NCBI GenBank assembly: GCA_900317715.1
Contig: ONHS01000002.1
Span: forward strand, 20,183-84,182
Direction of reading: 5' to 3'
Length of the DNA stretch: 64,000 nt
Origin: an uncultured Bacteroidales bacterium
Lineage (GTDB): Bacteria > Bacteroidota > Bacteroidia > Bacteroidales > WCHB1-69
How positions within the stretch are numbered: the stretch's first letter is position 1; the number at the start of each line of letters is the position of its first letter. Shown here in pieces: positions 1 to 64,000 of this stretch. The notes under the pieces are model-generated. The model had not been told where the DNA came from and made no database searches. It was given only the letters and a program-made list of their open reading frames with translations. A program made the position numbers and the translations under genes.

Positions 1-714
1 TACTTTGGATTTCTTATTACGAGCCCCTTCCAGCATCTTCTTCACCAACGACTCGGTTTGTCTGACAGAAAGCTGCTCATTCACAATCTGTTGCACCAAT
101 TTAGCTTGTGCCGTTTCGTCTTCCACCACCACTAATGCGCGGGCGTGTCCCATGGAGATCTGGTTATCGCGCACAGCCACCTGCACGGGTGTGGAGAGTT
201 TGAGCAGACGTAAGTAATTGGATATGGTCGTGTTGGTCTTACCCACTTTGGAACCCAGCTCCTCTTGGGTGAAATGGCACTCATCCATGAGCATTTGGTA
301 GCTGAGAGCGATTTCGATGGCGTTCAGGTCGGCACGCTGAATGTTCTCCACCAATGCCATCTGCAACGAAAGCGCATCATCGACGGTACGCACAAACGCG
401 GGAATTTCCGTCAAACCAGCCATTTGTGCGGCGCGGAAACGACGTTCGCCTGAAATCAGCTGATACTTGCCGTTGCCCACAGGGCGCACGGTCACCGGTT
501 GGATCAGTCCGTAGGTCTTGATGGACTGCGCCAATTCCTGCAACGACTCCTCGTCAAACTTCGTGCGCGGCTGATACGGGTTTGCCTCAATGCTGGCCAC
601 GTGGATGTTCGTATTGCCGCTCACCACTTGGGCGTTCTCCGCACGGGTGGGGATTTCCATATTCCCGAGCATGGCGCCCAATCCTCTTCCTAATGGTTTA
701 TCATTCTTTGGCAT
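1..714 (-). CDS. parB: ParB/Spo0J chromosome-partitioning protein; the C-terminus runs off the left window edge
   Basis: Own minus-strand translation from the ATG at 714: MPKNDKPLGRGLGAMLG...IEANPYQPRTKFDEESLQELAQSIKTYGLIQPVTVRP..YQLISGERRFRAAQMAG..LVENIQRADLN. These are classic ParB boxes. It is absent from the ORF track because it is open at the edge. The + ORFs at 5-693 are antisense shadows. Confidence 0.93.
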   Translation of the reverse strand, partial: MPKNDKPLGRGLGAMLGNMEIPTRAENAQVVSGNTNIHVASIEANPYQPRTKFDEESLQELAQSIKTYGLIQPVTVRPVGNGKYQLISGERRFRAAQMAGLTEIPAFVRTVDDALSLQMALVENIQRADLNAIEIALSYQMLMDECHFTQEELGSKVGKTNTTISNYLRLLKLSTPVQVAVRDNQISMGHARALVVVEDETAQAKLVQQIVNEQLSVRQTESLVKKMLEGARNKKSKV

Positions 715-830
715 GATGTTTATTTTTATTTTCCTAGGGCTCGCTGCGCTCGCCCTAGGCTGACATAGGTCGCCCTTACAGGGCTTTACTGAATGTACTA
801 CCCTAACAACTACTAACTGCTAACGGCTAA

Positions 831-1604
831 CTATACCGTGTATCCGTTCTTCAACAAAAACTCCTTCGCGAGGTTCATGTAATTGACGTGGCCGATGGAC
901 TTGATGTCATAGACGGCGATCGGGACGCCATAGCTGGGAGCCTCGCTCAGTCGCACTGTGCGATTGATGACGGTGTCGAAGACGATGTCTCGACAATGGA
1001 AGCGCACGTCCTCAAAGACCGCGTTGGCCGACTTGAAACGGTTGGTGTACATGGTCATGAGGATGCCCTCGATGGAGAGATTCGGGTTCATATTGGACTG
1101 CACAATACGCACTGTATTAAGCAGTTTTCCGAGTCCTTCGAGTGCGAAATACTCGCACTGCACGGGGATGATAACCGAGTCGGCAGCCACCAAGGCGTTG
1201 AGGGTCACCAGTCCGAGCGACGGCGCACAGTCAATGAAGATGAAGTCGTAGTCGTTCTTGATGTCGGCGACAGCATCCTTCATGCGGTACTCGCGGCGGT
1301 CGTAGGAAATCATCTCGATTTCGGCACCGACCAGATGGATAGTGGCGGGCATGAGGTAAAGGTTCGGGGTTTTGGTTTCCACCACAGCCTCCGAAGCCAT
1401 CTTGCCGTTCACGATGCAATCGTAAATGCTGACGGTATTGTCATCGGGATAGACACCCACGCCGCTGGAAGCGTTACCCTGCGGGTCGGCGTCAATCAGC
1501 AATACACGAAAATCCAGCAACGCCAACGACGCCGCCAGATTCACAGCGGTGGTGGTCTTCCCCACCCCGCCCTTCTGATTTACAATGGCAACAATTTTCC
1601 CCAT
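831..1604 (-). CDS. parA: ParA/Soj partitioning ATPase
   Basis: N-terminal deviant Walker A (IVAIVNQKGGVGKTTTAVNLA), 257 aa, directly upstream of parB. Confidence 0.95.
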   Translation of the reverse strand: MGKIVAIVNQKGGVGKTTTAVNLAASLALLDFRVLLIDADPQGNASSGVGVYPDDNTVSIYDCIVNGKMASEAVVETKTPNLYLMPATIHLVGAEIEMISYDRREYRMKDAVADIKNDYDFIFIDCAPSLGLVTLNALVAADSVIIPVQCEYFALEGLGKLLNTVRIVQSNMNPNLSIEGILMTMYTNRFKSANAVFEDVRFHCRDIVFDTVINRTVRLSEAPSYGVPIAVYDIKSIGHVNYMNLAKEFLLKNGYTV

Positions 1605-1957
1605 TATAATGAAAGGTCTATATCGTCAAACATGTTTCCGAGATCCATGTCCTCTTCTGATTTCTCAAAGCGGTCGTTTTCGAAGAAAGTATCTTCCGGA
1701 ACCGTACCATTCTCGATGAAATCAATCACGCCTGCCAACGCATTCTTGAACTTCTCAAAGTCCTCTTTATAGAGGAAAATCTTATGCTTTTCATAGAAGA
1801 AGTTGCCGTTGTCAGCATTGAACTTGCGCTTGCTCTCCGTAATCGTGAGATACATCTCTTCATTTCTACTTTTCTTGACATCGAAGAAATAGGTTCTTTT
1901 TCCAGCCTTAATCGCGCGCGAGAGCACTTCGTTTTTGTCTTGATTTTCCATATTCAC
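1604..1957 (-). CDS. DUF3276 / PUR-alpha-like nucleic-acid-binding protein
   Basis: 117 aa with the motif AGKRTYFFDVKKSRNEEMYLTITESKR, typical of the Bacteroidota DUF3276 family. Its stop overlaps the parA start (TAATG). Confidence 0.7.
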   Translation of the reverse strand: MNMENQDKNEVLSRAIKAGKRTYFFDVKKSRNEEMYLTITESKRKFNADNGNFFYEKHKIFLYKEDFEKFKNALAGVIDFIENGTVPEDTFFENDRFEKSEEDMDLGNMFDDIDLSL

Positions 1958-2029
1958 TGATACTTTTATTTATTCTATTCAAACCGCAAAAGTACGGATT
2001 TTTTGTTACAATAGATGAATTATTTTAAA

Positions 2030-4003
2030 TTATTTTCTTTTTTCAACTTGCTTTTGCTGCTTAACACGCTGTTGCTGTTGTTGTTGCTGCTGTTTCAGCA
2101 TCTGCTGTTGCTGTTTTTGCAACTGTTCCATCTTGAGTTGCCACTTGGATTTCTTCACCGGCTTCTTCATATTTTCCTGCAATGAAGCACGCAACTTATC
2201 CTCGTCGATGGCCTTGCGGAAGATGAACATCTGCAAGAAGGTCAACAAGTTGAACAACAGATAGTAATACGTCAGAGCGGAGGAGAAGTTGTTGAACATG
2301 AAGAGGAACATGATCGGCATCATATACATCATGATGTTCATCATGCGCTGCTGGTCCTTGTTGCCCTGCGTGGGAGCCATCAACTTCTGGTTCAGCCAAG
2401 TATAGACAATCGTGGCGATGGTCATCAAGATGGTGAACAAGCTGACATGGTCGCCGTAAAGCGGTATGGGATGGCTGAAATCCCAGATGGAGTCGTAAGT
2501 GGAAAGGTCTTCCGCCCACAGGAAGGACTGTTGTCTCAACTCGTATGCGGAGGGGAAGAAACGGTACATGGCGATGAGGATCGGCATCTGCAGCAACATC
2601 GGCAGACAGCCGCCGGCAGGTTTCACGCCCGCGCTCCGATAGAGCGACATCGTGGCCTGCTGTTTCTTCATCATATCCTCCTCTTTCGGATACTTTTCGT
2701 TGATAGCCTCAATTTCAGGCTTCAACGCACGCATCTTGGCGGATGACATGTAGGTCTTGTAACTCACTGGCAACACCACAATCTTGATGAAGATAGTGAG
2801 TATCAAGATGATAAGGCCGTAACTCAAGCCATAGGCCTCCAACCAGTTGAAGACCGGGATAATCACGAAGCGGTTGATCCACTGCAAGAGGAAGAAGCCC
2901 CAACCCAGCGGCACCTGACGTTCCAGCTTCTGGTCGTAGCCTTTCAACAGACGGTATTGGTTCGGACCCACGAACATGTACATGTCGAAGTGGCCTTTAT
3001 TGAGATCAGCCATCTCGAAATCCAAAGCCGCAGAACAATCCTTCAGCACTTTCGATTCGCTCTTCTCGGGCACCTGCACTTCCAAAGAACCTGACGTAAA
3101 GGCCTGATCCTTAGTCACCAAGCAGGTAGTAAAGAACTGTTGCTTGAAGGCGACCCATTTCAGAGGTGAGGTAAAGTCGCGTTGGTCGGGCTTGCGCTCG
3201 TCCAGGTTGCCCACTTCATCACCGTTGTCCATATAATATATAGATGTGATGTTCTTCTCATAGTCGTAGTTCTTCTCCACGCACTTCGGCTGCGCATCCC
3301 ACTGGAGTGTGAAGCTGCGTCTGTTCGGGTAGAGATACGATTCCATGTTGACCAAATTGATCTCATAATCAAAATGAAAATCATCAGGATAGAAGGTGTA
3401 CAAATATTCAATGTACGATTTTTGGTCCAGCACCTGACATTGGGTGGAATCGGACTGAGCGTTGGGATAGATGCGCAAGGAAAGTTTGTTATGTTTCTCA
3501 TCCACAACCAGTTCGTCCACATTCGCCACGAAGTAGCAGTCGGCGGTGGAGATTTCGGTTTGGTCGCGAAGCATCAGTTTCAGGGCCATCTCGTTGGTTC
3601 CGCCTTCATAAATCACCAAGGGAATCTTCGCAGAATCCTTCGGGGTGTAGCGATAGATGTCCTTCATTTCGACCAACTTGAGATAACCGCCCTTCTTGCT
3701 GAAGTGGTAGTAAGCCTTGTTGGTTTCCACGATATAGTCGCCATCCTCGCCCACCTGCGCGTTAGAGAAGCGTTGCGCGGGCGTGAGCGCCGTGTTGACG
3801 GGCGTTTGGGTGCTTTGAGTGGTATCCGAAGGAGCATCAAGGGCGAGGGTTTTCGCGGCTTCCTCCGCCTCTTTCTCCATTTCTTCCGCGATCTGCGCCT
3901 CTTGCGCAGCCCGTTGCTTTTTCACTTGAGAAGTCTGATAGAAGCTAAAGCCCAAAAACAGGGCGAAAATCAGCAACAGACCAATAACTGTATTCTTATC
4001 CAT
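2030..4003 (-). CDS. yidC: Membrane protein insertase YidC (long Bacteroidota form)
   Basis: 657 aa. N-terminal TM, large periplasmic domain, then a conserved 60-kDa-IMP core (GWGFFLLQWINRF..., MRALKPEIEAINEKY, LYRSAGVKPAGGCLPMLLQMPILIAMY). Q/K-rich tail. Confidence 0.93.
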   Translation of the reverse strand: MDKNTVIGLLLIFALFLGFSFYQTSQVKKQRAAQEAQIAEEMEKEAEEAAKTLALDAPSDTTQSTQTPVNTALTPAQRFSNAQVGEDGDYIVETNKAYYHFSKKGGYLKLVEMKDIYRYTPKDSAKIPLVIYEGGTNEMALKLMLRDQTEISTADCYFVANVDELVVDEKHNKLSLRIYPNAQSDSTQCQVLDQKSYIEYLYTFYPDDFHFDYEINLVNMESYLYPNRRSFTLQWDAQPKCVEKNYDYEKNITSIYYMDNGDEVGNLDERKPDQRDFTSPLKWVAFKQQFFTTCLVTKDQAFTSGSLEVQVPEKSESKVLKDCSAALDFEMADLNKGHFDMYMFVGPNQYRLLKGYDQKLERQVPLGWGFFLLQWINRFVIIPVFNWLEAYGLSYGLIILILTIFIKIVVLPVSYKTYMSSAKMRALKPEIEAINEKYPKEEDMMKKQQATMSLYRSAGVKPAGGCLPMLLQMPILIAMYRFFPSAYELRQQSFLWAEDLSTYDSIWDFSHPIPLYGDHVSLFTILMTIATIVYTWLNQKLMAPTQGNKDQQRMMNIMMYMMPIMFLFMFNNFSSALTYYYLLFNLLTFLQMFIFRKAIDEDKLRASLQENMKKPVKKSKWQLKMEQLQKQQQQMLKQQQQQQQQRVKQQKQVEKRK

Positions 4004-4146
4004 TTTCTAATTTTAAATTGGCGGCAAAAATACAAAAAAAATGGTTATGAGACGCACGTCAATGCGTCTCTGCTGCGTGCAAAGAGACCCCCTTTACAAC
4101 GTGTAGAGACGCATGAGCGTGCGCCCCTACTATGACAAAAGCTTTA

Positions 4147-4446
4147 TTATCTGAATTCAAACAGATTGGTGAACCCCGTCACCGTGAAAATTTTGATAAG
4201 ATTCTGGTTTGAGCAGACGATGGACACCTTATGGCCGCGAGGCTTGGCTTCCTTAAGAATGCTGAGGAAAATGCGGAGACCGCTGGAGGAGATATAATCC
4301 AATTTCTCGCAGTCAAGTACAATATCCTTGTCCACGTCAAGGATCGGTTGAATCTCTTTCTCCGTTTGGGGAGAGGCGGCGGTGTCCAAACGGCCTTCAA
4401 AGAAGACCACAATCTCGTCGTTCTGTTCTTTAATGGTGGTTTTCAT
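4147..4446 (-). CDS. STAS-domain anti-sigma-factor antagonist (SpoIIAA/RsbV-like)
   Basis: 99 aa with the motif LDYISSSGLRIFL, carrying the phosphorylatable Ser context of STAS proteins. It is the last gene of the partner-switching operon. Confidence 0.85.
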   Translation of the reverse strand: MKTTIKEQNDEIVVFFEGRLDTAASPQTEKEIQPILDVDKDIVLDCEKLDYISSSGLRIFLSILKEAKPRGHKVSIVCSNQNLIKIFTVTGFTNLFEFR

Positions 4447-4460
4447 TTTTATTGATAATT

Positions 4461-4871
4461 TTAATTTATTTTTTTCACAAGTGTAAGTATATTTTTCCCG
4501 TCCGTATGCTGATAGGTCACGGTGTCCATAAACTGCCGAACCAGGAGAATTCCCAATCCGCCGATGGACCGTTCCTCGGCCGGAAGGTTAATGTCGGGAT
4601 CCTCCTTGCCAGTGGGGTCGAAAGGGCTCCCGCGGTCGGCGATGGTGATGGTAAGCAGTCCGTCGGCCATGGAGGCGTCAATCCACACCTCGCCGACAGT
4701 GCCTTCCGGATAGGCGTAGTTCATCACATTGACCACAGCTTCCTCCACGGCCAGGTTGATATTCATAGACATCTCCATATCCATAGCGTTCTCTTCGCAG
4801 ATGGTGTCGATGAATGTCGCCAACAAGGGGACCTCCTGAACATCGTTGTGCAAAGTGAGCGTGTATTCCAT
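4461..4871 (-). CDS. RsbW/SpoIIAB-like anti-sigma serine kinase (HATPase_c)
   Basis: 136 aa. N-box-like EEAVVNVMNYAY and G-boxes DRGSPFDP / GGLGILLVRQFMD. Confidence 0.85.
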   Translation of the reverse strand: MEYTLTLHNDVQEVPLLATFIDTICEENAMDMEMSMNINLAVEEAVVNVMNYAYPEGTVGEVWIDASMADGLLTITIADRGSPFDPTGKEDPDINLPAEERSIGGLGILLVRQFMDTVTYQHTDGKNILTLVKKIN

Positions 4872-4876
4872 AGCGT

Positions 4877-6652
4877 TTATTTGGATGCTTTGGTGTAACG
4901 GATTGCCAGCATGGTGAGGTCGTCACTCTGTTCCGTGCCAGATTCAAAATCTTGTATCACCTCTGAGATATGATCTATGAGGTTGCGAGGAGTGGCATCG
5001 GCCATTTTCTTCAATTCGGCAAGCATGCGTTCTTCGCCAAACTGGTCGTGGGTGGTGTTTTCAGCCTCTGTGAGGCCATCGGTGTAGAGGAATATGGTGG
5101 AGTCAAGACCCACATGGGTTTCCTGGCGGGTGTACGTCCATTCCATGACCCCAAGCGGGATATTGGAATCCATCTGCAGGGTGGAAAGGGTCTGGTTGAC
5201 CAGCACCGGAGGACAGTGGGCGGCATTGCTATAGCTCAGCATGCCGGTTTTAAGATCCAGATTGCCAATAAAGAATGTGACGAAGATGGAGTTTTCATTC
5301 ATCTCAAACATGGCCATGTTCATCTGGTTCATGATCTCTTCGGGATTGGTGGTACGAGCGCACACCGTACGGAAGAGGCTTCTGGTGACGGCCATCATCA
5401 ACGAAGCGGGAACCCCTTTTCCGCTCACATCGCCCACGCAGAAAAGAAGATGACCGTTCACTATTTGGAAGTCGTATAAGTCGCCGCCCACCTCCTTGGC
5501 AGGCACCAGCGAACCGTATATCGCCACCTCGTCACAATCCGGATAAGGCGGGAAGGTCTTCGGGAGCATTCCCTGCTGGATGTCGCGGGCAATCTTCAGC
5601 TCGCTGCCGATGCGTTCCTTCTCGGCGCTCACCTCGCCCAGCTTCTGAATTCCACGGAAAGTACGCCACATGATGAACGCTAAAAGCAACAAGCCCAGAA
5701 ACATGGAGATGAGGAGCAGTTGGCTCACCCGGTGCAACCCTCTGTAAATCTCTTTGTCGGGAAAAAAGAGCGCCATCGACCACCCCGTGTTTCCGCCCAC
5801 CGGACTATAATGTATATAGTATTTCTCGCCATTGTATTTCACATTGGTGGATCCCTGCTTTCCCCCTTGCACAGCCTCGTTCAGATGTGCCGCCATCGTG
5901 TCCTGGTGAAGACGCGCGGTTTCCTCGAGCGTGATGCGCATCACCAGCGTGCTGTCGGGACAGACCATCACCCGTCCTGCATGGGAAAACAGATAGGTCT
6001 GGACATCCGCTTTTTGTTCGAAGAGGTCGCCGAGCCAGTCGAGCGAGACATCCGCGCCGAAAACGGCAACCGTGCGTCCCGAAGCATCGCACAACGGGAG
6101 GGTGTAAGTGCAGACCATCCCTTCCGAACCGTCGCTGTCAATATACGGTTCCGTCCACAGTCCGTCGGGATTCACAAGCCCGTCGGTGAACCAAGGCGCT
6201 TCCAGATAGTTGTGATCGGCCGAGCCGATCTGCTTGTTCTCAAGGGTGTCGTTGTTGCGGAACACGTAGGGCTCATACCAATAGCCTTTGGATGGATAAT
6301 AGTCGGGCAGGAAAGCGATGGCGCAGCCTGTCAAATCCGGGTTTTTCTCCATGATGTGCCGCAGGATGGGATATACGGAGTCGGGATTCACAATCGACTC
6401 TTCCAGTGCCCAATGGAGGTTGCCCACAGCCGTTTCCACACGGGTGACCATCTGTTGGATTTCTAAATTTTTGACCTGCAGTTCGGATGCGGCTCGCTGA
6501 CGCACCTCATTACGGATGCCGTTGCGGGCAAAATAGTATTGCACGGCACTGCCCACCTCCATCAGGATGGCTGCGGTCAGTAGCACCAGCACACCGCCTC
6601 GTGTCTGCAATTTCCGCCAAGTTTTGTTAATAGGATTGTCTGTTTTATTCAT
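4877..6652 (-). CDS. Membrane sensor PP2C (SpoIIE/RsbU-type) phosphatase with a Cache-like periplasmic domain
   Basis: 591 aa. Two TM segments flank a domain of about 270 aa. The C-terminal PP2C has GGDLYDF, VGDVSGKGVPASLMMA, LYTDGLTEA and DDLTMLAI. Confidence 0.88.
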   Translation of the reverse strand: MNKTDNPINKTWRKLQTRGGVLVLLTAAILMEVGSAVQYYFARNGIRNEVRQRAASELQVKNLEIQQMVTRVETAVGNLHWALEESIVNPDSVYPILRHIMEKNPDLTGCAIAFLPDYYPSKGYWYEPYVFRNNDTLENKQIGSADHNYLEAPWFTDGLVNPDGLWTEPYIDSDGSEGMVCTYTLPLCDASGRTVAVFGADVSLDWLGDLFEQKADVQTYLFSHAGRVMVCPDSTLVMRITLEETARLHQDTMAAHLNEAVQGGKQGSTNVKYNGEKYYIHYSPVGGNTGWSMALFFPDKEIYRGLHRVSQLLLISMFLGLLLLAFIMWRTFRGIQKLGEVSAEKERIGSELKIARDIQQGMLPKTFPPYPDCDEVAIYGSLVPAKEVGGDLYDFQIVNGHLLFCVGDVSGKGVPASLMMAVTRSLFRTVCARTTNPEEIMNQMNMAMFEMNENSIFVTFFIGNLDLKTGMLSYSNAAHCPPVLVNQTLSTLQMDSNIPLGVMEWTYTRQETHVGLDSTIFLYTDGLTEAENTTHDQFGEERMLAELKKMADATPRNLIDHISEVIQDFESGTEQSDDLTMLAIRYTKASK

Positions 6653-7695
6653 ATTTCAAATATTGTCTTTACACCTTCGGGTGTGTGTTCTACGGATATA
6701 TTTTGGCTGGCATTACGGATGAGTATCACCGCCAGCTCATCGGTTTCGGGTTTCTCCAACGCCGACACCTCCACTTCGCGTTGCAGCACCACCACCGAAG
6801 TCTCTTGTTTCAAATCACTGTGGTTCACCTCAATATGGACGGGGGTTGTGAAATCGGCTATCAGGACAAGCATCTCTTCCACCACATGGGTTACGGAGTC
6901 CATCTTTTCTGCGATGGAGCAGCGTATGCAGAACTGCTTGATTTTCGAAGTCATGTCGTAAAGGTCGAAGTCGCGGCTGGCAATATCGAATGCCAGAAGG
7001 CGAATTCTGTTCACGAAGGTGCGGGTTTGCGTGAGACGCGGCTCATTGAAGATTTGGCTGGGGGTTCCATCCTCAAGGAGGCATCCGTTATGGATGAACA
7101 GGATGCGGCTGCTCGTGTCGCGGGCAAAGCGCATCTCGTGGGTGACAATCACCATCGTCATCCCTTCTTGTGCCAAAGTGCGGACCACCCCTTGCACCTC
7201 GTCCACCATCGTAGGATCGAGCGACGAGGTAGGCTCGTCCATGAGCAGTATTTCCGGTTTCATGGCCAGGGTACGTGCAATGGCCGTCCGCTGCTGCTGT
7301 CCGCCAGAGAGGGATAAAGGCATTTGTCGGGCATGGTCGGCCATACCCACGTGGCGCAACATCTCCATCGCCAGTTCTTCCGCCTCCTCGCGCCCAAGAC
7401 CCAGGAGCTTCATCGGCGCAAGAGTCACGTTGTCCAGTACCGACAGGTGGCCGAAGAGATTGAACTGTTGGAACACCATGCCGACTTTCACGCCGGGGGT
7501 CAGAGTCACTTCGCCGCTGGTAGGCTGTTCCAGACCTGCCATACAGCGCAACAGAATGCTTTTCCCCGAGCCTGAAGAGCCGATAATACCCACCACCTCG
7601 CCACGGGAGACATGGAAAGAGACGTCATTCACCGCGTGTATCCGGTTGCCTTCCGGGGTGTCAAAATCCTTGAAGAGATGGGTAACGGTAATCAT
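6649..7695 (-). CDS. Polar amino-acid ABC transporter ATP-binding protein with an extra C-terminal domain of about 105 aa
   Basis: Start taken at MITVTHLFKDF (ATG at 7695). Walker A GSSGSGKS, signature LSGGQQQR, Walker B LLMDEPTSSLD. The 552-aa track ORF is a run-on into the permease gene. ATGA overlaps are present at both ends. Confidence 0.9.
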   Translation of the reverse strand: MITVTHLFKDFDTPEGNRIHAVNDVSFHVSRGEVVGIIGSSGSGKSILLRCMAGLEQPTSGEVTLTPGVKVGMVFQQFNLFGHLSVLDNVTLAPMKLLGLGREEAEELAMEMLRHVGMADHARQMPLSLSGGQQQRTAIARTLAMKPEILLMDEPTSSLDPTMVDEVQGVVRTLAQEGMTMVIVTHEMRFARDTSSRILFIHNGCLLEDGTPSQIFNEPRLTQTRTFVNRIRLLAFDIASRDFDLYDMTSKIKQFCIRCSIAEKMDSVTHVVEEMLVLIADFTTPVHIEVNHSDLKQETSVVVLQREVEVSALEKPETDELAVILIRNASQNISVEHTPEGVKTIFEI

Positions 7696-8321
7696 ATCTG
7701 CGAAATTCGGAAGAGAATATAGTCCAACAGTTTGTTCAGCAGCCACGCCAACAGAAAGTAAATCAGGGTGGTAATCAGCAATGGGAGCAGGTCTTGGCCA
7801 ACACCGTTGCGTATGGCTTGGGTGGCCAGGGTAAGGTCTTGGATGGCCACATAACCCACAACGGAAGTCCCTTTCATGGTGGCCACAGCCTGGAATTTGA
7901 AGGCAGGCATTCCGATGCGGAGGGCTTGGGGCAGCACAATGTAACGCATCGTCTGCCATTTGGAGAATCCCAGCATCTGCCCCGCCTCCATCTGTCCGCG
8001 TCCCACAGCGTCGATGGACGATTGGAGATTCCCGGCCACGAAGTTGGCGAAGATCAGTCCAATGGCTATCGAAGCCGCCAAAATCGGGCAGTGGCCGCCG
8101 AACAGCAGGTAGAAGACAATCAGGATCAGCACCATCAGCGGGGTGCCGCGCACCACCACCTTCCACCATTTGGAGACATTCTGCAGCCAGCGATGGCGGT
8201 TCTGTGAGAGTGCATATAGGCCGCAGCCGACCAGCGTGCCTATCAGCAACGACAGCGCGGAAATGACCACTGTAGCCAGCAACCCTTTCAGTATCAGCCA
8301 AATGCAATCCTCTAAACCCAT
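7692..8321 (-). CDS. Polar amino-acid ABC transporter permease (His/Glu/Gln/Arg family)
   Basis: Motifs RGTPLMVLILIVFY and EAGQMLGFSKWQTMRYIVLPQA (EAA loop). Start placed at ATG 8321 because the upstream TTG at 8354 overlaps the -7 box. Confidence 0.88.
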   Translation of the reverse strand: MGLEDCIWLILKGLLATVVISALSLLIGTLVGCGLYALSQNRHRWLQNVSKWWKVVVRGTPLMVLILIVFYLLFGGHCPILAASIAIGLIFANFVAGNLQSSIDAVGRGQMEAGQMLGFSKWQTMRYIVLPQALRIGMPAFKFQAVATMKGTSVVGYVAIQDLTLATQAIRNGVGQDLLPLLITTLIYFLLAWLLNKLLDYILFRISQI

Positions 8322-8351
8322 GACTTTTGCTTCACCTATACATTGAATTGG

Positions 8352-8359
8352 CAAAAATA
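8352..8359 (-). promoter_or_regulatory. Bacteroidota -7 promoter box (TAnnTTTG) for the ABC / partner-switch operon
   Basis: The minus strand reads TATTTTTG. It lies about 30 nt upstream of ATG 8321. Confidence 0.5.
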
Positions 8360-8391
8360 CATTTTTTTACCAATCAAAAAAGCGGGGTAAT

Positions 8392-8427
8392 AAAAAAAAA
8401 GCACCCCAAACTTGTGGTTTGGAGTGC
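8392..8427 (-). terminator. Intrinsic terminator downstream of tRNA-Lys
   Basis: Minus strand: GGCACTCCAAAC-CACAA-GTTTGGGGTGC followed by T9. Confidence 0.6.
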
Positions 8428-8433
8428 CTTTTG

Positions 8434-8506
8434 TGTCCCCTCAGGGACTCGAACCCTGGACCCATTGATTAAGAGTCAATTGCTCTACCAACTGAGCTAA
8501 GGAGAC
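8434..8506 (-). tRNA. tRNA-Lys (anticodon CTT)
   Basis: Minus strand: GTCTCCTTAGCTCAGTTGGTAGAGCAATTGACTCTTAATCAATGGGTCCAGGGTTCGAGTCCCTGAGGGGACA. Acceptor GTCTCCT/AGGGGAC, anticodon stem ATTGA/TCAAT with loop CTCTTAA, T-loop GGTTCGAGTCC. No encoded CCA. Confidence 0.93.
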
Positions 8507-8576
8507 ATTGTTTTTTCCTTCGCTTTTGCGGTTGCAAAAATACATTTTTTTTCTATTTTTGCAAAAAAAAATTGCG

Positions 8577-9116
8577 ATGAAAATTTATACACGTACAGGA
8601 GACAAAGGAACTACCTCATTATCAGATGGTTCAAGGGTATCAAAAAATGATATTTTGCTGCATGCATACGGCACAGTTGACGAGTTGAACAGCTTCATCG
8701 GGGTGGTAATTTCGCAGATTTCGGAAGAATTTCTGACAAGAGTGCAAAACGAACTCTTCGTGGTGGGCGGCATGTTGGCCACGCCGATTTCGAACTGGGA
8801 GAAGTACTGGAACGTGGATCGGCTGACCGAATTCACGACAGAGCTAGAGCATGAAATCGACCGGATGAGCGCCGAGCTAGAACCCATGCGCGGGTTCATC
8901 TTGCCACAGGGCAGCAAACTGATTGCCGACACGCATGTTTGTCGCACCGTTTGCCGTCGCGCCGAGCGGTATGTGGTGGCGCTGATGGAGGTCGATGAAG
9001 CCTATCAAAAAGTGCAAGTTTTGCTGAATCGGCTGTCCGATTTCTTCTTTATTTTGGCCCGATTTTTCCACAAAAAAGATAATATTTCTGAAACTCTCTA
9101 TCAATCAACGAAATAA
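8577..9116 (+). CDS. PduO-type ATP:cob(I)alamin adenosyltransferase
   Basis: MKIYTRTGDKGTTSL start and a ...RLSDFFF.LAR tail. Start moved to ATG 8577, downstream of the track's 8508. Confidence 0.85.
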   Translation: MKIYTRTGDKGTTSLSDGSRVSKNDILLHAYGTVDELNSFIGVVISQISEEFLTRVQNELFVVGGMLATPISNWEKYWNVDRLTEFTTELEHEIDRMSAELEPMRGFILPQGSKLIADTHVCRTVCRRAERYVVALMEVDEAYQKVQVLLNRLSDFFFILARFFHKKDNISETLYQSTK

Positions 9117-9201
9117 AAATTTAAAAAAAGGTTGACTTTTTCAGTTTAATATTATACTTTTGCGCCCTAAAAATTCAAACCATTAAATAAACGACAAAAC
9201 T

Positions 9202-9423
9202 ATGTATTGGACATTAGAATTAGCCACCCGATTAGAGGACGCTCCATGGCCGGCAACCCGCGACGAGCTGCTGGATTATGCCATCCGTTCCGGCGCCCCG
9301 ATGGAAGTGATTGAGAACCTTCAGGAAATCGACGACGAAGGGGAAACCTACGACTCCATCGAAGACATCTGGCCGGATTATCCATCCAAAGAGGATTTCT
9401 TCTTCAACGAGGACGAGTACTAA
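9202..9423 (+). CDS. DUF2795 family small protein
   Basis: 73 aa with WPATRDELLDYAIRSGAP..VIENLQEI. Confidence 0.7.
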   Translation: MYWTLELATRLEDAPWPATRDELLDYAIRSGAPMEVIENLQEIDDEGETYDSIEDIWPDYPSKEDFFFNEDEY

Positions 9424-9472
9424 GCCTCCCCTATCCAAAAGGCGAACCTAATTTATTAAAAACCAACAACAA

Positions 9473-9498
9473 AGCGCGCTAATATGGCGCGTTTTTTT
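9473..9498 (+). terminator. Intrinsic terminator after the DUF2795 gene
   Basis: GCGCGC-taatatg-GCGCG followed by T7. Confidence 0.6.
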
Positions 9499-9516
9499 CT
9501 ATTCCGGCATCAAGAC

Positions 9517-9542
9517 AAAAAAAAGACCCGCCGAAGCGGGTC
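9517..9542 (-). terminator. Intrinsic terminator after the PepSY-like gene pair
   Basis: GACCCGC-ttcg-GCGGGTC followed by T8 on the minus strand. Confidence 0.7.
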
Positions 9543-9566
9543 TTAAGGGTTTATGATGTATGAAAC

Positions 9567-9977
9567 TTAATCGGCGTACATGAAATTGCCGTTTTTGTCG
9601 AACTTCAAGTCTATGTTGTTATTGAGTTCCACATCATATTCTCTGAAATCTTTATCAATCTTGACAATGAAGTTGGTCGGGAACTGTGCTTGAACATATG
9701 CCAAGATGGTCGGTGGGATAACCGCTGCCGGAATCTCGGTCAAATGGCAATCCACTTTCTCCCATTCTCCCTTGCGCGTGAACTCAATCTCCGTCCCATC
9801 CTTCAGCACCACGTCATATTTACCGTCATCTTTCATGGCAGAGAGGAAACCGACATCCTTAAAGTTTTGATTGATAAACTGTTGCGCCTGCTGGGGAAGT
9901 TTTTCGAAAGTAAGCGGACGATCACAGGACACAAATGCCAATGTAATGATACCCAATAATACTATTAACTTTCTCAT
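9567..9977 (-). CDS. PepSY-like (putative beta-lactamase-inhibitor-like) lipoprotein, paralogue 1
   Basis: 136 aa. Signal peptide with Cys, LPQQAQQFINQNF.., KDGTEIEFTRKGEWEKVDC. Confidence 0.7.
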   Translation of the reverse strand: MRKLIVLLGIITLAFVSCDRPLTFEKLPQQAQQFINQNFKDVGFLSAMKDDGKYDVVLKDGTEIEFTRKGEWEKVDCHLTEIPAAVIPPTILAYVQAQFPTNFIVKIDKDFREYDVELNNNIDLKFDKNGNFMYAD

Positions 9978-10021
9978 ATTCAGAAGTTTAATTAATTTAA
10001 GACTATGTATAAACGAGATGA

Positions 10022-10438
10022 TTAATCAGCGTACAGGAAATTGCCCTTCGCGTCGAACTTCAATTCTATATCACTATTGAGTTCAATCTCATAACCATTA
10101 TATTTTTTGCTAATTTTGACAATAATATTGTTAGGGAATTGCGCTTTTACATATTTTGTGATGTTTGCGGGCACAATCGCAGCAGGCACAGCCGTTGTGT
10201 GGCAATCCACCTCTTTCCATTCTCCTTGAGCGGTGAACTCAATCTCCGTACCGTTTTTCAGCCTAACTTCATATTGGCCGTCATCTAACTTTGCCGACAA
10301 GAAACCAACACTGCTAAAATGTTGATTAATAAACTGTTGCGCTTTCTGCGGCAAATTATTAAACGAGACAGGCTGATCATTACTAGCCATGGCATTCAAT
10401 GTGAAGAATCCTAAAAGTAGAAGCAAAAACTTTTTCAT
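10022..10438 (-). CDS. PepSY-like secreted protein, paralogue 2
   Basis: 138 aa, collinear with 9567-9977 (LPQKAQQFINQHF, KNGTEIEFTAQGEWKEVDC). Confidence 0.7.
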   Translation of the reverse strand: MKKFLLLLLGFFTLNAMASNDQPVSFNNLPQKAQQFINQHFSSVGFLSAKLDDGQYEVRLKNGTEIEFTAQGEWKEVDCHTTAVPAAIVPANITKYVKAQFPNNIIVKISKKYNGYEIELNSDIELKFDAKGNFLYAD

Positions 10439-10701
10439 TTCTTACAATTATTTTTTGTGAACTAATATCATAACATATTTGACGGCGAAAATACAAAAAA
10501 CATTAACTCGAAACGAAATTTTATCAATTAAAAAATCTCATTTTAGTTCACTGAGAATTTTGTAATTTCGCCGTTCAAATTTCTAATGTTATGACCTCAC
10601 GAACTGACTATATCAAAAAACTTGGCTTAGAGCCACATCCGGAAGGATGCACTAAACGATCGACAAACAGGTTTCAACTATAATGGAATAATTTCAAAAA
10701 A

Positions 10702-11142
10702 ATGCCAACTCTCACCATCCGACATAAACGACATTGGTACGAGCCGAAGTTGCCGCACGCGGTCTTCCTGAACGGCTACTTTGTGGGTATGCTGAAGGAC
10801 GACCAGTTGCGGGGCGAGGTGCCGCCGGGCAGCTACGCGCTGCGGGTGCAGTTCGGCGGGCAGGTTCCGATAGGCAAGAAGGGCAAGAGCATCGATTTGT
10901 CGGTGTCCGCAACGGAGCAGGTGGAAGTCCCGCAGAATGGCGAGGTGGTGTGCGAGTTCCACGACCGCGAACGACTGTGGAACATCCTTTTCGACATCGA
11001 CCTCGTGCTATGGGTGGTGTCGTGGTTTGTCACCATGCCGCCGATTTATAAAATACTGTCAGATACGTTTTTCGTGATTTGGTTGGTAAGGTTGATATTG
11101 ATACGAAAGAGATATTATAACATTGTAAAGACAATTCGTTAA
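10702..11142 (+). CDS. Hypothetical protein with a C-terminal membrane anchor
   Basis: 146-aa ORF with consistent codon usage and two C-terminal hydrophobic segments. No family recognised. Confidence 0.45.
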   Translation: MPTLTIRHKRHWYEPKLPHAVFLNGYFVGMLKDDQLRGEVPPGSYALRVQFGGQVPIGKKGKSIDLSVSATEQVEVPQNGEVVCEFHDRERLWNILFDIDLVLWVVSWFVTMPPIYKILSDTFFVIWLVRLILIRKRYYNIVKTIR

Positions 11143-11218
11143 CATTATTTTGTATTTTTGCGCGCTCTTACCGATGGGGTGAGAAATAAAGAGAATTAAT
11201 CATTTAAAATTTGAAAAT

Positions 11219-12112
11219 ATGAAAAACACCCTCTTTTTATTAGCCGCAACAATGTTGCTGACCGTTTCCTGCCGCAATGGCAATTCCCAAAGCCAAACGA
11301 CGAACAACCCGCAGGAGCCCACCTTCACCATAACCACAAAAGAAAGTGTCTCGTTACTCTTCAAGAACGACAAGCCCATGATTATCGGGCTGGTAGATAA
11401 GGAAAATGAAATGCCCAAAGAGCTTTTCCTTGGCTCCTACGACGACGACCTGCTCGCAACGCTGATGCCCGAGGGTGCTTCCCGTTCGGCCATCAACGCC
11501 TTTCTGGTCATTGATTCATTACATACAATCCTCTTTGACGCTGGATTAGGCGCCGACAATGGCGGAAGTCTGCTGGAAAGTATGAAAAAAGCTGAGATAG
11601 AACCTGCTAAGGTCACAGCGGTATGTCTTACGCACCTGCACTTTGACCATATCGGCGGGTTGCTGCTCAAAGGCCAGGCTGCATTCCCCAACGCCACCCT
11701 CTACCTCTCGAAAGAGGAGTATGACGCATGGGGCGACGGCGGTACAATGGCAAAGAACAACGGCATGTGGAAACAGGTGATGGAAGCCTACAAAGGCCAT
11801 ATCAAGACTTTCCACGACGGTGAGAAACTCTTCGACGGTTTGGTGGTTGCCGAACTTGCGCCAGGCCACACCCCGGGTCACACTGTTTACACAGTGGACG
11901 GGTTCTGCCTCATCGCCGGCGATTTGTTGCATGCCCAAGATCTCCAGCTGGACCACCCGCAGTTCTGTGCCCGCTATGACACGGATCCCGCGCAAGCCGT
12001 CACCACGCGCACCCGCATCCTCAAGAGCGTCCGCGACAACGGTCTGTACTTTGCAGGCGCCCACTGCTACGACCATTTCATTAACCTCCGCGACCGCAGC
12101 AAGGAGCAATAG
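11219..12112 (+). CDS. MBL-fold metallo-hydrolase lipoprotein
   Basis: Lipobox LLTVSC, HLHFDHIGG (HxHxDH), later PGHTPGH. Confidence 0.85.
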   Translation: MKNTLFLLAATMLLTVSCRNGNSQSQTTNNPQEPTFTITTKESVSLLFKNDKPMIIGLVDKENEMPKELFLGSYDDDLLATLMPEGASRSAINAFLVIDSLHTILFDAGLGADNGGSLLESMKKAEIEPAKVTAVCLTHLHFDHIGGLLLKGQAAFPNATLYLSKEEYDAWGDGGTMAKNNGMWKQVMEAYKGHIKTFHDGEKLFDGLVVAELAPGHTPGHTVYTVDGFCLIAGDLLHAQDLQLDHPQFCARYDTDPAQAVTTRTRILKSVRDNGLYFAGAHCYDHFINLRDRSKEQ

Positions 12113-12179
12113 AGCCGCCAATTCGTTCGAGGAAGTACATTCTTTGCAAATATCTCTGCACACCAACCGCAAAAAATTG

Positions 12180-12187
12180 TATTTTTG
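12180..12187 (+). promoter_or_regulatory. -7 promoter box TATTTTTG upstream of the 7TM-AraC gene
   Basis: Sequence context ttgTATTTTTGccg. The heptamer array lies between it and the ORF. Confidence 0.45.
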
Positions 12188-12213
12188 CCGCGTTGGAGAT
12201 GAGGGAGTAGCCC

Positions 12214-12297
12214 CTAAACTCTAAACTCTAAACTCTAAACCCTAAACCCTAAACTCTAAACTCTAAACCCTCAACCCTAAACCCTAAACCCTAAACC
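12214..12297. repeat. Tandem array of 12 heptamers CTAAAC[CT], a permutation of CCCTAAA
   Basis: Read directly: ctaaact x3, ctaaacc x2, ctaaact x2, ctaaacc, ctcaacc, ctaaacc x3. Confidence 0.95.
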
Positions 12298-12304
12298 CAA
12301 AGAA

Positions 12305-13495
12305 TTGCTCACCACCCACCTCATATTATTCGCCGCCAACCTGACCTTCATCGTCACCCACCTTTACGGGTGGCTACTGAAGTGGTTCTACCGTCCCAAA
12401 GCTTACGGGGAGCACTTTCGCGAGTTGTTCCCGGCGCAGCGGATCGTGGGGGCGACCTACCTGCTGCAGATTTTCGAACTCCCCTACCTGCTGCAGATCG
12501 GCGATAGCGACGCGCTGATCTTCGTCAATGCCTTCTCGCTGCTCTTCCTCTCCATCCAGTTGATCGTCATGAGCGAAATCTATTTCTTCCCAAAGCAGAA
12601 ACATAGGCGACAATACCCTTTGCTTTATCTGCCGGCATTGATCGTGCTACTACCCATGTTCCTGCAGGCCATGAAAATCATCCCCCTCCCCGAGGGCTGG
12701 CGTACTTGGGTCATAGTAGCTGTGAGCAGCCTCTTTGCCTTCTACTTCGGTCTTAATATCCACATGCTCTGGAGAATAGAAAAGGCCGTGCGGCGCGCCA
12801 ACGAGGAACAGTACGCCGACAGCGACGACTTCCCCGTGCGCTTCGCCAACATCATCAAATGGATGCCCACTTTCGTCATCATATTGTTAGCCATCAACTT
12901 CTATGCCGACGACCCGTGGATGAAGTTTGCCCATGACATCTTCTTCATCTTCGCCAACGTCTGGTTCTGTATCCTAACCCTTAACCCTTGGCGGAAAGTC
13001 AATTCGGAATTCTCCATTCAGCATTCAGAATTAGAGACTCAAGAGTCGGAATTAAAAGAAGTGGAAGATGATAACAACAATGATACTGAAGAAGAAGATG
13101 ATGATGATGTCACTTCGGAATTGACGGAGCGAAACAGCGAAAGCATCCATCTTTTGAGCGATGCCAAGTACGACGAACTGGCGCGCCACCTCGAGAAGTT
13201 GCTCTCCGAGGACCACATCTTCACTGAGCCGCACATCACCATCGACACGCTCATCCAGCACCTCGGCACCAACACCAAATACCTCGCCGAAGTGATTCGT
13301 CGCAGCGGTTACCAATCCTTCTATGACATGATCAGCCAGCACCGCGTGCGCTACGCCATCGCCCTCATCCATCAACATCCCGACGAACTTTTGGCCGATA
13401 TCTCCGACCGTTGCGGATTCTCCTCCCAAGCCTCCATGGCCAAAGCCTTCAAAGCCCAAGGGAAAGAACCGCCGTCACGGTATAGAGCCTATTGA
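12305..13495 (+). CDS. 7-TM membrane protein with an acidic linker and a C-terminal AraC-type HTH
   Basis: About seven hydrophobic helices, linker EVEDDNNNDTEEEDDDDV, and a C-terminal AraC HTH (ITIDTLIQHLGTNTKYLAEVIR...ISDRCGFSSQASMAKAFK). The start is uncertain: TTG at 12305, with no nearby in-frame ATG. Confidence 0.75.
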   Translation: MLTTHLILFAANLTFIVTHLYGWLLKWFYRPKAYGEHFRELFPAQRIVGATYLLQIFELPYLLQIGDSDALIFVNAFSLLFLSIQLIVMSEIYFFPKQKHRRQYPLLYLPALIVLLPMFLQAMKIIPLPEGWRTWVIVAVSSLFAFYFGLNIHMLWRIEKAVRRANEEQYADSDDFPVRFANIIKWMPTFVIILLAINFYADDPWMKFAHDIFFIFANVWFCILTLNPWRKVNSEFSIQHSELETQESELKEVEDDNNNDTEEEDDDDVTSELTERNSESIHLLSDAKYDELARHLEKLLSEDHIFTEPHITIDTLIQHLGTNTKYLAEVIRRSGYQSFYDMISQHRVRYAIALIHQHPDELLADISDRCGFSSQASMAKAFKAQGKEPPSRYRAY

Positions 13496-13519
13496 CTGTT
13501 GGCTAGGGAAGAGGGACTA

Positions 13520-13620
13520 GGGATTAAGGTTTTGGGTTTATGGTTTAAGGTTTAGGGTTTAGGGTTTATGGTTTTGGGATTAAGGTTTTGGGGTTAAGGT
13601 TTTGGGGTTAAGGTTTAGGG
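13520..13620. repeat. Degenerate tandem array of about 14 heptamers, [GAT]GGTTT[AT] (TTTAGGG-type), inverted relative to 12214-12297
   Basis: gggatta aggtttt gggttta tggttta aggttta gggttta gggttta tggtttt gggatta aggtttt ggggtta aggtttt ggggtta aggttta ggg. Confidence 0.9.
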
Positions 13621-13660
13621 ATGAGAGCCTAAGTTCCTACTCCAAAGTCATCTGCAATGC

Positions 13661-13745
13661 TTTTTTCCTTTAGACGGAAAATTTTTCCTCTAGGCGGAAA
13701 ACAATGTACTTCTTGTGGAAATTTCCGCAGGAGGAAAATCCATTA
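13661..13745 (+). promoter_or_regulatory. Operator-like direct repeats of a TTTTCC-N7-GGAAAA palindrome upstream of the giant gene
   Basis: ttttttcctttagacggaaaa / tttttcctctaggcggaaaac, then ggaaatttcc..ggaaaatcc. All lie just upstream of the -7 box at 13759. Confidence 0.4.
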
Positions 13746-13758
13746 CATATATAAGTAG

Positions 13759-13766
13759 TACTTTTG
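13759..13766 (+). promoter_or_regulatory. -7 promoter box TACTTTTG for the giant surface-protein gene
   Basis: The TAnnTTTG match lies 46 nt upstream of ATG 13812. It overlaps the track's TTG start at 13764, which is therefore rejected. Confidence 0.5.
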
Positions 13767-13811
13767 CGGCCAAAATTTTTAACAGTTACATTCGTAAAAG
13801 AAACTACCATT

Positions 13812-16800
13812 ATGACAACCAAACTGATCATTCTCATTGTTGTCGGCCTCCTTGTTTTCGGGGCCCTCTTATGCATCATCGTCAAGGCCTGGCGTTACCG
13901 CCGCAACCACCCTGACGAGGTCTATTGGCCCTACAACGGACCTCTGCACAAGAAGAAAAAATCAAAAACCTGCCACAAGACCCTCCTTGTGGCGACACTG
14001 ATCCTATCCACATTGATGTGGACGAACGGTTTGATGGCTCAGAACGGGACTCCGGACGGTACCCGGGAGCACCCTTACCCCATCGGTGACATAAGCACCC
14101 TCATCTCTTTTGCACAATGCATCAACAACAATCAGCCTTTCGCATTCGAAAACGGCAAGTTCGTCTTCGATATAGACGGCAACATTCCGGCGGGCGGCGC
14201 GGACACCTACTTCGAGCAGACCGCCGACATCGACATGAACAGTGCCAATTGGAACATTCCTATTGGCAAGCAAAACAAAGGATTCGAAGGCACTTACTTA
14301 GGCGGTGGACACAAGATCATGAATCTGACGCTTACGGCCGACAATCGGGCACTCTTTTGCCACTCCAAAGGCCATATTTCTGACCTCACCATCGAAAGCC
14401 CCGTGTTCGAAGGCACTTTTAACGACGGCGGGGCATTAGCCACCTACGTGATGGGCGGTACTATCGACAACTGTCATGTCACGGGCAACGACTTGGTGTT
14501 CAACGGCAAAGATTGTGGTGCCCTGATAGGTTGGGTAGGTCAGTTGTCCGATTATTTCAAAGCTGATAGTATCAGGATCTCCAACTGTTCCAACCGTTGC
14601 CATATCACCTCCACATACCAACAATCGAACGCAAACGACCAGAACTCCGTGGCCGGCGTGGTGGCGGTCATCAACGCGCGGCACTACGTGGTGACTCGTT
14701 GCTTCAACACCGGCGACATCACTTCCACCTACAGGCCCAAGTTCCAAAACGACGAACTCTGCTTCGCCGGTGTGGTCGGCAGAGGCCTTTTGCCCAACTA
14801 TCCGTCTGAGATCACCTACTGCTACAACAGGGGCGACATCACCGCCCACTGCGGATACCTTGGCGGCGTGGCCGGCTTTTTCAACGACGAAGCCGGTATC
14901 AGCAACAGCACACGATGCGCCATCGACTACTGTTTCAACACCGGCAATATCACCGGCGAGTGCGTGTTGAATTCTGACGATCCGTCCGTACACACCGATG
15001 CCGACTCCAGTCTCAATGTCTTCTCCCTCGGCGGTGTGGTGGCGCCCTGCAAGACCCCGACGCGTTACTGCTTCAACACCGGCAATGTCACATTGACGAA
15101 GCACCCGCACCCGAAGTTCAACATCTGGGGCGACCAGGGGGTGGCCGGCGTGGGCAGCAGCGCCAAGCACTGCTTCAACGTGGGCGAAATCAACAACTAC
15201 GAGGAAAGAAACGGACGCGCGGCGGGCGTGGCTCGCGACACGGCGGCTTTCTGTCTCAATGCTGCATGCGTCTATGACCGCAACCCCAAATACACCTTCT
15301 CCCCGCACAACATCGCCAGAATAATCATCGGAGATTGTTTCTCCGACGCCCAGATGTCTGTCGATGGACAGGACGGCAACCTCTACCCCACTTCGAAAAT
15401 CATCGGCGAGTCCTCCAAGGGACAGCTCGGCAAAGACTGGATTTACGAGGATGGCCGTTACCCGCGACTCAAGTGGACCGACACCTGCGATTGGGCCCGC
15501 GACATCGCCAAAGTGGCCTGCACCCCCATCATCCTGGCCGACACCGTCACCGACATCCACCATGTGAAAAACGGCATCAGGCTGACCGGCTGCGACAACG
15601 GCGTGGTGTGGAAAGCCCCCGAGGGCAACTGTTTGTTCGTTGACCCGACGCTTGCCAACACAGCGTGCTCCAACAACGCCATCCAACCGGCATTGCAGCC
15701 CTTGTGCGGCGATTTCGTCACCGTGGCGGCTACCCTGAACGGCGACACCATCAAGACCGTCACCTTGCTTCGCAGCGTGGCCATGCCCCACGACACCCTC
15801 ACCGTCGATAACCTCGACGACCTGAAGACACTGCGCGACGGTGTCAACACCGGCAAAGCCTTCCCCTACAAAAGCTACGAAGTGCCTCGCTACGCGGATG
15901 GGGTCACCTTCAAGCTGACCACCGACCTCGACATGCAGAGCGAGAGTCCTTGGGCGCCCATCGGCTCGGTCTTCAGCGGCAGCCGCTTCGCGGGTCATTT
16001 CCTCGGCGGCGGCCATACCATCGACAATCTCAGTCTCGATGATGCCACTCCTTATATCTACAAGAATGCCAATGTCGGCGGTCTTTTCGGAATGCTGAGC
16101 GGTGAGGTGCGCGACCTGACCTTCACCAACCTTCATGCGAATTCCACCACCATAGTGGCGGGAGCCGTCTGCGCCCTGATGAACGGCGCCACCATCGAAA
16201 ACTGCATTGTCAAGGGGCATATCGAGACCTCCAGATCCAGCAACAACTACGCCATCAGCGGCACCGCCGGCCTGGCAGGCGCGTCGCTGACCACTCGCGA
16301 TCAAGACTTCAACTTCTTTTGTCGCGACACCATCCGCAACTGCGTCAACTATGCGGACATCATCACCCATGTCGGCCGCGGCGCCAACATCGCCTCCCAT
16401 AGTGTCGGCGGCATTATCGGTCACGGCGGCGTGGTGATCGACTGCGCCAATGCGGGCGACATCTCCGGCGGCAGCGAATGCGGCTACATCGGCGGCATCG
16501 GCGGCGATATGACCAGTGCCCTGCGCTGCTTCAACACCGGCCGCGTCACCATCGCAGAGGCTCCCCAAGCTATAGACTACTTCGTCGGCGGCGTGGTGGG
16601 AAAGAACGAATATGACAGCACCATCATGTACTGCTATAATGCCGGAACCGTCGATGGCAGTGACCGCAGTCCAGTCGGTGGCATCGTCGGCTATGGTGCC
16701 CCGCGATACTGCTACATGACCAACACGGTAACCGGCAGGGGCAAATATCTCGGCAGCATTGCGGGCACTGTAAATCCCAATACCCGAGATTGCTATTACG

Positions 16801-19800
16801 ACAAGCAGATGTCCCCCCTGGGTGGCGAAAATGGACAAGATGCTTCCGGACGATCCCTTGTTGGTCTTGAAACCACCGGCATGCTGGGCTCTGCCCTTCA
16901 AAGTTCGTTGGGAGACCCCGCAAACTGGATCTTCACCCCGGGACTATATCCCCAGCTTGCAATATCCGCTGATGTGGAGACGCAGCACGCCGCGTCTCTA
17001 CGGGCCCAACTATCTCGCGTTTCCGTCATGCCGGTCGTGCTGGGTCACGGCCAAAACTGGATGTCCGCCCACGACAGTATTCCCCTCCGCGGCTGCGATG
17101 AGCACCACTTCTGGACAAAGCTCCAAGGCTGTGTAACAGTTGACAGTTGCCATGTCACTGCCACGAATCGCGACATGGGGGTGATCGAACTTGCCGCCAC
17201 CATCGACAGCGTCCCCTACCGTTTCGTCACGCTTAAGTTCAACATGGACGAGAAACACGCCCTCGTCATCAAAAACGCCGCGCAGTTCGACACCATGCGG
17301 ATGGTCATCAACAAAGGTGGCTACTACCACTACAGCGACAGCACTTTCCACACAGCCATTCCTGCCAATGCCGACTCTACCGACTTCGTCGCCATTGACG
17401 ACGGCGGCAACGAACGTTTCTTCAAGCTCATCACCGACATCGACATCAATGATATTAAGGAAGAGGGGCATGTCAGAGGATGGATTCCCGTCGGAGGATT
17501 CGCCGACGACTGCTGCGCCATTTATGAAGGCAACCCCTTCAAGGGAACTTTCGACGGCTGCGGCCACACCATCAGACATCTGACGTTCCAGCGGTATGAC
17601 AACTTTCATCCCACGGATTTCTGCGACCATCACCAAGGCTTGTTCGGCACGGTGGATGGCGGCACGGTGAAGAACCTGCGCATCGCGCAAAGCGACACCA
17701 CGTTGGGCAACAGCAGCGCGTTCCTCTGCAGTGTGAACAAAGGAGGCACCCTTTACCATTGCGAAATCGACTCCTGCTCCCTGACCATCCGTTACGGCGC
17801 TTCCGATGCTGAAAGATACAACCATGCCTTGCTCTGCGCCAAGAACGAAGGCGGCACCATCGACAGCTGCCAGGTGAGAAACAGTGTGATAGCCCCGGAT
17901 TCGTCAAGCCTTGCATCCATTTCCAACATCGGTGGTGTCTGCGCACTCAACGACCGTGGCGTCGTCAGCCGCTGTATAGCAGAGCATCTCTCCATAAACG
18001 ATCCTCGTCAGGAACAAGGAGCACTGCAGAGTGTGGGTGGCATCTGCGGAAAGAACTTCCATGGACAGCTGCAGTTTGGCACCATAAAAAACAGCCAGAT
18101 CACCCTCAAAATGAATCTGCCGCACAAGTTTATCGGCGGCATCTGCGGTCTCAGCGGCTACGATCCCGATAAAGACACGGACGAACAAACCTACGCCCAT
18201 ATTCCTTCTGTCATTAGTGATTGCAACAGCGATTCGACCATAATCAACGCCTACACTCATGGGGACAATGATAGCACCAAAAAGATAATGAATATCGGCG
18301 GCATTGTGGGTTCCTGCCAAGGACGCATCATCCAACTCGAACGATGCTCCACCATGGAAAACAGCCGCATTTTGGCTGTCGCCGACACCGTGGGCGGTAT
18401 CTGCGGTCGCTTCTGCGGCGAAGGAGGCGAGAGTTACTGTAATACCTGTGGAAACAACGCTTCGGTGACGGGCAACGACTATGTGGGCGGCATTGTGGGG
18501 CTTATGAGTGGCGCCCAACTGCACGAAGGCAATAATCAGGGCGAGGTACGTTCTCTCATAGACTTCGAATATAACTCAGGCTACTATGCCGGCGGCATAG
18601 CGGGTGCCGTGGTGGGAGAATCCAGCCTCTTCAGTTGCAACAACAGTGGCACTGTCGCAGCCGACTCAAGCTATGTGGGCGGCATTGCGGGTGCCTTGAT
18701 GGGGGAGAGTAACCTCTTCCTTTGCTCAAACCACGGTGATGTCAGCGGTTTCAACCAAGTGGGTGGTTTGGCCGGCCTTATCCTAAAAGACGCCTGGTTC
18801 GAAGAGAGCACTAACAACGGCCTTGTGAGAGGCATCGCCCAGGTGGGTGGATTGGTAGGCTATTTGAAAAGTTCCACGGGAAACAGATGTAGCAAAAACA
18901 ACAACTATGCAGACACCATACACTTCTCCGCCATGGGCGGCGGTGTCTGCGGCTATGCCGAAGACACCACGATGCTTGAAGGCTGCTCCAGCGTGATGAT
19001 TCTGCCATACGATACAATAATAAGAATACAGAGTGTGGAAGAGCTCGGACTAATCCGCGACAATGTAAACAATGGCAGCAACAGCTACGAAGGCATAGTC
19101 ATCGTGCTGGATTGGGACCTCAACTTGGGTAATGGATGGACTCCCATCGGTACACCCAAGCATCCTTTCCGCGGCACCTTCGACGGTCAAGACCATACCA
19201 TCATTTTCGGTATCTACAACGAATCAAATGACTACCAGGGATTCTTCGGTTATATGCAAGGTACCGTCAAGAACGTCAATTTCTCTCAATGCAGTGTCAT
19301 CGGCCGCAACTATGTAGGCGTTATCGCGGGCTACTGCAACGGCACCATCTCGAACTGCTATTCTTATCGCGAGAAGGTGGAAGGTGAGAAATATGTCGGT
19401 GGTCTGGTCGGCATGGCCAGCTATTCGGAAATCCAGGACTGCTTCAACGGCAACAACGTTTTTGGCGAGCAATACGTGAGCGGCATTGTGGGCGACTTCG
19501 CATCGTGCAAGAACGACAACTGCTATGGCACAATGAAATATGATCTTTATGGCGGCAACGTGAGCCGCTGCTACAACTACGGCATGGTCAGAGCCACGGG
19601 CGATACCAGCCACGTGGGCGGCATCGCCGGCTTCACCTCGGCCGAGGTGAAACATTGCTACAACAGCGGCATCGTCGATGGCAAAGACTTTGTGGGCGGC
19701 CTCTGCGGCCTGCTCGATGGCGACAACCTCCACCACTGCTACAACGCCGGCTATGTGTCCGCCACCGGCAACAACAAAGGAGCCATATGTGGAAGTCTCG

Positions 19801-22800
19801 ATTTACAAAACATAATGTACAATTGCTTTTACGACCGCCAAATGTGTACGGTGCAGGACAACAACGCCTCGGGCTACAACACGCTCAAGATGACGGGCAC
19901 CGTCCTCCAAAATGTCTTCGGCACGGACTACTGGTCGTACCACGACAATGAATATCCCACTCTCAAAACGACTAAAAAAGACAGCACCTATTTCCGTATT
20001 TCGGTGAAGCCGTTGTTGCTCCCGGGCAATATGCCGGTGGACAAAGTCGTGCAACCTTTCTGCGGCGTCACGGGGAATGCTCTTGGCATCCAAGTTGAGT
20101 GGTCGCGATACGGGACAGCAACACCAACAGTGGACACTATACATCTGGCCGACAAAGACAGCATTACGCTGATCGGTTGCGGTATGGATACGTTGATAGT
20201 GAGCCACCCCAGCTATGGCTTCGAACGCCTGGTGCCGATTGTGGTAGCCGCAAAAGAGGCCACGGTGGAGACCGTGCACACATGCGGCAGCATCTACAAG
20301 TGGAACAAGAACAATAAGTATTATTACGAAACGGGATTCTACACCTGTGATACTTGCGCTAATAAACCGGCCTTGGACCTTACCATCACTCCTGTCACAA
20401 TCACCTCAACACTTATCAATAGCACTTGCGAGACGATCCCTGACGGCGCAGTGCTTGTATCGGTGACAGGGGGGCCCGGCAACGGATTCCGCTACCTGTG
20501 GACAAATTCCCTCACGGGAGACACCATCAGCAACACACCTGCCCTCACGAACATAACAGCCGGCTATTATTCAGTGACCGTGACCGATTCGCTTTTCCCG
20601 ACCTGTGAACAAACAAGTCCGCAACAATTGTTCTCATTTGACTCGGTAAAATTGACCATCAAGAGTTGTGACGCAAACAAAACCTACGACGGCACAGCGC
20701 TCACGGGCAACCGCTATGTGGTGACCGAGCAGGGCTTCGAACCCGATACCCTTCCCGCCGACAGCTTCGCCATCCTCGCCGACGGCGACACCCTGCGCGT
20801 CACGTTCGACAGTAACGCCGTCAATGCCGGAACATACGATAACAAATTCACCTACAGCATCTCCAACGGCATCGACCACAGCTGCCACTACGATGTCAAT
20901 ACGATTTTCGGCACTCTCTCCATCACCCCGCGCCCCGCCACCATCATCGTCAATGACACCAGCAAAACCTACGGAGATGAAGACCCCGTTTTCTCCGGTA
21001 CAGTCACTGGACTTGTCAACAGCGATAGCCTCGTAATCCACTATTTCAGGAGTTCCAACATAGAAACCGTGGGTAACCACCCCGACATACTGACCGCCGA
21101 GCTAAACGAAAACTATACGGTGACCATCGACTCGGGGGATCTCACCATCTCCTGCCGCGATCTCTTGAACAAAATTGACACTGCCAATTGGCCCGACGAC
21201 ATCGAGAACTGGAACGAATGCTATTCCCCATCCAACACCAACGCGCTGCCTTCTATCGACAGTATCAAAAAACTGATAATCAAGCAACTGATACTGGCCA
21301 ACAACGACACGTTGCAACCCGATGCCTTCCAAGTGCTCACAAAGGATTCGACGATATTGGCTAACAACTGCGATTGGAAGTGGGTACGCACCTATACCGT
21401 CAAGATTTCCAACCCCAACTTTTGCGATTCGACAAGCAGAGTCATTTACGTGAGCGGCGGCGACCAGTCGGCTCCTGTGCGCTCTATCAACGATCTTTGG
21501 AAATACGGCACATTATATCAGGATGCCTGCTTGGCCAGTTTCGACATAGACCATTTTTTCCCCCAAGACACGGATCTCTTCGACGACTGCAGCCAAATGA
21601 CCATCACCCACAAGGACACCCACACCGGCGACGACCACTACGGATGGACGATCCGCCGTTCGTATGTGGTGACGGATGCCTGCGGCCATACCATTTACGA
21701 TACCATCGAGGTCTCCGGCCGCGACCAGACGCCCCCTGTGGCTAGCAACCCCGAGGTTAAAAACAACACCCTATGGGCCGATTCTGCCCAGTGCCTCTGC
21801 GACAGCATCCGTACTATCCATGACATAGAGGAATTGACGACTATCTTCGGTATCAGCGACGCCTGCTCTGGCGAGGATGTCCGCCTGGTGAGTTCGTCGA
21901 AAACGCTGAAAACCGGCGAACACTGCGACTACACGGTGATCATCGCCTACGTGGTGGCCGATGCCTACGGCAACTCGACGACCATCTATCATGCGCAGTT
22001 CATCCAAGACACGATAGGGCCTACCTTCGAGATCGTCCCCCATGACACTACCCTGTGCGTTGACCCCGACGGCGACTACGGAAACACCGTCACCCGTGTC
22101 GCAGCCGAAATAACGATTACGAATCTGCGCGACAGCTGCACAAAAGTGCAGGATAATTTCAGTATCCAAAGCTCAATAGATACTTCCCGCTTTAACATTC
22201 AACATCCTCGGGGGTATAGAATAACTCAGGGCGAATCTGACAATGGCGTGCGACACTACAAGCAACTCTGGACCGTGACCGACTCCTGTGGCAACACCAC
22301 CTACGATTCGATCTCCATCCACGTTCGTCCTTTGCCGAAAATCACTGAAATCAACGTACCCGATCAACACATCATCTACGGCAATCCTATCACGGATGTG
22401 TGGATATATCATCAGTACTCCGACCTTTCCATAACGGGTTCGTCCGGCATTGGATTGGACTCGCTCGGATGCTCTGTAGAACATAAAAAAGACCAAAATA
22501 ATAATGAATATGACAGAGTGTATGGCGATCCTGAATTCGCCGTCTCTAACGCCAAGTTTCTCGTTACGGCCACCAGCCGCCAGGGATGGGGCTGCAGCAT
22601 CGATAGCAGCACCTTCAGCATCAAGGTGGAACCGAGACCTATCGTCATCACCGCCACCGACGCCACCAAGAAGTACGACGGCACCCCGCTGACCTCGAAC
22701 AACTACACCTGTACGACGAACGATAACAAACCTGCCCTCGTCCATGATGACGTTATTTCACGCTTGTCCTTCAGCGGCAGCCGGACTGATGTAGGTTCAT

Positions 22801-25800
22801 GCGAAAACACCCCCGGCAATGCAAAAATCACCGCCCCGAACGACACCACCATCGACAAGACCTCCAGCTATTCGATTGACTACTACCCCGGGACGCTGAC
22901 GGTAACGGTAAATGACACCCTCATCAAGGTTATCCCCGGCAGCGCAAGCAAGGTTTACGACGGCACACCGCTGACGAAGAATGAGCACGACGACTTCACC
23001 GTGACGGGCGTTCCCGAAGACCTCACCTGGACCGCCACCGCCGACGGAACGGTGACGAACGTAGTTCCCGGCGTGGGCGAGAAGGCCGTGAATGCGGTGA
23101 CCTCGTTCCAAATCTTCGACGCCGATGGCCATGATGTGACCGCCTATTTCACCAATATCCATAAAGACTCGATTGGCACGCTGACCATTCTTCCCAAAGC
23201 GGTGACCCTGACCAGCGGTGGCAAGACCCGCGAGTACAACGGCACGGCACTGACGAACGATGAGGTGGAAGGCAGGAATGCCAACGGCCTGACAGTAGAG
23301 ACCGGCTGGGTCGGTGAAGAGGGGGCAACCTACACCTTCACCGGCAGCCAGACAATCGTCGGCAAATGCGCGAACGCCTTCGACTATACCCTGAAAGAGA
23401 ACACGACAGCTTCCAACTACCACATCGTCAAGACCGAAGACACGCTGGAAATCACCGCCAACACAACGCCGATTGTGATCACCTCTGCCAACGGCAGCTG
23501 GATGTATGACGGCAACACGCACACGAAGCCGGAATACACGGTGACTTACGGCGGCACAGGCATCAACGCGGTGCCTGGCAGCAACGGCCTGCAGTTCGAG
23601 CTGCCTATCGGCGACACCCTGACGGTCACTCCGACGTGCGGCGGGGTCACGACTTTCAGCGACAACAGCGCGAACAACAACAGCTACGATTTCACCATCC
23701 AGCATCAGGATCAATATGCATACATCACCGCCACTTACGGCACGCTGAGTATCACCGCCAACACAACGCCGATAACGGTTGTCCCGGCTGGCGGCACCAA
23801 GCCCTACAACGGCACGCCGCTGACGAAGACGGCACAAACAGATTTCACCGTGACGGGCGTTCCCGAAGGCTTCACCTGGACAGCTACGGCGGATGGCACG
23901 GTGACGAATGTGATTCCCGGAGACGGCGAGAAGACCGTGAACGCGGTGTCAGAGTTCAAGATATTCCGAGGCACTGCAGATGTGACCGCCTATTTCACCA
24001 ATATTAATACAACCTCGACCGGCACGCTGACCATTCTTCCCAAAGAGGTAACCCTGACCAGCGGCAGCAAGACACGTGAGTTCAACGGCACGGCACTGAC
24101 GAACGCTGAAGTGGAAAGCACAAATGCTAACGGTCTGACAGAGGAGACCGGCTGGATTGACGGCGAGGGCGCAACCTACAGCTTCACGGGCAGCCAGACA
24201 ACCGTCGGCAAGTGCGTGAACGCCTTCAGCTATACCCTGAAAGAGAACACGACAGCTTCCAACTACCACATCGTCAAGACCGAAGACACGCTGGAAATCA
24301 CCGCCAACACGACGGCAATCAAGGTTGTCCCGGCTGGCGGCAGCAAAACCTACGACGGCACAGCGTTGACGAAGACAGCGCCCGAAGACTTCACCGTGAC
24401 GGGTGTGCCCGAAGGCTTCACTTGGACAGCCACCGCCGACGGCACCGTGACGAACGTTGTTCCTGGCACTGGCGAAAAATCCGTGAACGCGGTAACAGCG
24501 TTCAATATCTTCCAAGGCATCACGGATGTCACGAACCAGTTTGCCGGTATCAACAAGAGTGCGACCGCCACTTTGTCTATCACCCCGGACACGGTGACCC
24601 TGACCAGCGGCGGCAAGGCCCGCGAGTATAATGGTTCGGCACTGACGAACGCCGAAGTGGAAGGCAGGAATGCCAACGGCCTGACAGTGGAGACCGGCTG
24701 GGTCGGTGAAGAGGGGGCAACCTACACCTTCACCGGCAGCCAGACAATCGTCGGCAAATGCGTGAACGCCTTCAGCTATACCCTGAAAGAGAACACGACA
24801 GCTTCCAACTACTACATCATCAAGACCGAAGACACGCTGGAAATCACCGCCAACATGGCGGAGATCACGGTTGTCCCCGGCAGCGGCAGCAAGGTTTACG
24901 ACGGCACGCCGCTGACGAAGACGGCGCATGGCGACTTCACGGTGACGGGGGTGCCTTCAGGCTTCACCTGGACAGCCACCGCCGACGGCACGGTGACGAA
25001 CGTCACACCAGGAGCGGGCGAGAAAGCCGTGAATGCGGTGACCTCGTTCCACATCTTCGACGCGGAAGGCGACACTGTGACCGCCTATTTCGCCAATATC
25101 GACACAAGCGAGACCGGCACGCTGACGATCACCCCGGTATCCGTCCTTGTCAACGCAAATGCGAATAGCAAGATCTACGGCGAAGCAGATCCAACGCTTA
25201 CCGCCACGGTCACGGGCGTACTCGAAAACGACGATTTCGTCCCGAGCTACACCATCTCGCGCGAAACCGGCAACAATGTCGGTCAATACATCATCACGCC
25301 CACCGGTGATGTCGCCCAAGGCAACTATACCGTCACCTACGACACGGCACTGTTCACCATTCTCTGCCGCAATATCGTGGAACCCACCAATTGGCCTGCA
25401 AACCTCACAAATCAGAACAATTGTTTCGCCAACGCGGACATGACAGTCCTGAAAGATGCAAGCGAGATACAGACACTCTTTGCGAACTGCAACCCCGTCA
25501 CGAATGCCAGTGAAATCACCGTGACGGCGCAGGACAATGCCACTGCGACCAGCGATTGCGAATGGACGTGGATCCGCACCTACAACATCTCGATTACCGG
25601 TGGTTGCGCTTCGACGACGAAGACGATGAGCGTTAGCGGCGGCGACCATACCGCACCGGCCTTGACCGGCACTTGGCCCGGCAACATCGAAAATGTGAAC
25701 AGCTGCTTTAACGACACCTTGCAGAACATGCTCTACACCAACGCCCAGGTGAAAGCCCTCTTCTCCGACTGCGGAGAGTTCACCGTGGACAGCACCTTGA

Positions 25801-27881
25801 CCATCTCGGGCAACAACTGTTCATGGATCGTCACCAAAGCCTACACCGTGAAAGATGCGTGTGGCAATATTTACCACACCTCCGGCAACACACTGCCCAG
25901 CATGAGCGTCAGCGGCGGCGACCACACCAAGCCCAGTTTCAACGTTCCCGCAGCGATCTCCCTTTGCGCTAACGACGACGGTTCCTTCAACATTTCCCCT
26001 GACATCACAGGCAATGTAACGGTTGCTACCGACAACTGCACCGCATCAGAGGACTTGACCGTTTCGTTCACAGACGGGGACACCATCACTTTACCGAACG
26101 GAAAAAGTCAGACCATCAGGACTTGGACGGTGACCGATGCGTGCGGCAACGATTCTTCGCAAACGCAGACCATCACCATCAACCCTCCTGTGGAACTTGA
26201 CGTGACCAATACCACGCAAACCATCATCTTGGGCGAAAATATTGAAAACGTCCATGTCTCATACAACTACGCCGACCTCTCATACAGCACTCTGCCTGAT
26301 GGTTTGAGTTACAACTCTTCTACTAATATACTGTCCGGCATCCCGACGGAAGTGGGCGATTACACGGTGACCTTCACGGCTGCGAGCGACCAAACACCCT
26401 CCTGCGGCAGCAAGCAGGAAACGGTCAACATCACGGTTCTCCGCATCCAAGCACCGGTTGTGGTGACCTCCGATTCCGCAGTCAAGTTCTACGACGGTCT
26501 TCCACTCGTGAGCCACCACTACACCGTCACGCTCGGTCAGGACACCATTCCCGCTGACGATGCCACCGGTTTGCTCTTCACCCTACCCTACGGCGACAAG
26601 ATTACCGTCACCCCGAATCCGGAGAGCACCCTCACCAACGCGGGCAGTATTGACAACCTCTTCAGCTGTGTCCTTGAGAATCCGCATCACTACGAATCGT
26701 TCAGCGAGCAATATGGCAAGCTGATCATCAACAGGGCAACGCTCAGCATGGAATTGGACACCGCCCGCACGTATGACGGACATCCGCTCGTGGTGACTGC
26801 CGACCAGTTGCACATCACGGGACTCGCTGCCACTGACATCATCACCAGCGGCACTATCACCACTGATGGCTACTCAGCCGGCACCTACGTCTGCGAAGAA
26901 GGTGGCTTCAATGCCTTCATGGAAAACGGTGTCGCCATAAAGAGCGATTTCGCCATCAACAACGGTTTGAGCAACTACACGCCCGTCTTCAACGTCACGC
27001 TGCGCATCCTGCCCATCACCGAAGGCTTTGAATGCCCCGACGATCTCCTCTTTGTGCTGACAGAAGGTACCTCCGACACGATGGTGACCCTTCCGGCCAG
27101 CGCCACCCTGACGCCAAGCGTTGAGCGCACCGTCATCAGCAACAACCTCGAAAGCCTGAACCCGCTGACGGCAGGCACGCACACCATCGTCTGGACTCTC
27201 TCCGACGACCTCGGCAATGCGATGACCAGCTGCGAGCAGACCGTGACCGTGGAATACACTCCGTGCGTAGGGGTCACCTACCACGACCACTTCTACGATG
27301 CCGTGCGTATCGGTTCTCAATGCTGGCTCACCGAGAACCTGCGGAACTCCCAAACCAGCAACAACGATGCGATTGCCAACTACCACGCTTACAAGGATGA
27401 CGAAGAGAATTTGCAGAAGTTCGGCTACCTCTACTCTTGGTACTCCGCGATGAATGTCCCCGAGGGCGACGACACTGCCCTTCCTGCCGACTCTATCGGT
27501 GACAACGGACGGCCTTACGTGCAAGGCATCTGTCCGACGGGTTGGGCCGTGGGTAACACGACAGATTTCGCCATCCTCAGCACGACAGTCGGGGATGCCA
27601 CGTTGCTGAAAGACGCAGGAGCCAGCTATTGGGCAACAGGCCGCGGAGGTGTCACGCCTAACAGCGGTTTCAACGCCCGGGGCGGCGGTCTTTACAACTC
27701 CACACTGCAGCGCTTCGAGGATCTGCTCACCGGCGACCACTACTGGAAGCCTGAGAGCACCCCCAACAGCACTGTTGCTGGCAGCGCCGTCATCAACTAC
27801 TTCTGCGACTCCATCATGAGTGAAGAGAGTCTGAAGACCGACTTGAGGAGCGTGCGATGCATCCGCAAAGTGGCTCAGTAG
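13812..27881 (+). CDS. Giant (4689-aa) cell-surface protein: GLUG-like Gly-rich beta-helix repeats, one SprB-like repeat, MBG-like (YDGT[AP]LT) domains, HYR-like modules, C-terminal FISUMP (Fibrobacter succinogenes major paralogous) domain
   Basis: One uninterrupted ORF. It has dozens of GG[IVL][AVC]G repeats (about 14.1-19.9 kb) and an SprB-like unit (CETIPDGAVLVSVTGGPGNGFRYLW..AGYYSVTVTD). K[TV]YDGT[PA]LT MBG-like units and HYR-like W.V.D.CGN...V.V.D...P units follow. The C-terminus reads GSQCWLTENLR...FGYLYSW..CPTGW. Confidence 0.9.
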   Translation: MTTKLIILIVVGLLVFGALLCIIVKAWRYRRNHPDEVYWPYNGPLHKKKKSKTCHKTLLVATLILSTLMWTNGLMAQNGTPDGTREHPYPIGDISTLISFAQCINNNQPFAFENGKFVFDIDGNIPAGGADTYFEQTADIDMNSANWNIPIGKQNKGFEGTYLGGGHKIMNLTLTADNRALFCHSKGHISDLTIESPVFEGTFNDGGALATYVMGGTIDNCHVTGNDLVFNGKDCGALIGWVGQLSDYFKADSIRISNCSNRCHITSTYQQSNANDQNSVAGVVAVINARHYVVTRCFNTGDITSTYRPKFQNDELCFAGVVGRGLLPNYPSEITYCYNRGDITAHCGYLGGVAGFFNDEAGISNSTRCAIDYCFNTGNITGECVLNSDDPSVHTDADSSLNVFSLGGVVAPCKTPTRYCFNTGNVTLTKHPHPKFNIWGDQGVAGVGSSAKHCFNVGEINNYEERNGRAAGVARDTAAFCLNAACVYDRNPKYTFSPHNIARIIIGDCFSDAQMSVDGQDGNLYPTSKIIGESSKGQLGKDWIYEDGRYPRLKWTDTCDWARDIAKVACTPIILADTVTDIHHVKNGIRLTGCDNGVVWKAPEGNCLFVDPTLANTACSNNAIQPALQPLCGDFVTVAATLNGDTIKTVTLLRSVAMPHDTLTVDNLDDLKTLRDGVNTGKAFPYKSYEVPRYADGVTFKLTTDLDMQSESPWAPIGSVFSGSRFAGHFLGGGHTIDNLSLDDATPYIYKNANVGGLFGMLSGEVRDLTFTNLHANSTTIVAGAVCALMNGATIENCIVKGHIETSRSSNNYAISGTAGLAGASLTTRDQDFNFFCRDTIRNCVNYADIITHVGRGANIASHSVGGIIGHGGVVIDCANAGDISGGSECGYIGGIGGDMTSALRCFNTGRVTIAEAPQAIDYFVGGVVGKNEYDSTIMYCYNAGTVDGSDRSPVGGIVGYGAPRYCYMTNTVTGRGKYLGSIAGTVNPNTRDCYYDKQMSPLGGENGQDASGRSLVGLETTGMLGSALQSSLGDPANWIFTPGLYPQLAISADVETQHAASLRAQLSRVSVMPVVLGHGQNWMSAHDSIPLRGCDEHHFWTKLQGCVTVDSCHVTATNRDMGVIELAATIDSVPYRFVTLKFNMDEKHALVIKNAAQFDTMRMVINKGGYYHYSDSTFHTAIPANADSTDFVAIDDGGNERFFKLITDIDINDIKEEGHVRGWIPVGGFADDCCAIYEGNPFKGTFDGCGHTIRHLTFQRYDNFHPTDFCDHHQGLFGTVDGGTVKNLRIAQSDTTLGNSSAFLCSVNKGGTLYHCEIDSCSLTIRYGASDAERYNHALLCAKNEGGTIDSCQVRNSVIAPDSSSLASISNIGGVCALNDRGVVSRCIAEHLSINDPRQEQGALQSVGGICGKNFHGQLQFGTIKNSQITLKMNLPHKFIGGICGLSGYDPDKDTDEQTYAHIPSVISDCNSDSTIINAYTHGDNDSTKKIMNIGGIVGSCQGRIIQLERCSTMENSRILAVADTVGGICGRFCGEGGESYCNTCGNNASVTGNDYVGGIVGLMSGAQLHEGNNQGEVRSLIDFEYNSGYYAGGIAGAVVGESSLFSCNNSGTVAADSSYVGGIAGALMGESNLFLCSNHGDVSGFNQVGGLAGLILKDAWFEESTNNGLVRGIAQVGGLVGYLKSSTGNRCSKNNNYADTIHFSAMGGGVCGYAEDTTMLEGCSSVMILPYDTIIRIQSVEELGLIRDNVNNGSNSYEGIVIVLDWDLNLGNGWTPIGTPKHPFRGTFDGQDHTIIFGIYNESNDYQGFFGYMQGTVKNVNFSQCSVIGRNYVGVIAGYCNGTISNCYSYREKVEGEKYVGGLVGMASYSEIQDCFNGNNVFGEQYVSGIVGDFASCKNDNCYGTMKYDLYGGNVSRCYNYGMVRATGDTSHVGGIAGFTSAEVKHCYNSGIVDGKDFVGGLCGLLDGDNLHHCYNAGYVSATGNNKGAICGSLDLQNIMYNCFYDRQMCTVQDNNASGYNTLKMTGTVLQNVFGTDYWSYHDNEYPTLKTTKKDSTYFRISVKPLLLPGNMPVDKVVQPFCGVTGNALGIQVEWSRYGTATPTVDTIHLADKDSITLIGCGMDTLIVSHPSYGFERLVPIVVAAKEATVETVHTCGSIYKWNKNNKYYYETGFYTCDTCANKPALDLTITPVTITSTLINSTCETIPDGAVLVSVTGGPGNGFRYLWTNSLTGDTISNTPALTNITAGYYSVTVTDSLFPTCEQTSPQQLFSFDSVKLTIKSCDANKTYDGTALTGNRYVVTEQGFEPDTLPADSFAILADGDTLRVTFDSNAVNAGTYDNKFTYSISNGIDHSCHYDVNTIFGTLSITPRPATIIVNDTSKTYGDEDPVFSGTVTGLVNSDSLVIHYFRSSNIETVGNHPDILTAELNENYTVTIDSGDLTISCRDLLNKIDTANWPDDIENWNECYSPSNTNALPSIDSIKKLIIKQLILANNDTLQPDAFQVLTKDSTILANNCDWKWVRTYTVKISNPNFCDSTSRVIYVSGGDQSAPVRSINDLWKYGTLYQDACLASFDIDHFFPQDTDLFDDCSQMTITHKDTHTGDDHYGWTIRRSYVVTDACGHTIYDTIEVSGRDQTPPVASNPEVKNNTLWADSAQCLCDSIRTIHDIEELTTIFGISDACSGEDVRLVSSSKTLKTGEHCDYTVIIAYVVADAYGNSTTIYHAQFIQDTIGPTFEIVPHDTTLCVDPDGDYGNTVTRVAAEITITNLRDSCTKVQDNFSIQSSIDTSRFNIQHPRGYRITQGESDNGVRHYKQLWTVTDSCGNTTYDSISIHVRPLPKITEINVPDQHIIYGNPITDVWIYHQYSDLSITGSSGIGLDSLGCSVEHKKDQNNNEYDRVYGDPEFAVSNAKFLVTATSRQGWGCSIDSSTFSIKVEPRPIVITATDATKKYDGTPLTSNNYTCTTNDNKPALVHDDVISRLSFSGSRTDVGSCENTPGNAKITAPNDTTIDKTSSYSIDYYPGTLTVTVNDTLIKVIPGSASKVYDGTPLTKNEHDDFTVTGVPEDLTWTATADGTVTNVVPGVGEKAVNAVTSFQIFDADGHDVTAYFTNIHKDSIGTLTILPKAVTLTSGGKTREYNGTALTNDEVEGRNANGLTVETGWVGEEGATYTFTGSQTIVGKCANAFDYTLKENTTASNYHIVKTEDTLEITANTTPIVITSANGSWMYDGNTHTKPEYTVTYGGTGINAVPGSNGLQFELPIGDTLTVTPTCGGVTTFSDNSANNNSYDFTIQHQDQYAYITATYGTLSITANTTPITVVPAGGTKPYNGTPLTKTAQTDFTVTGVPEGFTWTATADGTVTNVIPGDGEKTVNAVSEFKIFRGTADVTAYFTNINTTSTGTLTILPKEVTLTSGSKTREFNGTALTNAEVESTNANGLTEETGWIDGEGATYSFTGSQTTVGKCVNAFSYTLKENTTASNYHIVKTEDTLEITANTTAIKVVPAGGSKTYDGTALTKTAPEDFTVTGVPEGFTWTATADGTVTNVVPGTGEKSVNAVTAFNIFQGITDVTNQFAGINKSATATLSITPDTVTLTSGGKAREYNGSALTNAEVEGRNANGLTVETGWVGEEGATYTFTGSQTIVGKCVNAFSYTLKENTTASNYYIIKTEDTLEITANMAEITVVPGSGSKVYDGTPLTKTAHGDFTVTGVPSGFTWTATADGTVTNVTPGAGEKAVNAVTSFHIFDAEGDTVTAYFANIDTSETGTLTITPVSVLVNANANSKIYGEADPTLTATVTGVLENDDFVPSYTISRETGNNVGQYIITPTGDVAQGNYTVTYDTALFTILCRNIVEPTNWPANLTNQNNCFANADMTVLKDASEIQTLFANCNPVTNASEITVTAQDNATATSDCEWTWIRTYNISITGGCASTTKTMSVSGGDHTAPALTGTWPGNIENVNSCFNDTLQNMLYTNAQVKALFSDCGEFTVDSTLTISGNNCSWIVTKAYTVKDACGNIYHTSGNTLPSMSVSGGDHTKPSFNVPAAISLCANDDGSFNISPDITGNVTVATDNCTASEDLTVSFTDGDTITLPNGKSQTIRTWTVTDACGNDSSQTQTITINPPVELDVTNTTQTIILGENIENVHVSYNYADLSYSTLPDGLSYNSSTNILSGIPTEVGDYTVTFTAASDQTPSCGSKQETVNITVLRIQAPVVVTSDSAVKFYDGLPLVSHHYTVTLGQDTIPADDATGLLFTLPYGDKITVTPNPESTLTNAGSIDNLFSCVLENPHHYESFSEQYGKLIINRATLSMELDTARTYDGHPLVVTADQLHITGLAATDIITSGTITTDGYSAGTYVCEEGGFNAFMENGVAIKSDFAINNGLSNYTPVFNVTLRILPITEGFECPDDLLFVLTEGTSDTMVTLPASATLTPSVERTVISNNLESLNPLTAGTHTIVWTLSDDLGNAMTSCEQTVTVEYTPCVGVTYHDHFYDAVRIGSQCWLTENLRNSQTSNNDAIANYHAYKDDEENLQKFGYLYSWYSAMNVPEGDDTALPADSIGDNGRPYVQGICPTGWAVGNTTDFAILSTTVGDATLLKDAGASYWATGRGGVTPNSGFNARGGGLYNSTLQRFEDLLTGDHYWKPESTPNSTVAGSAVINYFCDSIMSEESLKTDLRSVRCIRKVAQ
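22906..25140 (+). repeat. Intragenic tandem repeat: three and a half copies of a unit of about 543 nt (181 aa), interrupted once by a 300-nt module
   Basis: Unit boundaries at ...LEITANTT/MA... (about 23450, 24295, 24838). Stretches of about 150 nt carry only about 4 mismatches between copies (e.g. 23275-23425 vs 24665-24815). Confidence 0.85.
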
Positions 27882-27918
27882 TCGGCGAATCGGACCATTT
27901 TTTGCGAACACGAAAAAA

Positions 27919-27949
27919 AGCCCTGGCTCAACGGAGTCAGGGCTTTTTC
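27919..27949. terminator. Bidirectional intrinsic terminator between convergent genes
   Basis: AGCCCTG-gctcaacggagt-CAGGGCT, flanked by A7 upstream and T5 downstream. Confidence 0.7.
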
Positions 27950-27986
27950 AGCTATGAAAAGAGAGTTTATGGTGCCTTTTTCGTCA

Positions 27987-29249
27987 TCACCACCGTTCCA
28001 CGAAATCTCTAACCAACTTGAAGACAGGCTCGTAAGAAACGAAAATGGCATTTTCATAGTTATCCAAAGGGGTATGATAATAGGGGAAGGCATCGCCGCT
28101 CTCATTCTCGAAAAGGATGCTCGGGACTCCTTTTTGGGTGAACGGATAATGGTCGCTGTTACCAGCCAACTCGCCGCGATTCAGCCCCTTAAAGTAGTGC
28201 TTTTCTCCATTGATTTTGTCGAACAACTCAAAACCGCGGTCGGAATTGGTTTCGACATATTGCACAGGGTTGTTGTCGCCAATCATGTCAATGTTGATGA
28301 GGAATTTGATTCGATCCAACGGAACCGTCGGGTGCGCGACATACCATTCCGAACCGCGCAAACCTGCGTCCTCTCCTGAAAAAGCGATGAAGTACATGTC
28401 GTACTCCGGGCGATTTTGCGCGTAATAGGCTGCCAATGTGACGATTGAAGCCGTACCGGAGGCATTGTCGTTCGCGCCCGCGTAGAAGACCTTCTTGCCG
28501 AGATTGCCCAAATGGTCGTAATGTGCCGTGAAGACAAAACAGCTATCGTGGCGACGACCCTCCACCTTGGCAATAACGTTGAAAAGCTCATAATCTTTCA
28601 AAAATTTGTTCTCGATGTTGACCGTGATGCTATTGGCACCTTGCGGAAAATTGGACGCCCAAATTACAGGTTTCCCCGTAACGCGCTCACCGTAAGCCTT
28701 ATAGAATTTGAGATGGGGTTCCCAAAGTTGGATCATACCCGCGTTGGCACAGCTTTTCCCGCCCCAAATTTTCTGAAAATCTTGGTAATGACGGTAGGAG
28801 AACCAAAAGTCGCAAACCACGAAACAGTCCTTGTACTCGGGTTTCGCAAGGTCGGCGAACATCTTCGCAGCGTCGTAGTTGTTCGTATCGACGTAATAAA
28901 GCTTGTAGGTGCCACGCACGCCGGGCGAGTACTCGCGCATGGAAAAATCGATGCCGGGAGTCAACTTCTTGCCATCCACGCTCATCTCCATCTTGCTCGG
29001 GAAGGTGTTGATGTTGATGGTAAACGGCTGGCATTCAACATAATCAACCCCAGTTTTGGAAAACTCCTTTTGCAGGTATTTGCCCGCCTTGTTCGCACCG
29101 CCATAGTAATAGCCGCGACCCTGGTATTTTGCGGAAGACAACTCCTTCAGAACTTGTTTGTAATGCGCCAAATCCTGCGCTTGCAGAGACGACACGCACA
29201 TCGTTTCTACGAATATAAACACCCATGCAAATAAAAACAGTTTTTTCAT
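27987..29249 (-). CDS. M28-family aminopeptidase (secreted)
   Basis: Signal peptide, FVFTAHYDHLG, GANDNASGTASIV, FIAFSGEDAGLRGSEWY, NSDHYPF. Confidence 0.88.
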   Translation of the reverse strand: MKKLFLFAWVFIFVETMCVSSLQAQDLAHYKQVLKELSSAKYQGRGYYYGGANKAGKYLQKEFSKTGVDYVECQPFTININTFPSKMEMSVDGKKLTPGIDFSMREYSPGVRGTYKLYYVDTNNYDAAKMFADLAKPEYKDCFVVCDFWFSYRHYQDFQKIWGGKSCANAGMIQLWEPHLKFYKAYGERVTGKPVIWASNFPQGANSITVNIENKFLKDYELFNVIAKVEGRRHDSCFVFTAHYDHLGNLGKKVFYAGANDNASGTASIVTLAAYYAQNRPEYDMYFIAFSGEDAGLRGSEWYVAHPTVPLDRIKFLINIDMIGDNNPVQYVETNSDRGFELFDKINGEKHYFKGLNRGELAGNSDHYPFTQKGVPSILFENESGDAFPYYHTPLDNYENAIFVSYEPVFKLVRDFVERW

Positions 29250-29399
29250 CGTCTTGAAATTTTAATTTTCGACCGCAAAAATACAAGTGATTTTGAAATG
29301 GGATTTTAAGAAAACGGAAAAGTTCTTAAAAAAAATAGTAGGCACTTGATGAAGGAGGCTCTGCCATCCCGAACATAGAGGAACATAATATATTGAGAA

Positions 29400-30443
29400 A
29401 TGAATGGTTTTTATTTGTACTTTTGCGGCATGATTCAGAGCAAACTTACAGTTGGGAATAAAGTCATCGATTTCAGCGAGTTCCCGGGAGCGGCGACGCT
29501 GCGGGAGGTGGCTGAAGACGGCGTTTGCACAACCTACTGCAACAATGAATACCTGAGCAGCCGGCTGACGGAGAACCCCGTGGGACGCTATATGCTGCTG
29601 ACCCAAAGCGCCAAATGTTTCGTGGATTGCGAGCTGGAGGTGCATCGGACTGGCGCCCCCGTGATGTTGATGACGCTGGCGAAACACAGCGACAACATCC
29701 GGAGAACCCGGCCACAAGAGGAACGTTTCTGGCTGACCGGCGACGTGTGCCTTTCGCTTTTCCCGCAGGAGGACACCGTCGTAAACCACTGCAAACAAGG
29801 GGAAACGTTAGAGTTGTTCAACATCGTGATAGCTGAATCAATTGTGCGGCAGTTGGCCGAACGCCATCCCGACGAGCTGAACCGATTCTGCCAAGATTTC
29901 GACCGAGGCGAAGTATTCTACTACACCAAACCCAACACGCAGGCTTCTCGCAAGCTGCTTAACGTTTTCCGTTCCGTGGAGCATTGCAACGAAATGGGCA
30001 ACTACGCAGAGAAATACATCGAGGCCAACGTCCTCGACTGCCTTTCGATGATGATTAACGGCACGAATGGTTCCGACGAGATGCTTTCTCCCGTCAACCT
30101 GGTCCTTTCCGACAAGGTGCATGAGGCTCGCGACATCATGACGACACAGTACCAGAACCCGCCGTCGTTACACGATTTGGCTACCATGGTGGGGACCAAC
30201 GAATGTACGCTGAAATCGGCCTTCAAGCAGGAGTTCGGCACCACCGTCTTCCAGTGCCTCTTCGATCGCCGTATGGAGTTAGCCTCCCATTATCTGCTTG
30301 ATTCACAGCTTCCCATCGCCGAAGTCGGCTTCTTGCTTGGCTACGATTACCAAAGTCATTTCTGCACCGCCTTCAGAAGAAAGTACGGGATATCGCCCAG
30401 CGAATACCGCGAGCAAAAAGGTGATGCTACTCTGAAGAAATAA
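29400..30443 (+). CDS. AraC-family transcriptional regulator
   Basis: C-terminal dual HTH (LHDLATMVGTNECTLKSAFKQEFG...IAEVGFLLGYDYQSHFCTAFRRKYGISPSEYR). The start is ambiguous (29400 or 29430) because a TACTTTTG box lies at about 29417-29424. Confidence 0.85.
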   Translation: MNGFYLYFCGMIQSKLTVGNKVIDFSEFPGAATLREVAEDGVCTTYCNNEYLSSRLTENPVGRYMLLTQSAKCFVDCELEVHRTGAPVMLMTLAKHSDNIRRTRPQEERFWLTGDVCLSLFPQEDTVVNHCKQGETLELFNIVIAESIVRQLAERHPDELNRFCQDFDRGEVFYYTKPNTQASRKLLNVFRSVEHCNEMGNYAEKYIEANVLDCLSMMINGTNGSDEMLSPVNLVLSDKVHEARDIMTTQYQNPPSLHDLATMVGTNECTLKSAFKQEFGTTVFQCLFDRRMELASHYLLDSQLPIAEVGFLLGYDYQSHFCTAFRRKYGISPSEYREQKGDATLKK

Positions 30444-30571
30444 GAGTTATTCGCCAGACCGAATCCGTTGCAAATGTGCTAAATTCCGTAAGATGAAAAT
30501 CACGCTTCGGATTAAAGTGTACTTTTGCCGCCCGAAAAAAAATGGAGAATAACAATTAAAAATTTAGAGAT

Positions 30572-31276
30572 ATGAAAAAGACTTTGATCATGATTTCATT
30601 GTGCGCCTTGTTTTTTGGTTGCACGAAAGATTGGGGTAATCCCACAACCCGTAACTATCCTATCGACGGTGCCTTCACCGAACTTGATGTGAGCAACGCT
30701 TTCCATGTGACCGTGAGCGACCAGGTGACAGACGTAGTTGTCACAGTGGACGATATGGCTCACGAAAAAGTGGTGGTAAAAGTCGTCAATGGTAAACTGC
30801 AAATCGGTTTCAAGCCGAACACTTGGTACAACGGCACCAAAGCCGTGGCCGTCATCCCTGCCACCGAAAATCTGCGCGATATTGATCTCAGTGGTGCTTC
30901 CTCTTTCACGGGCGACCTCAACGGTCACGACGTGGACATTGACCTCAGCGGCGCTTCCTATTTCCAAGGTTCTGTGGAAGCCGATAAGATCGACCTCGAC
31001 CTCAGTGGTGCTTCAAAAGCCGTTATGAACGGTTTCTGTACAGAGAAGATGGATATTGACATCAGTGGTGCCAGCACTTTGAACGCTTCCCTTCTGGAAA
31101 CTCCGTCCGTGTTTGGAGACCTTAGCGGTGCCAGTACGGCCGATGTCACAATCTGTTCCCATATGAATGTGAGTTTGAGTGGTGCAAGTACACTCATCTA
31201 CGGTCTTGTTTCTCCTGATTGCAATCCTGTCATCAACTGTTCATGTACCGGCGCTTCAACGTATAGACCGCGGTAA
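30572..31276 (+). CDS. DUF2807 / GIN-domain lipoprotein (putative adhesin-head beta-helix)
   Basis: Lipobox FFGC, with LSGAS[ST] repeated about 7 times at regular spacing. Confidence 0.75.
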   Translation: MKKTLIMISLCALFFGCTKDWGNPTTRNYPIDGAFTELDVSNAFHVTVSDQVTDVVVTVDDMAHEKVVVKVVNGKLQIGFKPNTWYNGTKAVAVIPATENLRDIDLSGASSFTGDLNGHDVDIDLSGASYFQGSVEADKIDLDLSGASKAVMNGFCTEKMDIDISGASTLNASLLETPSVFGDLSGASTADVTICSHMNVSLSGASTLIYGLVSPDCNPVINCSCTGASTYRPR

Positions 31277-31354
31277 AATAGGAAATTGCTGAAAAGTTAA
31301 GGTAGTCAAATACATTGACGAAAAGCAAACACCTAACTGCAAAAACCAACAGAA

Positions 31355-32638
31355 ATGGCAAAGAGAACAACAAAGAAACATCTTTTCGGAAAAATTCTTC
31401 TAGCGTTGCTGATAGGAGTTACAGTGCTATGTTGTTTTTATTCCTATTTCGGGGGCTTCAAGAGGCCTAAACCCATTGACAAAGAGGAATTTTCAAAGTG
31501 TTCGAGCACTATTTCGGATATCTCTGTCCCCGATTCCGTACGCATCATCGCGTTGGGCGAAGCAACGCATGGCAATGCCGAGTTTCAGCAGCTCAAACTT
31601 GATGTTTTCAAGTTGATGGTCGAGAAATACGGTGTGCGGGCGTTTGCGCTGGAGGGCGACTACGGCGGCTGCGAGACGGTCAACCGTTACATCCACGGCG
31701 GCGCGGGTACGGCGCAGGAGGCGGCTGCAGCCATAGGCTTCCCCATCTACAGGACCGAGCAGATGGCGCAACTCATTGACTGGATGCGCCAATACAACAT
31801 GACGGCCGCTGAGGGCGAAGACCTTCGCTTCTACGGCTTCGACATGCAAATTTACGAAAAGAATTACAAGTATCTGTTAGAGGCTGCCAAGAAATACGCG
31901 GTGCCGACGGAAGAATTGGAGAAGTTGTGGGACAAGTCTGAAGACAAGTACTCAGCATCATTCACTGCCGACCAGAAAGCGAAAGTGATAGAAAAAGTAC
32001 GGCAGGATTTGCTGCAGTTGAACGACTCGACAACGGCGCAGGCAGTGCATTTTGCGAATATCCTGCTCCAGAATATTGCTTTAGGGAAGGTGTTTGATGA
32101 CATGTCGAAAGGGATTGCGTTGCGAGACTCGCTGATGTTCGTGAACACGCATTGGATCATGGAACAAGAGGAAGCCCGAGGCAACGCGTGTATCTTTGTC
32201 TCCGCACACAACGGCCATATTGAACGTCGCCACGATTATGGGACCCTTGGAAAAGCGATGGGTGCCATGCTGGCAAACGAGCTTGGCAAGGTCTATTTCG
32301 CCATCGGCACGGATTTCTGCAAGGCGAAGGTCAGTTTGCCGAAGGGGAAACGCGGCAAACGCAGTAACCACACCTTCTTCTCAAAAGACCCGCTGGCCGA
32401 AGCTGCAAAAGAATGCGGATACGAGACCTGCTGGCTCGACTTCGCTTCCGTACCCGAAAGTTCTACACTATCCTCGCGGCTCTCCGAATACACCTGGCTC
32501 GGTGACGTAGGCGAAGGCTACTCCCCGCTCATGGCGATTTTCCCGCAGTCCTACCGCGACTGGGACTGCCCCGCAACACTCTACAACGGCATGATCTTCG
32601 TCACCAACGCGCACCCAATACTGGTACTCAAGGAGTAA
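31355..32638 (+). CDS. Erythromycin-esterase-family (Ere-like) protein with an N-terminal TM anchor
   Basis: IIALGEATHGNAEFQQLKLDVFKLMVEKYGVRAFALEGDY...VNRYIHGG matches the family N-terminal signature. 427 aa. Confidence 0.75.
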   Translation: MAKRTTKKHLFGKILLALLIGVTVLCCFYSYFGGFKRPKPIDKEEFSKCSSTISDISVPDSVRIIALGEATHGNAEFQQLKLDVFKLMVEKYGVRAFALEGDYGGCETVNRYIHGGAGTAQEAAAAIGFPIYRTEQMAQLIDWMRQYNMTAAEGEDLRFYGFDMQIYEKNYKYLLEAAKKYAVPTEELEKLWDKSEDKYSASFTADQKAKVIEKVRQDLLQLNDSTTAQAVHFANILLQNIALGKVFDDMSKGIALRDSLMFVNTHWIMEQEEARGNACIFVSAHNGHIERRHDYGTLGKAMGAMLANELGKVYFAIGTDFCKAKVSLPKGKRGKRSNHTFFSKDPLAEAAKECGYETCWLDFASVPESSTLSSRLSEYTWLGDVGEGYSPLMAIFPQSYRDWDCPATLYNGMIFVTNAHPILVLKE

Positions 32639-32644
32639 GTAATA

Positions 32645-32736
32645 GTCCCGTATGTTGCGTTGTTAACGCAACCATTGTCCCGTATGTTGCATTGCCAACG
32701 CAACCATTGTCCCGTATGTTGCGTTGCCAACGCAAC
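32645..32736 (+). repeat. REP-like array A (3 units of 32 nt)
   Basis: GTCCCGTATGTTGCGTTG[TC][TC]AACGCAACCATT x3. Each unit contains the palindrome GTTGCGTTG-c-CAACGCAAC. Confidence 0.9.
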
Positions 32737-32785
32737 ACAAAACAATCCTTATTTTATGAATTTTTGCCGTTAAAAACAAATCAAC

Positions 32786-33283
32786 ATGAACTGGACCATC
32801 ATCATCATCGAAACCCTCGTCATGACCGCCGCATTCACGGCCATGATCCTGATTCCGCTAGTGAAGAACCCCGTGTGGTGGATTCACGACTACCCGGAAG
32901 ACATCCAGGAAGAGTACTTCAAGACGCACGAGCGCGTGCCGTCGAAGTTCTTCACCAAAACCGTGCTGCTCAAGAAGGGCTTTGCACTGCTCGTCACCCT
33001 TGCTGTGATGCTCGGACTAATGAAACTGGCCGGCGCCTACAATTTTTGGTCGGCCTTCGCTCTGAGCTACGGCATCTGGCTCTTCCTCGACTGGTACGAC
33101 TGCTTCTTCCTCGACTGGGTGCTCTTCGCCAACCTGAAGTCCGTGCGCCTGCCCGGCACCGAGCACATGGACGTAGCCTACCATCAGAAAAAGTACCACT
33201 TCGTGCAATCCCTATGGGGCATGCTCATCGGCTTGATCCCATGCCTAATCGGAGCGGGGATATATGCGTGGCTGTGCTGCTGA
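32786..33283 (+). CDS. Hypothetical integral membrane protein
   Basis: 165 aa with about 4 hydrophobic helices. No family recognised. Confidence 0.5.
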   Translation: MNWTIIIIETLVMTAAFTAMILIPLVKNPVWWIHDYPEDIQEEYFKTHERVPSKFFTKTVLLKKGFALLVTLAVMLGLMKLAGAYNFWSAFALSYGIWLFLDWYDCFFLDWVLFANLKSVRLPGTEHMDVAYHQKKYHFVQSLWGMLIGLIPCLIGAGIYAWLCC

Positions 33284-33322
33284 TTTTACCTCCCCGTTTT
33301 TTAATGAAAGCCATGGCCCCAT

Positions 33323-33444
33323 ATTGTATGTTTTCCAACATTAACACAGGTTCTGTATGTTGCGTTGTTAACGCCAGTTCTGTATGTTGCGTTGCCAACG
33401 CAACAAAAAAGTTGCCAACGCAACAAAAAAGTTGCCAACGCAAC
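33323..33444 (+). repeat. REP-like array B (one degenerate and two full units, plus 3 copies of AAAAAAGTTGCCAACGCAAC half-units)
   Basis: ttgtatgttttccaacattaacac / ttctgtatgttgcgttgttaacgc / cagttctgtatgttgcgttgccaacgcaac, then the half-unit tandem. Confidence 0.85.
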
Positions 33445-33468
33445 AAAAAAAAAAAAAAATAAAATAAC

Positions 33469-33882
33469 ATGCTCAAACTCGAAAAAATCTTAACCCTTTT
33501 CATCGGCATCGGCGCAGTGGGCGGTGCCGTGATGATGTGGATTGACCCTACGGGCGTAGCGTGGGGCGGTGAACCGCTGTTAGAGTTGTTGCGTGCGAAG
33601 ATGCCCTGGCCGGATATCTTCTTCCGGAACTTCATCCCCTCTGGCTTCATGCTGCTGTTCCTGAACGGCATCACCCAATTAGCTGCGGCCTATTTGCTTT
33701 TCAAGAAACACCCGCTCGCGCAATGGGCAGTCCTCGCCTGTGGCATCATCCTTATGCTCTGGATCGTCCTCGAATGGTGGGTTTGGGACTTCAATGCCAT
33801 CAGCAACCTCTATTTCGTGTTCGGACTAGTGGAGGCTGTGGCGGCTATTCTAAGTTTGAGGAAAGAGAAGGAGGTCAAATGA
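33469..33882 (+). CDS. Hypothetical 4-TM membrane protein
   Basis: 137 aa. Its stop overlaps the next start (ATGA). Confidence 0.5.
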   Translation: MLKLEKILTLFIGIGAVGGAVMMWIDPTGVAWGGEPLLELLRAKMPWPDIFFRNFIPSGFMLLFLNGITQLAAAYLLFKKHPLAQWAVLACGIILMLWIVLEWWVWDFNAISNLYFVFGLVEAVAAILSLRKEKEVK

Positions 33883-34409
33883 AACGTGTCCGACAATATA
33901 TCGGTATTTTGGCCGCGTTGGTGGTCTATTACCTCATCCACGAAGGGGCGCATTTGCTGCACGCGCTGATCCATGGAGTGTTCAAACAGGTCAACTTTAT
34001 GGCTTTGGGTGTTCAGATTGACGTGTTCCGCGACCAAATGACAGACGCTCAGCTGGGATGGTTTTGTCTGGCGGGTCCAATCGCCACTTTCGTTGCCGCA
34101 TGGATTATGGTGCTACTCAGCAAGCGGATTCGTCCTGCCCAAATCAACGCCTCCAAGTTGTTTTTGGCCTGTTGCTGGTACACTTCCATCGTCCTACTCC
34201 TCCTGGATCCACTCTATCTCTCAGTCATCTACCGTTTTGTGGGCGGTGGAGATATGAATGGCATCAAACTGCTAATCCCCGAGATAGCTGCAGCCATTGT
34301 TTTCGGAATTATATTTGTGCTGCACATAGTTGTATTGTGGAAGGTGCTTCTCCCAAGGTATCAGAGAGCTTTCTCTACAGCTTCCAACAATTCCTCTCCA
34401 CGAAAATAG
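33879..34409 (+). CDS. Membrane protein with an HExxH motif (putative zinc metalloprotease)
   Basis: Start at MKRVRQYIG (ATG 33879). YYLIHEGAHLLHALIHG lies within or next to TM1. 176 aa. Confidence 0.5.
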   Translation: MKRVRQYIGILAALVVYYLIHEGAHLLHALIHGVFKQVNFMALGVQIDVFRDQMTDAQLGWFCLAGPIATFVAAWIMVLLSKRIRPAQINASKLFLACCWYTSIVLLLLDPLYLSVIYRFVGGGDMNGIKLLIPEIAAAIVFGIIFVLHIVVLWKVLLPRYQRAFSTASNNSSPRK

Positions 34410-35377
34410 CCCAATATGATGCCGTTTCGGTCGATGAGGAGAACCCGCGGAACACCCGAAATGCCATAAAGCAACGACGAATTATTGCGGTCGGTGTCAA
34501 CCAACTGCGGATAGGTGATTCCCATCTCCTTGACAGCTTCATCGTGGTTCTCGATTTTGTCCCATATATCAACGCCTACCACCACAAGCCCGCTGTCGGC
34601 ATATTTTATATGCAGAGGCTTCAGCGTCTCCTCGATTTCCCTTCGGCAAGGACCACACCACGACGCCCACAAGTCCACCACTGCCACTTTGCCTGCGATG
34701 AGCGCGCTTAGGGTGGTTGTTTTGCCCGTGGCATAATCCACGGCCTCAAAATCGCGGAATGGCGAGCCTGTTTTCACCTGTATTTGAGTAGATATTTTCT
34801 GCATGTATTGGCTAAGATTCGGATGGTTCTTGACAACCGAAGAGGCAGAGGCATAGCAAGAAAGCAGACGCCGAATAGCTGGAGTGGGCTCTTCGTTATA
34901 AAGGTCTACACCCATAGTCAGAACATACGCAATGTTTAACAATATCTCCCCACCGATCTTGTTTTCGGCATTGGCTTCGTATAGCGACCAACCTGCAGAA
35001 TCCACGTAATCCTTCATTTGTTGAGTATAAGCATCGTAGATTGCGACCAGCGAATCATACATCACCTTATCCTCATCCAACACACGTACCGCCTGACGCG
35101 CTACCTGTTGCCGTGCGTTTTTCAGAGTATAACTCATACTCCTGTCTTCGGTATTGACCACGACCAGCATAGCGGTGTCTGTATGCCCTCGAAATTGGAA
35201 CATTCCGTTGGCGATGATGGCGGAGTCGATATCCGCATTTGTTTCCTTGTTGTGCATTTTCACATACGCCCCATCATAGCCTGTTATAGTGCCAACAATG
35301 GAATAATTGTTTTTCTGCGCCACAACTGCCAGCGAAATCACCAGCAAGAGCCCAAGCATAAAAGTCTCTTTCTTCAT
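34361..35377 (-). CDS. TlpA/AhpC-TSA-family thiol:disulfide oxidoreductase (secreted)
   Basis: Signal peptide from MKKETFMLGLLLVISLAVVAQ. C-terminal thioredoxin fold with WASWCGPCRRE. Confidence 0.85.
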   Translation of the reverse strand: MKKETFMLGLLLVISLAVVAQKNNYSIVGTITGYDGAYVKMHNKETNADIDSAIIANGMFQFRGHTDTAMLVVVNTEDRSMSYTLKNARQQVARQAVRVLDEDKVMYDSLVAIYDAYTQQMKDYVDSAGWSLYEANAENKIGGEILLNIAYVLTMGVDLYNEEPTPAIRRLLSCYASASSVVKNHPNLSQYMQKISTQIQVKTGSPFRDFEAVDYATGKTTTLSALIAGKVAVVDLWASWCGPCRREIEETLKPLHIKYADSGLVVVGVDIWDKIENHDEAVKEMGITYPQLVDTDRNNSSLLYGISGVPRVLLIDRNGIILGYFRGEELLEAVEKAL

Positions 35378-35527
35378 ATTCTCCTTTTTCCACGACGGAC
35401 AACAATGTCCATCTAATAGTATTAGTCGCAAATTCCAGCCAAAATGTTATATCTGGTGTTTTTTTTGCACATTTGCGAAACATTCACGCGCAAAACATTG
35501 TATTTTTGCAGCCACAAAATTCCTTGA

Positions 35528-36052
35528 ATGATGGAAACCGAAAGAATTCTGCTGCGTCCGTGGCGCGAGAGCGATGCCGAGACGCTTTACAAATACGCCT
35601 CCGACCCTGAGGTGGGGCCTCGCGCGGGATGGGCTCCGCACCAAAGCGTGGAGGAAAGCCTGGAAATTATCCGCACCGTATTCAACGATGCGCTGAACAC
35701 ATGGGCCATTGAGCTAAAAGCCACTGGCGAGGCTATTGGCGCGATGGGCTACGGTCCCTCCTGCGACTGCAAACTCCCCGCCCGCGAGAACGAACCCATC
35801 TGCGGCTATTGGGTGGCCAAGCCCTACTGGAACCAAGGCATTTGCACGGAAGCGCTGCGGCTGATGCTGGACCATATCCGCAAGACAACGGAAATCAAAT
35901 CCCTTGTCAGCGGCCACTTTATCGACAACCCCGCCTCGGGTCGCGTGATGGAGAAGTGCGGCTTCGTGCCCTCCGGAGAAACTTGCATCGACGAAACTCA
36001 ATACCAAGGAGCGGACCGGCCAATCCGGGTACTGCGACTGGAACTAAAATAG
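35528..36052 (+). CDS. GNAT-family N-acetyltransferase (RimJ/RimL-like)
   Basis: ILLRPWRESDAETLYKYASDPEV... and GYWVAKPYWNQGICTEALRLMLDH. Confidence 0.85.
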   Translation: MMETERILLRPWRESDAETLYKYASDPEVGPRAGWAPHQSVEESLEIIRTVFNDALNTWAIELKATGEAIGAMGYGPSCDCKLPARENEPICGYWVAKPYWNQGICTEALRLMLDHIRKTTEIKSLVSGHFIDNPASGRVMEKCGFVPSGETCIDETQYQGADRPIRVLRLELK

Positions 36053-36055
36053 ACT

Positions 36056-36148
36056 ATGAAGTGGCTAGAAAAATATAGACTTGGTTTCGACATTTGGGGC
36101 TTGCTCCTCTTCCTGCTGGTAATGCTCCCGAACATCATTTTGCGGTTG
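36056..36148 (+). pseudogene. 5' fragment (about 30 codons) of a paralogue of the membrane-protein gene at 49032-49490
   Basis: MKWLEKYRLGFDIWGLLLFLLVMLPNI vs MTPLKQYRFGFDPWGLLLFLLVMLPNF. A 35-nt run is identical at DNA level (tggggcttgctcctcttcctgctggtaatgctccc). Homology ends just before REP array C. Confidence 0.7.
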
Positions 36149-36191
36149 CGAACTACCTTATTTGAAAGCCATTTCTTCGCCACCTCATATC

Positions 36192-36390
36192 CCATATGTT
36201 GCGTTGCCAACGCCAGTTCTGTATGTTGCGTTGCCAACGCCAGTTCTGTATGTTGCGTTGCCAACGCAACTAAGTCCCGTATGTTGCGTCGTTAACGCCA
36301 GTTCTGTATGTTGCGTTGCCAACGCAACTAAGTCCCGTATGTTGCGTTGCCAACGCAACCAACTCCCTTATGCCGCGTTGCCAATGCAAC
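36192..36390 (+). repeat. REP-like array C (7 units)
   Basis: Units of 26-32 nt of the form [CAGTTCT|AGTCCC]GTATGTTGCGTTGCCAACGC(AAC..). Confidence 0.9.
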
Positions 36391-36393
36391 TCA

Positions 36394-37488
36394 TCATTCG
36401 CAAAGCCTTCGTGCCATCTCATTCAACTCAAGGCACTGCCCCCGACGAACAGCAAGCTTCTCATTGTGATGCTCCCAAGGAGCAAGAATTAGCAACTGTC
36501 CCTGTGCACAAGCATCCATACGCTTGCCACCCGGCTTCGCAAGATCAGTAAAACCGTTTTCTTGTATGTAAATCAACGGCAACCCCTCATCAAAAGCAGC
36601 CCGCATAATAGCTTTCTCCCCCGGCGAGATGGCAGGTGACACCAACACCGCACCTTTTCTAGCCGCTGTCAAGTATTCCGCCACTTTGATTTTTATCTCT
36701 CTTTCCGTAAGGTTGCGGGAACATTGCACCTGCAACCGGTCAGGGTAATCTAGCAAAAGGCGGTTACCAATAGCTGAAAAGGTAATGCCCGCAGCCTCCA
36801 CATTGTGCTGCACTCGGAACAAATCGGGGTGCTCGCGCTTCATCAACAGCCTGCGCGGGTTGTCAGCCAAGTAATGTCGCCAAGCGTCAAGCTGTCCTTT
36901 ACGCAGCAGCAACTTGTCATTGTAACCCCGAGCGAAAAGCATCCCATGGTTTCGGTCTTCCCCCCTTCGGTCTCGTTTCGTCTGCCTCTGTTCCGTATGT
37001 TGCTTTGTTAACGCCAGTTCTGTATATTGCGTTGTTAACGCAGGTTCAGTATGTTGCGTTGTCAACGCAACATTCATCCCCAAAAAAAGCTCCCTATAAT
37101 GCCTATTGCAGCTCTGCTTAAACCCTCTCAACGCAATCCCAATCGGCTTCTCCATTTTCTCCTTAACGAAAAGAATTCCATGCAAATGGTCGGGCATCAT
37201 CTGTAACGCGACAACCTCAATTTCGGGATTGTGAACAGGTGCCGCCCACCATTCGTCAGCCACACACTGCCCAAGCTCTGAAAGAACCATACGCGGTTCC
37301 TCGTCACTCCCTTTTAGTGCATCGCTTCTGCCCACCACCCCTCCAAAAAGCGGTCGGCGCCCCTCCGTCACCATCGTAATCATGTAAATCTGTCGGCCTG
37401 TGTAGTCATGCCCCACACAACGTCGCAGCATGGAGGGCTTCTTCTCTCCAGCATAAGCTTTCTGTGCTTCAAATGTTTCTCTTTTCAT
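36394..37488 (-). CDS. RAYT-like IS200/IS605-family Y1 (HUH) transposase with a C-terminal extension of about 130 aa
   Basis: HUH motif MPDHLHGILF (aa 98-107). Tyr region WRHYLADNPRRLL (aa 203-215), resembling the YI..NP helix of RAYT/TnpA proteins. Flanked by its cognate-looking REPs. Confidence 0.7.
   Translation of the reverse strand: MKRETFEAQKAYAGEKKPSMLRRCVGHDYTGRQIYMITMVTEGRRPLFGGVVGRSDALKGSDEEPRMVLSELGQCVADEWWAAPVHNPEIEVVALQMMPDHLHGILFVKEKMEKPIGIALRGFKQSCNRHYRELFLGMNVALTTQHTEPALTTQYTELALTKQHTEQRQTKRDRRGEDRNHGMLFARGYNDKLLLRKGQLDAWRHYLADNPRRLLMKREHPDLFRVQHNVEAAGITFSAIGNRLLLDYPDRLQVQCSRNLTEREIKIKVAEYLTAARKGAVLVSPAISPGEKAIMRAAFDEGLPLIYIQENGFTDLAKPGGKRMDACAQGQLLILAPWEHHNEKLAVRRGQCLELNEMARRLCE
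36989..37071 (+). repeat. REP-like array D (3 units) inside the RAYT coding sequence
   Basis: ttccgtatgttgctttgttaacgc cagttctgtatattgcgttgttaacgc aggttcagtatgttgcgttgtcaacgcaac. It is translated in frame as VALTTQHTEPALTTQYTELALTKQHTEQ. Confidence 0.9.
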
Positions 37489-37516
37489 AGTTTTAAGTTT
37501 TAATTTTGTTCATCGC

Positions 37517-37640
37517 CTGTTCAGTATGTTGCGTTGCCAACGCAACCGAGTTCCGTATGTTGCGTTGTTAACGCAACTCATGTTCCGTATGTTGCCTTGT
37601 TAACGCAACCAAGTTCCGTATGTTGCGTTGCCAACGCAAC
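37517..37640 (+). repeat. REP-like array E (4 units)
   Basis: ctgttcagtatgttgcgttgccaacgcaac / cgagttccgtatgttgcgttgttaacgcaac / tcatgttccgtatgttgccttgttaacgcaac / caagttccgtatgttgcgttgccaacgcaac. Confidence 0.9.
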
Positions 37641-37737
37641 TCATATTACCGCCGCAAAAGTACAACTTTTCCCTCAAAATAAAACCAACCCACCAACTTT
37701 TTGCGTATTTTTGCCGCCTCAACTTTAGCTTTATAAA

Positions 37738-38355
37738 ATGAAACAGGAAATCAACCCCAAAGAGACCAACAGAGCCTTCGCATTCGAGATGTGGATGAGC
37801 GCGCCCATGCCCATGGTGACGCTGGTGAAGACAATGAACGTCAGCCACTTGCTGAGACTTAGCCGAAAGAAGAACATCAAGTTCAATACGCTGATGTGCT
37901 GGTGTATCGGCAAGACCGCCAGCGAGACGAAGGAACTCCATTTGCTGCCAGAGGACGGAAAACTCTTCCTTTACGACCAGATTGCCATCAACGTTGTGGT
38001 GCGCAATTGCAAGGGTGGCATCAACTCCTGCGACATCCCATTCTCGACCGATATCCAGCAATTCAACCGTGATTACATAGAGCTAACGACAAAGGTGGCA
38101 AAAGAATGTCAAAGCAGCTTCCTGGACGGCTACATGATCGTTGGCACGTCTGCCATGATCCAGACTGAGCTCGACTGCGTCTGCAACCAATACACCGACA
38201 AGTTCCTCAATCCGATGGTGATGTGGGGCAAGTACCGCAAATGCTGGTTCAAGACCACGTTGCCCGTCTCTTTCCAATTCCATCACGTGCAGATGGACGG
38301 CGGGGATGCCGCACGGTTCTTGGAAGCGCTACAACAAACCATCTACGCGCTATGA
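37738..38355 (+). CDS. Chloramphenicol-acetyltransferase-family (CAT-like) protein
   Basis: 205 aa. FEMWMSAPMPMVTL at the N-terminus and SFQFHHVQMDGGDAARFLEAL at the C-terminus (the catalytic-His motif HH..DG of the CAT fold). Confidence 0.7.
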   Translation: MKQEINPKETNRAFAFEMWMSAPMPMVTLVKTMNVSHLLRLSRKKNIKFNTLMCWCIGKTASETKELHLLPEDGKLFLYDQIAINVVVRNCKGGINSCDIPFSTDIQQFNRDYIELTTKVAKECQSSFLDGYMIVGTSAMIQTELDCVCNQYTDKFLNPMVMWGKYRKCWFKTTLPVSFQFHHVQMDGGDAARFLEALQQTIYAL

Positions 38356-38422
38356 TTTGCCGTGTGCTATTTGTTTTTCGCGCCTGTTAATTACATAAAG
38401 TCATAGAAACAAATACAAAAAT

Positions 38423-38953
38423 ATGTTAAAACGATTATTCACAGCAACATTCGGAATTGTGGTACTCCTGCTTGTCATGAGCGCATGCCACAACACGCAG
38501 AAAGCTTCCGCCCAAGTGGAAGGACTATACACTTATGAGCACGCCTTTGAATACGATTTGGACGGCAACCACTTCGACGTGCATGAGACCGGCACCATGG
38601 ATTTCCATCCCGACGGCACCGCCCTCGACTCCGCCCGGCAGATCTATGCGGTGACACTAAAAGATAGCAGCAATGTGACTTACGTGTTTAACTACGTCAG
38701 TCCCAGCAATTGGCGACTGGACGGCAAGGACTTCTACTTCTCAGGCGTCAAGGAAGACTTCCGTATGGAGGTGATTGAAGGAGGAGACAACGAACCCGAA
38801 TTAGCCCAAAAGATTGTTGATGTTGTGGGCGGCAGCATCGACTACGAGTACAAGTTCCATCTGGACACGCTTACGGCCGACCTTTTGCAGTGGAGTTTCA
38901 CCTACCGCAACGGCCACAGCGATACTTGGGAGTTCTACAGGGCAAAGCAGTAA
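38423..38953 (+). CDS. Hypothetical lipoprotein
   Basis: Lipobox LVMSAC. 176 aa. No family recognised. Confidence 0.5.
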   Translation: MLKRLFTATFGIVVLLLVMSACHNTQKASAQVEGLYTYEHAFEYDLDGNHFDVHETGTMDFHPDGTALDSARQIYAVTLKDSSNVTYVFNYVSPSNWRLDGKDFYFSGVKEDFRMEVIEGGDNEPELAQKIVDVVGGSIDYEYKFHLDTLTADLLQWSFTYRNGHSDTWEFYRAKQ

Positions 38954-38959
38954 ACGTTT

Positions 38960-39964
38960 CTATTTTCCAATCCTTTTCGCCAGCCCGATAGCTCCCGACG
39001 GGCAAACCAACCGGCACAGGTGACAGCCGAGCTGCATAAATTCCAGCGCATCGCGCCAAGTCTCGATGCCGCCGATGCCGCTGAACTCTATGCTTTCGTT
39101 TTTCGGCAGTCGGGTGACACAAGCCGGCAATGATTGAGTGAGCTTGCCCTCGTTTTCGTGGTGTTGTCTGTTCACTATCGGATTTTGTGCCATTTCGAGG
39201 ATGAACCGCAGGGCGATGGGCTTCACCGCGCGGCCCGAATAGCCCGAAACAGTCCATTTTTCACTAACTTTGGCCTCGGGAGAAAGCGTCACACTCTTGA
39301 TGGTGTTGATTGCTGAGACTGCAAATGAAATCCAATCCTCCTCGAACTCGCCCATGATGCTGGCTACGATCACTTTGGTCGGATAGTTCTGCTTCAGCCG
39401 ACGCAGAATGTCGAAATCGACCTCGTAGGGGTTCTCGCTCAACTGCTCCATGTTGCGGAAACCGGCAAACGCCGTACCTTCTTTGACGGCATCGAAACGA
39501 GGCGACACCTCGTGGATGTCCTGTTTGCAGATGGTCTTGTAGAAGACGCCTGCCCAGCCCATCTCTAAAGCGCGGGCTACCATGTCGTAGTTGGAGCAGA
39601 CAGCCGATGAAGCAAGAAAGAACGGATTTTCGCAAGGAATGCCGCAGAAGGTGATGGCGAGGCTGGGAAGCGGTTTGTTGTTCTCAACTGGTTCGCACTC
39701 AACCGCTTTCAGCAGTTCGCGGATGCGTATCGGACGGTCGTAGTGGATGCAGGCCTGTTCGGCACGTTCGAGGTCGGCATCAGAGCAACCCTCAAGCCAC
39801 TTCCCAGCATTCTTCGAATTGTCAAAGCGAATGGCGCGGATGGCACGTGCGGGATTTCCTTTCCCACAGGCTTTGGTGCAGGGTGCCTCTTCGCAGAAGA
39901 GACAGCGAGTTTTTTTTTCAATATCAACACAACAAAAATTTACACATACGCCATTATCGTCCAA
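38960..39964 (-). CDS. PreA/dihydroorotate-dehydrogenase-family ORF, apparently collapsed by in-frame deletions (possibly non-functional)
   Basis: ITFCGIPCENPFFLASS, VSPRF, IVASIMG, SAINTIKSV, VSGYSGRAVKPIALRF, SGIGGIETWRDALEF and a terminal C..VCPSGAI are all present. The segment expected to carry the NFSCP catalytic loop, and most of the C-terminal ferredoxin part, appear to be missing. Confidence 0.5.
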   Translation of the reverse strand: MDDNGVCVNFCCVDIEKKTRCLFCEEAPCTKACGKGNPARAIRAIRFDNSKNAGKWLEGCSDADLERAEQACIHYDRPIRIRELLKAVECEPVENNKPLPSLAITFCGIPCENPFFLASSAVCSNYDMVARALEMGWAGVFYKTICKQDIHEVSPRFDAVKEGTAFAGFRNMEQLSENPYEVDFDILRRLKQNYPTKVIVASIMGEFEEDWISFAVSAINTIKSVTLSPEAKVSEKWTVSGYSGRAVKPIALRFILEMAQNPIVNRQHHENEGKLTQSLPACVTRLPKNESIEFSGIGGIETWRDALEFMQLGCHLCRLVCPSGAIGLAKRIGK

Positions 39965-40015
39965 ACAAATACACGATTATTCCGCTATGTGAAAAGCATG
40001 GTTCTTTGTTTTTTG

Positions 40016-40023
40016 TATTTTTG
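40016..40023 (+). promoter_or_regulatory. -7 promoter box TATTTTTG for the glycerate kinase gene
   Basis: ttttgTATTTTTGccg, 22 nt upstream of ATG 40045. Confidence 0.5.
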
Positions 40024-40044
40024 CCGCGTGAAACAATAGCAGTT

Positions 40045-41121
40045 ATGAATAAACATAAATTTATATCGGCAATAGATTCTTTCAAAGGTTGTCTGACCTC
40101 GCGAGAGGCGAATCAGGCGGCAGCACATGGGATAAGCAACATCTACCCCGATGCCGAGATAGTCCAGATACCCGTCAGCGATGGCGGCGAAGGATTCGTG
40201 GAGGCTTTCCATTCCGCCATCGGTGGAGAAATACAAGAGCTTACGGTGAACGACCCGCTGATGCGTCCTGTCGTGGCGCACTATTTGTTGAAGGACTCCA
40301 CCGCCGTCATCGAAATCGCACAGGCCAGCGGGTTGCCTCTATTGAAGAAGGAGGAACGTAATCCACTGATAGCCAGCAGCTATGGAACGGGCGAGTTGGT
40401 GGCAGATGCGGTTCTCAAAGGCGCGAAGCATATCATCGTGGGACTCGGCGGCAGTGCCACCAGCGATGCCGGTATCGGGATGATTCGCGCTTTGATTAAG
40501 ATTTTTGTGAAAAAAGGCACCTGGGATGACATCAAAGAGCTGAAAAACGTTCATTTCACCATCGCTTCCGACGTGAAAAATCCGCTTTACGGCGAGAATG
40601 GTGCGGCTCACGTGTTCGGTCCACAGAAGGGTGCCTCTCCGGAAGATGTGCTCACGTTGGACCATCGAGCCAAGAAATTTGCCGAGGCTTCCGCCAAGCA
40701 TTTCGGTCACGACCGCTCCAAAATGAAAGGGGCGGGGGCCGCGGGCGGACTGGGCTATGCCTTCCTGCAATATATGGGGGCCGAATGCAAGTCCGGCATC
40801 CAGCTGTTGCTTGAAACCATCCATTTCGATGAGATGGTCAAGGATGCCGACCTTGTCATCACGGGCGAGGGCTCTTCCGACCGTCAGACGCTGATGGGCA
40901 AGCTTCCCGTAGGCATTTTGGAGCAATCGGGCGATGCGCCTGTCTGCCTGATCGCAGGACGCATCAGCGACCGTGAACAACTGCTGCAGGCCGGTTTCGC
41001 ATACGTGGAGTGCATTAACCCTGTCGGTATTACACTAGAAGAAGCGATGCGCAAGGAGGTGGCGACACGGAATATCAGCGACACTGTTGCCCGCATATTA
41101 AGCAATGGTGCAGAAAAATAA
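40045..41121 (+). CDS. Glycerate kinase
   Basis: Start at MNKHKFISAIDSFKGCLTSREA. PVSDGGEGFVEAF, GLGGSATSDAGIGM, ITGEGSSDRQTLMGKLP. The track's upstream extension to 39847 crosses the promoter. Confidence 0.88.
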   Translation: MNKHKFISAIDSFKGCLTSREANQAAAHGISNIYPDAEIVQIPVSDGGEGFVEAFHSAIGGEIQELTVNDPLMRPVVAHYLLKDSTAVIEIAQASGLPLLKKEERNPLIASSYGTGELVADAVLKGAKHIIVGLGGSATSDAGIGMIRALIKIFVKKGTWDDIKELKNVHFTIASDVKNPLYGENGAAHVFGPQKGASPEDVLTLDHRAKKFAEASAKHFGHDRSKMKGAGAAGGLGYAFLQYMGAECKSGIQLLLETIHFDEMVKDADLVITGEGSSDRQTLMGKLPVGILEQSGDAPVCLIAGRISDREQLLQAGFAYVECINPVGITLEEAMRKEVATRNISDTVARILSNGAEK

Positions 41122-41143
41122 TCCTCTTTTAAAAGATTAAAGT

Positions 41144-42265
41144 ATGAGAAAACATTGGATTGACAATTTACGGTGGGTGACAGTGCTGCTGGTGCTGCTC
41201 TATCACGTCATCTATTTTTATAACAACAAAGGAGTCTTCGGCGGCGTGGGCGGTTTCGGCGACGGTCCGCAGTACCAGGATGTGCTGATGTACATACTCT
41301 ATCCGTGGTTTATGCCGCTGCTGTTCCTGCTGGCGGGCATCAGCGCACGATATTCGTTAGAGAAGCATCCCGCGAAAGAGTGGTTCAAGTCGCGCACACG
41401 CAAACTGCTGGTACCCAGCACCATCGGTCTGTTCGTATTCCAATGGATGACCGGCTATTTCAACACCCTCGTGGCGCGACAATCGGTGTTGGCCTCCATG
41501 AAGCAGCCTGCCTTATATTTTCTCTGGGTGGTCAGCGGCACCGGTCCATTGTGGTTTATCCAGGATTTGTGGCTGTTTTCATTGGTGTTGTTGCTAATCC
41601 GTAGAATTACTCCCCTACCCGCCTCAAAGGGGAAATGCGCCTTTTCTTGCAAGTGGGCGTCCAAAGCCTCCATCCTTTGGATCGTGCTGCTCGGCATCCT
41701 CTTCTGGCTCGGCGAACAGACGCTCATCCGCAACCCACGTCCGGAATCCGCCGACGGCCTATACAATCTCTACAAGCCGTTCTTCTACCTGATTCCCTTC
41801 CTGATGGGCTATTACATCTTCTCGCGCGACGGGGTGCAGGAAACGGTCAAGAAGTATTGGATTCCGCTGATGGCTGGCGCGGTCATCGCCGGCATCGCGC
41901 TCATCATCACCACTTGGGGCGAGAACAACACCACTCCTGAATATCTTTGCAGTCCGCTCAACTGCCTCTATGGCTGGATGATGTGTCTCGCGATGATGGG
42001 CTGGTTCAATGCCCGCTTCGACCGGACAAACGCCTTCGCCGGTTACATGACGCGCACCAGTTTCGGTATCTATATCACTCACTATCTGATTATTGCAGGT
42101 CTCGGTTCCATGATGTTTTTCTACACAAAGTTACCGCCTGCCGCGATGTACATCATTTTGACAATCGCCGTTTTCACTATCTCGCCGCTACTTTACGAAG
42201 GTTTGCGCCGCAGTCCTTTCCTGGGCTGGTGCATTTTCGGGGAACCCATAAAACAAAAAAAATAA
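41144..42265 (+). CDS. Acyltransferase family 3 (OpgC/OafA-like) membrane protein
   Basis: WIDNLRWVTVLLVLLYHV at the N-terminus and about 10 TM helices. 373 aa. Confidence 0.8.
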   Translation: MRKHWIDNLRWVTVLLVLLYHVIYFYNNKGVFGGVGGFGDGPQYQDVLMYILYPWFMPLLFLLAGISARYSLEKHPAKEWFKSRTRKLLVPSTIGLFVFQWMTGYFNTLVARQSVLASMKQPALYFLWVVSGTGPLWFIQDLWLFSLVLLLIRRITPLPASKGKCAFSCKWASKASILWIVLLGILFWLGEQTLIRNPRPESADGLYNLYKPFFYLIPFLMGYYIFSRDGVQETVKKYWIPLMAGAVIAGIALIITTWGENNTTPEYLCSPLNCLYGWMMCLAMMGWFNARFDRTNAFAGYMTRTSFGIYITHYLIIAGLGSMMFFYTKLPPAAMYIILTIAVFTISPLLYEGLRRSPFLGWCIFGEPIKQKK

Positions 42266-42320
42266 GATTGCTTGTAATTTTCAGGTGATGTTCTGCATCT
42301 AATGGACAAAATCAAAAAAG

Positions 42321-42803
42321 ATGAAGATTCAAGAAGAACAATTCGCTCGCTTGGTGCGGGAGCACAAAAACACCATCTACACGGTGTGCTACATGTTCTC
42401 CCAAGACGAAGATGAGGTGAACGATCTCTTTCAGGAGACGCTGATCAACATGTGGAAAGGCATCGATGGTTTTCGCGAAGAAAGTAAGATCAGCACGTGG
42501 ATCTATCGTGTGGCCCTGAACACATGTCTCCTACAAGAACGAAAGAAGAAGAAAGAGGTGCAAACCGTGCCGCTTTCCATGGACATCAACTTCTTCGAGG
42601 ACAACGACGCCAACAGCTCGCAGGTTCGTCAACTCCATGAACGCATCGGAAAGCTTGGCTTGGTCGACAGGGCCATCGTGATGATGTGGCTGGAGGACAT
42701 GAGCTACGATGAAATCGGCGCCGTCATGGGAATCACCGCACAAAACGTGGGCGTAAAGCTCTTCAGAATCAAAGAACAGCTGAAAAAAATTCATGATTCA
42801 TAA
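42321..42803 (+). CDS. ECF-type sigma-70 family RNA polymerase sigma factor
   Basis: Region 2 (DLFQETLINMWKGIDGFREESKISTWIYRVALNTC) and region 4 (MSYDEIGAVMGITAQNVGVKLFRIKEQL). Confidence 0.88.
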   Translation: MKIQEEQFARLVREHKNTIYTVCYMFSQDEDEVNDLFQETLINMWKGIDGFREESKISTWIYRVALNTCLLQERKKKKEVQTVPLSMDINFFEDNDANSSQVRQLHERIGKLGLVDRAIVMMWLEDMSYDEIGAVMGITAQNVGVKLFRIKEQLKKIHDS

Positions 42804-42867
42804 TTCATAATGCATAATTGGAATTAGGAATCAAGAGTTAAAAATTAACCTGAAAAATCACAAGAAA

Positions 42868-43446
42868 ATGGAAGAAATGAATTTCGAGGAATTGAGCAAA
42901 CAATACGCCATCCTCAAAGAACAACTTAATAATCAAGAGATTGTCAACGACCGCTTACTTCGTGAATCCATGAAGTTGAGGAAGAAAGACATTCAATCCA
43001 CTGAAAAAGTAGTATTTGGATGCGTCATAGGCTGCATCTTCATCTACCCGCTCTCGTATTTCATGCATCTTTGGAGTCTCCCCTTCACGACTGTAACCTG
43101 TCTCATAGTAATAATCTGTGCTATAGCCACTTATTACATGCACAAGCCGGTGGAGAAACTCAACTTCATGAACGACGACCTCGCCACGGTGGCTCGCGTG
43201 ATGGCCAAGTTCAAAAAACAATACAACAACTGGCTGCACTATGTGACACCTGCCCTCCTGATTCCTTGGGGCATTTGGGGATGCTATGAAGCGGGCTGGT
43301 CGCATGCACCCGAGGGGAGCAATCCCTGGCTGTTGATTATTCCGCTGATTGTCGGCGGTCTCTGCGGCGCACTCATCGGCTACAAATACCACCGCAAGGC
43401 CGTGAACGCCGCCCAAGACATCATCGACGATATTGAGAGTCTATAA
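42868..43446 (+). CDS. Hypothetical 4-TM membrane protein downstream of the ECF sigma (possible cognate anti-sigma; speculative)
   Basis: 192 aa with an N-terminal coiled segment, then TM helices. The link to the sigma factor rests on position only. Confidence 0.45.
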   Translation: MEEMNFEELSKQYAILKEQLNNQEIVNDRLLRESMKLRKKDIQSTEKVVFGCVIGCIFIYPLSYFMHLWSLPFTTVTCLIVIICAIATYYMHKPVEKLNFMNDDLATVARVMAKFKKQYNNWLHYVTPALLIPWGIWGCYEAGWSHAPEGSNPWLLIIPLIVGGLCGALIGYKYHRKAVNAAQDIIDDIESL

Positions 43447-43532
43447 AGCCATAAAAATCAACAAGTTACCACTATTCATCAATAAAAGCCTATTGACATA
43501 AATGATAAGATAAACCATCCATTGCATAAAAG

Positions 43533-43556
43533 AGCCCGTTTTGCGGGCTTTTTTTT
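43533..43556 (+). terminator. Intrinsic terminator
   Basis: AGCCCG-ttttg-CGGGCT followed by T8. Confidence 0.7.
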
Positions 43557-43609
43557 GTATTTTTGCCGATTGATGTATTCATCCCTTAGGTTATAAAGAC
43601 AAATTGAAG

Positions 43610-44929
43610 ATGAAAGTATATAATGCCAACATTCTTTTCACGAAAGAACGCAGCCATTTCGAAGTGCTGGAGAACGGCTATGTCGCTGTGGATGCCGACG
43701 GGCGCGTAACCGGCGTGGCATCAGACCTGGCATCGCTTGGGGCCGACGCTTCCGAGCGCCAAAACGAGCCCGATGACGGCACCGAAATCATCGACTTCGG
43801 CGACCGTCTGCTGATTCCCGCCATGAACGACCTGCACGTGCACGCCGCGCAATACCGCAACCAAGGCATCGCCATGGACTTGGAACTGTTGCCGTGGCTC
43901 CAAAATTACACCTTTCCCGAGGAGACGAAATACGCCGACACGGTATATGCCGAACGAATGTACCGCCGGTTTGTGCACGACCTGTGGCGCGCGGGCACCA
44001 TGCGTACCTGCACTTTTGCCTCCATACACACGGAAAGCACCCGCATACTGATGCGCCTTTTCCAGGAGGCCGGCATGGGGGCGTTGGTCGGCAAGGTGGG
44101 CATGAACCGCAACTGTCCTGAAAATCTGTCGGAATCGGTGGAGGAGATGGTACAGGGCTATGAATCCTTGATAGAGGAATTCAACGGACCGGACGCGCTA
44201 GTACGTCCGATCATCACACCGCGTTTCATCCCATCGTGCACGCCTGAGATGCTACGCGCCTGCGGAGAACTGGCCGCCAAGTACCAACTGCATGTGCAGT
44301 CACACCTGTCTGAAAACAAGGACGAAATCGCCCAAGTGAAGATACTGGAGCCGGACAGCACCTGCTACGGCGACGCTTACGACCGCTATGGGCTCTTCGG
44401 ACAGACACCCACCGTGATGGCGCATTGCGTATTCACCGAACAGGAGGAGATGGAACTGATGAAACGGCGAGGCGTGATGGTGGCCCACTGCCCCACCTCG
44501 AATCTCAACGTAACCACGGGCATTGCCCCCATCCGGCAGTTCCTGGACAAAGGGTTGCGCGTGGGCTTCGGCAGCGACATCAGCGGCGGTCACAGCCTGA
44601 GCATCTTCCAGATGATGATCTATGCGATACAGATGAGCAAGCTGCACTATCAGCGGGATCATGCCCGGTCGTTCCTCACCCTCTCGGAAACGTTCTGGAT
44701 GGCCACGAAGTCGGCAGGAAGTTTCTTCGGCCAAGTGGGCAGCTTCGAGCCCGGCTACGAATTCGACGCCCTTGTCATCGACGACCACGAGCTGAACCAC
44801 GACAACTATTCGCTGTTAGAGCGTTTGGAGCGCTTCATCTACCTCGGCGACGACCGCCAGATTGCACACCGGTTCTGCAGAGGAAAAGAAATTCCGGAAC
44901 CGAGTATATTTTGTATTTTTGCCGAATAA
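43610..44929 (+). CDS. Amidohydrolase-superfamily enzyme, guanine-deaminase-like
   Basis: 439 aa. LLIPAMNDLHVHAAQY (HxH metal site), ..VQSHLSEN.., ..MAHCVF.., GFGSDISGG. Start moved to ATG 43610. Confidence 0.65.
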   Translation: MKVYNANILFTKERSHFEVLENGYVAVDADGRVTGVASDLASLGADASERQNEPDDGTEIIDFGDRLLIPAMNDLHVHAAQYRNQGIAMDLELLPWLQNYTFPEETKYADTVYAERMYRRFVHDLWRAGTMRTCTFASIHTESTRILMRLFQEAGMGALVGKVGMNRNCPENLSESVEEMVQGYESLIEEFNGPDALVRPIITPRFIPSCTPEMLRACGELAAKYQLHVQSHLSENKDEIAQVKILEPDSTCYGDAYDRYGLFGQTPTVMAHCVFTEQEEMELMKRRGVMVAHCPTSNLNVTTGIAPIRQFLDKGLRVGFGSDISGGHSLSIFQMMIYAIQMSKLHYQRDHARSFLTLSETFWMATKSAGSFFGQVGSFEPGYEFDALVIDDHELNHDNYSLLERLERFIYLGDDRQIAHRFCRGKEIPEPSIFCIFAE

Positions 44930-44938
44930 TAAAATCTT

Positions 44939-45736
44939 ATGAAAAAGACCCTCTTCATATTCCTTGTTCTGCTTTTCGCAGTATCTTGTCGGCACGTTCC
45001 CGAGCAGCAGAGCCAGGATAAGGTAACCGAAATCGTTGAACGCGGCACATTGCTCGTGGGCACTACCGGCGATTACCGTCCACTGTCTTTTCGCGAAAGC
45101 GACGGAACATACTGGGGCTTCGGGATAGAATTGGCCCAAGAGATTGCCCGTGAGTTAGGGGTAGAAGCAGCATTCGTGCAGACCTCGTGGCCTACGCTGA
45201 CCGCCGATGTGCTGGCTGAACCTCAGATTTTCGACCTTGCCATAGGCGGCATCACCATCACCGATGCCCGATGTGAGATCATGCTGATGAGCGAGGGATA
45301 TCTGGCAAACGGCAAGACCATCCTTTGCCGTGCCTCAGACACCAGCCTATTCCACTCATTGGCCGACATCGACAAGCCTGAAGTGCGTGTAATGGTGAAT
45401 CCTGGCGGGCTGAACGAGCAGTTTGCCAACGAAAACCTCACGCATGCCACCATCATCATTCATGAAAAGAACGAAGAAATTCCTGCGCTTATCGCAGAGG
45501 GAGAGGCCGATGTGATGATAACGGAGATTGCGGAAGCGCCTTATTATGTGCAAACAGACTCCCGGCTGGCCGCACCGCTGCTGAACGAACCTTTCACCCA
45601 TAGTGAAATTGGCGTGTTGATGCAGAAAGGCCAGGAGGATTTGCTACAGCTGGTGAACAACAAAATCCAGAAAATGAAGGCGGACGGCTCACTTCGCCGA
45701 CTGCACGAAAAGTACGGACTGATATACGCTTATTAA
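44939..45736 (+). CDS. Periplasmic-binding-fold lipoprotein (SBP_bac_3), cyclohexadienyl-dehydratase (PheC)-like
   Basis: Lipobox FAVSC. LLVGTTGDYRPLSF...GFGIELAQEIARELGV...VQTSWPTL..D...FDLAIGGITIT..R. Confidence 0.65.
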   Translation: MKKTLFIFLVLLFAVSCRHVPEQQSQDKVTEIVERGTLLVGTTGDYRPLSFRESDGTYWGFGIELAQEIARELGVEAAFVQTSWPTLTADVLAEPQIFDLAIGGITITDARCEIMLMSEGYLANGKTILCRASDTSLFHSLADIDKPEVRVMVNPGGLNEQFANENLTHATIIIHEKNEEIPALIAEGEADVMITEIAEAPYYVQTDSRLAAPLLNEPFTHSEIGVLMQKGQEDLLQLVNNKIQKMKADGSLRRLHEKYGLIYAY

Positions 45737-45799
45737 AGACACAAAGTTCGTCCAGTCTTATCAATTTGTAAGAAATAAAAAAAACGAATAAACAAGTAA

Positions 45800-46423
45800 A
45801 TGAAAAAATGTCTCACCTGCATGGTCGTCGGGCTGATAGTACTCCTCTCCGGCTGTGCGCAAAAACAAGAAAAAATGGCAACAATTTACGATTACAAAGT
45901 CCTGAACAACAAAGGAGAAGAAGTGGACCTCGCGCAATATCGCGGCAATGTCCTCATGATTGTCAACACCGCTTCAAAGTGCGGTTTCACCCCGCAATAT
46001 GATGGCTTGGAAGCGCTCTACAAAAAGTACAAAGACCAGGGTCTGGTGATTCTCGGTTTCCCGTGCGACCAGTTCAAGCACCAGGAGCCCGGCACCGACG
46101 AAGAGATCGCCGAATTCTGCCGCCTGAACCACGGTGTCACTTTCCCGTTGATGAAGAAGATCGACGTTTTTGGCGAGAATGCAGAGCCGCTCTTTACGTA
46201 CCTCACCCAGCAGGTACCCACCGAAGAAGTAAAAGGACTGAAAAACAAAGCCACGATGGCGCTGGTCGACAGTCTGAGCAAGGCCGAGGGTCGCGGCGAA
46301 GGCGACATCCGCTGGAACTTCACCAAATTCCTCATTTCCAAGGACGGCACCGTCATCAAGCGCTTCCCGCCAGTGGCCACTCCCGAAGATCTGGAGCCCG
46401 AGATTGAGGCGATGCTGAAATAA
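45800..46423 (+). CDS. Glutathione peroxidase-family lipoprotein
   Basis: VNTASKCGFTPQY, LGFPCDQFKHQEPG, WNFTKFLI. Confidence 0.9.
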   Translation: MKKCLTCMVVGLIVLLSGCAQKQEKMATIYDYKVLNNKGEEVDLAQYRGNVLMIVNTASKCGFTPQYDGLEALYKKYKDQGLVILGFPCDQFKHQEPGTDEEIAEFCRLNHGVTFPLMKKIDVFGENAEPLFTYLTQQVPTEEVKGLKNKATMALVDSLSKAEGRGEGDIRWNFTKFLISKDGTVIKRFPPVATPEDLEPEIEAMLK

Positions 46424-46451
46424 TCGTTCCCTTGTTTATGGATTTTCGAAC

Positions 46452-46495
46452 AACCGCCGAAAAGTTTTTTGTAACTTTTCGGCGGTTTTGTTTTG
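46452..46495 (+). terminator. Intrinsic terminator (15-bp stem)
   Basis: AACCGCCGAAAAGTT-ttttgt-AACTTTTCGGCGGTT, then TTGTTTT. Confidence 0.75.
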
Positions 46496-46684
46496 CAAAA
46501 AAGAGTATGAAGAAAATTTTATCTCCACGTATCACGCAAATCTTCACGTATTTCAATTTACGACAAATTCAATTTATTATACGTGCAGATACGAGCGATA
46601 CGCGGAGATAATATTTTCCGCCAAATGAAAACATATAATTCTTGTTTTGTTTACTTTTGCCGCGTAAAAAAGCATAAAGATAAT

Positions 46685-47272
46685 ATGGAAGAAAAGTTTT
46701 GTCAGAGTTGCGGAATGCCGCTGACCCCGGAAATCCTCGGCACCAACGCCGACGGCAGCCAAAACGAAGAATACTGCATCTACTGCTACAAGGATGGTGC
46801 ATTCACCGGTGACTTCACCATGGAGGAGATGGTGGAATTCTGCGCACAATTTGTGGAGGAGTACAACAAGAACACCGGCCAAAACCTAAGTCGCGAAGAG
46901 TACAAGGGCGTGCTTCGTCAGTATTACCCCCATCTGAAACGTTGGCAGCTGCCCGCCGACCAGCTGCCGCACGCCACCTCGCCCATCAAACAGCAGCTTA
47001 TCGACGAGGTCAATGCATTGGGCATCAAGGACATGCCGCGCATCAACAACCTCTTCGTGCTGCAAGGTTCGTTCGTCAACATGGAGTACACCCTCAACGG
47101 CAACAAGGTGAAACTCCTCGACGACAATGCCACGTATTGGGGTAATCAGGTAGAGAAACAAGGTACAAACGGTCGCTGCTTCGGTATTGCCTGCGACGAG
47201 CATCACATCCTTGTGAGCGAGTACGGGAAGGACGGTGCGGATGCCGAGCTGGTGGTGTTCAAGAGGAGATAA
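46685..47272 (+). CDS. Zinc-ribbon-domain protein
   Basis: MEEKFCQSCGMPL....EEYCIYCYKDGAF, with two CxxC pairs. 195 aa. Start at ATG 46685, after the TACTTTTG box. Confidence 0.6.
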   Translation: MEEKFCQSCGMPLTPEILGTNADGSQNEEYCIYCYKDGAFTGDFTMEEMVEFCAQFVEEYNKNTGQNLSREEYKGVLRQYYPHLKRWQLPADQLPHATSPIKQQLIDEVNALGIKDMPRINNLFVLQGSFVNMEYTLNGNKVKLLDDNATYWGNQVEKQGTNGRCFGIACDEHHILVSEYGKDGADAELVVFKRR

Positions 47273-47274
47273 GT

Positions 47275-47427
47275 ATGAAAACCGAAGTACAACCCCAGGA
47301 AACCCCGCGAGCATTCGCCTTCGAGATGTGGATGACCGCACCGATGGTGACGTCGGTGAAGACGATGGACTGCGGGAATGCGGCGAGTTTTTTCGAGGCA
47401 TTGCAGAAAACCATCGAAACACTGTGA
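47275..47427 (+). pseudogene. Internally deleted remnant of a CAT-like gene (paralogue of 37738-38355)
   Basis: 50-codon ORF: MKTEVQPQETPRAFAFEMWMTAPMVTSVKTM|DCGNAASFFEALQKTIETL. This is the first ~31 and last ~19 residues of the 205-aa paralogue joined in frame. Confidence 0.75.
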
Positions 47428-47708
47428 TGAAAGCTTCTTCCTGTTGGTATCTTGCCAATTTCCGGATTAAAACTGCCCTGTTCAAGAAAAAAGACCCTAT
47501 TATCGGTATAATCGACAAGATGTGGGGAATTATGCGGAACGAGGCATTTCCGAAGTATATAAAGATGTAGATTATGCTGTATTTAATTACTATTCAGCAT
47601 ATTACATAAAATTGTGTTTTTAACAAGAAAGTCGCTCATAAAAATGTGTTATGTTTTAAGATAGTCACTCATTTTTTTGTACTTTTGCAGCTGGATAAAA
47701 TCATCAGT

Positions 47709-49004
47709 ATGTATAGAAATGTTATAAATGAGCTGATCAATTGGAAAATGTCACCATATAGGAAGCCCTTGCTTCTGTTGGGTGCACGACAGGTAGGCAA
47801 AACGTATATATTAAAGTACTTTGGCCAATCTTTCTATAAAAATGTAGCATATATCAACTGCGACCACAACGAACGTGTAAAGGATTTGTTCACAGAGGAT
47901 TATGATATAGATCGAATTTTGCTCAGTATCAGCGCAATTACGGGAGAGACCATTATACCTGGAGAAACATTGATAATCCTCGATGAAGTGCAGGAACTGC
48001 GGCGAGGTCTCTCTTCTCTCAAGTATTTCTGCGAAAATGCACCAGAACAGCACGTATGCGTTGCAGGTTCTTTGTTAGGGGTCACGATGCGACACGGGGA
48101 GTCATTTCCCGTCGGCAAAGTGAACATCATTAAAATGTATCCGATGACTTTTGATGAGTTTTTGAGAGCCAAAGGAAAAGATCTTTTAGCTGATCTTTTG
48201 CAAAAAAGGGATTGGGACACTCTCCGAGGAACTCATACTGTATTGATTCAACTTTTGCGCGAATATTATTTTGTTGGGGGAATGCCTGGTGTGGTTTCCC
48301 TTTTCAGAGAAACAAACGATGCCAATATCGTTAGAAAGGCACAGGACGAAATACTATCCGCATACGCCAACGATATGGCAAAACACACCACTCCCACTGA
48401 AATAAAGAGGATTTCGCAGGTTTGGCGATCCATGCCATCACAACTTTCCAAGGAAAACAAAAAATTCATCTATGGTGTTGTGCGTGAAGGAGGGCGCGCC
48501 AAGGATTTCGAGCTTGCCATACAATGGCTTGTTGATGCTGGGCTAGTTCTCCGTGTACCGCGTGTGTCCACCCCTGCGATGCCCTTGAACCTGTACGAGG
48601 ATATTTCCACATTCAAATTATACCTTTTGGATGTTGGACTGTTAGGCGCCTTGGCCGGCACTCCTGCCGAACTGCTTCTGATGCCCAACAATATGGGGGA
48701 AGGGAAAGGTATGTTTACGGAGAACTATGTATGTACTCAATTAGTGGCGGGAACAGGAAGGTTGCCTTTCTACTACAGTCGCGAAAATAGTCGTCTCGAG
48801 ATTGATTTCGTTGTTCAATACGGCACGCAGATTGTGCCTGTTGAAGTGAAGGCTGAGGAAAATCTTCAGTCGAAATCCTTGAAGACCATTTTGCAAAAAC
48901 ATAAAGATTTAACAGCCGTCCGTTTTTCGATGAGTCCTTACCGTGAACAGGAAAGGATGACCAACATGCCGCTATATGGTGCAAGCGTCTGCTTCACCGA
49001 TTGA
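47709..49004 (+). CDS. AAA-family ATPase with a DUF4143-type C-terminus
   Basis: Start at MYRNVINEL. Walker A LLGARQVGKT, Walker B LIILDEVQ, C-terminal ..EIDFVV..VPVEVKA (restriction-endonuclease-like). Confidence 0.75.
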   Translation: MYRNVINELINWKMSPYRKPLLLLGARQVGKTYILKYFGQSFYKNVAYINCDHNERVKDLFTEDYDIDRILLSISAITGETIIPGETLIILDEVQELRRGLSSLKYFCENAPEQHVCVAGSLLGVTMRHGESFPVGKVNIIKMYPMTFDEFLRAKGKDLLADLLQKRDWDTLRGTHTVLIQLLREYYFVGGMPGVVSLFRETNDANIVRKAQDEILSAYANDMAKHTTPTEIKRISQVWRSMPSQLSKENKKFIYGVVREGGRAKDFELAIQWLVDAGLVLRVPRVSTPAMPLNLYEDISTFKLYLLDVGLLGALAGTPAELLLMPNNMGEGKGMFTENYVCTQLVAGTGRLPFYYSRENSRLEIDFVVQYGTQIVPVEVKAEENLQSKSLKTILQKHKDLTAVRFSMSPYREQERMTNMPLYGASVCFTD

Positions 49005-49031
49005 ACCACAACTTTATGATTATCAAACACT

Positions 49032-49490
49032 ATGACACCGCTAAAACAATACCGTTTCGGCTTCGACCCGTGGGGCTTGCTCCTCTTCCTGCTGGTAATG
49101 CTCCCCAACTTCATCTGGTTCGCCGTTCCCGCACCGAACGACATCCTGCGCACGGATTCGGTCACGCCGGTGGTGGACGCCATCGGCTCCGTGTTCCAAG
49201 TGCTGACCGTCGCGTGCCTCTGCTTCGTTATCCATAAAGACAGAAGCAAACTTCGTTTCTCGTCCCTAATCATTGCCACAATTGTTTGCGTCGCAATATA
49301 TTACATTGGCTGGGCGCTCTATTACACAGCCAATGTGAACCCCATCGTCATCCTTCTGCTGACTGTCCCGCCCTGCTTGGCGTTCATCCTCTTTGCCGCC
49401 GACCGGAAGAACCTTCCGGCAATCCTCTTCGCCACAGCATTTGCCGTATGCCATCTGGTGTTTGCGGTCGCGAATTTTATAGTCAAATGA
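49032..49490 (+). CDS. Hypothetical 4-TM membrane protein
   Basis: 152 aa. Translationally coupled (ATGA) to the next gene. Intact paralogue of the fragment at 36056. Confidence 0.55.
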   Translation: MTPLKQYRFGFDPWGLLLFLLVMLPNFIWFAVPAPNDILRTDSVTPVVDAIGSVFQVLTVACLCFVIHKDRSKLRFSSLIIATIVCVAIYYIGWALYYTANVNPIVILLLTVPPCLAFILFAADRKNLPAILFATAFAVCHLVFAVANFIVK

Positions 49491-49984
49491 AACATCTCCC
49501 AAATCTCATAACAGCTCTCCGGTTATTGGGCGCTCTCGGTCTCCTCTTCTTCGATGTGGGAAGTGTCGCCTTTTGGGTAATATATCTCGCCTGCGGATTG
49601 AGCGATATGGTAGATGGTTTCTTGGCAAGGAAGCTCCACTGCGAAAGCAAAACTGGGGCACTGTTGGACAGTCTGGCGGATTTAGCGTTTGTGGTCAGCA
49701 GCTGCATAAAGCTGATCCCTGTCTTGGCACTTCCCCATTGGCTTTGGCTCTGGGGCGCGGCAATCGTCGTCATCAAAGTCATCAACCAGATTTCCGCCAT
49801 AGTGATGTACAAGAAATGTCGTTTTCCGCACACCATCGCCAACAAAGCGGCCGGTCTTCTGCTTTTCGTCGGAGTTCCATTGACCGTGTTTCTGGAATCT
49901 GTCGTGCCAATGGTCATCATAGCCGTTGTCGCGACCTTTGCCGCCGTTCAGGAGGGTCATTTCATAAGAACAAGGGCGGTTTGA
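49487..49984 (+). CDS. CDP-alcohol phosphatidyltransferase-family protein
   Basis: Start at MKHLPNLITALR. Motif GLSDMVDGFLARK....G..LDSLAD. Confidence 0.8.
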   Translation: MKHLPNLITALRLLGALGLLFFDVGSVAFWVIYLACGLSDMVDGFLARKLHCESKTGALLDSLADLAFVVSSCIKLIPVLALPHWLWLWGAAIVVIKVINQISAIVMYKKCRFPHTIANKAAGLLLFVGVPLTVFLESVVPMVIIAVVATFAAVQEGHFIRTRAV

Positions 49985-50000
49985 TTTCGTGATTTATTTG

Positions 50001-50008
50001 TATTTTTG
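50001..50008 (+). promoter_or_regulatory. -7 promoter box within a 25-nt element shared with the WYL gene promoter
   Basis: TTTCGTGATTTATTTGTATTTTTGC (49985-50009). Confidence 0.5.
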
Positions 50009-50054
50009 CAGTTGAAAAAAATACGTTTCATACCGGCAGAATAACAAGATAAAC

Positions 50055-51635
50055 ATGCTCAAATATAAAGTATTCATAAGCAGTGTACAATCGGAGTTTT
50101 CACAAGAACGACAGCTTGTTTTTGACTTCATCCGTAATGACGAGTTGATGGGGCAATACTTTGAGCCGTTCATTTTTGAGCAGATTGCCGCACAAGATGC
50201 GAATCCTCGCCAATTATATTTGGATGAGGCTTCTTCGAGCCAGGTTTATCTCCTGTTGGTGGGAAAGAGGTATGGCAATGTTTTGCCAGACGGCATTTCT
50301 CCAACCGAGAAAGAATATCAAGCAGCAGGAGAGGGCAATGCTTGGAGAGTCGCATTCATCAGCGATTTGGACGGACAGCAACGTGAAGATGCGGAAGAAC
50401 GTTTCTTCCGAAAAGTTCAGAACGAGCTTTCATACCGTGTCTTTTCTAATCCTTCTGTCCTGGTGTCGCTGGTCAAACAATCGCTGTATGCGTATCTTAA
50501 ACACAAAGGCGTTATACAAACATTAAGTTTCGACGAACAGACCCGCGATGATGCCTCTATGGCCGATATTGATGCAACGAAAATCAAAGAATTCTTGCAT
50601 CAGGCCCGTCAAAAACGAGGGTTCCCATTGGCCGAAGACTCCGACCCAATCACGGTGCTCCAGCATCTGAGATTGTTGCGGCAGGACAAGCCCAGCAATG
50701 GAGCGTTACTAATGTTCGCCAACGACCCGCAATACTTTTTCCCCTCTGCGGTGGTCAAATGTGCGTGGTTTCTCGGCACAGAGACGGTAAAACCTATCGA
50801 AGATTATAAAACCTTCGAGGGCGGAGTGGCAGATCAAATCAGCCAAGCCACCAGTTGGGTGATGTCGAAACTGTCGGTGCGTTTTGGCCAGCGAAACGTG
50901 GAGGTGCAAAACGAGGTTGAATTTGAGATACCGCGATCCGTCATCTTCGAGACCATTGTGAATGCCGTGGCCCATCGCGACTACAACAGCACGGGGAGTG
51001 TACAGGTTTCCGTATTCCGAAATCGTATTGTGGTACGCAATCCGGGGACGTTGCCTGTAGAACTCACCAAGGCCGACTTGATGAAAGAACATGGCTCTTA
51101 TCCGCATAACCCGTACTTGGCGGAAGTCTTGTACCAGATGGGCTATATCGAGAAATACGGCACAGGCATCACAGAAAATATCCGCAGGATGCAAGAGGCT
51201 CGTCTCCTTGCTCCGGAGATAGACTTGAGCGCCGAGTTCATTACTACGATCTGGCGTGATAATGATGCAACTAATATTGGAACTAACCTTGGAACTAATA
51301 TTGGAACTAATAATGCAACTAATGATGCAACTAATGGTGCAACTAATGATGCAACTTCTAAAGATTATTTAGCTGTCAATAAGCGTATTATAGATAGAAA
51401 AGTGAAAAAGAAAGTAAGAAAAAGAATGACAGAGCAACAATTACAGGAATGCATCGTTGAGGCTTGTTATGTGGAACATTCTATTGAGGAGCTTGCTAAA
51501 CTGTTGGGAAAGTCAGAGTCACACATACGAAACCGATTCATCACCAATATGGTTGCAGACGGAATTCTTTTGCGAACCAAACCAGAACACTCTTCAGGTC
51601 AGACATACATGACAAATCCAAAACTTGACAAATAG
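50055..51635 (+). CDS. DUF4062 N-terminal domain fused to a HATPase_c_4-type ('RecG-like' putative DNA-binding) module and a C-terminal winged helix
   Basis: KVFISSVQSEFSQERQ...VYLLLVGKRYG (DUF4062-like). IVNAVAHRDYNSTGSVQVSVF.NRIVVRNPG..., HNPYLAEVLYQMGYIEKYGTGI. Low-complexity NIGTNLGTNIGTNNATNDATNGATNDAT. Confidence 0.65.
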   Translation: MLKYKVFISSVQSEFSQERQLVFDFIRNDELMGQYFEPFIFEQIAAQDANPRQLYLDEASSSQVYLLLVGKRYGNVLPDGISPTEKEYQAAGEGNAWRVAFISDLDGQQREDAEERFFRKVQNELSYRVFSNPSVLVSLVKQSLYAYLKHKGVIQTLSFDEQTRDDASMADIDATKIKEFLHQARQKRGFPLAEDSDPITVLQHLRLLRQDKPSNGALLMFANDPQYFFPSAVVKCAWFLGTETVKPIEDYKTFEGGVADQISQATSWVMSKLSVRFGQRNVEVQNEVEFEIPRSVIFETIVNAVAHRDYNSTGSVQVSVFRNRIVVRNPGTLPVELTKADLMKEHGSYPHNPYLAEVLYQMGYIEKYGTGITENIRRMQEARLLAPEIDLSAEFITTIWRDNDATNIGTNLGTNIGTNNATNDATNGATNDATSKDYLAVNKRIIDRKVKKKVRKRMTEQQLQECIVEACYVEHSIEELAKLLGKSESHIRNRFITNMVADGILLRTKPEHSSGQTYMTNPKLDK

Positions 51636-51680
51636 GATTGAAATGTTGTCGGCGCGAAAATAGGTTTCGTGATTTATTCG

Positions 51681-51688
51681 TATTTTTG
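51681..51688 (+). promoter_or_regulatory. -7 promoter box of the WYL gene within the shared 25-nt element
   Basis: TTTCGTGATTTATTCGTATTTTTGC (51665-51689), 24/25 identical to 49985-50009. Confidence 0.5.
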
Positions 51689-51709
51689 CCGCCGAAAAAT
51701 CGAAACAAT

Positions 51710-52792
51710 ATGCCCGCAAACAAAAACGCTGTCACGCGCTACTACATTCTCGACAAGTTGTTGGCGAACCGTTACCACAACTACTCGACCGAGGATTTGT
51801 GCCGTCTGGTCAACGAGGAGTTGGAAGAATTGAAGCCAGAAAAGAAAGAGAGTTGGCAAGTGAGCCGTCGTACCATTGAACTTGACCTTCATTATTTGGA
51901 ACACGAAAGCCCTTTTGTCGCTGATATAGAGCATTATCAGATTGATGATGTAAGTCCACGAACTCTCAAGACGATCAAGAAAAGTTGCCATCGTTATGCG
52001 GATCCATCGTTCTCCATCTTCACGCAGAAGCTTACGGATGACGAGAAACATCTGCTTGGCGAAGCTTTCACCCTCCTTGGACAATTTGATGGTCTGCCGA
52101 ATCTTGAGGGTTTGGAAAGGCTCAGGGAGAGTCTCAAAGTGAAGACTGACCGCCAGATTGTGTCGTTCACCAAGAATCCTTTGGAAGGAAAGAGTCTGTT
52201 GGGGGAATTGTTCACTGCCATCACGCAGAAGCAGGTGGTGGAGTTGCATTTCCACAAGTTCGACACGCCTGAAACAGACCGTTCGGCGGTGGTTTTCCCC
52301 TATTTGCTCAAGGAGTATAACCGTCGTTGGTATCTCATCGCTGCTGCCGAAGACACGGGCAAAATACTCAGCTTCGCCCTCGACCGTCTGGACAAGTTCG
52401 TCCCGTTGCCCGCACGTCATTATAAGGAATACGATGGAGACCTCAACGAATGTTTCGAGGACATCATCGGGGTGACGCTCATCGAAGGCAATCCATTGCA
52501 GACCATCCTCTTCTGGGTCAGCGACTATTCCAAAGATTATGTCGCCACAAAACCCTTGCACGAGTCCCAGCGGCATCATAAAGGAAAGCAGGAAAAGGAA
52601 TTGCGCCAACAATACCCGAATCTTGACGGGGGCGCGTTCTTCTCCATCGACTGCATCGAGAACTACGAGCTGATCAGGGAACTGACTTCTTTCGGCAAAG
52701 AGTTGTTGGTTCTTGCTCCGGAGAAAATGCAAGAAGTAATTATCACTAAAATAACAGATATGCTTAACAAATACCAGATGCTAAGCAAATAA
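51710..52792 (+). CDS. WYL-domain transcriptional regulator (HTH-WYL-WCX architecture)
   Basis: Start at MPANKNAVTRYYILDKLL (HTH). VVFPYLLKEYNRRWYLIAAAEDTGKILSFALDRL (WYL core). C-terminal ELLVLAPEKMQE. Confidence 0.85.
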   Translation: MPANKNAVTRYYILDKLLANRYHNYSTEDLCRLVNEELEELKPEKKESWQVSRRTIELDLHYLEHESPFVADIEHYQIDDVSPRTLKTIKKSCHRYADPSFSIFTQKLTDDEKHLLGEAFTLLGQFDGLPNLEGLERLRESLKVKTDRQIVSFTKNPLEGKSLLGELFTAITQKQVVELHFHKFDTPETDRSAVVFPYLLKEYNRRWYLIAAAEDTGKILSFALDRLDKFVPLPARHYKEYDGDLNECFEDIIGVTLIEGNPLQTILFWVSDYSKDYVATKPLHESQRHHKGKQEKELRQQYPNLDGGAFFSIDCIENYELIRELTSFGKELLVLAPEKMQEVIITKITDMLNKYQMLSK

Positions 52793-52827
52793 ATTTTTCT
52801 GCCTCGCTTTACATCTAAATTTTTTCA

Positions 52828-52835
52828 TATCTTTG
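52828..52835 (+). promoter_or_regulatory. -7 promoter box TATCTTTG at the head of the AT-rich operon
   Basis: 36 nt after the WYL stop and 42 nt before ATG 52877. Confidence 0.45.
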
Positions 52836-52876
52836 CATCGTTGACGATAAATATATTTAATAAAACTTATGGTAAA

Positions 52877-53071
52877 ATGAAACCTCTTGAAGCTATGATT
52901 CCATATTGTGGAAATTGTTCGCGTAAAATAAAGAAAGAAGGACTGTCTAAAGATGAGTATTATTGTGATGTTTTCATTGATACTCCGATGAAAGGAATTG
53001 TTACCTCAGATACAGATGGGACTTGTTGTGTAGAATTGGGAGTTTATAAACCAATTCAACAAAATAATTGA
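52877..53071 (+). CDS. Small Cys-rich protein (64 aa), possible zinc ribbon
   Basis: MKPLEAMIPYCGNCSRK...YYCDVF...GTCCVE. First ORF after the operon promoter. The track's TTG start at 52841 is unlikely. Confidence 0.4.
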   Translation: MKPLEAMIPYCGNCSRKIKKEGLSKDEYYCDVFIDTPMKGIVTSDTDGTCCVELGVYKPIQQNN

Positions 53072-53126
53072 ATAAACTTGGAAATATTGAATGAATTAAA
53101 AACTTACTTATAAATGATAATGGATT

Positions 53127-54602
53127 ATGGAAGAAAAATTTGGCTTATTAAAATTGGGCAGTGTAATAAATTTGAAAACTAATGGAAAAGGACAAAATTG
53201 CATATCAAGATTATCCCTTTTACTTGGTCGCAGAATAACATTAAAAGAAATAAATGAATTCATCGAATCGGACAGGTTTTCTCTTGAGTACATTGACAAA
53301 GATGGAAATGAAACAAAGAAAGATTCTTGCACGGGATTTCGATTCAAGTTACCATGGCAAGATGTTAGAGGGAATGACGTTTATGGTCATTTCAAAAAAA
53401 ATGGCTCCATTTTTATGGGTGTGATTTGGAGCGGAAAAAGTGGAAAAAGAAATGTAAACCTTAGAAAGCATGGACACGTTGATCAAACCAGTTGGGATAA
53501 ACTAAAAAAACTATGTGGCAATGAAATAAGTGAGAGTAGTATTGGAGATTATATTACCTCAGATATTGAATATTACAATGGCGCAGGTTACACTAAATTT
53601 CCTGATGGTACAGTGGTAACTTCGGAAACTGGAAAATTCGTTAAGTTTAATACTAGTCTTAATGTCGGAGGGGAAGTGCTGGTTGGCTGGTTTACAAAAG
53701 TTCGAGGACGTTTTGAGGGAATAAGTTGGGGAACGGAAGCGGATTTTAAATCGGCTCAAGAGTTAAGAGAACAGTTCTTTGTGGGGCGTATGGTTTTTGA
53801 TTCTATAGAGAAATGCAACATCTTTTTGGAAGAGCTTAAGGGAAAAATCATTCCTGAGCCATGGGAGTACAAACGTAAGAAAGACGATACTTTTAAAAAC
53901 CCAATATTGAAATCCTATCTACAGTTTGAATTGGATAGACTTTTCTATGAACAGGATGTGTTAAACTATCCCGATAGGATAATAACCAACGAAAGCAATA
54001 GTAAAGTATGGTTTAACACAAATCTTATTAACATATATGGAAAAGAATTGTTTCTTGTTGGCACTCTTTTAGAAATATCTAACAAGATATATATAGGCGA
54101 TCTTGAAATATCACCATCCACAATGAAAATGAGGCAGCTGGGGTTTAAATCATCAAAAAAGCCTTTGCCACCTGTGTTTTTTAAGGATATAAATGAGATT
54201 TTTTTCCATTGGGACTGGGAGATAGATCTAGATATGATAAAATCCGAACACATTATAGGAGAGCGTAAGGAGAGATTTCCGGGAAAATACCATAAGATGA
54301 CAACAGATTCTTTAGGTCGCATACTTGATTCTGCAATAGAATTAGCAAGAAGTATAGCACAACGAAACTATAAGTTTATCGTACCAATGTACTATCCTAC
54401 TGCAAATAGGATTCAATTGTTAATGCCGATATATTTAGAAACTTCTTATTTCGGTAAACCGGATTTTGCGTTAGTATTAACTCCTCATGCAAATGAAAAG
54501 TTGTATACTCCCGAAACAATACTAGGATTAGATGAAGTTTATCAGGATGCGCGGTTAATAGCAAAGCCTGAAGAATCTTGGCTTAACCCTGAGATGTTAT
54601 AA
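53127..54602 (+). CDS. Hypothetical 491-aa protein: two beta-rich N-terminal modules plus a C-terminal region that I tentatively liken to DUF3825
   Basis: Internal duplication: FRFKLPWQDVRGNDVYGHFKKNGSIFMGVIWSG vs VKFNTSLNVGGEVLVGWFTKVRGRFEGISWGT. C-terminal half: PWEY..NPILKSYLQFELDRLFYEQ...WFNTNLINIYGKELF...YQDARLIAKPEESWL. Confidence 0.6.
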   Translation: MEEKFGLLKLGSVINLKTNGKGQNCISRLSLLLGRRITLKEINEFIESDRFSLEYIDKDGNETKKDSCTGFRFKLPWQDVRGNDVYGHFKKNGSIFMGVIWSGKSGKRNVNLRKHGHVDQTSWDKLKKLCGNEISESSIGDYITSDIEYYNGAGYTKFPDGTVVTSETGKFVKFNTSLNVGGEVLVGWFTKVRGRFEGISWGTEADFKSAQELREQFFVGRMVFDSIEKCNIFLEELKGKIIPEPWEYKRKKDDTFKNPILKSYLQFELDRLFYEQDVLNYPDRIITNESNSKVWFNTNLINIYGKELFLVGTLLEISNKIYIGDLEISPSTMKMRQLGFKSSKKPLPPVFFKDINEIFFHWDWEIDLDMIKSEHIIGERKERFPGKYHKMTTDSLGRILDSAIELARSIAQRNYKFIVPMYYPTANRIQLLMPIYLETSYFGKPDFALVLTPHANEKLYTPETILGLDEVYQDARLIAKPEESWLNPEML

Positions 54603-54658
54603 TATAACAATTGTCAACTAAATAAATGTACAAATAGAAAACAACAAAATTATTATGT

Positions 54659-57600
54659 ATGAAATATCCTACAGTTTCAGAATATATAGAATCTCTTCGT
54701 GTTGCAAATGATAATCTTGCAACTTTGACGTCTTTGGAGCTTGTTCTTGGTACTGATGGAAATCCAACTTATTCGAAAGAAAACCATGGTGTTGTCTTTC
54801 GGATGAAAGATAGGGATACCGATTTAGAGTATAATGTAAAATGTTTTACTGATGAACAAGAAGGCAGAGAAACATTGTATGAGCAAATTAATAATAGTCA
54901 AGGTGTATGGTTCCCTGATGGAGTTAAATATTATGCTAACGAGCTATTTGTAGATACTGCGATTTCGGATGCTAATGAATTTCCAGTAGTTGTTATTCCT
55001 TGTTGCAAAACGACAAACCTTATTTCTTTTATCAACACAAACATTGCAAATTGCTCGCTTATCTCAAAACTTGCAGATAGTTTTAGTTGTGTTGTAGAAT
55101 GGGTTAAAGAAAAGGGTTGCTTTTGGCATGAACTAAATGTCGATTCACTTTATGTGAACGACACTGGTCATATTGTTGTTTCGGATATTGACGGACACAT
55201 TGAAACAACTAATTCTACCAAGAAAAACGATGATTTGAACGCATACCTAATTCTTCTATCGCTAAAAGCACTGTATAGGGATTCAAGTTTGTTCAATGCA
55301 AAAGACGTCAAGCCGTATATTCTCTTCGATGGGGATAATTTCACCGAGCTTCCTGCAAATGAGATTATTACAAGATTGTCGATATTAAATGATTCTGAGA
55401 TTTCATCCATAATTAGTGATGTTTTCGTAAAAATTGGACATGGCAATTCTAATGAAACGCGAAACGACTTGCAGCAATCCGAGATTTATGAAGACGGCCT
55501 AAAAATGATGGCGGAAAAGGGAAATGTTACAATGCAATTGCAGCTGGCGCGGAAATGTTGGGATAATGAAATGTATGAAGAATCATTTAAATGGTATAAA
55601 CAAGCAGCATCTCAAGAGGATGCAGATGGTTTATATGGCTTAGGATTGTGTTATCGTAATGGTTTTGGAATAGAAAAGGATTTGACAAAATCATTTCATT
55701 GTTTTCTTAATGCTTCTGAGTTGGGATTGTTGGATGCTCAATATGAACTTGCTGAAGCATATTATTTCGGATGGGGAGTTCGCAAGGATAAGACAAAGGC
55801 AATGGATTTGTATTTCAAAGCTGCTCAAAGGGGGCATGCTATGTCAGAATTTATGATTGGTCATTATCTTATGTTCAATCGTGGAGAGATTGACAGCTCT
55901 TTTGCCATTACAAGTAAACGTGATACAGTGAAGGCATTTGAATGGTTTTTGAAATCCGCTAAACAAGGTTATCATCCTGCACAACGAAGGATAGGTGCAT
56001 TCTATGAAACCGGCACAGACCCTTGTGTAAGAAATATTAGCAAAGCTATGGAGTGGTATCAAAAGGCAGCTGCCCAAGGTAATGATAAAGCCTTGTTTGC
56101 AATAGGAAGATTGTATGCCAATGGTCTTGATGAAAGAAATCCTGATAACAAGAAAGCTTATGAGTATTATTTGCAAGCGGCAAATAAAGGTCTTCGTGAT
56201 GCTCAGTTTAGGGTAGGTGTTGCATTGTTATTTGGCAAGGGGATAGAAAAGGATAAAGATGCAGCTGTTGAGTGGATTCGAAAATCTGCTGACAAAGGTT
56301 ATGCGGCGGCAAAAAAGCTTATCATTGAAATTGAATATAGTGAAGAAGTCTCTGAAGAAACGGGAACCACAGGATTAGAAATAGTATCTGCTACTATTGA
56401 CGATTATGGTGTTCTTTATAGTCAAAACGGGAAAAAACTTTTGAAATATAGTATAGAAGAAGGATTCGATAGTGATGGAATATACGGTGGTTCAATAAGC
56501 ATGTTTGATGAAGAAAGCGAATTTGGAAGCATAAAACAACAAAGTTTAAATCAATATAAAGTAAAAGAAGGGACAGAGATAATCTGTGAGAATGCTTTTT
56601 ACGAATGTGAGTCGTTGGAAAGCATATCTTTACCTTCTACGCTACATGTAATTGGGGAGAGTGCTTTTTTCGGATGTGAAAATCTCTCTTGTGTAACATC
56701 ATATTCCACTCTTAAAAGAATAGGAGAACGAGCTTTTATGGATTGTCATAGTCTAAAGTCAATTGACACTTTAGATGGTGTTGAATCTATCGGGGAGGGT
56801 GCTTTTTCTGGTTGCTATAGTTTGCACAATCTCACTTTGCCAAGTACTTTACAGAAGATAACAGGAAGTACTTTACATGGAGTAAAAAGAATCTTATCCG
56901 AATCAAAAAAATTTTTGGTGGAAGACAATTGTTTGTTAAGTTCAGATAAAAAAACACTGATATATTTTATTCAAAACGAATTAAAGACCTTTGAGATTCC
57001 TAATGGTGTCGAAATCATCGGTTCTTCTGCATTTGAAGGAGCGAATGTTAATTATTTGAAAATCCCTGAAAGTGTCAAAATCATTGGAAATTCATCATTT
57101 TCTGGATGTGCATTAAGGGAAATCTTTTTGCCAGATTCAGTAATACAAATTGGTTATTCAGCTTTTTGTGGGTGCGAAAGTCTAACGAAGGTTCGTTTGC
57201 CGAACCGATTATCTTCTATTGACATACAAACTTTTGATTCGTGTTATAGACTAACAAACATTCATTTACCTAGTTCCATTAAAGAAATTAATCATTGGGC
57301 TTTTGCAAGGACAGGACTCTCTTCTTTTTGTTTTCCTATAAATGTTGAAAAAATTGGATGGGGATTGTTTGCAGGTACTCAAATTAAAAAAATAAATTCG
57401 GAATCAGAATCAATTATTGTTAGAGACATGGCTGTTTATAGCAATCTTGGAAAAACACTATCTCAATATTATGGAAATGAAAAAAAGTTTGTGATTCCAG
57501 AAGGGGTTGAAGAAATATCCAAATTAACTTTCACATCTTATATCAAAGAAATAATCTTTCCAAAGTCAATAAAAAAACTCTGTGATATGATATGGTACGA

Positions 57601-57715
57601 CGGTACTATTCCGGAGAAAATATATGTGCACAAAGAATTCAAAAAAGTCATTCTTGAATATTTACCAGAGTATTATTATAGTCATGTATTTGTAATTGAA
57701 GATGATAGTAATTGA
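54659..57715 (+). CDS. 1018-aa cytoplasmic multidomain protein: N-terminal protein-kinase-like (divergent) domain + about 7 Sel1 repeats + BspA-type leucine-rich repeats
   Basis: No signal peptide. aa 40-190: VVFRMKD..EYNVKCF (beta3 Lys-like), CFWHELNVDSLYVNDTGHIVVSDIDGH (catalytic / DFG-like loops, non-canonical). aa 290-560: Sel1 (AAQGNDKALFAIGRLYANG, ADKGYAAAKKLI). aa 620-1000: ICENAFYECESLESISLPSTLHVIGESAFFGCENL, repeated. Confidence 0.75.
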   Translation: MKYPTVSEYIESLRVANDNLATLTSLELVLGTDGNPTYSKENHGVVFRMKDRDTDLEYNVKCFTDEQEGRETLYEQINNSQGVWFPDGVKYYANELFVDTAISDANEFPVVVIPCCKTTNLISFINTNIANCSLISKLADSFSCVVEWVKEKGCFWHELNVDSLYVNDTGHIVVSDIDGHIETTNSTKKNDDLNAYLILLSLKALYRDSSLFNAKDVKPYILFDGDNFTELPANEIITRLSILNDSEISSIISDVFVKIGHGNSNETRNDLQQSEIYEDGLKMMAEKGNVTMQLQLARKCWDNEMYEESFKWYKQAASQEDADGLYGLGLCYRNGFGIEKDLTKSFHCFLNASELGLLDAQYELAEAYYFGWGVRKDKTKAMDLYFKAAQRGHAMSEFMIGHYLMFNRGEIDSSFAITSKRDTVKAFEWFLKSAKQGYHPAQRRIGAFYETGTDPCVRNISKAMEWYQKAAAQGNDKALFAIGRLYANGLDERNPDNKKAYEYYLQAANKGLRDAQFRVGVALLFGKGIEKDKDAAVEWIRKSADKGYAAAKKLIIEIEYSEEVSEETGTTGLEIVSATIDDYGVLYSQNGKKLLKYSIEEGFDSDGIYGGSISMFDEESEFGSIKQQSLNQYKVKEGTEIICENAFYECESLESISLPSTLHVIGESAFFGCENLSCVTSYSTLKRIGERAFMDCHSLKSIDTLDGVESIGEGAFSGCYSLHNLTLPSTLQKITGSTLHGVKRILSESKKFLVEDNCLLSSDKKTLIYFIQNELKTFEIPNGVEIIGSSAFEGANVNYLKIPESVKIIGNSSFSGCALREIFLPDSVIQIGYSAFCGCESLTKVRLPNRLSSIDIQTFDSCYRLTNIHLPSSIKEINHWAFARTGLSSFCFPINVEKIGWGLFAGTQIKKINSESESIIVRDMAVYSNLGKTLSQYYGNEKKFVIPEGVEEISKLTFTSYIKEIIFPKSIKKLCDMIWYDGTIPEKIYVHKEFKKVILEYLPEYYYSHVFVIEDDSN

Positions 57716-58403
57716 GTCAAAAAGAAAGAAACCAGAAACCCTGCTTGGGGAATATCCTAATGCGGTGTTTTGTGATGTGACGAGCAAATCACCATATCTT
57801 GAATTAAGGCAATTAAGTCCGTTTTATCCATGGGGAGGTATACCTGTTAGTTTTTCACCAGGAGTTGAAGCCTCTTGTGTAGAAGCAGTATGGCAAGGAT
57901 TGAAAGTGTTTGAAAACGCTGATGTTGATACGGAATTGTTTTTAAACAACACTATGAAAGGTCTAAAACGTTCGTCACGAGTTTATGGTAAAGTCTTGGG
58001 GCACAGGAAAGGTGTTGATGGTGAAATATTACTTAATTATCATGATGCTCGTAGAAAAATATACATTCCCACATATAAGTGGATGTTGGAACATAAAGCT
58101 TTTTATACCATTGAATATTTAAGGGCTTTTTGCCAAGAAAACCCCAACGTCACTCTCGTATTATTAGATTATCAGACAAATAGCAATATTGAGGATCTAA
58201 CCAAGCCTTTGTCTCACGCATTTTTGGTTAAATCATACGTAGAGGGATTGCCTCCGTATGATGATGTAGTGATAGAGAAAACGGTTCACCATGTGGTCGT
58301 TGGGCGACGTGTTCATGAATGGCAAACAAAAGAGTATTCATTTAAGAAGCTCCCAGTGGTTGACGACAATAACAAACAATTAGCAATTGATTTCGATGAA
58401 TAG
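57702..58403 (+). CDS. NADAR-like (YbiA/DUF1768-like) protein; candidate ADP-ribose-removing antidote
   Basis: LSPFYPWGGIPVSF..VEASCVEAVWQGLKVF, compared with my recollection of E. coli YbiA (FSNFAAWPIKVDGKTWPTSEHYFQAQKF). It overlaps the upstream gene by 14 nt and the downstream gene by 8 nt. Confidence 0.5.
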   Translation: MIVIESKRKKPETLLGEYPNAVFCDVTSKSPYLELRQLSPFYPWGGIPVSFSPGVEASCVEAVWQGLKVFENADVDTELFLNNTMKGLKRSSRVYGKVLGHRKGVDGEILLNYHDARRKIYIPTYKWMLEHKAFYTIEYLRAFCQENPNVTLVLLDYQTNSNIEDLTKPLSHAFLVKSYVEGLPPYDDVVIEKTVHHVVVGRRVHEWQTKEYSFKKLPVVDDNNKQLAIDFDE

Positions 58404-59805
58404 AAGGAAGGATTACAAAGAATTTAAGCAACTTCTTGAGAAGTATAATATTACAAAGTTTTATCACTTCACAGACCATGACAATGTTGATTCTATAATC
58501 AAGAATGGTGGATTGTTCTCTTATGGTGATTGTATTAAACGCGGAATTAGAATAAACAGGCCAGGTGGGTCGGCGTTGTCGCACGAACTGGATTATAAAG
58601 AAAATTTGCAAAATTATGTTAGGGTTAGTTTATGCAAGAAACATCCAATGATGTTTACAGCAATACAGGATGAACGAATCGTAAACCCTGTGATATTGGA
58701 AATTGACACAGATGTTCTTTTTATAGAGGGTAATATTTTTTCAGATAAGAATGCGGTTCGGAAAGATTCATGTAAGGGAAAGAGTTTCGCTGATTTTAGC
58801 AGAATACATTTCAATACAGTCAAACAAAGGAACCAATTTGAGGTTGATGATGACGAGCAAGACTATTATCAGGCAGAAATACTGGTACCACATCACATCT
58901 CGCTTAACTATATTTTGAATTTGACCGATTTCCAAACATTGGATTCTGAGAGAAAAGAGAGTTGTCTTAAGATACCTTATTCTTCAGCCATTACTCGGGA
59001 AAATCCAGCTGGTATTTTCTTCATACTTAATCAATCGTATCCCACAGAAGAAAAGATAGAGTATGGAGGTGAAAAGATGTCCAAGGCAAGAGTTGAAGGA
59101 GGCATTGTTGATAAAGTGATAAACGAACTTATTTTGAGTAATACAAGTAATGGCGTCCTCAATGATAAGTATAATATTTCTGTTATTGGATATGGTGACT
59201 ATGCGTATAGTTGCATTGAAAAAGGAAATGTTCATACTTTGAAAGAGCTCCAAGATAATCCATTGTTTGTTAGAACAATGTCCAAAAAAACTAAGACACG
59301 ACAAGGAACAAAAACAATCGAGATAAAACAACCAACATGGATAAAAACTAATAGTGATGGGGATGCAAAACTATATAAAGCCCTAAATAAAGCTCGAGAT
59401 ATAATTGAGAACTGGGCAGAGGAACATGAATCGTCATACCCACCTATTGTGATACACATCACAGAATACAGATACCATGGCGCGGATGATAGTGATATGA
59501 AGCAAATGGCAAACCAAATAAAGTCCATATTTACAAAAGATGGGAATGCCTTGTTTTTCAACATCATTCTCACGGAAAAGGAAGATGCTGTTTCCGTACT
59601 ATTTCCATATGACAATCAAGCAGTTTCAGACTCATATTATGGGACGATGTATTGTTTAATGTCCAGCATTTTGCCAAAATCATTTAATCAAAATGTCGCT
59701 TGTTTTAATGAGATTGAAGATGTTTTATGTCAAAGATATGGAATAGCCTTTAATGTTAAATTCAAGGACTTATTTGATACTATACTCTCTATTATACCAA
59801 AATGA
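58396..59805 (+). CDS. DarT-like (DUF4433) ADP-ribosyltransferase fused to a vWA-like domain with a degenerate MIDAS
   Basis: N-terminus: KFYHFTDHDNVDSIIKNGGL, LQNYVRVSLCKKHPMMF, PVILEIDTDVLFIEGNIFSDKNAV, DYYQAEILVPHHISLNYILNL. These are collinear with the DarT motifs IYHITH..NL..IL, DYVPFYF, FTD.N and KQAEFLV (catalytic Glu). C-terminus: IFFILNQSYP... YNISVIGYGD... GDAKLYKALNKARDII... PPIVIHITEY..., a TerY-type vWA layout with DxSxS -> NQSYP. Confidence 0.8.
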   Translation: MNRRKDYKEFKQLLEKYNITKFYHFTDHDNVDSIIKNGGLFSYGDCIKRGIRINRPGGSALSHELDYKENLQNYVRVSLCKKHPMMFTAIQDERIVNPVILEIDTDVLFIEGNIFSDKNAVRKDSCKGKSFADFSRIHFNTVKQRNQFEVDDDEQDYYQAEILVPHHISLNYILNLTDFQTLDSERKESCLKIPYSSAITRENPAGIFFILNQSYPTEEKIEYGGEKMSKARVEGGIVDKVINELILSNTSNGVLNDKYNISVIGYGDYAYSCIEKGNVHTLKELQDNPLFVRTMSKKTKTRQGTKTIEIKQPTWIKTNSDGDAKLYKALNKARDIIENWAEEHESSYPPIVIHITEYRYHGADDSDMKQMANQIKSIFTKDGNALFFNIILTEKEDAVSVLFPYDNQAVSDSYYGTMYCLMSSILPKSFNQNVACFNEIEDVLCQRYGIAFNVKFKDLFDTILSIIPK

Positions 59806-60142
59806 ACTGGTCTTGTAAGTATAAATATTCTCTTTTGATATTTACAGAACGACACCTGAAATCACCATTTCAGACAATTCGCGACAGGTGAACTTTTTAT
59901 GACAAGAATATTTTGCAACCAGCTGTCATTTAGTGAATTATATGATTGTTTGTGGTGATTTTAGTGAACCAATCAGTCCAAACAAACATACAATCAGCAA
60001 GGCATCGCTAGGTTTTTCAACGGCGACGAGACGCTGGAGAGACAAACACCCCCCTCTTTGCAAGCCTTGCAACCCCTCCCTCATCACCCGAAATATCGTA
60101 TTTTTGCGCCGGTTAATAATTGTAAGTAAGAGTGCTCATATT

Positions 60143-60295
60143 ATGAATGATACACTACCAAAAGAAGTCCATCATCAGAAGGCGTTGTTCAGCCGGGACC
60201 TGCCTTTTAAGCCTCAATATGGCATGATGCTGTATGTCGAGGCGGGCGCGAATGAAGAGATCGACGGGTACTTTCACAAGAATATGATTGGGTAG
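60143..60295 (+). CDS. Possible small ORF (50 aa) behind a -7 box
   Basis: TATTTTTG box at 60099-60106, 37 nt upstream of the ATG. MNDTLPKEVHHQKALFSRDL.. No family recognised. Confidence 0.25.
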   Translation: MNDTLPKEVHHQKALFSRDLPFKPQYGMMLYVEAGANEEIDGYFHKNMIG

Positions 60296-60400
60296 CGTTC
60301 GGGGCACGAAAGCGATGGAGGAAGCGGAGGCGCTGGGGAGGGCGATAGCACAATAATTTTCATCTCATCCCGTTTACCTTTCGTTTTGAAACCCTTTTCA

Positions 60401-60754
60401 ATGAACAATACTCTACGTGTTATACTGAAGGTCCTGATGGTCATCACCTGGGTTTTGATGATGGGGTGGTATATATCCCTTCTCCTCACCCTCCTGCAGG
60501 CATATCGCATGTACGGGAATATGCCCATTGGTGAAGTTCCATACTTTTCTCTGCCCATGTTCGATTTTTGTTTTGTGTTTGGATTTTTCAATTTTCTGGT
60601 GATGATATTCATGGGATTTCCTTTGAATCTTTGGAATATGGTCAATGAATTCAAGTTCAAGAAGTTCAGTACCCTTATGATTTCGGCCTGTTACATTTTC
60701 CTTGCCGTGGTATTCGTTATCATTTGGTTTTACCTTTGGTCATATATCGACTGA
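60401..60754 (+). CDS. Small 3-4-TM membrane protein upstream of vanW-like
   Basis: MNNTLRVILKVLMVITWVLMMGW... An alternative TTG start lies at 60386. Confidence 0.5.
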   Translation: MNNTLRVILKVLMVITWVLMMGWYISLLLTLLQAYRMYGNMPIGEVPYFSLPMFDFCFVFGFFNFLVMIFMGFPLNLWNMVNEFKFKKFSTLMISACYIFLAVVFVIIWFYLWSYID

Positions 60755-60779
60755 TCTCATCTTGTTTTTCACCCCAACA

Positions 60780-61595
60780 ATGAAACGGAAACTGTTTTGT
60801 GAAATATCACCTTTTACCTATCGTCTTTCGACGGAGAAGGAAATCCTGAAGCGGCATCTGAAGGATTTGTCCCAGAAGACCCTCTTTGCCAAAGAAAGAT
60901 CAACAACAGCATTGCCTGAGCTTGTTTGGCAGCACAATTCCCTTATCCGTCGTCGGTTAGGCAATGTCAATATGCAATTGCAGGAGAACAAGGCCACCAA
61001 TTTGGCTTTGGCCGTGAAACACATTGACAGACTGCTGATTCGTCCCGGCGAGACCTTCTCGGTCTGGAAGTGCATCGGCCGAACCACTAAGCGGAAGGGC
61101 TACAAAGAGGGGCTTACCATCGCGAAAGGGCAGCCGGCGCAAGGAATTGGCGGCGGGATGTGCCAATTGTCGAACCTGATACACTGGATGGTTCTGCATA
61201 GCGAGCTGACCATCACGGAGCACCATCACCACGACGGGTTGGACCTTTTCCCCGATTTCGGCCGGCAAATTCCGTTCGGCACAGGCACCAGCATCTCGTA
61301 CAACTACCTCGATTACCGGGTGAGGAACGACTCGGACAACACCTACCAACTACGGTTATGGGTGGATGAGGAATATCTCTGTGGCGAACTCCGCGCGGCA
61401 GAACCCCAACCCCACACCTTCCATATCCATATCGAGAATGAACGCTTTACCCGTGAAGACGGGGTCGTCTATCGCAACGGCGAGGTCTATCGGGACATCC
61501 TCGATCCCGCCACGGGTCGCTGTCTCGACAGCCAACTCATCCGCACCAACCACGCCAAGGTTATGTACGAATGTCCGGAGGAACTAATCGAATAA
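60780..61595 (+). CDS. VanW-family protein
   Basis: Start at MKRKLFCEISPFTY. PGETFSVWKCIGRTTKRKGY, QGIGGGMCQLSNLIHW, GTGTSISYNYLDYRVRN. Confidence 0.85.
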   Translation: MKRKLFCEISPFTYRLSTEKEILKRHLKDLSQKTLFAKERSTTALPELVWQHNSLIRRRLGNVNMQLQENKATNLALAVKHIDRLLIRPGETFSVWKCIGRTTKRKGYKEGLTIAKGQPAQGIGGGMCQLSNLIHWMVLHSELTITEHHHHDGLDLFPDFGRQIPFGTGTSISYNYLDYRVRNDSDNTYQLRLWVDEEYLCGELRAAEPQPHTFHIHIENERFTREDGVVYRNGEVYRDILDPATGRCLDSQLIRTNHAKVMYECPEELIE

Positions 61596-61666
61596 CTTGC
61601 CAACCTGTTTCTTCTGCTAAAAGCCAAAAGCCAACGGCTAACGGCCAATGTCTAATACCAAACCAA

Positions 61667-61778
61667 ACAATAATTTTCACCCTATCTCGTTTACCTTTAG
61701 TCTGAAACTTATTTTTAACGAACATTACCGCAGTATTAATTATCATTTGGATCTACTTTGGATCGTATATCTATTGAT
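61667..61778 (+). pseudogene. Internally deleted remnant duplicating the leader, 5' end and 3' end of the 60350-60755 membrane-protein cassette
   Basis: ACAATAATTTTCACCCTATCTCGTTTACCTTTAGTCTGAAAC.. parallels 60350-60412. GTATTAATTATCATTTGGATCTACTTTGGATCGTATATCTATTGAT parallels 60706-60755. Both start codons are lost. Confidence 0.65.
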
Positions 61779-61919
61779 TGGCTGGTTTCTTTATTTAACG
61801 AACGGACAAAGACATATAACCGGCAAATATGTTGCACGCAAACAACACTTTTTTCAAATAATGTTGTTTGTGCGCAACATTTTTATTATTTTTGCAGTCT
61901 GATTTAAAAGCGGAAACGT

Positions 61920-62222
61920 ATGAGCACCGAAATGATGAAAAAGGTTATTGCCGACTACTTTGAGACGCAGCCCGTCTTGAAGGCTTGGCTTTTCGGTTCC
62001 TTCGCCCGTGGCGAGGAGACCCCGAGAAGCGATGTGGATATCCTTTTCGTGCCCGACCGCTCTGGCAAACCCTTCACGCTCTTCACGCATGGCGGCATGC
62101 TGATGGATTTGCAGGAGTTGCTCGGACGCGAGGTCGATTTGGTAGAAGAAGGATCGCTCCGTCCGTATGCCGCTGAAACAGCTAACCGTGATAAAATACT
62201 GATTTATGAGAGAAAGAGCTAG
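61920..62222 (+). CDS. MNT-type nucleotidyltransferase (antitoxin of the HepT/MNT type VII TA pair)
   Basis: WLFGSFARGEETPRSDVDILF (GSxxRGxxxxxSDxD). Confidence 0.85.
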   Translation: MSTEMMKKVIADYFETQPVLKAWLFGSFARGEETPRSDVDILFVPDRSGKPFTLFTHGGMLMDLQELLGREVDLVEEGSLRPYAAETANRDKILIYERKS

Positions 62223-62703
62223 AGACAAAGGGCGTTTGGAGGATATCATTGAATATTCCGACAATGTCACGAAGTTCATCAGTGGCCACACTTTTGAGAC
62301 ATTTGTTGCCGACAAGCTTACATACTATTCCGTGATGAAGAATGTGGAAGTAGTGGGCGAAGCAGCCTATATGTTGAGCAAAGCATTTAAAAAGGCACAT
62401 TCTAAGACACCTTGGAAGACAGTTCAGGGTATGCGCCACGTCTTAGTTCACGACTATGCCAATGTTGTTGCAGCAACACTCTACGACACCGCCGTCAACG
62501 GTATCCCCGAATTACGCGAACAGGTGGAGAAGTACCTCGCAGAAACAGACTGGGAGGCATGGGCTTCCGCTCCTGACGATTTTGAAGACTCCGTTGATGA
62601 AAGTGTTGCGAAAGTCGCCCGCAACATGAAAGCCAAAGGTTATGCCGTTGGCGATATTGCCGAGATTACGGGGTTGACGGAGGAGGAGATAAGGGGATTG
62701 TAG
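62206..62703 (+). CDS. HepT-like (DUF86) toxin with a C-terminal extension of about 50 aa
   Basis: Rx4HxY motif in QGMRHVLVHDYANV. Overlaps the MNT gene by 17 nt. The tail ends AKGYAVGDIAEITGLTEEEIRGL. Confidence 0.8.
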   Translation: MRERARDKGRLEDIIEYSDNVTKFISGHTFETFVADKLTYYSVMKNVEVVGEAAYMLSKAFKKAHSKTPWKTVQGMRHVLVHDYANVVAATLYDTAVNGIPELREQVEKYLAETDWEAWASAPDDFEDSVDESVAKVARNMKAKGYAVGDIAEITGLTEEEIRGL

Positions 62704-62737
62704 AAATACGGCAAATGTTGTATTGTTGTACATTATA

Positions 62738-63394
62738 ATGAAACATCCCCAAACATCAGACATAAAAAAGGCGATACTTTTCTTTCTCGCAATACTGACA
62801 ACCGTGTTTTCAAATGCGCAAGTGAAAGCGGTGCGATGTACGGAGGAGGACTACAATCAGGCTTTGCGAAGTCTGATTCTCTGTTCTTGTTCGGACTTCG
62901 CATCGGTTGATCTTTCACAAATTGAAAGTAGGCAAATCGACAGCGTGTTGCATCAACATTATTTTGTAGCCGAAGGTTTTGACGAAGCGGATTTCGACCT
63001 TGAATGGAAGAGAATGCCTTATCAACATGCTCAAGCTGCCTACATTGTGGAATTTGGAGTGATAAACAAGGGGTTAGGAGTTCCTGTAGATACAAAAACG
63101 GCATTTATTGACTCGCTGTTTCATCCTTTGGGCACTATAAACGGCGGTCTAATGGAAACTGATTGCTGCATCCACCAGATTGCCACGCGAGAAATAAACC
63201 ACTTGAGCTTACCGCCATTTTTGTACCTCTACCGTTGGGAATCAGACAAGTCGATACCTGAATTAATAGACCAATATTTTCCGACGGATCTTCTTATTTT
63301 AGAGTATTGCTATTCAATTACTGGAGAACTTTTTGTGAAAGGCGAAGAATTCCGTACCAGTAGTATGGTATATATGAAAGTGAGTGTTAAATGA
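62738..63394 (+). CDS. Hypothetical secreted protein
   Basis: Signal peptide KKAILFFLAILTTVFSNAQ. No family recognised. Confidence 0.45.
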   Translation: MKHPQTSDIKKAILFFLAILTTVFSNAQVKAVRCTEEDYNQALRSLILCSCSDFASVDLSQIESRQIDSVLHQHYFVAEGFDEADFDLEWKRMPYQHAQAAYIVEFGVINKGLGVPVDTKTAFIDSLFHPLGTINGGLMETDCCIHQIATREINHLSLPPFLYLYRWESDKSIPELIDQYFPTDLLILEYCYSITGELFVKGEEFRTSSMVYMKVSVK

Positions 63395-63691
63395 TCATAT
63401 AGTAGTGGTATCTCTTAACCACCCTCCTGATTTCGTATGTTACATTCTCCTTACTGCGATATTCATTGTCATTTGGATTTACCTCGGAGGGAAGTTCGAT
63501 TGATTGGATGCTTTCTTTGTTTTCCAATATCACGTTCTGCATGTAAAGGAAATTTTGTACCTTTGCACTCGGAAAAGAATAAAAGAGAATAAAGAAGAAT
63601 AAAAGAGAATAAAGGAAAGTAAAAGCAGTCATACCTACCTGTCAGAATACCTTTTGAACAAAACACAAAAATAGTTGTTTTCACCACTCTT

Positions 63692-64000
63692 ATGAGCCAT
63701 ATCCACGATTTCTCCCACATCATCGTCCGCGATGCCACCGAGAACAACCTCAAGCACGTTAACGTCAGGATTCCCAAGGGGAAAATCACCGTGGTAACGG
63801 GCGTGTCGGGATCGGGCAAGTCGTCGCTGGTGCTGGACACCATCGCGGCCAAGTCGCGAAGGGAACTCAACGACACCTTCCCCTCGTTCACGCAGCAGTA
63901 CCTGCCCAAATACGGGCGACCGCACGTGGGCGACATCCAGAACCTGCCCATCGCCATCGTCATCGAGCAGCGCAAGCCGGCCTCCAACTCCCGCTCCACG
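63692..64000 (+). CDS. UvrA-like ABC ATPase (N-terminus only; runs off the right edge)
   Basis: Own translation: MSHIHDFSHIIVRDATENNLKHVNVRIPKGKITVVTGVSGSGKSSLVLDTIAA.... This is the UvrA-family N-terminal Walker A context. It could be uvrA or a UvrA paralogue. Confidence 0.8.
   Translation, partial: MSHIHDFSHIIVRDATENNLKHVNVRIPKGKITVVTGVSGSGKSSLVLDTIAAKSRRELNDTFPSFTQQYLPKYGRPHVGDIQNLPIAIVIEQRKPASNSRST

What the first reader, a model, noticed from the sequence alone, without database searches (positions are those of the whole stretch)
12214..13620. Gene bracketed by inverted arrays of plant-telomere-type heptamers: (CCCTAAA)n upstream, (TTTAGGG)n downstream
Twelve tandem heptamers CTAAAC[CT] (12214-12297) lie between a -7 box (12180) and the start of the 7TM-AraC gene. 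About 14 degenerate heptamers of the complementary type (13520-13620) begin 25 nt after its stop.

Consequences I can infer:
- The transcript would carry a C-rich 5' leader and a G-rich 3' trailer able to pair over about 85-100 nt. That could cause mRNA end-to-end pairing or create an RNase III substrate.
- 12262-12297 has five C3 tracts spaced by 4 nt. This is a canonical G-quadruplex potential on the template strand.
- Period 7 allows slipped-strand length variation without touching the reading frame.
- The two arrays form a long inverted repeat in DNA that could mediate inversion or cruciform formation.

The gene lies directly upstream of the giant surface-protein gene, so any switch here could control it.
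Basis: partly seen in the sequence, partly recalled or inferred. Interest (0 to 1): 0.65.

Follow-up and report, generated by a model that had tools for sequence, protein, structure and literature searches.

The report
Complementary heptamer repeat arrays flanking a regulator gene
The two telomere-like 7-base repeat arrays around this rumen-bacterium regulator gene are real, but they belong to a class of fast-evolving intergenic heptamer repeats common in this lineage and already described in other bacteria, and their mutual complementarity is a strain-specific feature, not a conserved switch.

Summary
(CCCTAAA/CTCTAAA)x12.4 at 12212-12298 sits between a Bacteroidetes-type -7 box and the TTG start of a multi-TM AraC gene. 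A degenerate (TAGGGTT)x14.7 array at 13518-13620 starts 23 nt after its stop. The arms are 80% complementary over 90 nt.

The organism is an uncultured rumen Bacteroidales. In about 1 Mb of related loci, period-7 arrays outnumber every other period (121, against 6 at period 6 and 27 at period 8). They have about 40 different units and are enriched outside ORFs.

C-rich leader arrays and G-rich trailer arrays recur at orthologues of this gene. Only the window strain, out of about 100 distinct orthologous loci, has strong leader-trailer complementarity. Its 98%-identical relative L001 lacks the upstream array and has 6.7 downstream copies. Five assemblies of the window strain are identical, so there is no sign of rapid switching. 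I found no inverted form and no nearby recombinase.

The placement (G-rich strand non-coding upstream, coding downstream, both within 50 bp) matches the rule published for G4-forming heptamer repeats in Xanthomonas and Nostoc.

Verdict: a new member of a known kind. RNA end-pairing and G4 formation are physically plausible but not supported as conserved functions.

The parts
12180..12187 (+). -7-type promoter box TATTTTTG of the AraC gene. It matches the Bacteroidetes consensus TAnnTTTG. The transcription start is inferred at about 12195.
   Evidence: Regex hit. The same 'AAAAATTGTAyTTTTGCCGC' context is conserved upstream of orthologues L001, L002, L003, L067 and L071. The transcription start itself was not measured.
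12212..12298 (+). Upstream (5' leader) heptamer array, CTCTAAA/CCCTAAA x12.4. It is G-free on the sense strand and ends 6 nt before the TTG start.
   Evidence: TRF score 132, 92% matches; sequence read.
12268..12298 (-). Canonical G-quadruplex motif on the template strand (five G3 tracts, 4-nt loops). The complementary C-rich strand has i-motif potential.
   Evidence: Regex and ViennaRNA G-quadruplex fold of the antisense strand. Prediction only.
12305..13495 (+). Gene for a 396-aa membrane-anchored AraC-family regulator (conserved multi-TM N-terminal domain plus C-terminal HTH_18).
   Evidence: ORF. Pfam HTH_18 E=6.5e-13. 277 homologues, all rumen/gut Bacteroidales or Prevotellaceae.
13518..13620 (+). 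Downstream (3' trailer) degenerate heptamer array, TAGGGTT/TAAGGTT/TTTGGGG type, x14.7. It is C-free on the sense strand and starts 23 nt after the stop. It has only relaxed-loop G4 motifs, at 13506 and 13555.
   Evidence: TRF; inverted-repeat match to the upstream array; G4 regex.
13662..13740 (+). Operator-like 20-nt repeats: TTTCCTTTAGACGGAAA, TTTCCTCTAGGCGGAAA and the palindrome TTGTGGAAATTTCCGCAGGAGGAAA. Probable binding sites of the AraC regulator. Not part of the arrays, but they bound the variable spacer.
   Evidence: TRF period 20. At least 2 motifs occur downstream of 34/110 distinct orthologues, against 25/2000 control windows. Homology to relatives resumes at 13662.
13759..13766 (+). 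-7-type box TACTTTTG of the downstream giant gene.
   Evidence: Regex. The same box is conserved in L001, L007 to L010 and others.
13812..27881 (+). Giant (4689 aa) probable cell-surface protein gene, the conserved downstream partner of the AraC gene.
   Evidence: ORF. Pfam MBG_2 (1.1e-22) and C-terminal Fib_succ_major (1.2e-18). The synteny is conserved in most orthologous loci.

Best explanation
The two arrays are long simple-sequence repeats of the heptanucleotide class. They are products of replication slippage, which in this rumen Bacteroidales lineage (as in several other bacterial phyla) strongly favours 7-nt units and accumulates in untranslated intergenic DNA.

They sit in two tolerated positions. 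One is the 5' leader, between the -7 box and the start codon. The other is the spacer between the stop codon and the next gene's operator.

They have the tolerated polarity. The mRNA-sense strand is G-free upstream, which gives an unstructured leader suited to Shine-Dalgarno-independent initiation in Bacteroidetes. It is G-rich and C-free downstream.

Because both arrays use the same unit family in the two preferred polarities, they are complementary. That complementarity is a by-product specific to this strain, not a conserved regulatory device.

Array length and sequence drift quickly between strains but are stable within a clone. Any effect on AraC expression (leader length, template-strand G4) would therefore be slow evolutionary tuning, not an on/off switch.

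Shown: the anatomy, the clade-wide heptamer excess, turnover among orthologues, lack of conserved complementarity, and clonal stability. Inferred: the slippage origin, the selection on polarity, and the absence of a dedicated function.
For: - Period-7 arrays dominate. There are 82 in 754 kb, against 2 at period 6 and 16 at period 8, and none in shuffles. After adding metagenome loci and removing duplicates there are 121, against 6, 27 and 11 at periods 6, 8 and 9.
- There are about 40 canonical units.
- By my crude ORF calls, 46 of 82 arrays lie outside genes although 91% of the sequence is called coding.
- Orthologue survey. G-free CCCTAAA-like leader arrays occur in L060 (x15.4), L071 (x4), L073, L002, L129 and a sheep strain. 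8-mer TAAACTTC arrays occur in L009, L074 and L131. G-rich TAGGG-type trailers occur in L001, L136 (x11.4), L069 and L068. Many orthologues have neither.
- Complementarity is unique to the window strain: ddG -78.8, next best -22.8.
- L001 (98% aa identity) has identical flanks but 6.7 copies downstream, and CAATAAC x3 instead of the upstream array.
- Five assemblies are identical over 4191 nt.
- Neighbouring arrays share units about 2.5 times more often than random pairs, equally in direct (13) and inverted (13) orientation.
- Published precedents:
  - Heptamers are the commonest unit among 5-11-nt long SSRs, and polymerase slippage was proposed (Mrazek 2007 as summarised in PMC4679880).
Against: - The window holds only three clear heptamer arrays in 64 kb. 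The two largest share a unit family and flank one gene, which is unlikely for independent events and suggests a common origin or local constraint.
- Two further genes in related loci are also bracketed by complementary arrays (L144 EttA-like, L008).
- The same unit family recurs at this gene over 53-100% protein identity, more persistent than pure drift predicts.
- The polarity rule is only weakly significant across the clade with my crude gene calls: mean sense GC skew -0.11 upstream against +0.23 downstream, p=0.045.
- No transcript ends or within-population read data were available.
Confidence: 0.6

Rival explanations
1. G-quadruplex / i-motif element. The G-rich strand of the arrays folds into G4. 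On the template strand in the leader it would impede or modulate RNA polymerase. On the non-template strand or RNA after the stop codon it would promote pausing or termination, or insulate the giant gene's operator.
For: - Canonical G4 motif on the - strand at 12268-12298.
- L001's trailer is five perfect TTTAGGG units and L136 has a G-rich trailer of 11.4 heptamer units.
- No hairpin terminator lies between the stop codon and the next promoter in the window, whereas many orthologues have a hairpin there.
- Position and polarity match those of the G4-forming heptamer repeats of Xanthomonas and Nostoc (PMC4692102).
Against: - The window's own trailer has only relaxed-loop motifs, and ViennaRNA does not choose a G4 for it.
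- Most heptamer arrays of the clade are AT-rich and cannot form G4.
- Orthologues replace the arrays with non-G4 units (CAATAAC, AATCCTG, TGAAACC) or nothing.
- The authors of the Xanthomonas study found no regulatory role.
Confidence: 0.13
2. Functional 5'-3' UTR pairing. The mRNA spans both arrays, and the C-rich leader pairs with the G-rich trailer over 80-90 nt. This would occlude the start region, create an RNase III substrate, or protect both ends.
For: - Cofold -112 kcal/mol, with a net gain of -75.7 against -31.7 +/- 6.1 for shuffles.
- 80 leader-trailer pairs in the full-length MFE.
- A second gene (L144, EttA-like ABC-F) is bracketed by G-free arrays upstream and their complements downstream, and L008 shows a similar bracket with opposite polarity.
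- L071 shows modest complementarity, z about -5.
Against: - Only 1 of about 100 distinct orthologous loci has strong complementarity, and the 98%-identical L001 lacks the leader array altogether.
- In L144 the complementary blocks are not in nested order, so no long collinear stem forms.
- Metatranscriptome contigs cover the CDS and the giant gene but not 13384-13821 (weak evidence).
- Inverted same-unit neighbours are no commoner than direct ones.
Confidence: 0.1
3. Evolvability or contingency locus. Slipped-strand changes in leader copy number tune AraC expression and, through it, the giant surface protein. The analogue is the AGAT repeats in the 5' UTR of Moraxella uspA2.
For: - The array lies in the 5' leader of a regulator whose conserved partner is a giant surface protein with an operator-like repeat in front.
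- Copy number, unit and presence differ among strains of 90-98% identity.
- Array sequence differs more than the flanks in run X3.
Against: - Five assemblies of the strain, from different samples, are identical in both arrays.
- The arrays are not in the ORF or between promoter hexamers.
- The same class of arrays flanks housekeeping genes (EttA-like in L144), as in Xanthomonas, where a phase-variation role was judged unlikely.
Confidence: 0.1
4. Invertible-gene switch. Recombination between the inverted arrays flips the AraC gene away from its promoter.
For: 90-nt inverted arrays flank the gene while the promoter lies outside them.
Against: - All 7 contigs carrying the gene show one orientation.
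- The 'opposite strands' joint is just the upstream array aligning to the downstream one.
- No recombinase domain in the Pfam-scanned ORFs on either side of the locus (39.8-50 kb was not scanned).
- The longest perfect inverted match is 20 nt.
- Orthologues without arrays keep the same gene order.
Confidence: 0.03
5. Artefact: plant telomeric reads from feed mis-joined into bacterial contigs.
For: The unit equals the plant telomere repeat. Word depth over the arrays jumps to 400-1950x in bovine gut metagenomes.
Against: - The arrays are internal, degenerate (CTCTAAA, TAAGGTT) and flanked on both sides by bacterial sequence.
- They are identical in five assemblies made with different pipelines.
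- Variants sit at the same position in orthologues.
Confidence: 0.01

Closest known systems
G-quadruplex-forming heptameric repeats GGGNATC of Xanthomonas and Nostoc (Rehm et al. 2015, PMC4692102)
   Same: - Tandem 7-nt units with one G3 tract per unit.
- Intergenic location.
- Placed within 50 bp upstream of an ORF with the G-strand non-coding, or within 50 bp after the stop with the G-strand coding. The window shows both placements.
- Extensive length and sequence variation between close relatives.
- Inverted pairs noted.
- No function established.
   Different: - The unit is GGGTTTA (plant-telomere type), not GGGAATC or GGGGAYT.
- Different phylum.
- The arrays here are long (12-15 units), against a preference for four.
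- In this clade G-rich units are a minority among many AT-rich heptamers.
- Genome-wide enrichment of this unit is not shown.
Long simple sequence repeats (LSSR) of 5-11 nt in prokaryotes, heptamers predominant (Mrazek, Guo & Shah 2007, as summarised in PMC4679880)
   Same: Head-to-tail short units far longer than chance, mostly non-coding, period 7 predominant, sporadic phylogenetic distribution, and slippage proposed as the origin.
   Different: Rumen Bacteroidales were not among the genomes surveyed (my knowledge; I did not read the original paper here). The complementary bracketing of a gene is not a described feature.
TAACTGA heptamer direct repeats upstream of start codons in Beggiatoaceae, cyanobacteria and a few Bacteroidetes (MacGregor 2015, PMC4679880)
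   Same: Heptamer arrays in forward orientation a few nt upstream of start codons. They are also found in Bacteroidetes (Paludibacter, Flexibacter, Gramella, Aequorivita), with other heptamer arrays nearby. A role in translation initiation (S1 or Csp binding) was proposed but not tested.
   Different: That case has a single dominant unit, whereas this clade has about 40 units. Those sets mostly have 2-6 copies. No downstream complementary arrays are described.
Cyanobacterial STRR heptanucleotide repeats (Mazel et al. 1990; from my own knowledge, not retrieved here)
   Same: Families of tandem heptamers in intergenic DNA, function unknown, lineage-specific.
   Different: Different units and phylum. 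A literature search for STRR returned nothing in the held library.
5'-UTR repeat tuning of uspA2 in Moraxella catarrhalis (AGAT)n (Attia & Hansen 2006, cited in PMC4679880)
   Same: A tandem repeat between the promoter and the start codon whose copy number differs between strains and could tune expression.
   Different: That repeat is a tetranucleotide and its copy-number effect was shown experimentally. Here no effect has been shown, and five assemblies of the window strain are invariant.
Plant-type telomeres (TTTAGGG)n
   Same: Identical consensus unit and G4 potential.
   Different: Internal, short and degenerate. Present in both orientations around a bacterial gene on contigs of 18-84 kb. 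One of many heptamer units in the clade. The resemblance is best read as coincidence.

Membership tests
Heptanucleotide long simple-sequence repeats (LSSR) | Head-to-tail copies of a 5-11-nt unit, much longer than chance | tested here: met
   12.4 and 14.7 copies, TRF scores 132 and 101-139. No period-7 array in shuffles.
Heptanucleotide long simple-sequence repeats (LSSR) | Non-coding location | tested here: met
   Both arrays lie outside ORF 12305-13495. An in-frame TAA at 12278 lies upstream of the start.
Heptanucleotide long simple-sequence repeats (LSSR) | Period 7 over-represented in the lineage | tested here: met
   121 period-7 arrays against 6 (period 6), 27 (period 8) and 11 (period 9) in about 1 Mb of non-redundant related loci. 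The window alone has only 3 clear ones.
Heptanucleotide long simple-sequence repeats (LSSR) | Length and sequence variation between close relatives | tested here: met
   Window 14.7 copies against L001 6.7, with identical flanks. The upstream array is absent in L001. Other units occur in L002, L067 and L070.
G4-forming heptameric repeats (Rehm 2015) | At least 4 consecutive G3 tracts, one per 7-nt unit | tested here: met
   Five tracts on the - strand at 12268-12298. The downstream array has only relaxed-loop motifs in the window, but five perfect units in L001.
G4-forming heptameric repeats (Rehm 2015) | [quoted passage not shown] | tested here: met
   The upstream array ends 6 nt before the start with the G-strand on -. 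The downstream array starts 23 nt after the stop with the G-strand on +. The rule is quoted from PMC4692102.
G4-forming heptameric repeats (Rehm 2015) | Unit GGGNATC / GGGGAYT, enriched genome-wide | tested here: not met
   The unit is GGGTTTA. In related loci this unit family occurs mainly at this gene, plus L069 303-366. The complete genome is not available.
G4-forming heptameric repeats (Rehm 2015) | G4 formation shown biophysically | not testable with these tools
   Needs CD or thioflavin-T assays on oligonucleotides.
Phase-variable (contingency) SSR locus | Repeat inside the ORF or between promoter elements, so that unit changes switch expression | tested here: not met
   The array lies downstream of the -7 box (12180-12187) and upstream of the start (12305). 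Period 7 is outside any frame.
Phase-variable (contingency) SSR locus | Length heterogeneity within a strain or population | tested here: inconclusive
   Five assemblies are identical, but these are consensus sequences. Logan contigs break inside the arrays, and no raw-read runs were offered.
Invertible DNA switch (inverton) | Both orientations present in populations | tested here: not met
   7 of 7 contigs show the same orientation. No genuine inversion joint was found.
Invertible DNA switch (inverton) | Site-specific recombinase encoded nearby | tested here: not met
   Pfam scans of the large ORFs at 2.0-8.3, 8.5-12.1 and 13.8-39.9 kb show no integrase or invertase domain. ORFs at 39.8-50 kb were not scanned.
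Eukaryotic plant-type telomere | Terminal position on a linear replicon, long homogeneous array | tested here: not met
   The arrays are internal to contigs of 18-84 kb with bacterial genes on both sides. They are 87-103 nt long and degenerate.
Start-codon-proximal heptamer repeats (MacGregor 2015) | Forward-oriented heptamer array within a few nt upstream of a start codon | tested here: met
   The array ends 6 nt before the TTG. Similar arrays lie in the leaders of orthologues and of the downstream gene in L007-L010.
Start-codon-proximal heptamer repeats (MacGregor 2015) | Unit TAACTGA | tested here: not met
   The unit is CCCTAAA/CTCTAAA.

The most novel reading that the evidence does not exclude
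In this rumen Bacteroidales lineage, complementary heptamer arrays that bracket single genes form a deliberate RNA device. Examples are the AraC gene here, an EttA-like ABC-F gene in L144, and a four-helix-bundle gene in L008. The G-free leader and C-free trailer of one mRNA would pair end to end, controlling translation start, RNase III processing or decay. Slippage would provide rapid evolutionary retuning.
Probability: 0.08. Interest if true: 0.7.

Novelty: new member of a known kind. Interest (0 to 1): 0.3.

Why it matters
It extends the little-studied phenomenon of abundant intergenic heptamer repeats to uncultured rumen Bacteroidales. Until now this was known from Xanthomonas, Burkholderia, cyanobacteria, Beggiatoaceae and a few Bacteroidetes.

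The same position and polarity rule reported for G-rich heptamers in Xanthomonas and Nostoc appears here, in a phylum with Shine-Dalgarno-independent translation. That hints the rule reflects a general constraint on UTR composition and not a lineage-specific regulator.

There is also a practical point. Plant-telomere-like (TTTAGGG)n stretches in gut metagenome contigs need not be plant contamination.

For the gene itself nothing unusual is demonstrated. The regulatory link worth pursuing is the conserved AraC-operator-giant-surface-protein module, not the arrays.

Tried and rejected
- When sub-stretches were laid, Logan contigs all broke inside the arrays. Neither copy number nor minor alleles could be read. 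The only 'opposite strand' joint was the upstream array aligning to the downstream one.
- Metatranscriptome contigs (X26-X29) cover parts of the MBL gene, the AraC CDS and the start of the giant gene. They do not cover the leader junction or 13384-13821. The high depth over array words comes from other loci. So transcript ends remain unknown.
- Rfam: no family in 12000-13900 at E<0.01.
- The sigma-70 and terminator scan is not informative for Bacteroidetes. It found no terminator after the stop.
- A viral-contig scan for (CCCTAAA)4 gave 22 hits, 7 of them on contigs named GVMAG (giant-virus MAGs), which are irrelevant here.
- Literature searches for STRR and for TTTAGGG in prokaryotes found nothing relevant. 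One search was malformed.
- My ORF-based gene calls are crude (91% called 'coding'). The 'inside gene' counts (36/82, 51/165) are overestimates, and the polarity statistic (p=0.045) is weak.
- Mobile element with terminal inverted repeats: considered and rejected. Orthologues keep the same AraC-to-giant-gene synteny with or without arrays.
- Plant DNA capture: considered and rejected. Units are degenerate, and many other heptamer units occur in the clade.
Full report
**1. The observation**

The sequence and Tandem Repeats Finder confirm both arrays.
- The first is at 12212-12298: period 7, 12.4 copies, 92% matches, score 132. Its units are CTCTAAA/CCCTAAA.
- The second is at 13518-13620: period 7, 14.7 copies, 70% matches, score 101. 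At period 14 it gives 86% matches. Its units are TAGGGTT, TAAGGTT and TTTGGGG.

The arrays are reverse complements of each other, 80% complementary over 90 nt and 1229 nt apart. The longest perfect inverted match is 20 nt.

Between them lies ORF 12305-13495 (+), which has a TTG start and encodes 396 aa. The protein has a conserved hydrophobic N-terminal domain and a C-terminal HTH_18 AraC domain. The start position agrees with 29 aligned homologues.

A TAnnTTTG-type box, TATTTTTG, lies at 12180-12187. The upstream array therefore occupies the inferred 5' leader. The + strand has no G from 12211 to 12301 and no C from about 13518 to 13627. Five C3 tracts with 4-nt loops lie at 12268-12298.

Shuffled controls give no period-7 arrays. 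Five separate metagenome assemblies carry the identical locus. So this is neither chance nor an assembly or plant-DNA artefact.

**2. Organism and gene context**

The regulator has 277 homologues. All those that are named come from rumen or gut Bacteroidales and Prevotellaceae. The nearest genome locus, L001, is an uncultured Bacteroidales MAG with 97-98% aa identity.

The gene is followed by 20-nt operator-like repeats at 13662-13740, then by a second -7-type box (13759), then by a 4689-aa protein gene (13812-27881). That protein has MBG_2 domains and a C-terminal Fib_succ_major domain. The regulator-operator-giant-gene module is conserved. Operator-like motif pairs occur downstream of 34 of 110 distinct orthologues, against 25 of 2000 control windows.

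Compared with L001, the window carries an extra 1.8 kb (10504-12303) just upstream. It holds a 146-aa ORF, an MBL-fold gene and the leader array. The promoter motif itself is shared. Homology of relatives to the window stops at the AraC stop codon and resumes at 13662. The downstream array thus fills a hypervariable spacer. That spacer is 47 nt of array in L001, about 640 nt of unrelated DNA in L003 and L067, and almost nothing in L004.

**3. The arrays belong to a clade-wide class**

In 754 kb of related loci plus the window there are 82 period-7 arrays (TRF score >=40). Period 6 has 2, period 8 has 16 and period 9 has 17. After adding metagenome loci and removing duplicates, the counts are 121 against 6, 27 and 11.

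There are about 40 canonical units. Most are AT-rich, for example AATTCTC, AAAGTGG, AACCAAT and AATTGAC. More than half of the arrays lie outside even my over-generous ORF calls.

Tandem arrays also fill the leaders of other genes. In L007-L010 the giant-gene homologue has CAATAAC, AACTTGA or 11-mer arrays between its -7 box and its ATG.

Words from CTCTAAA- and TTTAGGG-type arrays reach depths of 150-1950 in bovine gut metagenome and metatranscriptome contigs. They have many different flanks, often other heptamer arrays. Some of that depth may come from plant telomeres.

**4. Behaviour at orthologues of this gene**

Among about 150 loci, G-free leader arrays recur in these forms:

| Unit | Loci |
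|---|---|
| CCCTAAA family | L060 (x15.4), L071 (x4), L073, L002/L003 (2-3 units), L129 (hexamer CCCTAA), a sheep strain |
| TGAAACC x12 | L070 |
| 8-mer TAAACTTC, x7-16 | L009, L074, L131 |
| CATTAAC x7 | L081 |

G-rich trailers recur in these forms:

| Unit | Loci |
|---|---|
| TAGGGTT x6.7 | L001 |
| G-rich heptamers x11.4 | L136 |
| TAGGGAT | L068, L069 |
| AGCTTAGG | L070, L071 |

Other orthologues carry different units (TGGTTAT plus AATCCTG in L002), a plain hairpin, or nothing. L001 lacks the CCCTAAA leader array and has CAATAAC x3 in its place.

I cofolded 120 nt upstream with 150 nt downstream for about 100 distinct loci. The window gives ddG -78.8 kcal/mol. The next best values are -22.8, -20.6, -20.3 and -19.8, and most loci are indistinguishable from shuffles.

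So the compositional polarity (G-poor leader, G-rich trailer) and the unit family tend to persist in the closer clade. The long complementary duplex is peculiar to one strain.

**5.

(a) RNA pairing. It is thermodynamically strong if one RNA contains both arrays. The dimer folds at -112 kcal/mol, with a net gain of -75.7 against -31.7 +/- 6.1 for shuffled trailers. The MFE of the 1453-nt RNA has 80 leader-trailer pairs. It is not conserved, and no transcript evidence reaches the trailer.

(b) G4. There is a canonical motif on the template strand upstream. Downstream there are only relaxed-loop motifs.

(c) Slippage.
- Between strains there is clear variation, as shown above. In run X3, 7 of the roughly 60 array positions covered differ, against 9 of about 280 flank positions.
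- Within the strain there is none. Five assemblies are identical over 4191 nt apart from one SNP.
- Minor alleles cannot be excluded, because assemblies are consensus sequences and Logan contigs break inside the arrays.

(d) Inversion or cruciform. There is one orientation in 7 of 7 contigs. There is no genuine inversion joint. No recombinase domain was found in the Pfam-scanned ORFs on either side of the locus (39.8-50 kb was not scanned). The longest perfect match is 20 nt. A 1.2-kb spacer makes cruciform extrusion implausible on established grounds.

(e) Control of the giant gene. The regulator probably does control it, given the conserved operator and synteny. The arrays are not part of that conserved logic.

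**6. Local relationships between arrays**

Among 96 pairs of heptamer arrays within 3 kb of each other, 13 share a unit (at least 6 of 7 positions) in direct orientation and 13 in inverted orientation. Randomly paired arrays match at 5.7% and 5.2%. The window's own pair is not in this count.

Neighbouring arrays thus tend to share units, in either orientation. This fits local seeding or template switching better than selection for hairpins. Some inverted pairs are adjacent and would form long hairpins right after a stop codon (L012/L015, L018, L040).

Two other genes are bracketed by complementary arrays.
- An EttA-like ABC-F gene in L144 has about 500 nt of G-free arrays upstream and their complements downstream. 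The blocks are not in nested order.
- A 123-aa four-helix-bundle gene in L008 is bracketed with the opposite polarity.

These cases keep the functional-pairing idea alive at low probability.

**7. Comparison with what is known**

Heptamers are the commonest unit among prokaryotic long SSRs of 5-11 nt, and polymerase slippage was proposed as the cause (Mrazek et al. 2007, as summarised in PMC4679880).

MacGregor (2015) described TAACTGA heptamer arrays directly upstream of start codons in Beggiatoaceae, cyanobacteria and five Bacteroidetes. She suggested S1 or Csp binding.

Rehm et al. (2015, PMC4692102) described G-rich heptamers GGGNATC in Xanthomonas and Nostoc. [quoted passage not shown] They vary extensively between close relatives, are mostly transcribed, include inverted pairs, and have no demonstrated function.

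The window's two arrays are one instance of each preferred placement. The identity of the unit with the plant telomere repeat is best read as coincidence among many units.

**8. Verdict**

Best explanation, at confidence about 0.6: these are slippage-generated heptamer SSRs in tolerated UTR or spacer positions with tolerated polarity. Their complementarity is a strain-specific by-product.

Rivals: a G4 element (0.13), functional 5'-3' pairing (0.10), slow expression tuning or contingency (0.10), an inversion switch (0.03) and an artefact (0.01).

Novelty: a new member of a known kind. Interest: 0.3.

Noticed in passing
window 13662-13766: Operator-like 20-nt repeats: TTTCCTTTAGACGGAAA, TTTCCTCTAGGCGGAAA and the palindrome GTGGAAATTTCCGC. 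They lie just upstream of the -7-type box TACTTTTG of the giant gene. Similar motif pairs follow 34 of 110 distinct AraC orthologues, against 25 of 2000 control windows. This is probably the binding site through which the membrane AraC regulator controls the giant surface protein.
   Followed up: partly
window 32645-32736, 33350-33464, 36190-36390, 36990-37070, 37518-37644: Five intergenic tandem arrays (period 20-32) built on the palindrome GTTGCGTTGCCAACGCAAC. They look like REP-type stem-loop elements multiplied in tandem.
   Followed up: no
window 50055-63394 (GC drops to 35% at 52-60 kb): Low-GC island with defence/toxin-antitoxin-type genes: DUF4062 plus HATPase_c_4, WYL-WCX, DUF3825, a 1018-aa BspA-LRR/Sel1 protein, DUF6939, DarT and, further on, HepT. 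It is probably horizontally acquired.
   Followed up: partly
window 51266-51356: A 12-nt tandem array TGCAACTAATAT x7.6 inside ORF 50055-51635 (DUF4062/HATPase_c_4 protein). It is an in-frame coding repeat.
   Followed up: no
window 4040-8428 and 10504-12303, compared with L001: Relative to the 98%-identical relative L001, the window has two extra segments. The second carries a 146-aa ORF without Pfam hits and an MBL-fold gene (11219-12112, with a weak anti-Pycsar Apyc1 hit in precomputed data). It is inserted just upstream of the AraC promoter.
   Followed up: partly
L144 3030-3549 and 5225-5369: An EttA-like ABC-F gene (3557-5224) is preceded by about 500 nt of G-free heptamer arrays (CACTCCC, CACTCAT x25, CACTAAA, TAATTTT). 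It is followed by their complements (GAGTGAT, TAGTGTT x10.6, GAATTAA x7). This is a second, larger case of complementary bracketing.
   Followed up: partly
L008 1963-2487: A 123-aa four-helix-bundle (23S-IVS-type) gene is bracketed by AAAAGGC/AATAGGC x10.9 upstream and CTATTGC x4.3 downstream. The arrays are complementary but with the opposite polarity to the window.
   Followed up: no
L012/L015 7085-7135; L018 2812-2924; L040 11799-11902: Back-to-back or closely spaced inverted heptamer arrays. Examples are TTGAAAG x3.9 followed by TTTCCAC x3.4 right after the AraC stop, and AGAATTG/CAATTCT 47 nt apart. They would fold into long imperfect hairpins, possibly terminator substitutes.
   Followed up: no
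L067 1473-2180 and L071 1577-1882, compared with window 27140-27871: In some relatives the AraC gene is preceded by the 3' end of another giant-protein gene. Several MAGs hold two or more AraC paralogues (for example L012 and L016, L027 and L050). The regulator-giant-gene module is therefore a multi-copy, partly tandem family.
   Followed up: no
window 29400-31273: A second AraC-family regulator (347 aa) lies directly upstream of a DUF2807 'adhesin head GIN domain' gene. This is another regulator and surface-protein pair.
   Followed up: no
window 733-785: An Rfam hit above the gathering score to the Acido-Lenti-1 sRNA family (46.3 bits, E=2.6e-07) in a Bacteroidales genome.
   Followed up: no

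Follow-up and report, generated by a model that had tools for sequence, protein, structure and literature searches.

The window analyzed here is a 64,000-nt stretch of a contig from an uncultured Bacteroidales bacterium. Five consecutive ORFs on its + strand, g1 to g5, are separated by gaps of 55 and 56 nt and then overlap by 14 and 8 nt, the layout claimed in a first-pass annotation of this DNA. The drop in composition reported there was also recovered, GC being 34.7% over positions 52793-59805 and about 49% in the flanking DNA (upstream 48.9%, downstream 46.2%). The features are as follows:

50055..51635, + strand: up1, DUF4062 + HATPase_c_4 (RecG-C-like) + HTH-like protein (Pfam)
51710..52792, + strand: WYL regulator gene, WYL + WCX (Pfam WYL 4.5e-11, WCX 3e-5; PADLOC WYL 1.7e-19)
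52828..52835, + strand: promoter box TATCTTTG, a Bacteroidetes-type -7 box ahead of g1
52877-53071, + strand: g1, 64 aa from ATG, 5 Cys
53127-54602, + strand: g2, 491 aa, C-terminal DUF3825 (aa 237-485; Pfam 4.6e-47)
54659-57715, + strand: g3, 1018 aa, proposed sensor protein
54659-55513, + strand: N-terminal degenerate protein-kinase domain of g3 (aa ~1-285)
g3 aa ~290-580, + strand: Sel1 repeats (1.5e-48)
g3 aa ~620-1010, + strand: BspA-type LRR_5 repeats (1.5e-64)
56617..57684, + strand: hypervariable LRR_5 cassette in g3, no nucleotide match to related locus L001
57702-58403, + strand: g4, 233 aa, DUF6939 (Pfam 2e-64)
58396-59805, + strand: g5, 469 aa
58462-58920, + strand: DarT1-like ADP-ribosyltransferase domain of g5 (aa 23-175; Pfam DarT 8.8e-28)
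58975-59778, + strand: TerY-like vWA domain of g5 (aa 194-461; PADLOC TerY 1.8e-34)
60143..60295, + strand: 5' remnant (50 codons) of an accessory gene, truncated in the window, that lies after g5 in L001 and L086

As first proposed, TATCTTTG at 52828 is the single TAnnTTTG box ahead of the five ORFs, and it is the sole + strand intergenic one between the WYL stop (52792) and 59805; a + strand motif scan found none in the g1-g2 and g2-g3 gaps. This fits a single transcript covering g1-g5, in a window where the motif is over-represented (53 matches versus 36 ± 6.6 expected). Downstream of g5, only the first 61 residues of the 385-aa L001 accessory protein match the window in tblastn (88% identity), and homology stops at 60286. 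The L001 protein shares a C-terminal domain of ~135 aa with DUF1810 proteins encoded after the phosphatase (PP2C) gene in loci of the main clade of relatives.

Conservation and distribution of the genes

A scan for the g3-g5 trio gave 199 matching stretches in species genomes and more than 557 in metagenomes, and the trio recurs in the ~165 related loci that were fetched, almost all from Bacteroidales. Two sets of 80 loci, one selected from genomes by DarT-vWA and the other independently from metagenomes by DUF6939, both show the order kinase-like gene/DUF6939/DarT-vWA in nearly all of their members. The conserved unit consists of the last three genes only, encoding the kinase-like + Sel1 + LRR_5 protein, DUF6939, and DarT-vWA. 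Our literature search found no published description of this cassette.

The first-pass annotation had instead taken the entire WYL-headed, five-gene arrangement as the functional unit, in which case g1 and g2 would be essential. The close spacing of g1-g5 behind a lone promoter box points to a single transcript, the order WYL-g1-g2-g3-g4-g5 recurs in metagenome contig L086, and g1-g2 are also present in L001. However, the lineages of L086 and L001 are nearly identical (98-99% over g4 and g5), L001 has no WYL gene despite being 99% identical to the window over g3-g5, and g1 and g2 are missing from L002-L006, L081-L085, L087, L088 and all loci of the main clade, which comprises most relatives. 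The upstream genes also vary between loci (DUF6261, ClpP, or opposite-strand genes). We consider a five-gene unit very improbable: the co-occurrence of g3-g5 stands, and WYL, g1 and g2 accompany them only in near-identical relatives.

The co-occurrence with DarT-vWA and NADAR that was to be checked for both large proteins was found for the 54659 protein (g3) in essentially every related locus, but for the 53127 protein (g2) only in L001 and L086 among the ~165 loci. Homologues of g1 are likewise limited to L001 (88%) and L086, and g1 had no match in Pfam, PADLOC, NCBIfam or PHROG. The g2 protein matches phrog_11623, of unknown function, at 4.2e-20. The duplicated beta-rich modules ascribed to it were not recovered, as a BLASTP comparison between halves, looking for duplication in its N-terminal half, gave E = 39; a C-terminal DUF3825 is present instead.

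Direct heading of the operon by WYL is confined to the window and L086 among the ~165 loci. In L003, an up1-like gene lies between an upstream WYL gene and the module, and in L049, L074 and L116 the WYL gene is distant. The window's WYL + WCX gene, ending 36 nt before the promoter box, resembles the BrxR/CapW-class WYL regulators of defense islands, but this adjacency is unconserved, being absent from L001 and nearly all relatives. The WYL gene is a sporadic neighbor and not a conserved component, and g1 and g2 are lineage-specific accessory genes, not parts of the system. All three are local additions, which in this strain are probably cotranscribed with the cassette or regulated along with it. 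SLFN_AlbA_2 + HATPase_c_4 + HTH proteins related to up1 are encoded in-operon, directly upstream of DUF6939, in L011, L012, L013, L026, L038 and several metagenome loci, with a 4-nt overlap with the DUF6939 gene in L011, L013 and L026; up1 is a recurrent but optional neighbor of the module, outside its core.

A DarT1-like domain fused to vWA

In 2022, LeRoux et al. are said to have described DarTG1 as a DarT1 toxin with a NADAR (DarG1) antitoxin. The proposed fusion of DarT to a vWA domain in g5 was confirmed by both profile matches, the DarT match passing the Pfam threshold, and by an AF2 model (pLDDT 89.7) with fold matches to DarT and to vWA/integrin I domains. By profile, E. coli C7 DarT1 (8BAQ, 1.2e-9) is a nearer match to the DarT domain than Thermus DarT2 (0.059) is. 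The DarT alignment shows no variation at H24, D66, M86, N119 and E161 and almost none at S78, and g5 residues E161, N119, M86, D66 and S78 align to E152, N104, M71, D54 and S63 of DarT1 in DarTG1 (Schuller et al., 2023; PMC11543638). The Asn at the base-contacting position is shared with guanine-specific DarT1, but no equivalent of DarT1 R52 could be placed in the g5 domain, and NCBIfam toxin_DarT scores g5 at 41 bits, far under its cut-off of 150. Modification of DNA is the expected activity, although RNA or protein could be the target instead.

Also unlike DarTG1, the toxin is joined to a vWA domain or, elsewhere in the same DarT subfamily, directly to LRR_5, Sel1, Sel1 + LRR_5, or FGE-sulfatase domains, and a kinase/phosphatase layer is added. 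The metal site (MIDAS) of the g5 vWA domain reads NQSYP/TEY, compared to DxSxS/TDG in the main clade, a degeneration that the first-pass annotation overlooked.

DUF6939 as a NADAR-like partner

Every architecture of this DarT subfamily that was examined, including those that lack vWA, has DUF6939 next to DarT. The NADAR-like character originally ascribed to g4 was upheld by three observations. Weak matches to Pfam NADAR-DarT1 were obtained for 12 of 30 DUF6939 family members (17 bits for DUF6939, below the threshold of 27). The sole meaningful PDB fold match of the g4 AF2 model (pLDDT 87.6) is 8BAT, the DarT1-associated NADAR of G. lovleyi (prob 1.0), a modest match with TM 0.45-0.47, E = 5e-3 and ~18% identity in the fold alignment; a HMMER search of DUF6939 against PDB sequences gave no match. 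Finally, g4 residues E61-x6-K68 reproduce the catalytic spacing of E88..K95 (PMC11543638). On this evidence from sequence and predicted fold, g4 is a divergent NADAR-fold protein keeping the E-x6-K catalytic spacing. It is predicted to be an ADP-ribosyl-DNA glycohydrolase acting as antidote to the DarT domain. The obligate pairing of a DarT gene with a NADAR-like, E-x6-K-bearing partner parallels DarTG1, whereas the identity of that partner, a DUF6939 protein under the NADAR-DarT1 threshold, and its position upstream of the toxin in the vWA-fused family do not.

Orphan DUF6939 genes of 178-196 aa, with intact motifs and without DarT, kinase or PP2C, occur in large viral contigs, and one of these genes adjoins a major head protein gene. 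A phage NADAR protein, AdfN, neutralizes DarTG1 (PMC11257639), and the viral-contig orphans are alike in setting. They differ in that GenBank phage genomes contain no DUF6939 homologue, and in the uncertain origin of their contigs: a phage origin could not be confirmed for several (one is labeled a giant-virus MAG), and some may be giant-virus or misclassified DNA. The AdfN parallel was counted toward the reading that we favor below.

The proposed kinase-like sensor and the two clades

The composition claimed for g3 (kinase-like, Sel1 and BspA-type LRR) was corroborated by its Sel1 and LRR_5 matches and, for the kinase part, by Pkinase/ABC1 matches of N-terminal homologues, which carry the motifs AVKCF..HGDLKPDN..DYDG. 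The window has WHELNVDS at the HGDLKPDN position and lacks 22 aa in the stretch beyond the DYDG motif. In the window clade the kinase has lost the Lys and Asn of its catalytic loop, and in the window Glu replaces the catalytic Asp, a further point that had escaped the initial inspection.

Most relatives, in contrast, have a canonical kinase, an intact MIDAS and a fourth gene matching the PP2C phosphatase of TerY-P. Anantharaman et al. reportedly predicted the TerY-P triad in 2012 as a TerY-like vWA, a PP2C phosphatase and a Ser/Thr kinase. Among main-clade proteins, the vWA domains match PADLOC TerY at 1e-46 and the kinases match STK_OB over its kinase part at 1e-50 to 1e-54, and the gene after DarT-vWA matches PP2C in 19/19 members tested, all at HMM level only (TerY-P models PDLC02222-02224). 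The main clade is thus a TerY-P triad to which a DarT effector is fused and an antidote is added, in agreement with the TerY-P link drawn at first. This fourth conserved gene had been missed, and it makes the family a TerY-P derivative where the first-pass annotation saw a composition without a named relative. As in TerY-P, the genes share a strand and either overlap or follow each other closely. Unlike TerY-P, the TerY protein bears an N-terminal DarT domain, a DUF6939 gene is always inserted beside it, and the kinases, often in 2-4 tandem paralogues (1-4 per locus overall), have recognition domains (LRR_5, Sel1, FGE-sulfatase or others) in place of an OB fold or zinc ribbon.

The losses are correlated. 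MIDAS and PP2C are missing in 7/7 aligned window-clade sequences (the window and L001-L006), as is the canonical kinase loop in the window and the five of these with a g3 N-terminal match; these losses recur in L081-L088, the metagenome loci of the window clade. In the main clade, MIDAS is kept in 71/71 sequences, 66 of which also have PP2C; no PP2C ORF was detected for the other five, most of them on short contigs. Because PP2C is lost and the MIDAS and kinase are degenerate, the window clade falls outside the TerY-P triad definition. The window carries a derived version of the cassette without the phosphorylation parts.

These losses, together with the truncated downstream gene, mean that the window-clade regulatory layer could be vestigial. 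On this account the locus would be a plain DarT-DUF6939 addiction pair on mobile DNA, its vWA and pseudokinase-repeat gene decaying leftovers of TerY-P with no role in sensing or defense. The foreign GC content fits, and DarT-DUF6939 pairs without vWA or kinase do exist in mobile-element contexts, beside ParA, primase and RadC genes. However, an intact g3 of ~1000 aa is present at every window-clade locus, across kinase-like domain identities of 31-99%, and its 14-nt overlap with g4 makes translational coupling probable. The dN/dS values are 0.15-0.30 for the pseudokinase, 0.10-0.16 for the MIDAS-less vWA and 0.05-0.32 over every domain, and although rough because dS is saturated in many comparisons, they indicate that all domains appear to be under purifying selection. 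Furthermore, between the window and L001 the flanks of the LRR_5 cassette (54609-56616 and 57685-60286) are 98.8-99% identical in nucleotides, and g3 is ~99% identical over aa 1-653 but only roughly 40-45% over the remaining C-terminal LRR_5 region. The LRR region has been swapped between near-identical strains, unlike what is expected of a decaying gene. We regard an addiction pair with decaying remnants as unlikely.

Proposed role of the cassette

In gut Bacteroidales, proteins with Sel1 or BspA-type LRR repeats are usually considered in relation to host interaction. With an ever-present reversing enzyme suited to a reversible physiological switch, the cassette might instead regulate the growth or replication of its own cell by ADP-ribosylating DNA reversibly when the Sel1/LRR repeats bind an environmental or host-derived ligand. 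A precedent is Mycobacterium tuberculosis, where DarT/DarG controls replication and stationary-phase adaptation, according to PMC12170906. Such a non-antiviral role is distinctly improbable. Because it lacks a signal peptide, g3 cannot bind a ligand outside the cell. The distribution is patchy and strain-variable, and window-clade relatives occupy differing genomic neighborhoods, with cassette GC of 32-36% in hosts of 46-48% GC. Sensor paralogues are diversified, their LRR region is swapped, AbiEii, HepT, YhcG nuclease and RT genes are among the neighbors of related loci, and the orphan DUF6939 genes lie in viral contigs. The main clade also matches all three PADLOC HMMs of TerY-P, itself reported as a stand-alone anti-phage defense (Gao et al., 2020, as cited in PMC11090510).

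We consider it fairly probable that g3-g5 (54659-59805) form a horizontally acquired Bacteroidales conflict cassette, in which a sensor gates a DarT1-like toxin paired with a NADAR-type antidote. The sensor, toxin and antidote logic of the first-pass annotation fits the co-occurrence of g3-g5 and the DarT fusions to LRR_5, Sel1 and FGE-sulfatase, though not a five-gene unit. The g5 DarT1-like domain would modify guanine in single-stranded DNA, stalling replication, and the g4 glycohydrolase would remove the modification, keeping basal toxicity in check and allowing recovery. As a cytoplasmic sensor, g3 would control the vWA-fused toxin, its variable Sel1/LRR_5 repeats recognizing a component of an invader, in a presumed anti-phage role. 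In the ancestral, main-clade form, active Ser/Thr kinase sensors, an intact MIDAS and PP2C would constitute a TerY-P phospho-switch gating the DarT effector. Given the loss of PP2C, MIDAS, the kinase Lys/Asn and the 22-aa stretch, gating in the window clade would have to occur through direct pseudokinase-vWA binding rather than phosphorylation. The trio is thereby predicted to join the known kinase/phosphatase/vWA defense switch of TerY-P to a toxin that ADP-ribosylates DNA and to a new, NADAR-like antidote.

Organization and conservation of the locus

The locus comprises five plus-strand ORFs, g1-g5, preceded by two further genes on the same strand:

50055-51635, + strand: up1, with DUF4062 and HATPase_c_4 domains (Pfam)
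51710-52792, + strand: regulator gene with WYL and WCX domains (Pfam)
52877-53071, + strand: g1, 64 aa with five Cys
53127-54602, + strand: g2
54659-57715, + strand: g3, kinase-like domain with Sel1 and LRR_5 repeats
57702-58403, + strand: g4, DUF6939
58396-59805, + strand: g5, DarT-vWA

The ORFs lie where the first-pass annotation had placed them, with gaps of 55 and 56 nt followed by overlaps of 14 and 8 nt, and the reported drop in GC content was likewise confirmed (34.7% over 52793-59805, compared with 48.9% upstream and 46.2% downstream). The promoter box TATCTTTG at 52828, located 36 nt past the WYL stop codon, is the sole plus-strand intergenic TAnnTTTG match up to 59805, which makes it plausible that g1-g5 form a single transcript in this strain. 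TAnnTTTG occurs 53 times in the window, more often than the 36 ± 6.6 matches expected; scans for sigma-70 promoters and terminators gave nothing above chance level.

Related loci were collected in two independent samples. A DarT-vWA profile search of GTDB species genomes gave 199 relatives, from which 80 loci were fetched, and a DUF6939 profile search of metagenomes gave more than 557 stretches, from which another 80 loci were fetched. Both samples demonstrated the same order on one strand, in which one to four g3-type kinase genes are followed by the DUF6939 gene and then by the DarT-vWA gene, often with overlaps. Chance adjacency of g3-g5 is refuted by this synteny across ~165 fetched loci. 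The 80 genome loci belong almost all to Bacteroidales (Prevotella/Segatella copri, Bacteroides, Parabacteroides distasonis, Muribaculaceae, Alistipes and rumen MAGs). Four loci (L037, L057, L067 and L068) carry the MAG labels Flexilinea, Sphaerochaetaceae, Clostridium and Opitutae and come from the "cleanbin" set of one study; their modules are of the typical Bacteroidales type, and binning contamination is more likely than a true spread.

The layout and the single promoter box agree with the five-gene unit that had been suggested for this locus, but among the ~165 fetched related loci g1 and g2 occur outside the window only in L001 and L086, so that the trio g3-g4-g5 stands as a co-occurring set and the five-gene set does not. 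The WYL gene had been taken as the head of the operon. Across the ~165 fetched loci, a directly adjacent WYL gene was seen, besides the window, only in L086. In L003 an up1-like gene separates the upstream WYL gene from the module, and in L049, L074 and L116 the WYL gene is distant. L001, whose g3-g5 region shares 99% identity with that of the window, has no WYL gene. The window family thus lacks the conserved WYL adjacency that characterizes WYL-regulated defence operons of the BrxR/CapW type. More than 15 loci encode proteins resembling up1 (SLFN_AlbA_2 or DUF4062, with HATPase_c_4 and HTH), either within the module or next to it. Window-clade relatives of 65-77% identity either follow a DUF6261 gene or have a ClpP gene on one side and an AbiEii gene on the other. 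Since these neighborhoods differ, and since g1, g2 and WYL are not shared, we regard g3-g5 as the mobile unit.

No family match was found for g1 in Pfam, the PADLOC HMMs, NCBIfam or PHROG, and NCBIfam added nothing for g1-g4. The C-terminal domain of g2 is DUF3825 (4.6e-47), and the protein also scores against a phage family without an assigned function, with no match in PDB; the duplicated modules ascribed to g2 could not be reproduced, as self-comparison detects no internal duplication at the sequence level. Downstream of g5, a remnant of an accessory gene (50 codons, 60143-60295) has its own TAnnTTTG box at 60099 and an intact version in L001 and L086; homology stops at 60286, indicating that the rest of the gene was lost by deletion or rearrangement. 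Its assignment as a DUF1810 gene was rejected, because the L001 homologue has just a C-terminal domain in common with DUF1810 proteins. The cassette is flanked by genes for an AAA_14 and DUF4143 ATPase (47646-49004), a VanW-like protein (60702-61595) and a HepT-like RNase toxin (62206-62703), which together look like a small defence or accessory islet beside housekeeping genes. Elsewhere in the window, a single plus-strand ORF of 4705 aa spans 13764-27881.

A predicted DarT1-like toxin and its putative NADAR-type partner

The DarT domain of g5 was recognized by Pfam (8.8e-28; 97.8 bits vs. a cut-off of 22.5), and residues 194-461 match the PADLOC TerY model (1.8e-34); the protein falls below the NCBIfam DarT equivalog cut-off. 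In its AF2 model (pLDDT 89.7, pTM 0.87), the N-terminus matches DarT structures and the C-terminus matches vWA and integrin I domains. The g5 family profile detects E. coli C7 DarT1 (8BAQ) at 1.2e-9, far better than Thermus DarT2 (0.059). The invariant residues E161, N119, M86 and D66 and the nearly invariant S78 of g5 align to E152, N104, M71, D54 and S63 of DarT1, respectively, while no placement was found in the alignment for an equivalent of DarT1 R52. Across 78 aligned DarT-vWA sequences, the His and Glu motifs of the DarT domain show no variation. In the structural account of DarT1 in PMC11543638, N104 is the guanine-contacting residue, a position occupied by His in DarT2.

The preceding gene, g4, encodes a DUF6939 protein (2e-64) with a weak match to the Pfam NADAR-DarT1 family (17 bits vs. 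a cut-off of 27), and similarly weak matches were obtained for 12 of 30 DUF6939 family members. A fold search with the AF2 model of g4 (pLDDT 87.6) returned 8BAT, the DarT1-associated NADAR of Geobacter lovleyi, as the sole meaningful PDB neighbor (probability 1.0, TM 0.45-0.47). HMMER searches of PDB sequences gave nothing meaningful with the DUF6939 profile, including no match to PDB NADARs, or with the profile of the PP2C-like family described below; the relationships of the two families were established by fold comparison and by the PADLOC HMMs. Foldseek comparison of the DUF6939 model with BFVD viral structures yielded only weak, uninformative matches. A homologue search for DUF6939 returned 4717 protein clusters. 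E61 and Q65 are nearly invariant in the family and K68 is invariant; E61 and K68 form an E-x6-K motif. The spacing of E61 and K68 equals that of E88 and K95 in E. coli C7 NADAR, the catalytic Glu and Lys according to the NADAR description in PMC11543638. In the window clade, DUF6939 has ~30 additional residues at its C-terminus (in the region 186-233 of g4) that have no counterpart in the main clade, with a predicted beta-hairpin at residues 190-214.

By analogy with the DarT1/NADAR literature, g5 would ADP-ribosylate guanine in ssDNA and g4 would reverse this modification. The pair resembles DarTG1 in toxin type (the DarT1-type Asn and the catalytic Glu) and, tentatively, in the fold of the putative antidote, but it differs in that DUF6939 stays below the NADAR family threshold and in that the toxin domain of g5 forms part of a larger, regulated protein.

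The kinase-like repeat protein g3

The repeats of g3 were identified by Pfam as Sel1 (1.5e-48) and BspA-type LRR_5 (1.5e-64). Homologues of its N-terminal 289 residues match Pkinase/ABC1 and, when aligned, display the motifs AVKCF, HGDLKPDN and DYDG. The catalytic loop of the window g3 reads WHELNVDS, as in its closest relatives, with the catalytic D changed to E, K to N and N to S; 22 residues after the DYDG motif are missing, while K61 and the Asp of DxDG are retained, and the PADLOC STK_OB model is matched at only 2.3e-4. Based on the altered loop and the 22 missing residues, the window-clade g3 is predicted to be a pseudokinase or a very atypical kinase. We also considered g3 as a secreted BspA-like adhesin and rejected this assignment: its N-terminus, MKYPTVSEYIESLRV, is the start of the kinase-like domain and has no hydrophobic leader upon inspection by eye, Pfam identified no secretion-associated domain, and the operon encodes cytoplasmic enzymes.

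At the nucleotide level, L001 matches the window with 98.95% identity over 54609-56616 and with 98.8% identity over 57685-60286; the intervening 56617-57684, which encodes the LRR_5 part of g3, has no match. At the protein level, residues 1-653 of the two g3 proteins are ~99% identical, compared with roughly 40-45% for the remaining LRR_5 part. The LRR_5 recognition domain thus appears to have been swapped by recombination between otherwise identical cassettes.

Relationship to TerY-P and divergence of the window clade

Clustering of the neighbors showed that in 67 of the 80 genome loci the DarT-vWA gene is immediately followed by a gene encoding ~270 aa (e.g., L076:11464-12276). Its product has no Pfam match and carries the motifs VSDGAGG, YGDS and ASDA, and all 19 members tested matched the PADLOC PP2C model (best E-value 1.7e-15). 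In L076, from a complete S. copri genome (HDD05, NZ_CP152352, 2487728-2509059), two kinases match STK_OB (2.7e-50 and 1.7e-54), DarT-vWA matches TerY (1e-46) and the fourth gene matches PP2C (1e-11). The TerY-P entry in PMC11090510 defines the PADLOC system as a TerY-like vWA protein, a PP2C phosphatase and an STK. Given the matches to all three models, the main clade is a TerY-P triad whose TerY has acquired an N-terminal DarT, with an added DUF6939 gene. The main-clade kinases have canonical motifs and score above the Pfam Pkinase threshold; at their C-terminal ends they carry LRR_5, Sel1, FGE-sulfatase, Fib_succ_major, WG repeats or a second kinase domain.

Further genes accompany some modules. 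Additional ADP-ribose-related genes are located downstream of the module (examples in L011:12237-13472, L079:12283-13218, L014, L031 and L071): DUF1810-containing proteins follow PP2C in at least ten genome loci, and ADP-ribosylglycohydrolase (ARH) genes are present in four loci. A reverse transcriptase (RVT_1) and HRDC gene pair, possibly representing a retron-like element or a group II intron, is found beside the module in L051, L045, L037 and L067 and between the kinase and DarT-vWA genes in L078 (6800-8700).

Features of the main clade (71 sequences) and the window clade (seven sequences: window and L001-L006) among the 78 aligned DarT-vWA sequences
MIDAS (vWA metal site): main clade, DxSxS and TDG in 71/71; window clade, NQSYP and TE[YF] or SC
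PP2C: main clade, follows in 66/71, the other five being without a detected PP2C ORF and most of them on short contigs; window clade, absent
Kinase loop: main clade, canonical; window clade, degenerate wherever a match to the g3 N-terminal domain exists

The same correlated losses, including that of PP2C, are seen in the metagenome loci L081-L088, and tblastn detected no PP2C homologue anywhere in the window. The window cassette retains the TerY-like vWA domain, as judged from both the PADLOC match and the modeled fold, but lacks three of the four features (PP2C, an intact MIDAS and an active kinase); it is therefore not classed as TerY-P, whereas its main-clade relatives qualify.

These losses are what a bare addiction module with vestigial regulators would display. 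However, pairwise dN/dS values, which are rough because dS is saturated in several pairs, are low for regulators and enzymes alike (pseudokinase 0.15-0.30, MIDAS-less vWA 0.10-0.16, Sel1 0.09-0.14, LRR 0.14-0.32, DarT 0.05-0.12, DUF6939 0.05-0.10). Judged from this selection signal, the window-clade genes are not decaying.

DarT and DUF6939 in other contexts

An exhaustive profile search returned 4654 representative proteins, of which 1116 reached E ≤ 1e-30. Full-length DarT-vWA accounts for just ~10 of these proteins; in most, the DarT domain of this subfamily forms part of a different architecture. The fusions scanned include DarT with LRR_5, with Sel1 and LRR_5, and with FGE-sulfatase (P0268, P0270, P0272, P0273, P0296 and P0299), the sensor domains being of the same types as on the kinases and located at either protein end. 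Many further architectures of 220-1137 aa combine DarT with unidentified partner domains. A DUF6939 gene adjoins both P0082 and P0084, two DarT proteins without vWA, one of them in a mobile-element setting, from which we conclude that DarT-DUF6939 is the basic pair and that the TerY-P layer is one of several controls.

Ten viral contigs (IMG/VR, L166-L175) encode DUF6939 homologues with 42-53% identity and intact motifs, and nine of the ten have no DarT, kinase or PP2C nearby. In L173, the DUF6939 gene (5914-6474) has homing endonucleases and a gene for a major head protein as neighbors; L169 (DUF6939 gene at 5980-6570) contains phage-family ORFs, and one contig is labelled a giant-virus MAG. 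As tblastn of g4 and of two large viral-contig ORFs against GenBank phages gave no match, most of these contigs can be called phage only tentatively. The phage protein AdfN is an orphan NADAR that neutralises DarTG1 (PMC11257639). By analogy, the viral orphan DUF6939 genes may serve counter-defence.

Discussion

The domain identities, the synteny, the correlated losses, the selection signal and the domain swaps were observed directly. The architecture, together with the LRR_5 swap and the direct DarT fusions, suggests that the LRR and Sel1 repeats of g3 would sense an invader protein and that g3 would control DarT via the vWA domain. Such control would rely on phosphorylation in the main clade, where PP2C would reset the switch, and on direct binding in the window clade. 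An anti-phage role of the predicted module is likely. A rival reading is a physiological growth switch, in which the same regulated toxin and antidote would act on the growth of the cell itself; on the side of defence are the apparent exchange of the LRR_5 domain, the viral DUF6939 genes and the main-clade matches to TerY-P, which PMC11090510 describes as a stand-alone anti-phage system.

Favoring defence, we tentatively propose a broader scheme, possible although somewhat short of probable, in which gut and rumen Bacteroidales possess an innate immunity of the receptor-kinase type. Cytoplasmic kinases, arranged in arrays and bearing exchangeable LRR, Sel1 or FGE-sulfatase recognition domains, would detect phage components, the vWA/PP2C switch (TerY-P) would free a fused DarT1-like DNA ADP-ribosylating enzyme, and DUF6939 would be both the resident antidote and a counter-defence captured by viruses. 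Our literature searches found no paper on DarT fused to TerY/vWA or on DarT with kinase and PP2C, though the original TerY-P publication (Anantharaman et al. 2012) may mention such fusions, and no relevant paper on DUF6939, DUF3825, or TerY with an ADP-ribosyltransferase.

To our knowledge, the effector and mechanism of TerY-P are so far not known. The fusion of a TerY vWA domain to a recognizable toxin leads to the hypothesis that the kinase/phosphatase/vWA triad is an effector-gating switch, for which toxicity and DNA ADP-ribosylation offer simple readouts. If true, TerY-P would gain an effector and a testable mechanism. For DUF6939, the predicted role is that of a reversing enzyme of the NADAR type, which would add a third class of DarT partner to the macrodomain and the canonical NADAR. 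Sensors of the LRR, Sel1 and FGE-sulfatase types, which are swappable and occur both on kinases and fused to DarT, provide a natural system for the diversification of pattern-recognition modules, in hosts (Segatella copri, Parabacteroides distasonis, Bacteroides, Muribaculaceae and rumen Prevotellaceae) whose phage defence is poorly charted. Likewise, the phospho-dead window clade separates the catalytic from the scaffolding roles of the kinase and, if the scheme holds, would document a switch from phospho-signaling to pseudokinase scaffolding within one immune system.

Follow-up and report, generated by a model that had tools for sequence, protein, structure and literature searches.

Results

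A three-gene module

The window, by which we mean the whole 64,000-nucleotide stretch of DNA that was analysed, holds three overlapping genes on its forward strand. The first (54659..57715) starts with ATG and encodes a cytoplasmic protein of 1018 amino acids; the identical call is found on six public rumen contigs. Its layout is the one that an earlier note had read from the sequence, a kinase-like segment followed by Sel1 repeats and BspA-type leucine-rich repeats, and Pfam, homologues and AlphaFold2/Foldseek all agree with it. The pseudokinase domain (54659..55522, forward strand) covers residues 1–288 and was recognised through homologues carrying PF00069, alignments and a structural model. 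The Sel1 region (55529..56413, forward strand) covers residues 291–585 (Pfam Sel1, E=1.5e-48); Pfam finds six significant stretches in it, where about seven repeats had been counted. The BspA-type LRR_5 region (56579..57685, forward strand) runs from about residue 641 to 1009 (Pfam LRR_5, E=1.5e-64).

The absence of a signal peptide claimed for this protein is confirmed by a hydropathy scan, which finds no N-terminal hydrophobic segment (maximum 19-residue Kyte-Doolittle mean 1.27). Lipobox and transmembrane segment are absent as well, and the Pfam output for the protein contains no T9SS tail. In most members of the family the kinase domain begins at residue 1, and the homologues carry neither signal peptides nor T9SS tails. 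The cytoplasmic location proposed earlier holds, and neither of the two observations named beforehand as refuting the reading, an N-terminal fold other than that of a kinase or export signals in the homologues, was made.

The second gene (57702..58403, forward strand) encodes a DUF6939 protein of 233 amino acids (Pfam DUF6939, E=2.1e-64), a NADAR-like, predicted de-ADP-ribosylating antitoxin. The overlap between the first gene and this NADAR-like gene, mentioned before, is real: it measures 14 nt if translation starts at the ATG at 57702 and 20 nt if the TTG at 57696 is used. The similarity to NADAR is marginal. The NADAR-DarT1 Pfam match (E=0.0042) lies below the cut-off, and a DUF6939 profile search of PDB sequences matched nothing. 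The AlphaFold2 model (pLDDT 89.7) has one meaningful match in the Foldseek PDB search, the Geobacter lovleyi NADAR 8bat (E=1.6e-3, prob 1.0, TM 0.43–0.46), which is itself marginal.

The third gene (58396..59805, forward strand) encodes a fusion of DarT to a TerY-like vWA domain, 469 amino acids long from its ATG (Pfam DarT, E=8.8e-28; PADLOC TerY, E=1.8e-34, and DarT, E=1.3e-15). It overlaps the DUF6939 gene by 8 nt, and the three genes are translationally coupled. The DarT1-like ADP-ribosyltransferase domain, approximately residues 1–195, keeps the YHFTD and QAE (E164) motifs, which are intact in all loci, and its best PDB sequence match is E. coli DarT1 (8baq, E=4e-7). The catalytic Glu is essential in Taq DarT (PMC5179494). 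For the second half of the fusion, the vWA fold is assigned from the PADLOC TerY profile and the pattern of MIDAS-like motifs only; in relatives Pfam VWA_2 stays below the threshold (0.024), in the window fusion it does not match, and a PDB profile search with the TerY-like domain found no vWA.

Upstream of the module lie three further genes on the forward strand, which we compared with 80 related loci (see below). The first two, a DUF4062+HATPase_c_4 gene (50055–51635) and a WYL/WCX regulator gene (51638–52792), both assigned with Pfam, are possible accessory regulators outside the core. HATPase_c_4-type proteins occur in 16 of the 80 loci and WYL proteins in four, and pairs similar to these two genes sit upstream in the loci L018 and L097. 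The DUF3825 gene (53127..54602; Pfam E=4.6e-47) ends 56 nt before the pseudokinase gene. It is present in 1 of the 80 loci, shares the low-GC stretch of the module and shows 80% DNA identity to L016, the locus of a near-identical strain, where the flanks are about 99% identical. From its distribution, DUF3825 is no conserved partner of the module. The low-GC stretch places the module beside WYL, HATPase_c_4 and MNT/HepT genes, and an integrase adjoins one related locus.

The kinase fold and its catalytic residues

Pfam matched no family to residues 1–290. Homologues at 30–35% identity to the N-terminal domain (E down to 7.5e-34) carry PF00069 Pkinase, which exceeds the Pfam gathering score where tested. 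The AlphaFold2 model of residues 1–288 (pLDDT 83, pTM 0.79) has the bilobal fold of a kinase, and Foldseek returned 844 PDB matches at E<=1e-3, the top ones all protein kinases (TM 0.40–0.46). A profile of the family matches PAK1 (E=1.5e-7). The PADLOC STK_OB model matches the window protein at E=2.3e-4 and an active relative at E=2.5e-50; active relatives also match the PD-T4-6 and Mad6 kinase profiles. The domain belongs to the Ser/Thr kinase family of the TerY-P triad (STK_OB/ZnR).

The domain retains K61, E66, Q67, R70 and D176. In the alignment, K61, the beta3 Lys in the motif VKCF, and E66, the probable alphaC Glu in EQEGR and its partner in the ATP-anchoring pair, fall on near-invariant columns of the family. 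The catalytic loop is altered: F155-W-H-E-L-N-V-D-S163 stands against the family consensus A-H-G-D-L-K-P-D-N. The HRD Asp is indeed replaced by Glu (E158), as had been noticed, and Lys and Asn are changed too (N160 and S163). Reading DID as a degenerate DFG, on the other hand, was mistaken, because the consensus of the active family is itself DYDG; D176 of the window's DIDG aligns with this motif and with the DFG of PAK1. The real defects are the altered loop and the loss of 22 residues, with which the activation loop and the P+1/APE segment have gone. Nine residues are left, compared with 30–31 in sister kinases, and the family motif GSPDFRHP, which aligns with GTPYWMAPE of PAK1, is missing.

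The earlier note had left the choice between an atypical kinase and a pseudokinase. The scrambled loop, which is not conserved (see below), and the lost activation and P+1 segment speak for the pseudokinase and against the atypical kinase. Judged from its sequence, the domain appears to be catalytically dead, and on that basis the protein cannot signal by phosphotransfer. Nucleotide binding is plausible, with K61, E66 and D176/D178 kept.

The parent system in Bacteroidales

Relatives of the DarT::vWA fusion are found in 158 species genomes, and we examined 80 of the 158 loci. Kinase, DUF6939 and DarT::vWA form a conserved set in these 80 species loci, which bears out the claim that the large gene belongs with its neighbours. 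In 66 of the 72 loci with enough upstream sequence, DUF6939 is the gene just before DarT::vWA, and a PP2C phosphatase lies downstream in 68 of the 73 with enough downstream sequence (PADLOC, E=2.6e-12 and 4.7e-14). Complete loci hold one to four kinases with variable C-terminal modules. In PP2C-containing loci, all kinases with a complete catalytic loop (90 of 90) have HxD[LIV]KxxN, DYDG and an activation segment of 30–31 residues.

This parent system of a kinase array, DUF6939, DarT::TerY-vWA and PP2C is very abundant among Bacteroidales of gut and rumen, where its carriers include Segatella copri and Parabacteroides distasonis; DUF6939 proteins form 4717 clusters at 90% identity. The system has no PADLOC or NCBIfam model, its parts are annotated as hypothetical, and our literature search found no paper describing the composite DarT::TerY-vWA system. 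It is thus abundant yet unnamed.

A clade that lost several features together

The window module groups with a clade of at least eight distinct members (the window and L016, counted once, L017–L020, L096, L097 and L100), a rare offshoot of the parent system in which the whole phosphorylation switch has been lost. In every member the catalytic loop is scrambled in a different way, the activation segment measures 9–13 residues and DxSxS has given way to NQS.P. Where the catalytic Asp would stand, the clade members have E, E, D, D, K, D, N and Y, and none of them retains the loop Lys or Asn. K61, E66, Q67, R70 and D178 are conserved, and D176 is N in two members. Hence, of the residues singled out earlier for a conservation check, the VKCF Lys is kept throughout the clade, the HELN loop is not conserved and the first Asp of DID is replaced in two members.

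The partner domain has changed as well. In the window, the TerY-like domain has a degenerate MIDAS, with N215-Q-S-Y-P219 where DxSxS is expected and T-E360-Y where TDG is. Clade-specific changes affect 4 of 67 conserved columns in DarT versus 36 of 108 in the vWA domain (p=1.4e-5), which suggests that the effector domain is kept and the regulatory vWA remodelled. The DUF6939 protein carries a clade-specific C-terminal beta-hairpin. None of the clade loci contains a PP2C gene, and tblastn with two PP2C orthologues detected no remnant in the 64-kb window. Four coordinated changes mark the clade: the scrambled loop, the 22-residue deletion, the degenerate MIDAS and the absence of the PP2C gene.

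The large protein itself is maintained. Intact reading frames of about 970–1050 amino acids, 31–80% identical, are found in at least eight members, and the pseudokinase is under purifying selection, with dN/dS of 0.13–0.30 (approximate values, as dS is saturated in most comparisons). The Sel1 region is the most conserved part of the window protein within the clade, with 64–70% identity to L017 and L018 and dN/dS of 0.08–0.12. No clade locus was found in which DarT::vWA is present and the pseudokinase gene missing or broken.

Replacement of the LRR cassette

The window and the near-identical strain RUG13189 (L016) share 98.95% of their DNA over 54609–56616 and 98.8% over 57685–60286. Between these two stretches, from 56617 to 57684, there is no detectable DNA similarity and amino acid identity falls to 36–45%. 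This LRR_5 stretch is a cassette that has been swapped relative to L016, and the LRR module alone is affected. The window LRR is 38–43% identical to that of every clade member, and LRR modules across the clade form a star-like pattern with about 40% identity among all. The C-terminal modules of the family's kinases are also interchangeable (LRR_5, Sel1, FGE-sulfatase or Fib_succ_major). These tails and the swap between strains about 99% identical lend new support to the sensor role suggested for the repeats, which is plausible; the LRR repeats would here serve as an intracellular binding module.

Discussion

Relation to known systems

Our results describe a new arrangement built from known modules. 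The TerY-P triad consists of a TerY-type vWA protein, a PP2C phosphatase and a Ser/Thr kinase (Anantharaman et al. 2012; Gao et al. 2020; see PMC11090510 and PMC4978471). The window protein resembles it in that its N-terminal domain falls in the STK_OB family, its partner has a TerY-profile domain and the complete triad, with PP2C, is found in sister loci. It differs in its dead kinase, degenerate MIDAS and missing PP2C, and its kinase tail is made of Sel1 and LRR_5 repeats rather than an OB fold or zinc ribbon. Furthermore, TerY is fused to a DarT toxin, and a NADAR-like gene lies between kinase and TerY.

The second relative is DarT1-NADAR, a DarTG1-type system (Schuller et al. 2023, PMC11543638; LeRoux et al. 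2022). The window DarT shows the motifs of the conserved His and the catalytic Glu, its nearest sequence is that of E. coli DarT1, and the model of the adjacent upstream DUF6939 protein may resemble a DarT1-associated NADAR. The differences are that the toxin is fused to a TerY-like domain, that the antitoxin is a marginally NADAR-like DUF6939 protein with its own beta-hairpin, and that a third, large receptor-like gene is obligatorily linked; toxicity and base specificity are predicted. The composite joins TerY-P to DarT/NADAR and gives TerY-P a defined effector. The earlier note had overlooked this framework, the combination of a TerY-P triad with a DarT/NADAR-like toxin-antitoxin pair.

Kinase-based bacterial anti-phage systems include Stk2, PD-T4-6, Mad6 of MADS and the KKP module (PMC11341870). 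Active relatives of our domain match the PD-T4-6 and Mad6 profiles, and those systems pair a kinase with a phosphatase. However, they act by phosphorylating targets, which the window protein apparently cannot do, and the effector here would be DarT.

A receptor that would work by binding

With moderate confidence, we propose that the large protein is a non-catalytic receptor or adaptor subunit of the three-gene module. It would control the DarT1-like toxin by binding, and it would descend from a TerY-P/DarT composite whose phospho-switch was lost. In the ancestral system, kinases with ligand-binding tails, together with a TerY-type vWA and PP2C, would have controlled a DarT1-like DNA ADP-ribosyltransferase, with a NADAR-like hydrolase as standby antidote. 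In the lineage of the window the phospho-switch would then have been dismantled as a unit, while toxin domain, antidote and repeat scaffolds were kept under purifying selection.

What remains could work as follows. The pseudokinase and Sel1 repeats may keep the ancestral docking contact between kinase and vWA. At rest, DarT::vWA would be held inactive or kept near DUF6939. The swappable LRR_5 cassette would bind a protein of an invader, such as a phage, and the change that binding causes in the complex would let DarT ADP-ribosylate DNA, probably on guanine like DarT1, and block replication. DUF6939 would clear stray modification and so avert self-poisoning. The anti-phage role is suggested by the TerY-P and DarTG precedents and by the neighbouring genes. 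A point against the proposal is that the loss of kinase activity, MIDAS and PP2C could also signify that regulation had become dispensable, with the large protein taken up for a purpose apart from the control of DarT.

The receptor-kinase logic proposed for this protein earlier does not fit, given the dead loop, the lost activation and P+1 segment, the vanished MIDAS and the missing phosphatase gene. It fits the ancestral PP2C-containing systems instead. The comparison with STAND sensors fails too, as no STAND NTPase is involved.

The joint disappearance of kinase activity, MIDAS and phosphatase amounts to a natural experiment that points to how the switch is wired. Since they were lost together with the rest kept, the clade can be read as a natural knockout. 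This would imply that in the ancestral system a phosphorylated residue was read by the metal site of the vWA, a phospho-MIDAS switch. The derived protein would be a phosphorylation-independent, direct-binding immune receptor for a DNA ADP-ribosylating effector, its specificity reset in nature by exchange of one LRR cassette. We offer this extended reading tentatively, as a possibility that falls well short of probable.

Alternative explanations

One could also argue that the module is a toxin-antitoxin, addiction or growth-control element and no anti-phage sensor system. DarT::vWA and DUF6939 would be the working pair, and the pseudokinase protein a stabilising scaffold, a chaperone or a responder to endogenous stress instead of a phage protein. 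DarT beside a NADAR-like neighbour is already a toxin-antitoxin arrangement, and the module sits in a low-GC, mosaic and probably mobile stretch, with a related locus beside an integrase. Growth of M. tuberculosis is also controlled by DarTG, according to PMC12170906, and our search for a phage link found none, IMG/VR holding no DarT::vWA relative. Nevertheless, we consider this explanation rather unlikely. An LRR swap between near-identical strains and interchangeable tails are expected for fast-evolving foreign targets, not for a housekeeping signal, and phage defence is described for TerY-P (Gao 2020, cited in PMC11090510) and for DarTG (LeRoux 2022, cited in PMC9503650).

It is improbable that the large gene is a decaying relic, part of a regulatory layer that, with kinase activity and PP2C gone, is disappearing while only DarT and DUF6939 matter. 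Decay would fit the joint loss of three regulatory features, the free drift of the catalytic-loop residues within the clade and the weaker constraint on the pseudokinase than on Sel1 (dN/dS up to 0.30 versus 0.08–0.12). However, dN/dS lies well below 1, the long reading frames are intact in at least eight members, the N-lobe residues K61, E66, Q67 and R70 are conserved, the genes are still translationally coupled, and no clade locus keeps DarT::vWA with the gene missing or broken.

We find it even harder to believe that the N-terminal domain has kept enzymatic activity, whether as an atypical kinase via E158, D162 and D176 or through another nucleotide-dependent reaction such as the AMPylation of SelO-type pseudokinases, with DarT::vWA or a foreign protein as its target. 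The residue in place of the catalytic Asp varies, no clade member has the loop Lys or Asn, and the activation and P+1/APE segment is gone, as are the matching phosphatase and the MIDAS of the vWA domain. All this outweighs the retention of K61, E66 and D176/D178, which makes nucleotide binding plausible, and the precedents for unexpected chemistry in supposed pseudokinases.

Finally, that the gene encodes a BspA-like surface adhesin unrelated to its neighbours is scarcely credible, and we rejected it: the LRR_5 repeats and a partial NCBIfam match to the adhesin HupY/LrrG (100.6 bits, with the cut-off at 1250) face the lack of a signal peptide, lipobox, transmembrane segment or T9SS tail, a conserved cytoplasmic kinase N-terminus, and a neighbour overlap and gene order conserved across species.

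Cytoplasmic repeats as a proposed recognition module

On the extended reading offered tentatively above, bacteria would possess in this protein a cytoplasmic LRR receptor that is modular and swappable, comparable to the plant immunity in which pseudokinases assist NLRs. There, the pseudokinases RKS1 and ZED1 work with the NLR ZAR1 as immune receptor adaptors. The likeness would be one of function only: a kinase fold used for binding or allostery and joined to recognition in an immune setting. Homology is limited to the kinase fold, the window protein carries its recognition repeats within its own chain, a predicted DNA ADP-ribosyltransferase is the effector and there is no NTPase switch. The protein shares its repeat family with the BspA-like LRR_5 proteins on the surface of Bacteroidales and oral bacteria; in contrast to them it lacks export signals, stays in the cytoplasm and joins the repeats to a kinase fold. 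The replacement of the LRR cassette between near-identical strains offers a direct experimental way to find out what BspA-type repeats of this cytoplasmic kind recognise.

The target protein and its kinase-like domain

The target gene occupies 54659-57715 on the forward strand, starts with ATG and encodes 1018 amino acids; gene callers predict the identical protein on six public rumen-metagenome contigs. The earlier note had read it as a fusion of a kinase-like domain, Sel1 repeats and BspA-type LRRs, and this architecture is real. Pfam recognizes BspA-type LRR_5 (E=1.5e-64) and Sel1 (E=1.5e-48, six significant repeats) and has no match in residues 1-290, the part for which a structural model supplies the kinase fold. 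The overlap with a NADAR-like gene, also claimed there, amounts to 14 nt: the target stop lies inside a DUF6939 gene (57702-58403, ATG at 57702), which itself overlaps the third gene (DarT::TerY-vWA, 58396-59805) by 8 nt, all three on the forward strand. A scan of the region for sigma-70 promoters and terminators did no better than on shuffled sequences, with a model unsuited to Bacteroidales promoters.

A search with residues 1-288 returned 54 proteins. Two are close fragments (55-57% identity); in the remaining ones, at 30-35% identity (best E 7.5e-34), Pfam finds Pkinase, with scores over the gathering cut-off in those re-tested. Direct comparison of the same residues with PDB sequences gave noise only (E>0.9), so the link to kinases needed both the homologues and a structural model. 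For the AlphaFold2 model built from the homologue alignment (pLDDT 83, pTM 0.79), the top Foldseek hits in the PDB are all protein kinases (GCN2, BMX, JAK3, PKR, PknB), with 844 hits at E<=1e-3 and TM 0.40-0.46. The family profile matches PAK1 at E=1.5e-7, and this alignment sets the motif equivalences: HGDLKPDN in the family and HRDIKSDN in PAK1 for the catalytic loop, DYDG and DFG for the Mg-binding Asp, GSPDFRHP and GTPYWMAPE for the P+1/APE segment. By fold and descent, the N-terminal domain belongs to the kinase superfamily.

In the alignment the target retains K61, E66, Q67, R70 and D176. Its catalytic loop reads W-H-E158-L-N160-V-D-S163, with Asp replaced by Glu (as the earlier note had it, at E158), Lys by Asn and Asn by Ser. 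That note had also taken DID in place of DFG as a sign of degeneracy; the reading of the motif stands, but it is no defect, DYD being the norm in the active family. A 22-residue deletion removes the activation loop and the P+1/APE segment. Since the catalytic loop and the activation segment both depart from those of an active kinase, the domain is a pseudokinase. The parts of our overall reading that concern identity and ancestry are near certain.

The parent gene array

Genes for relatives of the kinase domain recur in one kind of array. It holds one to five kinases whose C-terminal tails differ, DUF6939, a ~480-aa DarT protein, a ~265-aa protein and often DUF1810. By PADLOC profile, the kinases match the STK of TerY-P triads (E=2.5e-50). 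The DarT protein matches TerY in its C-terminal half (E=4.5e-47 in a relative, 1.8e-34 in the window), and the ~265-aa protein matches PP2C (E=2.6e-12 and 4.7e-14). TerY-P combines a TerY-type vWA with a Ser/Thr kinase and a PP2C, is hypothesized to act as a phosphorylation switch that senses metal, and in one version defends against phage (PMC11090510, PMC4978471). Neither PADLOC nor NCBIfam has a model covering the composite system, and NCBIfam has none for the PP2C, DUF6939 or vWA parts. We found no paper that names DUF6939, and none that links DarT to TerY-P, vWA or a kinase, in the literature searched; the 2012 TerY-P paper may hold an earlier mention.

In a scan of one genome per species, DarT::vWA relatives occur in 158 species. 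Our locus statistics refer to the best 80 of these 158 hits, annotated with our own ORF caller and HMMs. Almost all of the 80 belong to Bacteroidales of the gut or rumen, Segatella copri and Parabacteroides distasonis among them. The gene directly downstream is PP2C in 68 of the 73 loci that reach far enough, and the one directly upstream is DUF6939 in 66 of the 72 with enough sequence; complete loci have one to four kinase genes each, except two with none. Kinase tails include LRR_5, Sel1, FGE-sulfatase (L057, L066, L075 and L089), Fib_succ_major (L062, 6576-8228) and a second kinase domain (L067, 6534-9392). Tandem kinases with varied tails suggest a panel of sensors feeding one effector. 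The DUF6939 family comprises 4717 clusters at 90% identity (E<=1e-5), the kinase domain family 612 representatives at 50% identity (E<=1e-3). Among IMG/VR viral contigs, a search with short peptide seeds found no DarT::vWA relative.

Several features accompany individual arrays. The largest tandem set of kinase paralogues, up to five, is that of L010. In 15 of the 80 loci (e.g., L007, 13588-14838), PP2C is followed by a DUF1810 protein whose N-terminus matches the NCBIfam 'A1S_2505 family phage non-structural protein' (E=1.1e-35); in L016, a near-identical strain of the window organism (MAG RUG13189), a DUF1810 gene follows DarT::vWA, and the window has none. ADP_ribosyl_GH genes (DraG/ARH-type) precede the kinase genes by a few kb in L010 (395-1192) and L100 (1207-2007) and could supply the system with a second means of removing ADP-ribose. 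In L013 (1-5616) the system adjoins DUF6043, HTH_17 and DUF5906 genes and a tyrosine integrase, which makes an integrative mobile element its probable location.

Loss of the phospho-switch

Five species loci lack PP2C, and these are exactly the closest relatives of the window (L016-L020). Three more metagenomic loci, found via DUF6939 (L096, L097 and L100), have the same three-gene core. Together with the window they form a clade that makes up about 1% of the family, by DUF6939 and by kinase counts alike. No PP2C remnant was found within the 64-kb window.

The loss of PP2C is coordinated with the loss of the kinase motifs and of the vWA MIDAS. In PP2C-containing loci all 90 complete kinases (56 loci) have the catalytic loop xHxD[LIV]KxxN, and all 90 have DYDG at the DFG position. 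In the clade each member has a different loop (WHELNVDS, WHDLNADH, WSDLDVNK, WNKLDISK, WYDLSADS, WHNLNADY, WNYLDASN), the DFG position reads DIDG, DIDE, DFDE, DIDD or NLDD, and the activation segment counts 9-13 residues instead of 30-31. The MIDAS is DxSxS...TDG in every PP2C-containing locus and NQS.P...T(E/S)(Y/F/C) in every readable clade member, L100 being unmatched. The DarT motifs YHFTD and QAE are present on both sides. Of the columns conserved to at least 95% in PP2C-containing loci, 4 of 67 in DarT are changed in the clade, all conservatively, versus 36 of 108 in vWA (Fisher p=1.4e-5). Threonines that PP2C-containing loci conserve and the clade has lost are candidate phosphosites, at T208, T224, T327 and T354 in window numbering. 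The clade acts as a natural dissection of the TerY-P switch, which is one reason for above-average interest in the feature. Lacking an active kinase, a MIDAS and a PP2C, the window module is not a TerY-P triad in the strict sense; it does have the DarT of DarT1-NADAR systems.

Two of the metagenomic loci, L096 (5096-8014) and L097 (4853-8014), encode an identical DUF6939 protein and large proteins of 972 and 1053 aa, on contigs from different chromosomal sites. The length difference comes at least partly from an upstream start call in L097.

Toxin and putative antidote

The best PDB sequence match of the DarT domain is E. coli DarT1 (E=4e-7), with the Thermus enzyme behind (E=0.34). The former is guanine-specific, the latter thymidine-specific. 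The QAE glutamate of the window protein is the counterpart of the Glu that is essential in DarT (PMC5179494). For the vWA half, Pfam gives a sub-threshold VWA_2 match in relatives only and a 40-sequence profile found no vWA in the PDB, so that the TerY profile and the motif pattern are the only bases of this fold assignment.

The AlphaFold2 model of DUF6939 (pLDDT 89.7) has a single meaningful PDB match, the DarT1-associated NADAR of Geobacter lovleyi (Foldseek E=1.6e-3, prob 1.0, TM 0.43-0.46), and a sub-threshold Pfam NADAR-DarT1 match agrees with it. A DUF6939 profile found nothing among PDB sequences, and the model nothing significant among BFVD viral structures (best E=0.16). The modelled resemblance to NADAR is suggestive without being conclusive. 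NADARs serve as antitoxins to DarT1 and reverse the ADP-ribosylation of guanine (PMC11543638). The clade versions of DUF6939 carry an extra C-terminal beta-hairpin (58270-58340 in the window, aa ~190-214, model pLDDT ~85) that PP2C-linked versions lack; therefore, antidote, pseudokinase and vWA diverged together.

An orphan DUF6939 gene, 58% identical to that of the window, occurs in two further loci (L098, 8001-8699; L099, 1661-2359), next to a PIN-domain gene and with no DarT or kinase nearby. Orphan NADAR antitoxins have been reported in phages. By analogy, the orphan DUF6939 may be a stand-alone antidote.

Exchange of the LRR cassette

At the DNA level the window and L016 are 98.95% identical over 54609-56616 and 98.8% identical over 57685-60286. 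Between these near-identical flanks, window positions 56617-57684 have no detectable DNA similarity to the corresponding L016 segment (8291-9298). The swapped segment is the LRR module (aa ~653-1009), 36-45% identical in amino acids between the two; its 5' junction falls within the first repeat, at a conserved FxECESL motif, and its 3' junction ten codons ahead of the target stop. The window LRRs are 38-43% identical to those of every clade member, whether the remaining protein is 99% or 31% identical, so each lineage has its own cassette. No DGR-like template or variable repeats came out of a repeat search of 52800-60400; therefore, the cassette was likely exchanged by recombination. Such a clean exchange is a second reason for above-average interest in this feature.

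Proposed mechanism and alternatives

The target module is a real and well-supported feature, a new assembly of known modules. By analogy, it would most likely work like a TerY-P-regulated toxin and like DarT1-NADAR. We lean, by a modest degree, toward a module in which a phospho-switch has been replaced by binding-based control of DarT. Kinases of the parent system would use their variable tails to sense ligands and would phosphorylate either a partner or the toxin, in its TerY-vWA part; the MIDAS would read this mark, PP2C would reset it and DUF6939 would clear stray DNA modification. In the clade, stable binding would take the place of the phospho-step. The pseudokinase and Sel1 part would keep its docking contact to the remodelled vWA, and the LRR cassette would bind the trigger, which would release or activate DarT, so that DNA is ADP-ribosylated and replication stops, in a putative defence role.

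The module could also be a toxin-antitoxin or growth-control element, in which the target protein is a scaffold. A DarT gene beside a NADAR-like one speaks for it, the exchange of the LRR cassette against it; we consider this reading unlikely.

A decaying relic, which the divergent catalytic loops might bring to mind, is less probable still. Pairwise dN/dS is 0.13-0.30 in the pseudokinase domain, 0.15-0.33 in the LRRs and, in informative comparisons, 0.08-0.12 in Sel1, all well below 1, although these values are approximate because dS is saturated in most pairs. The target is not a dead gene but is under purifying selection.

That the target is a still-active atypical enzyme seems more doubtful again: the retained lysine and Mg-binding Asp speak for it, the altered catalytic loop and missing activation segment against it. 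A surface adhesin is ruled out and keeps next to no credence: the target shares LRR_5 repeats with BspA-type surface proteins and lacks their export features, having no T9SS tail, no membrane segment and, as the earlier note had claimed, no signal peptide (peak 19-residue Kyte-Doolittle mean 1.27). A STAND/NLR-type sensor is likewise ruled out, as the target has no NTPase domain.

Genomic neighbourhood

The three module genes sit within sequence of 35% G+C, against about 50% in the rest of the window. The low-GC stretch (52000-60000, 35-40%) covers a DUF3825 gene, the target, DUF6939 and DarT::vWA, and suggests horizontal acquisition. The segment with the DUF3825 gene (52877-54607; gene 53127-54602) is 80% identical to L016, versus 99% in the adjoining target, and is a second mosaic segment. 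DUF3825 was rejected as a core partner, as it is present in one of the 80 loci; the N-terminal 236 residues of its product have no family match.

Downstream of the module lies an MNT (NTP_transf_2/Polbeta) and HepT toxin-antitoxin pair (61920-62703), with a VanW-domain gene (60702-61595) in between; an AAA_14/DUF4143 ATPase gene is found at 47646-49004. These surroundings resemble a defence/TA island. Upstream (50055-52792) are a WYL/WCX regulator and a DUF4062+HATPase_c_4 protein, the latter with PADLOC matches to Argonaute-associated PNTD regions. In several sister loci, Schlafen-AlbA_2/HATPase_c_4 proteins are encoded directly upstream of DUF6939, and 16 of the 80 loci have such a gene.
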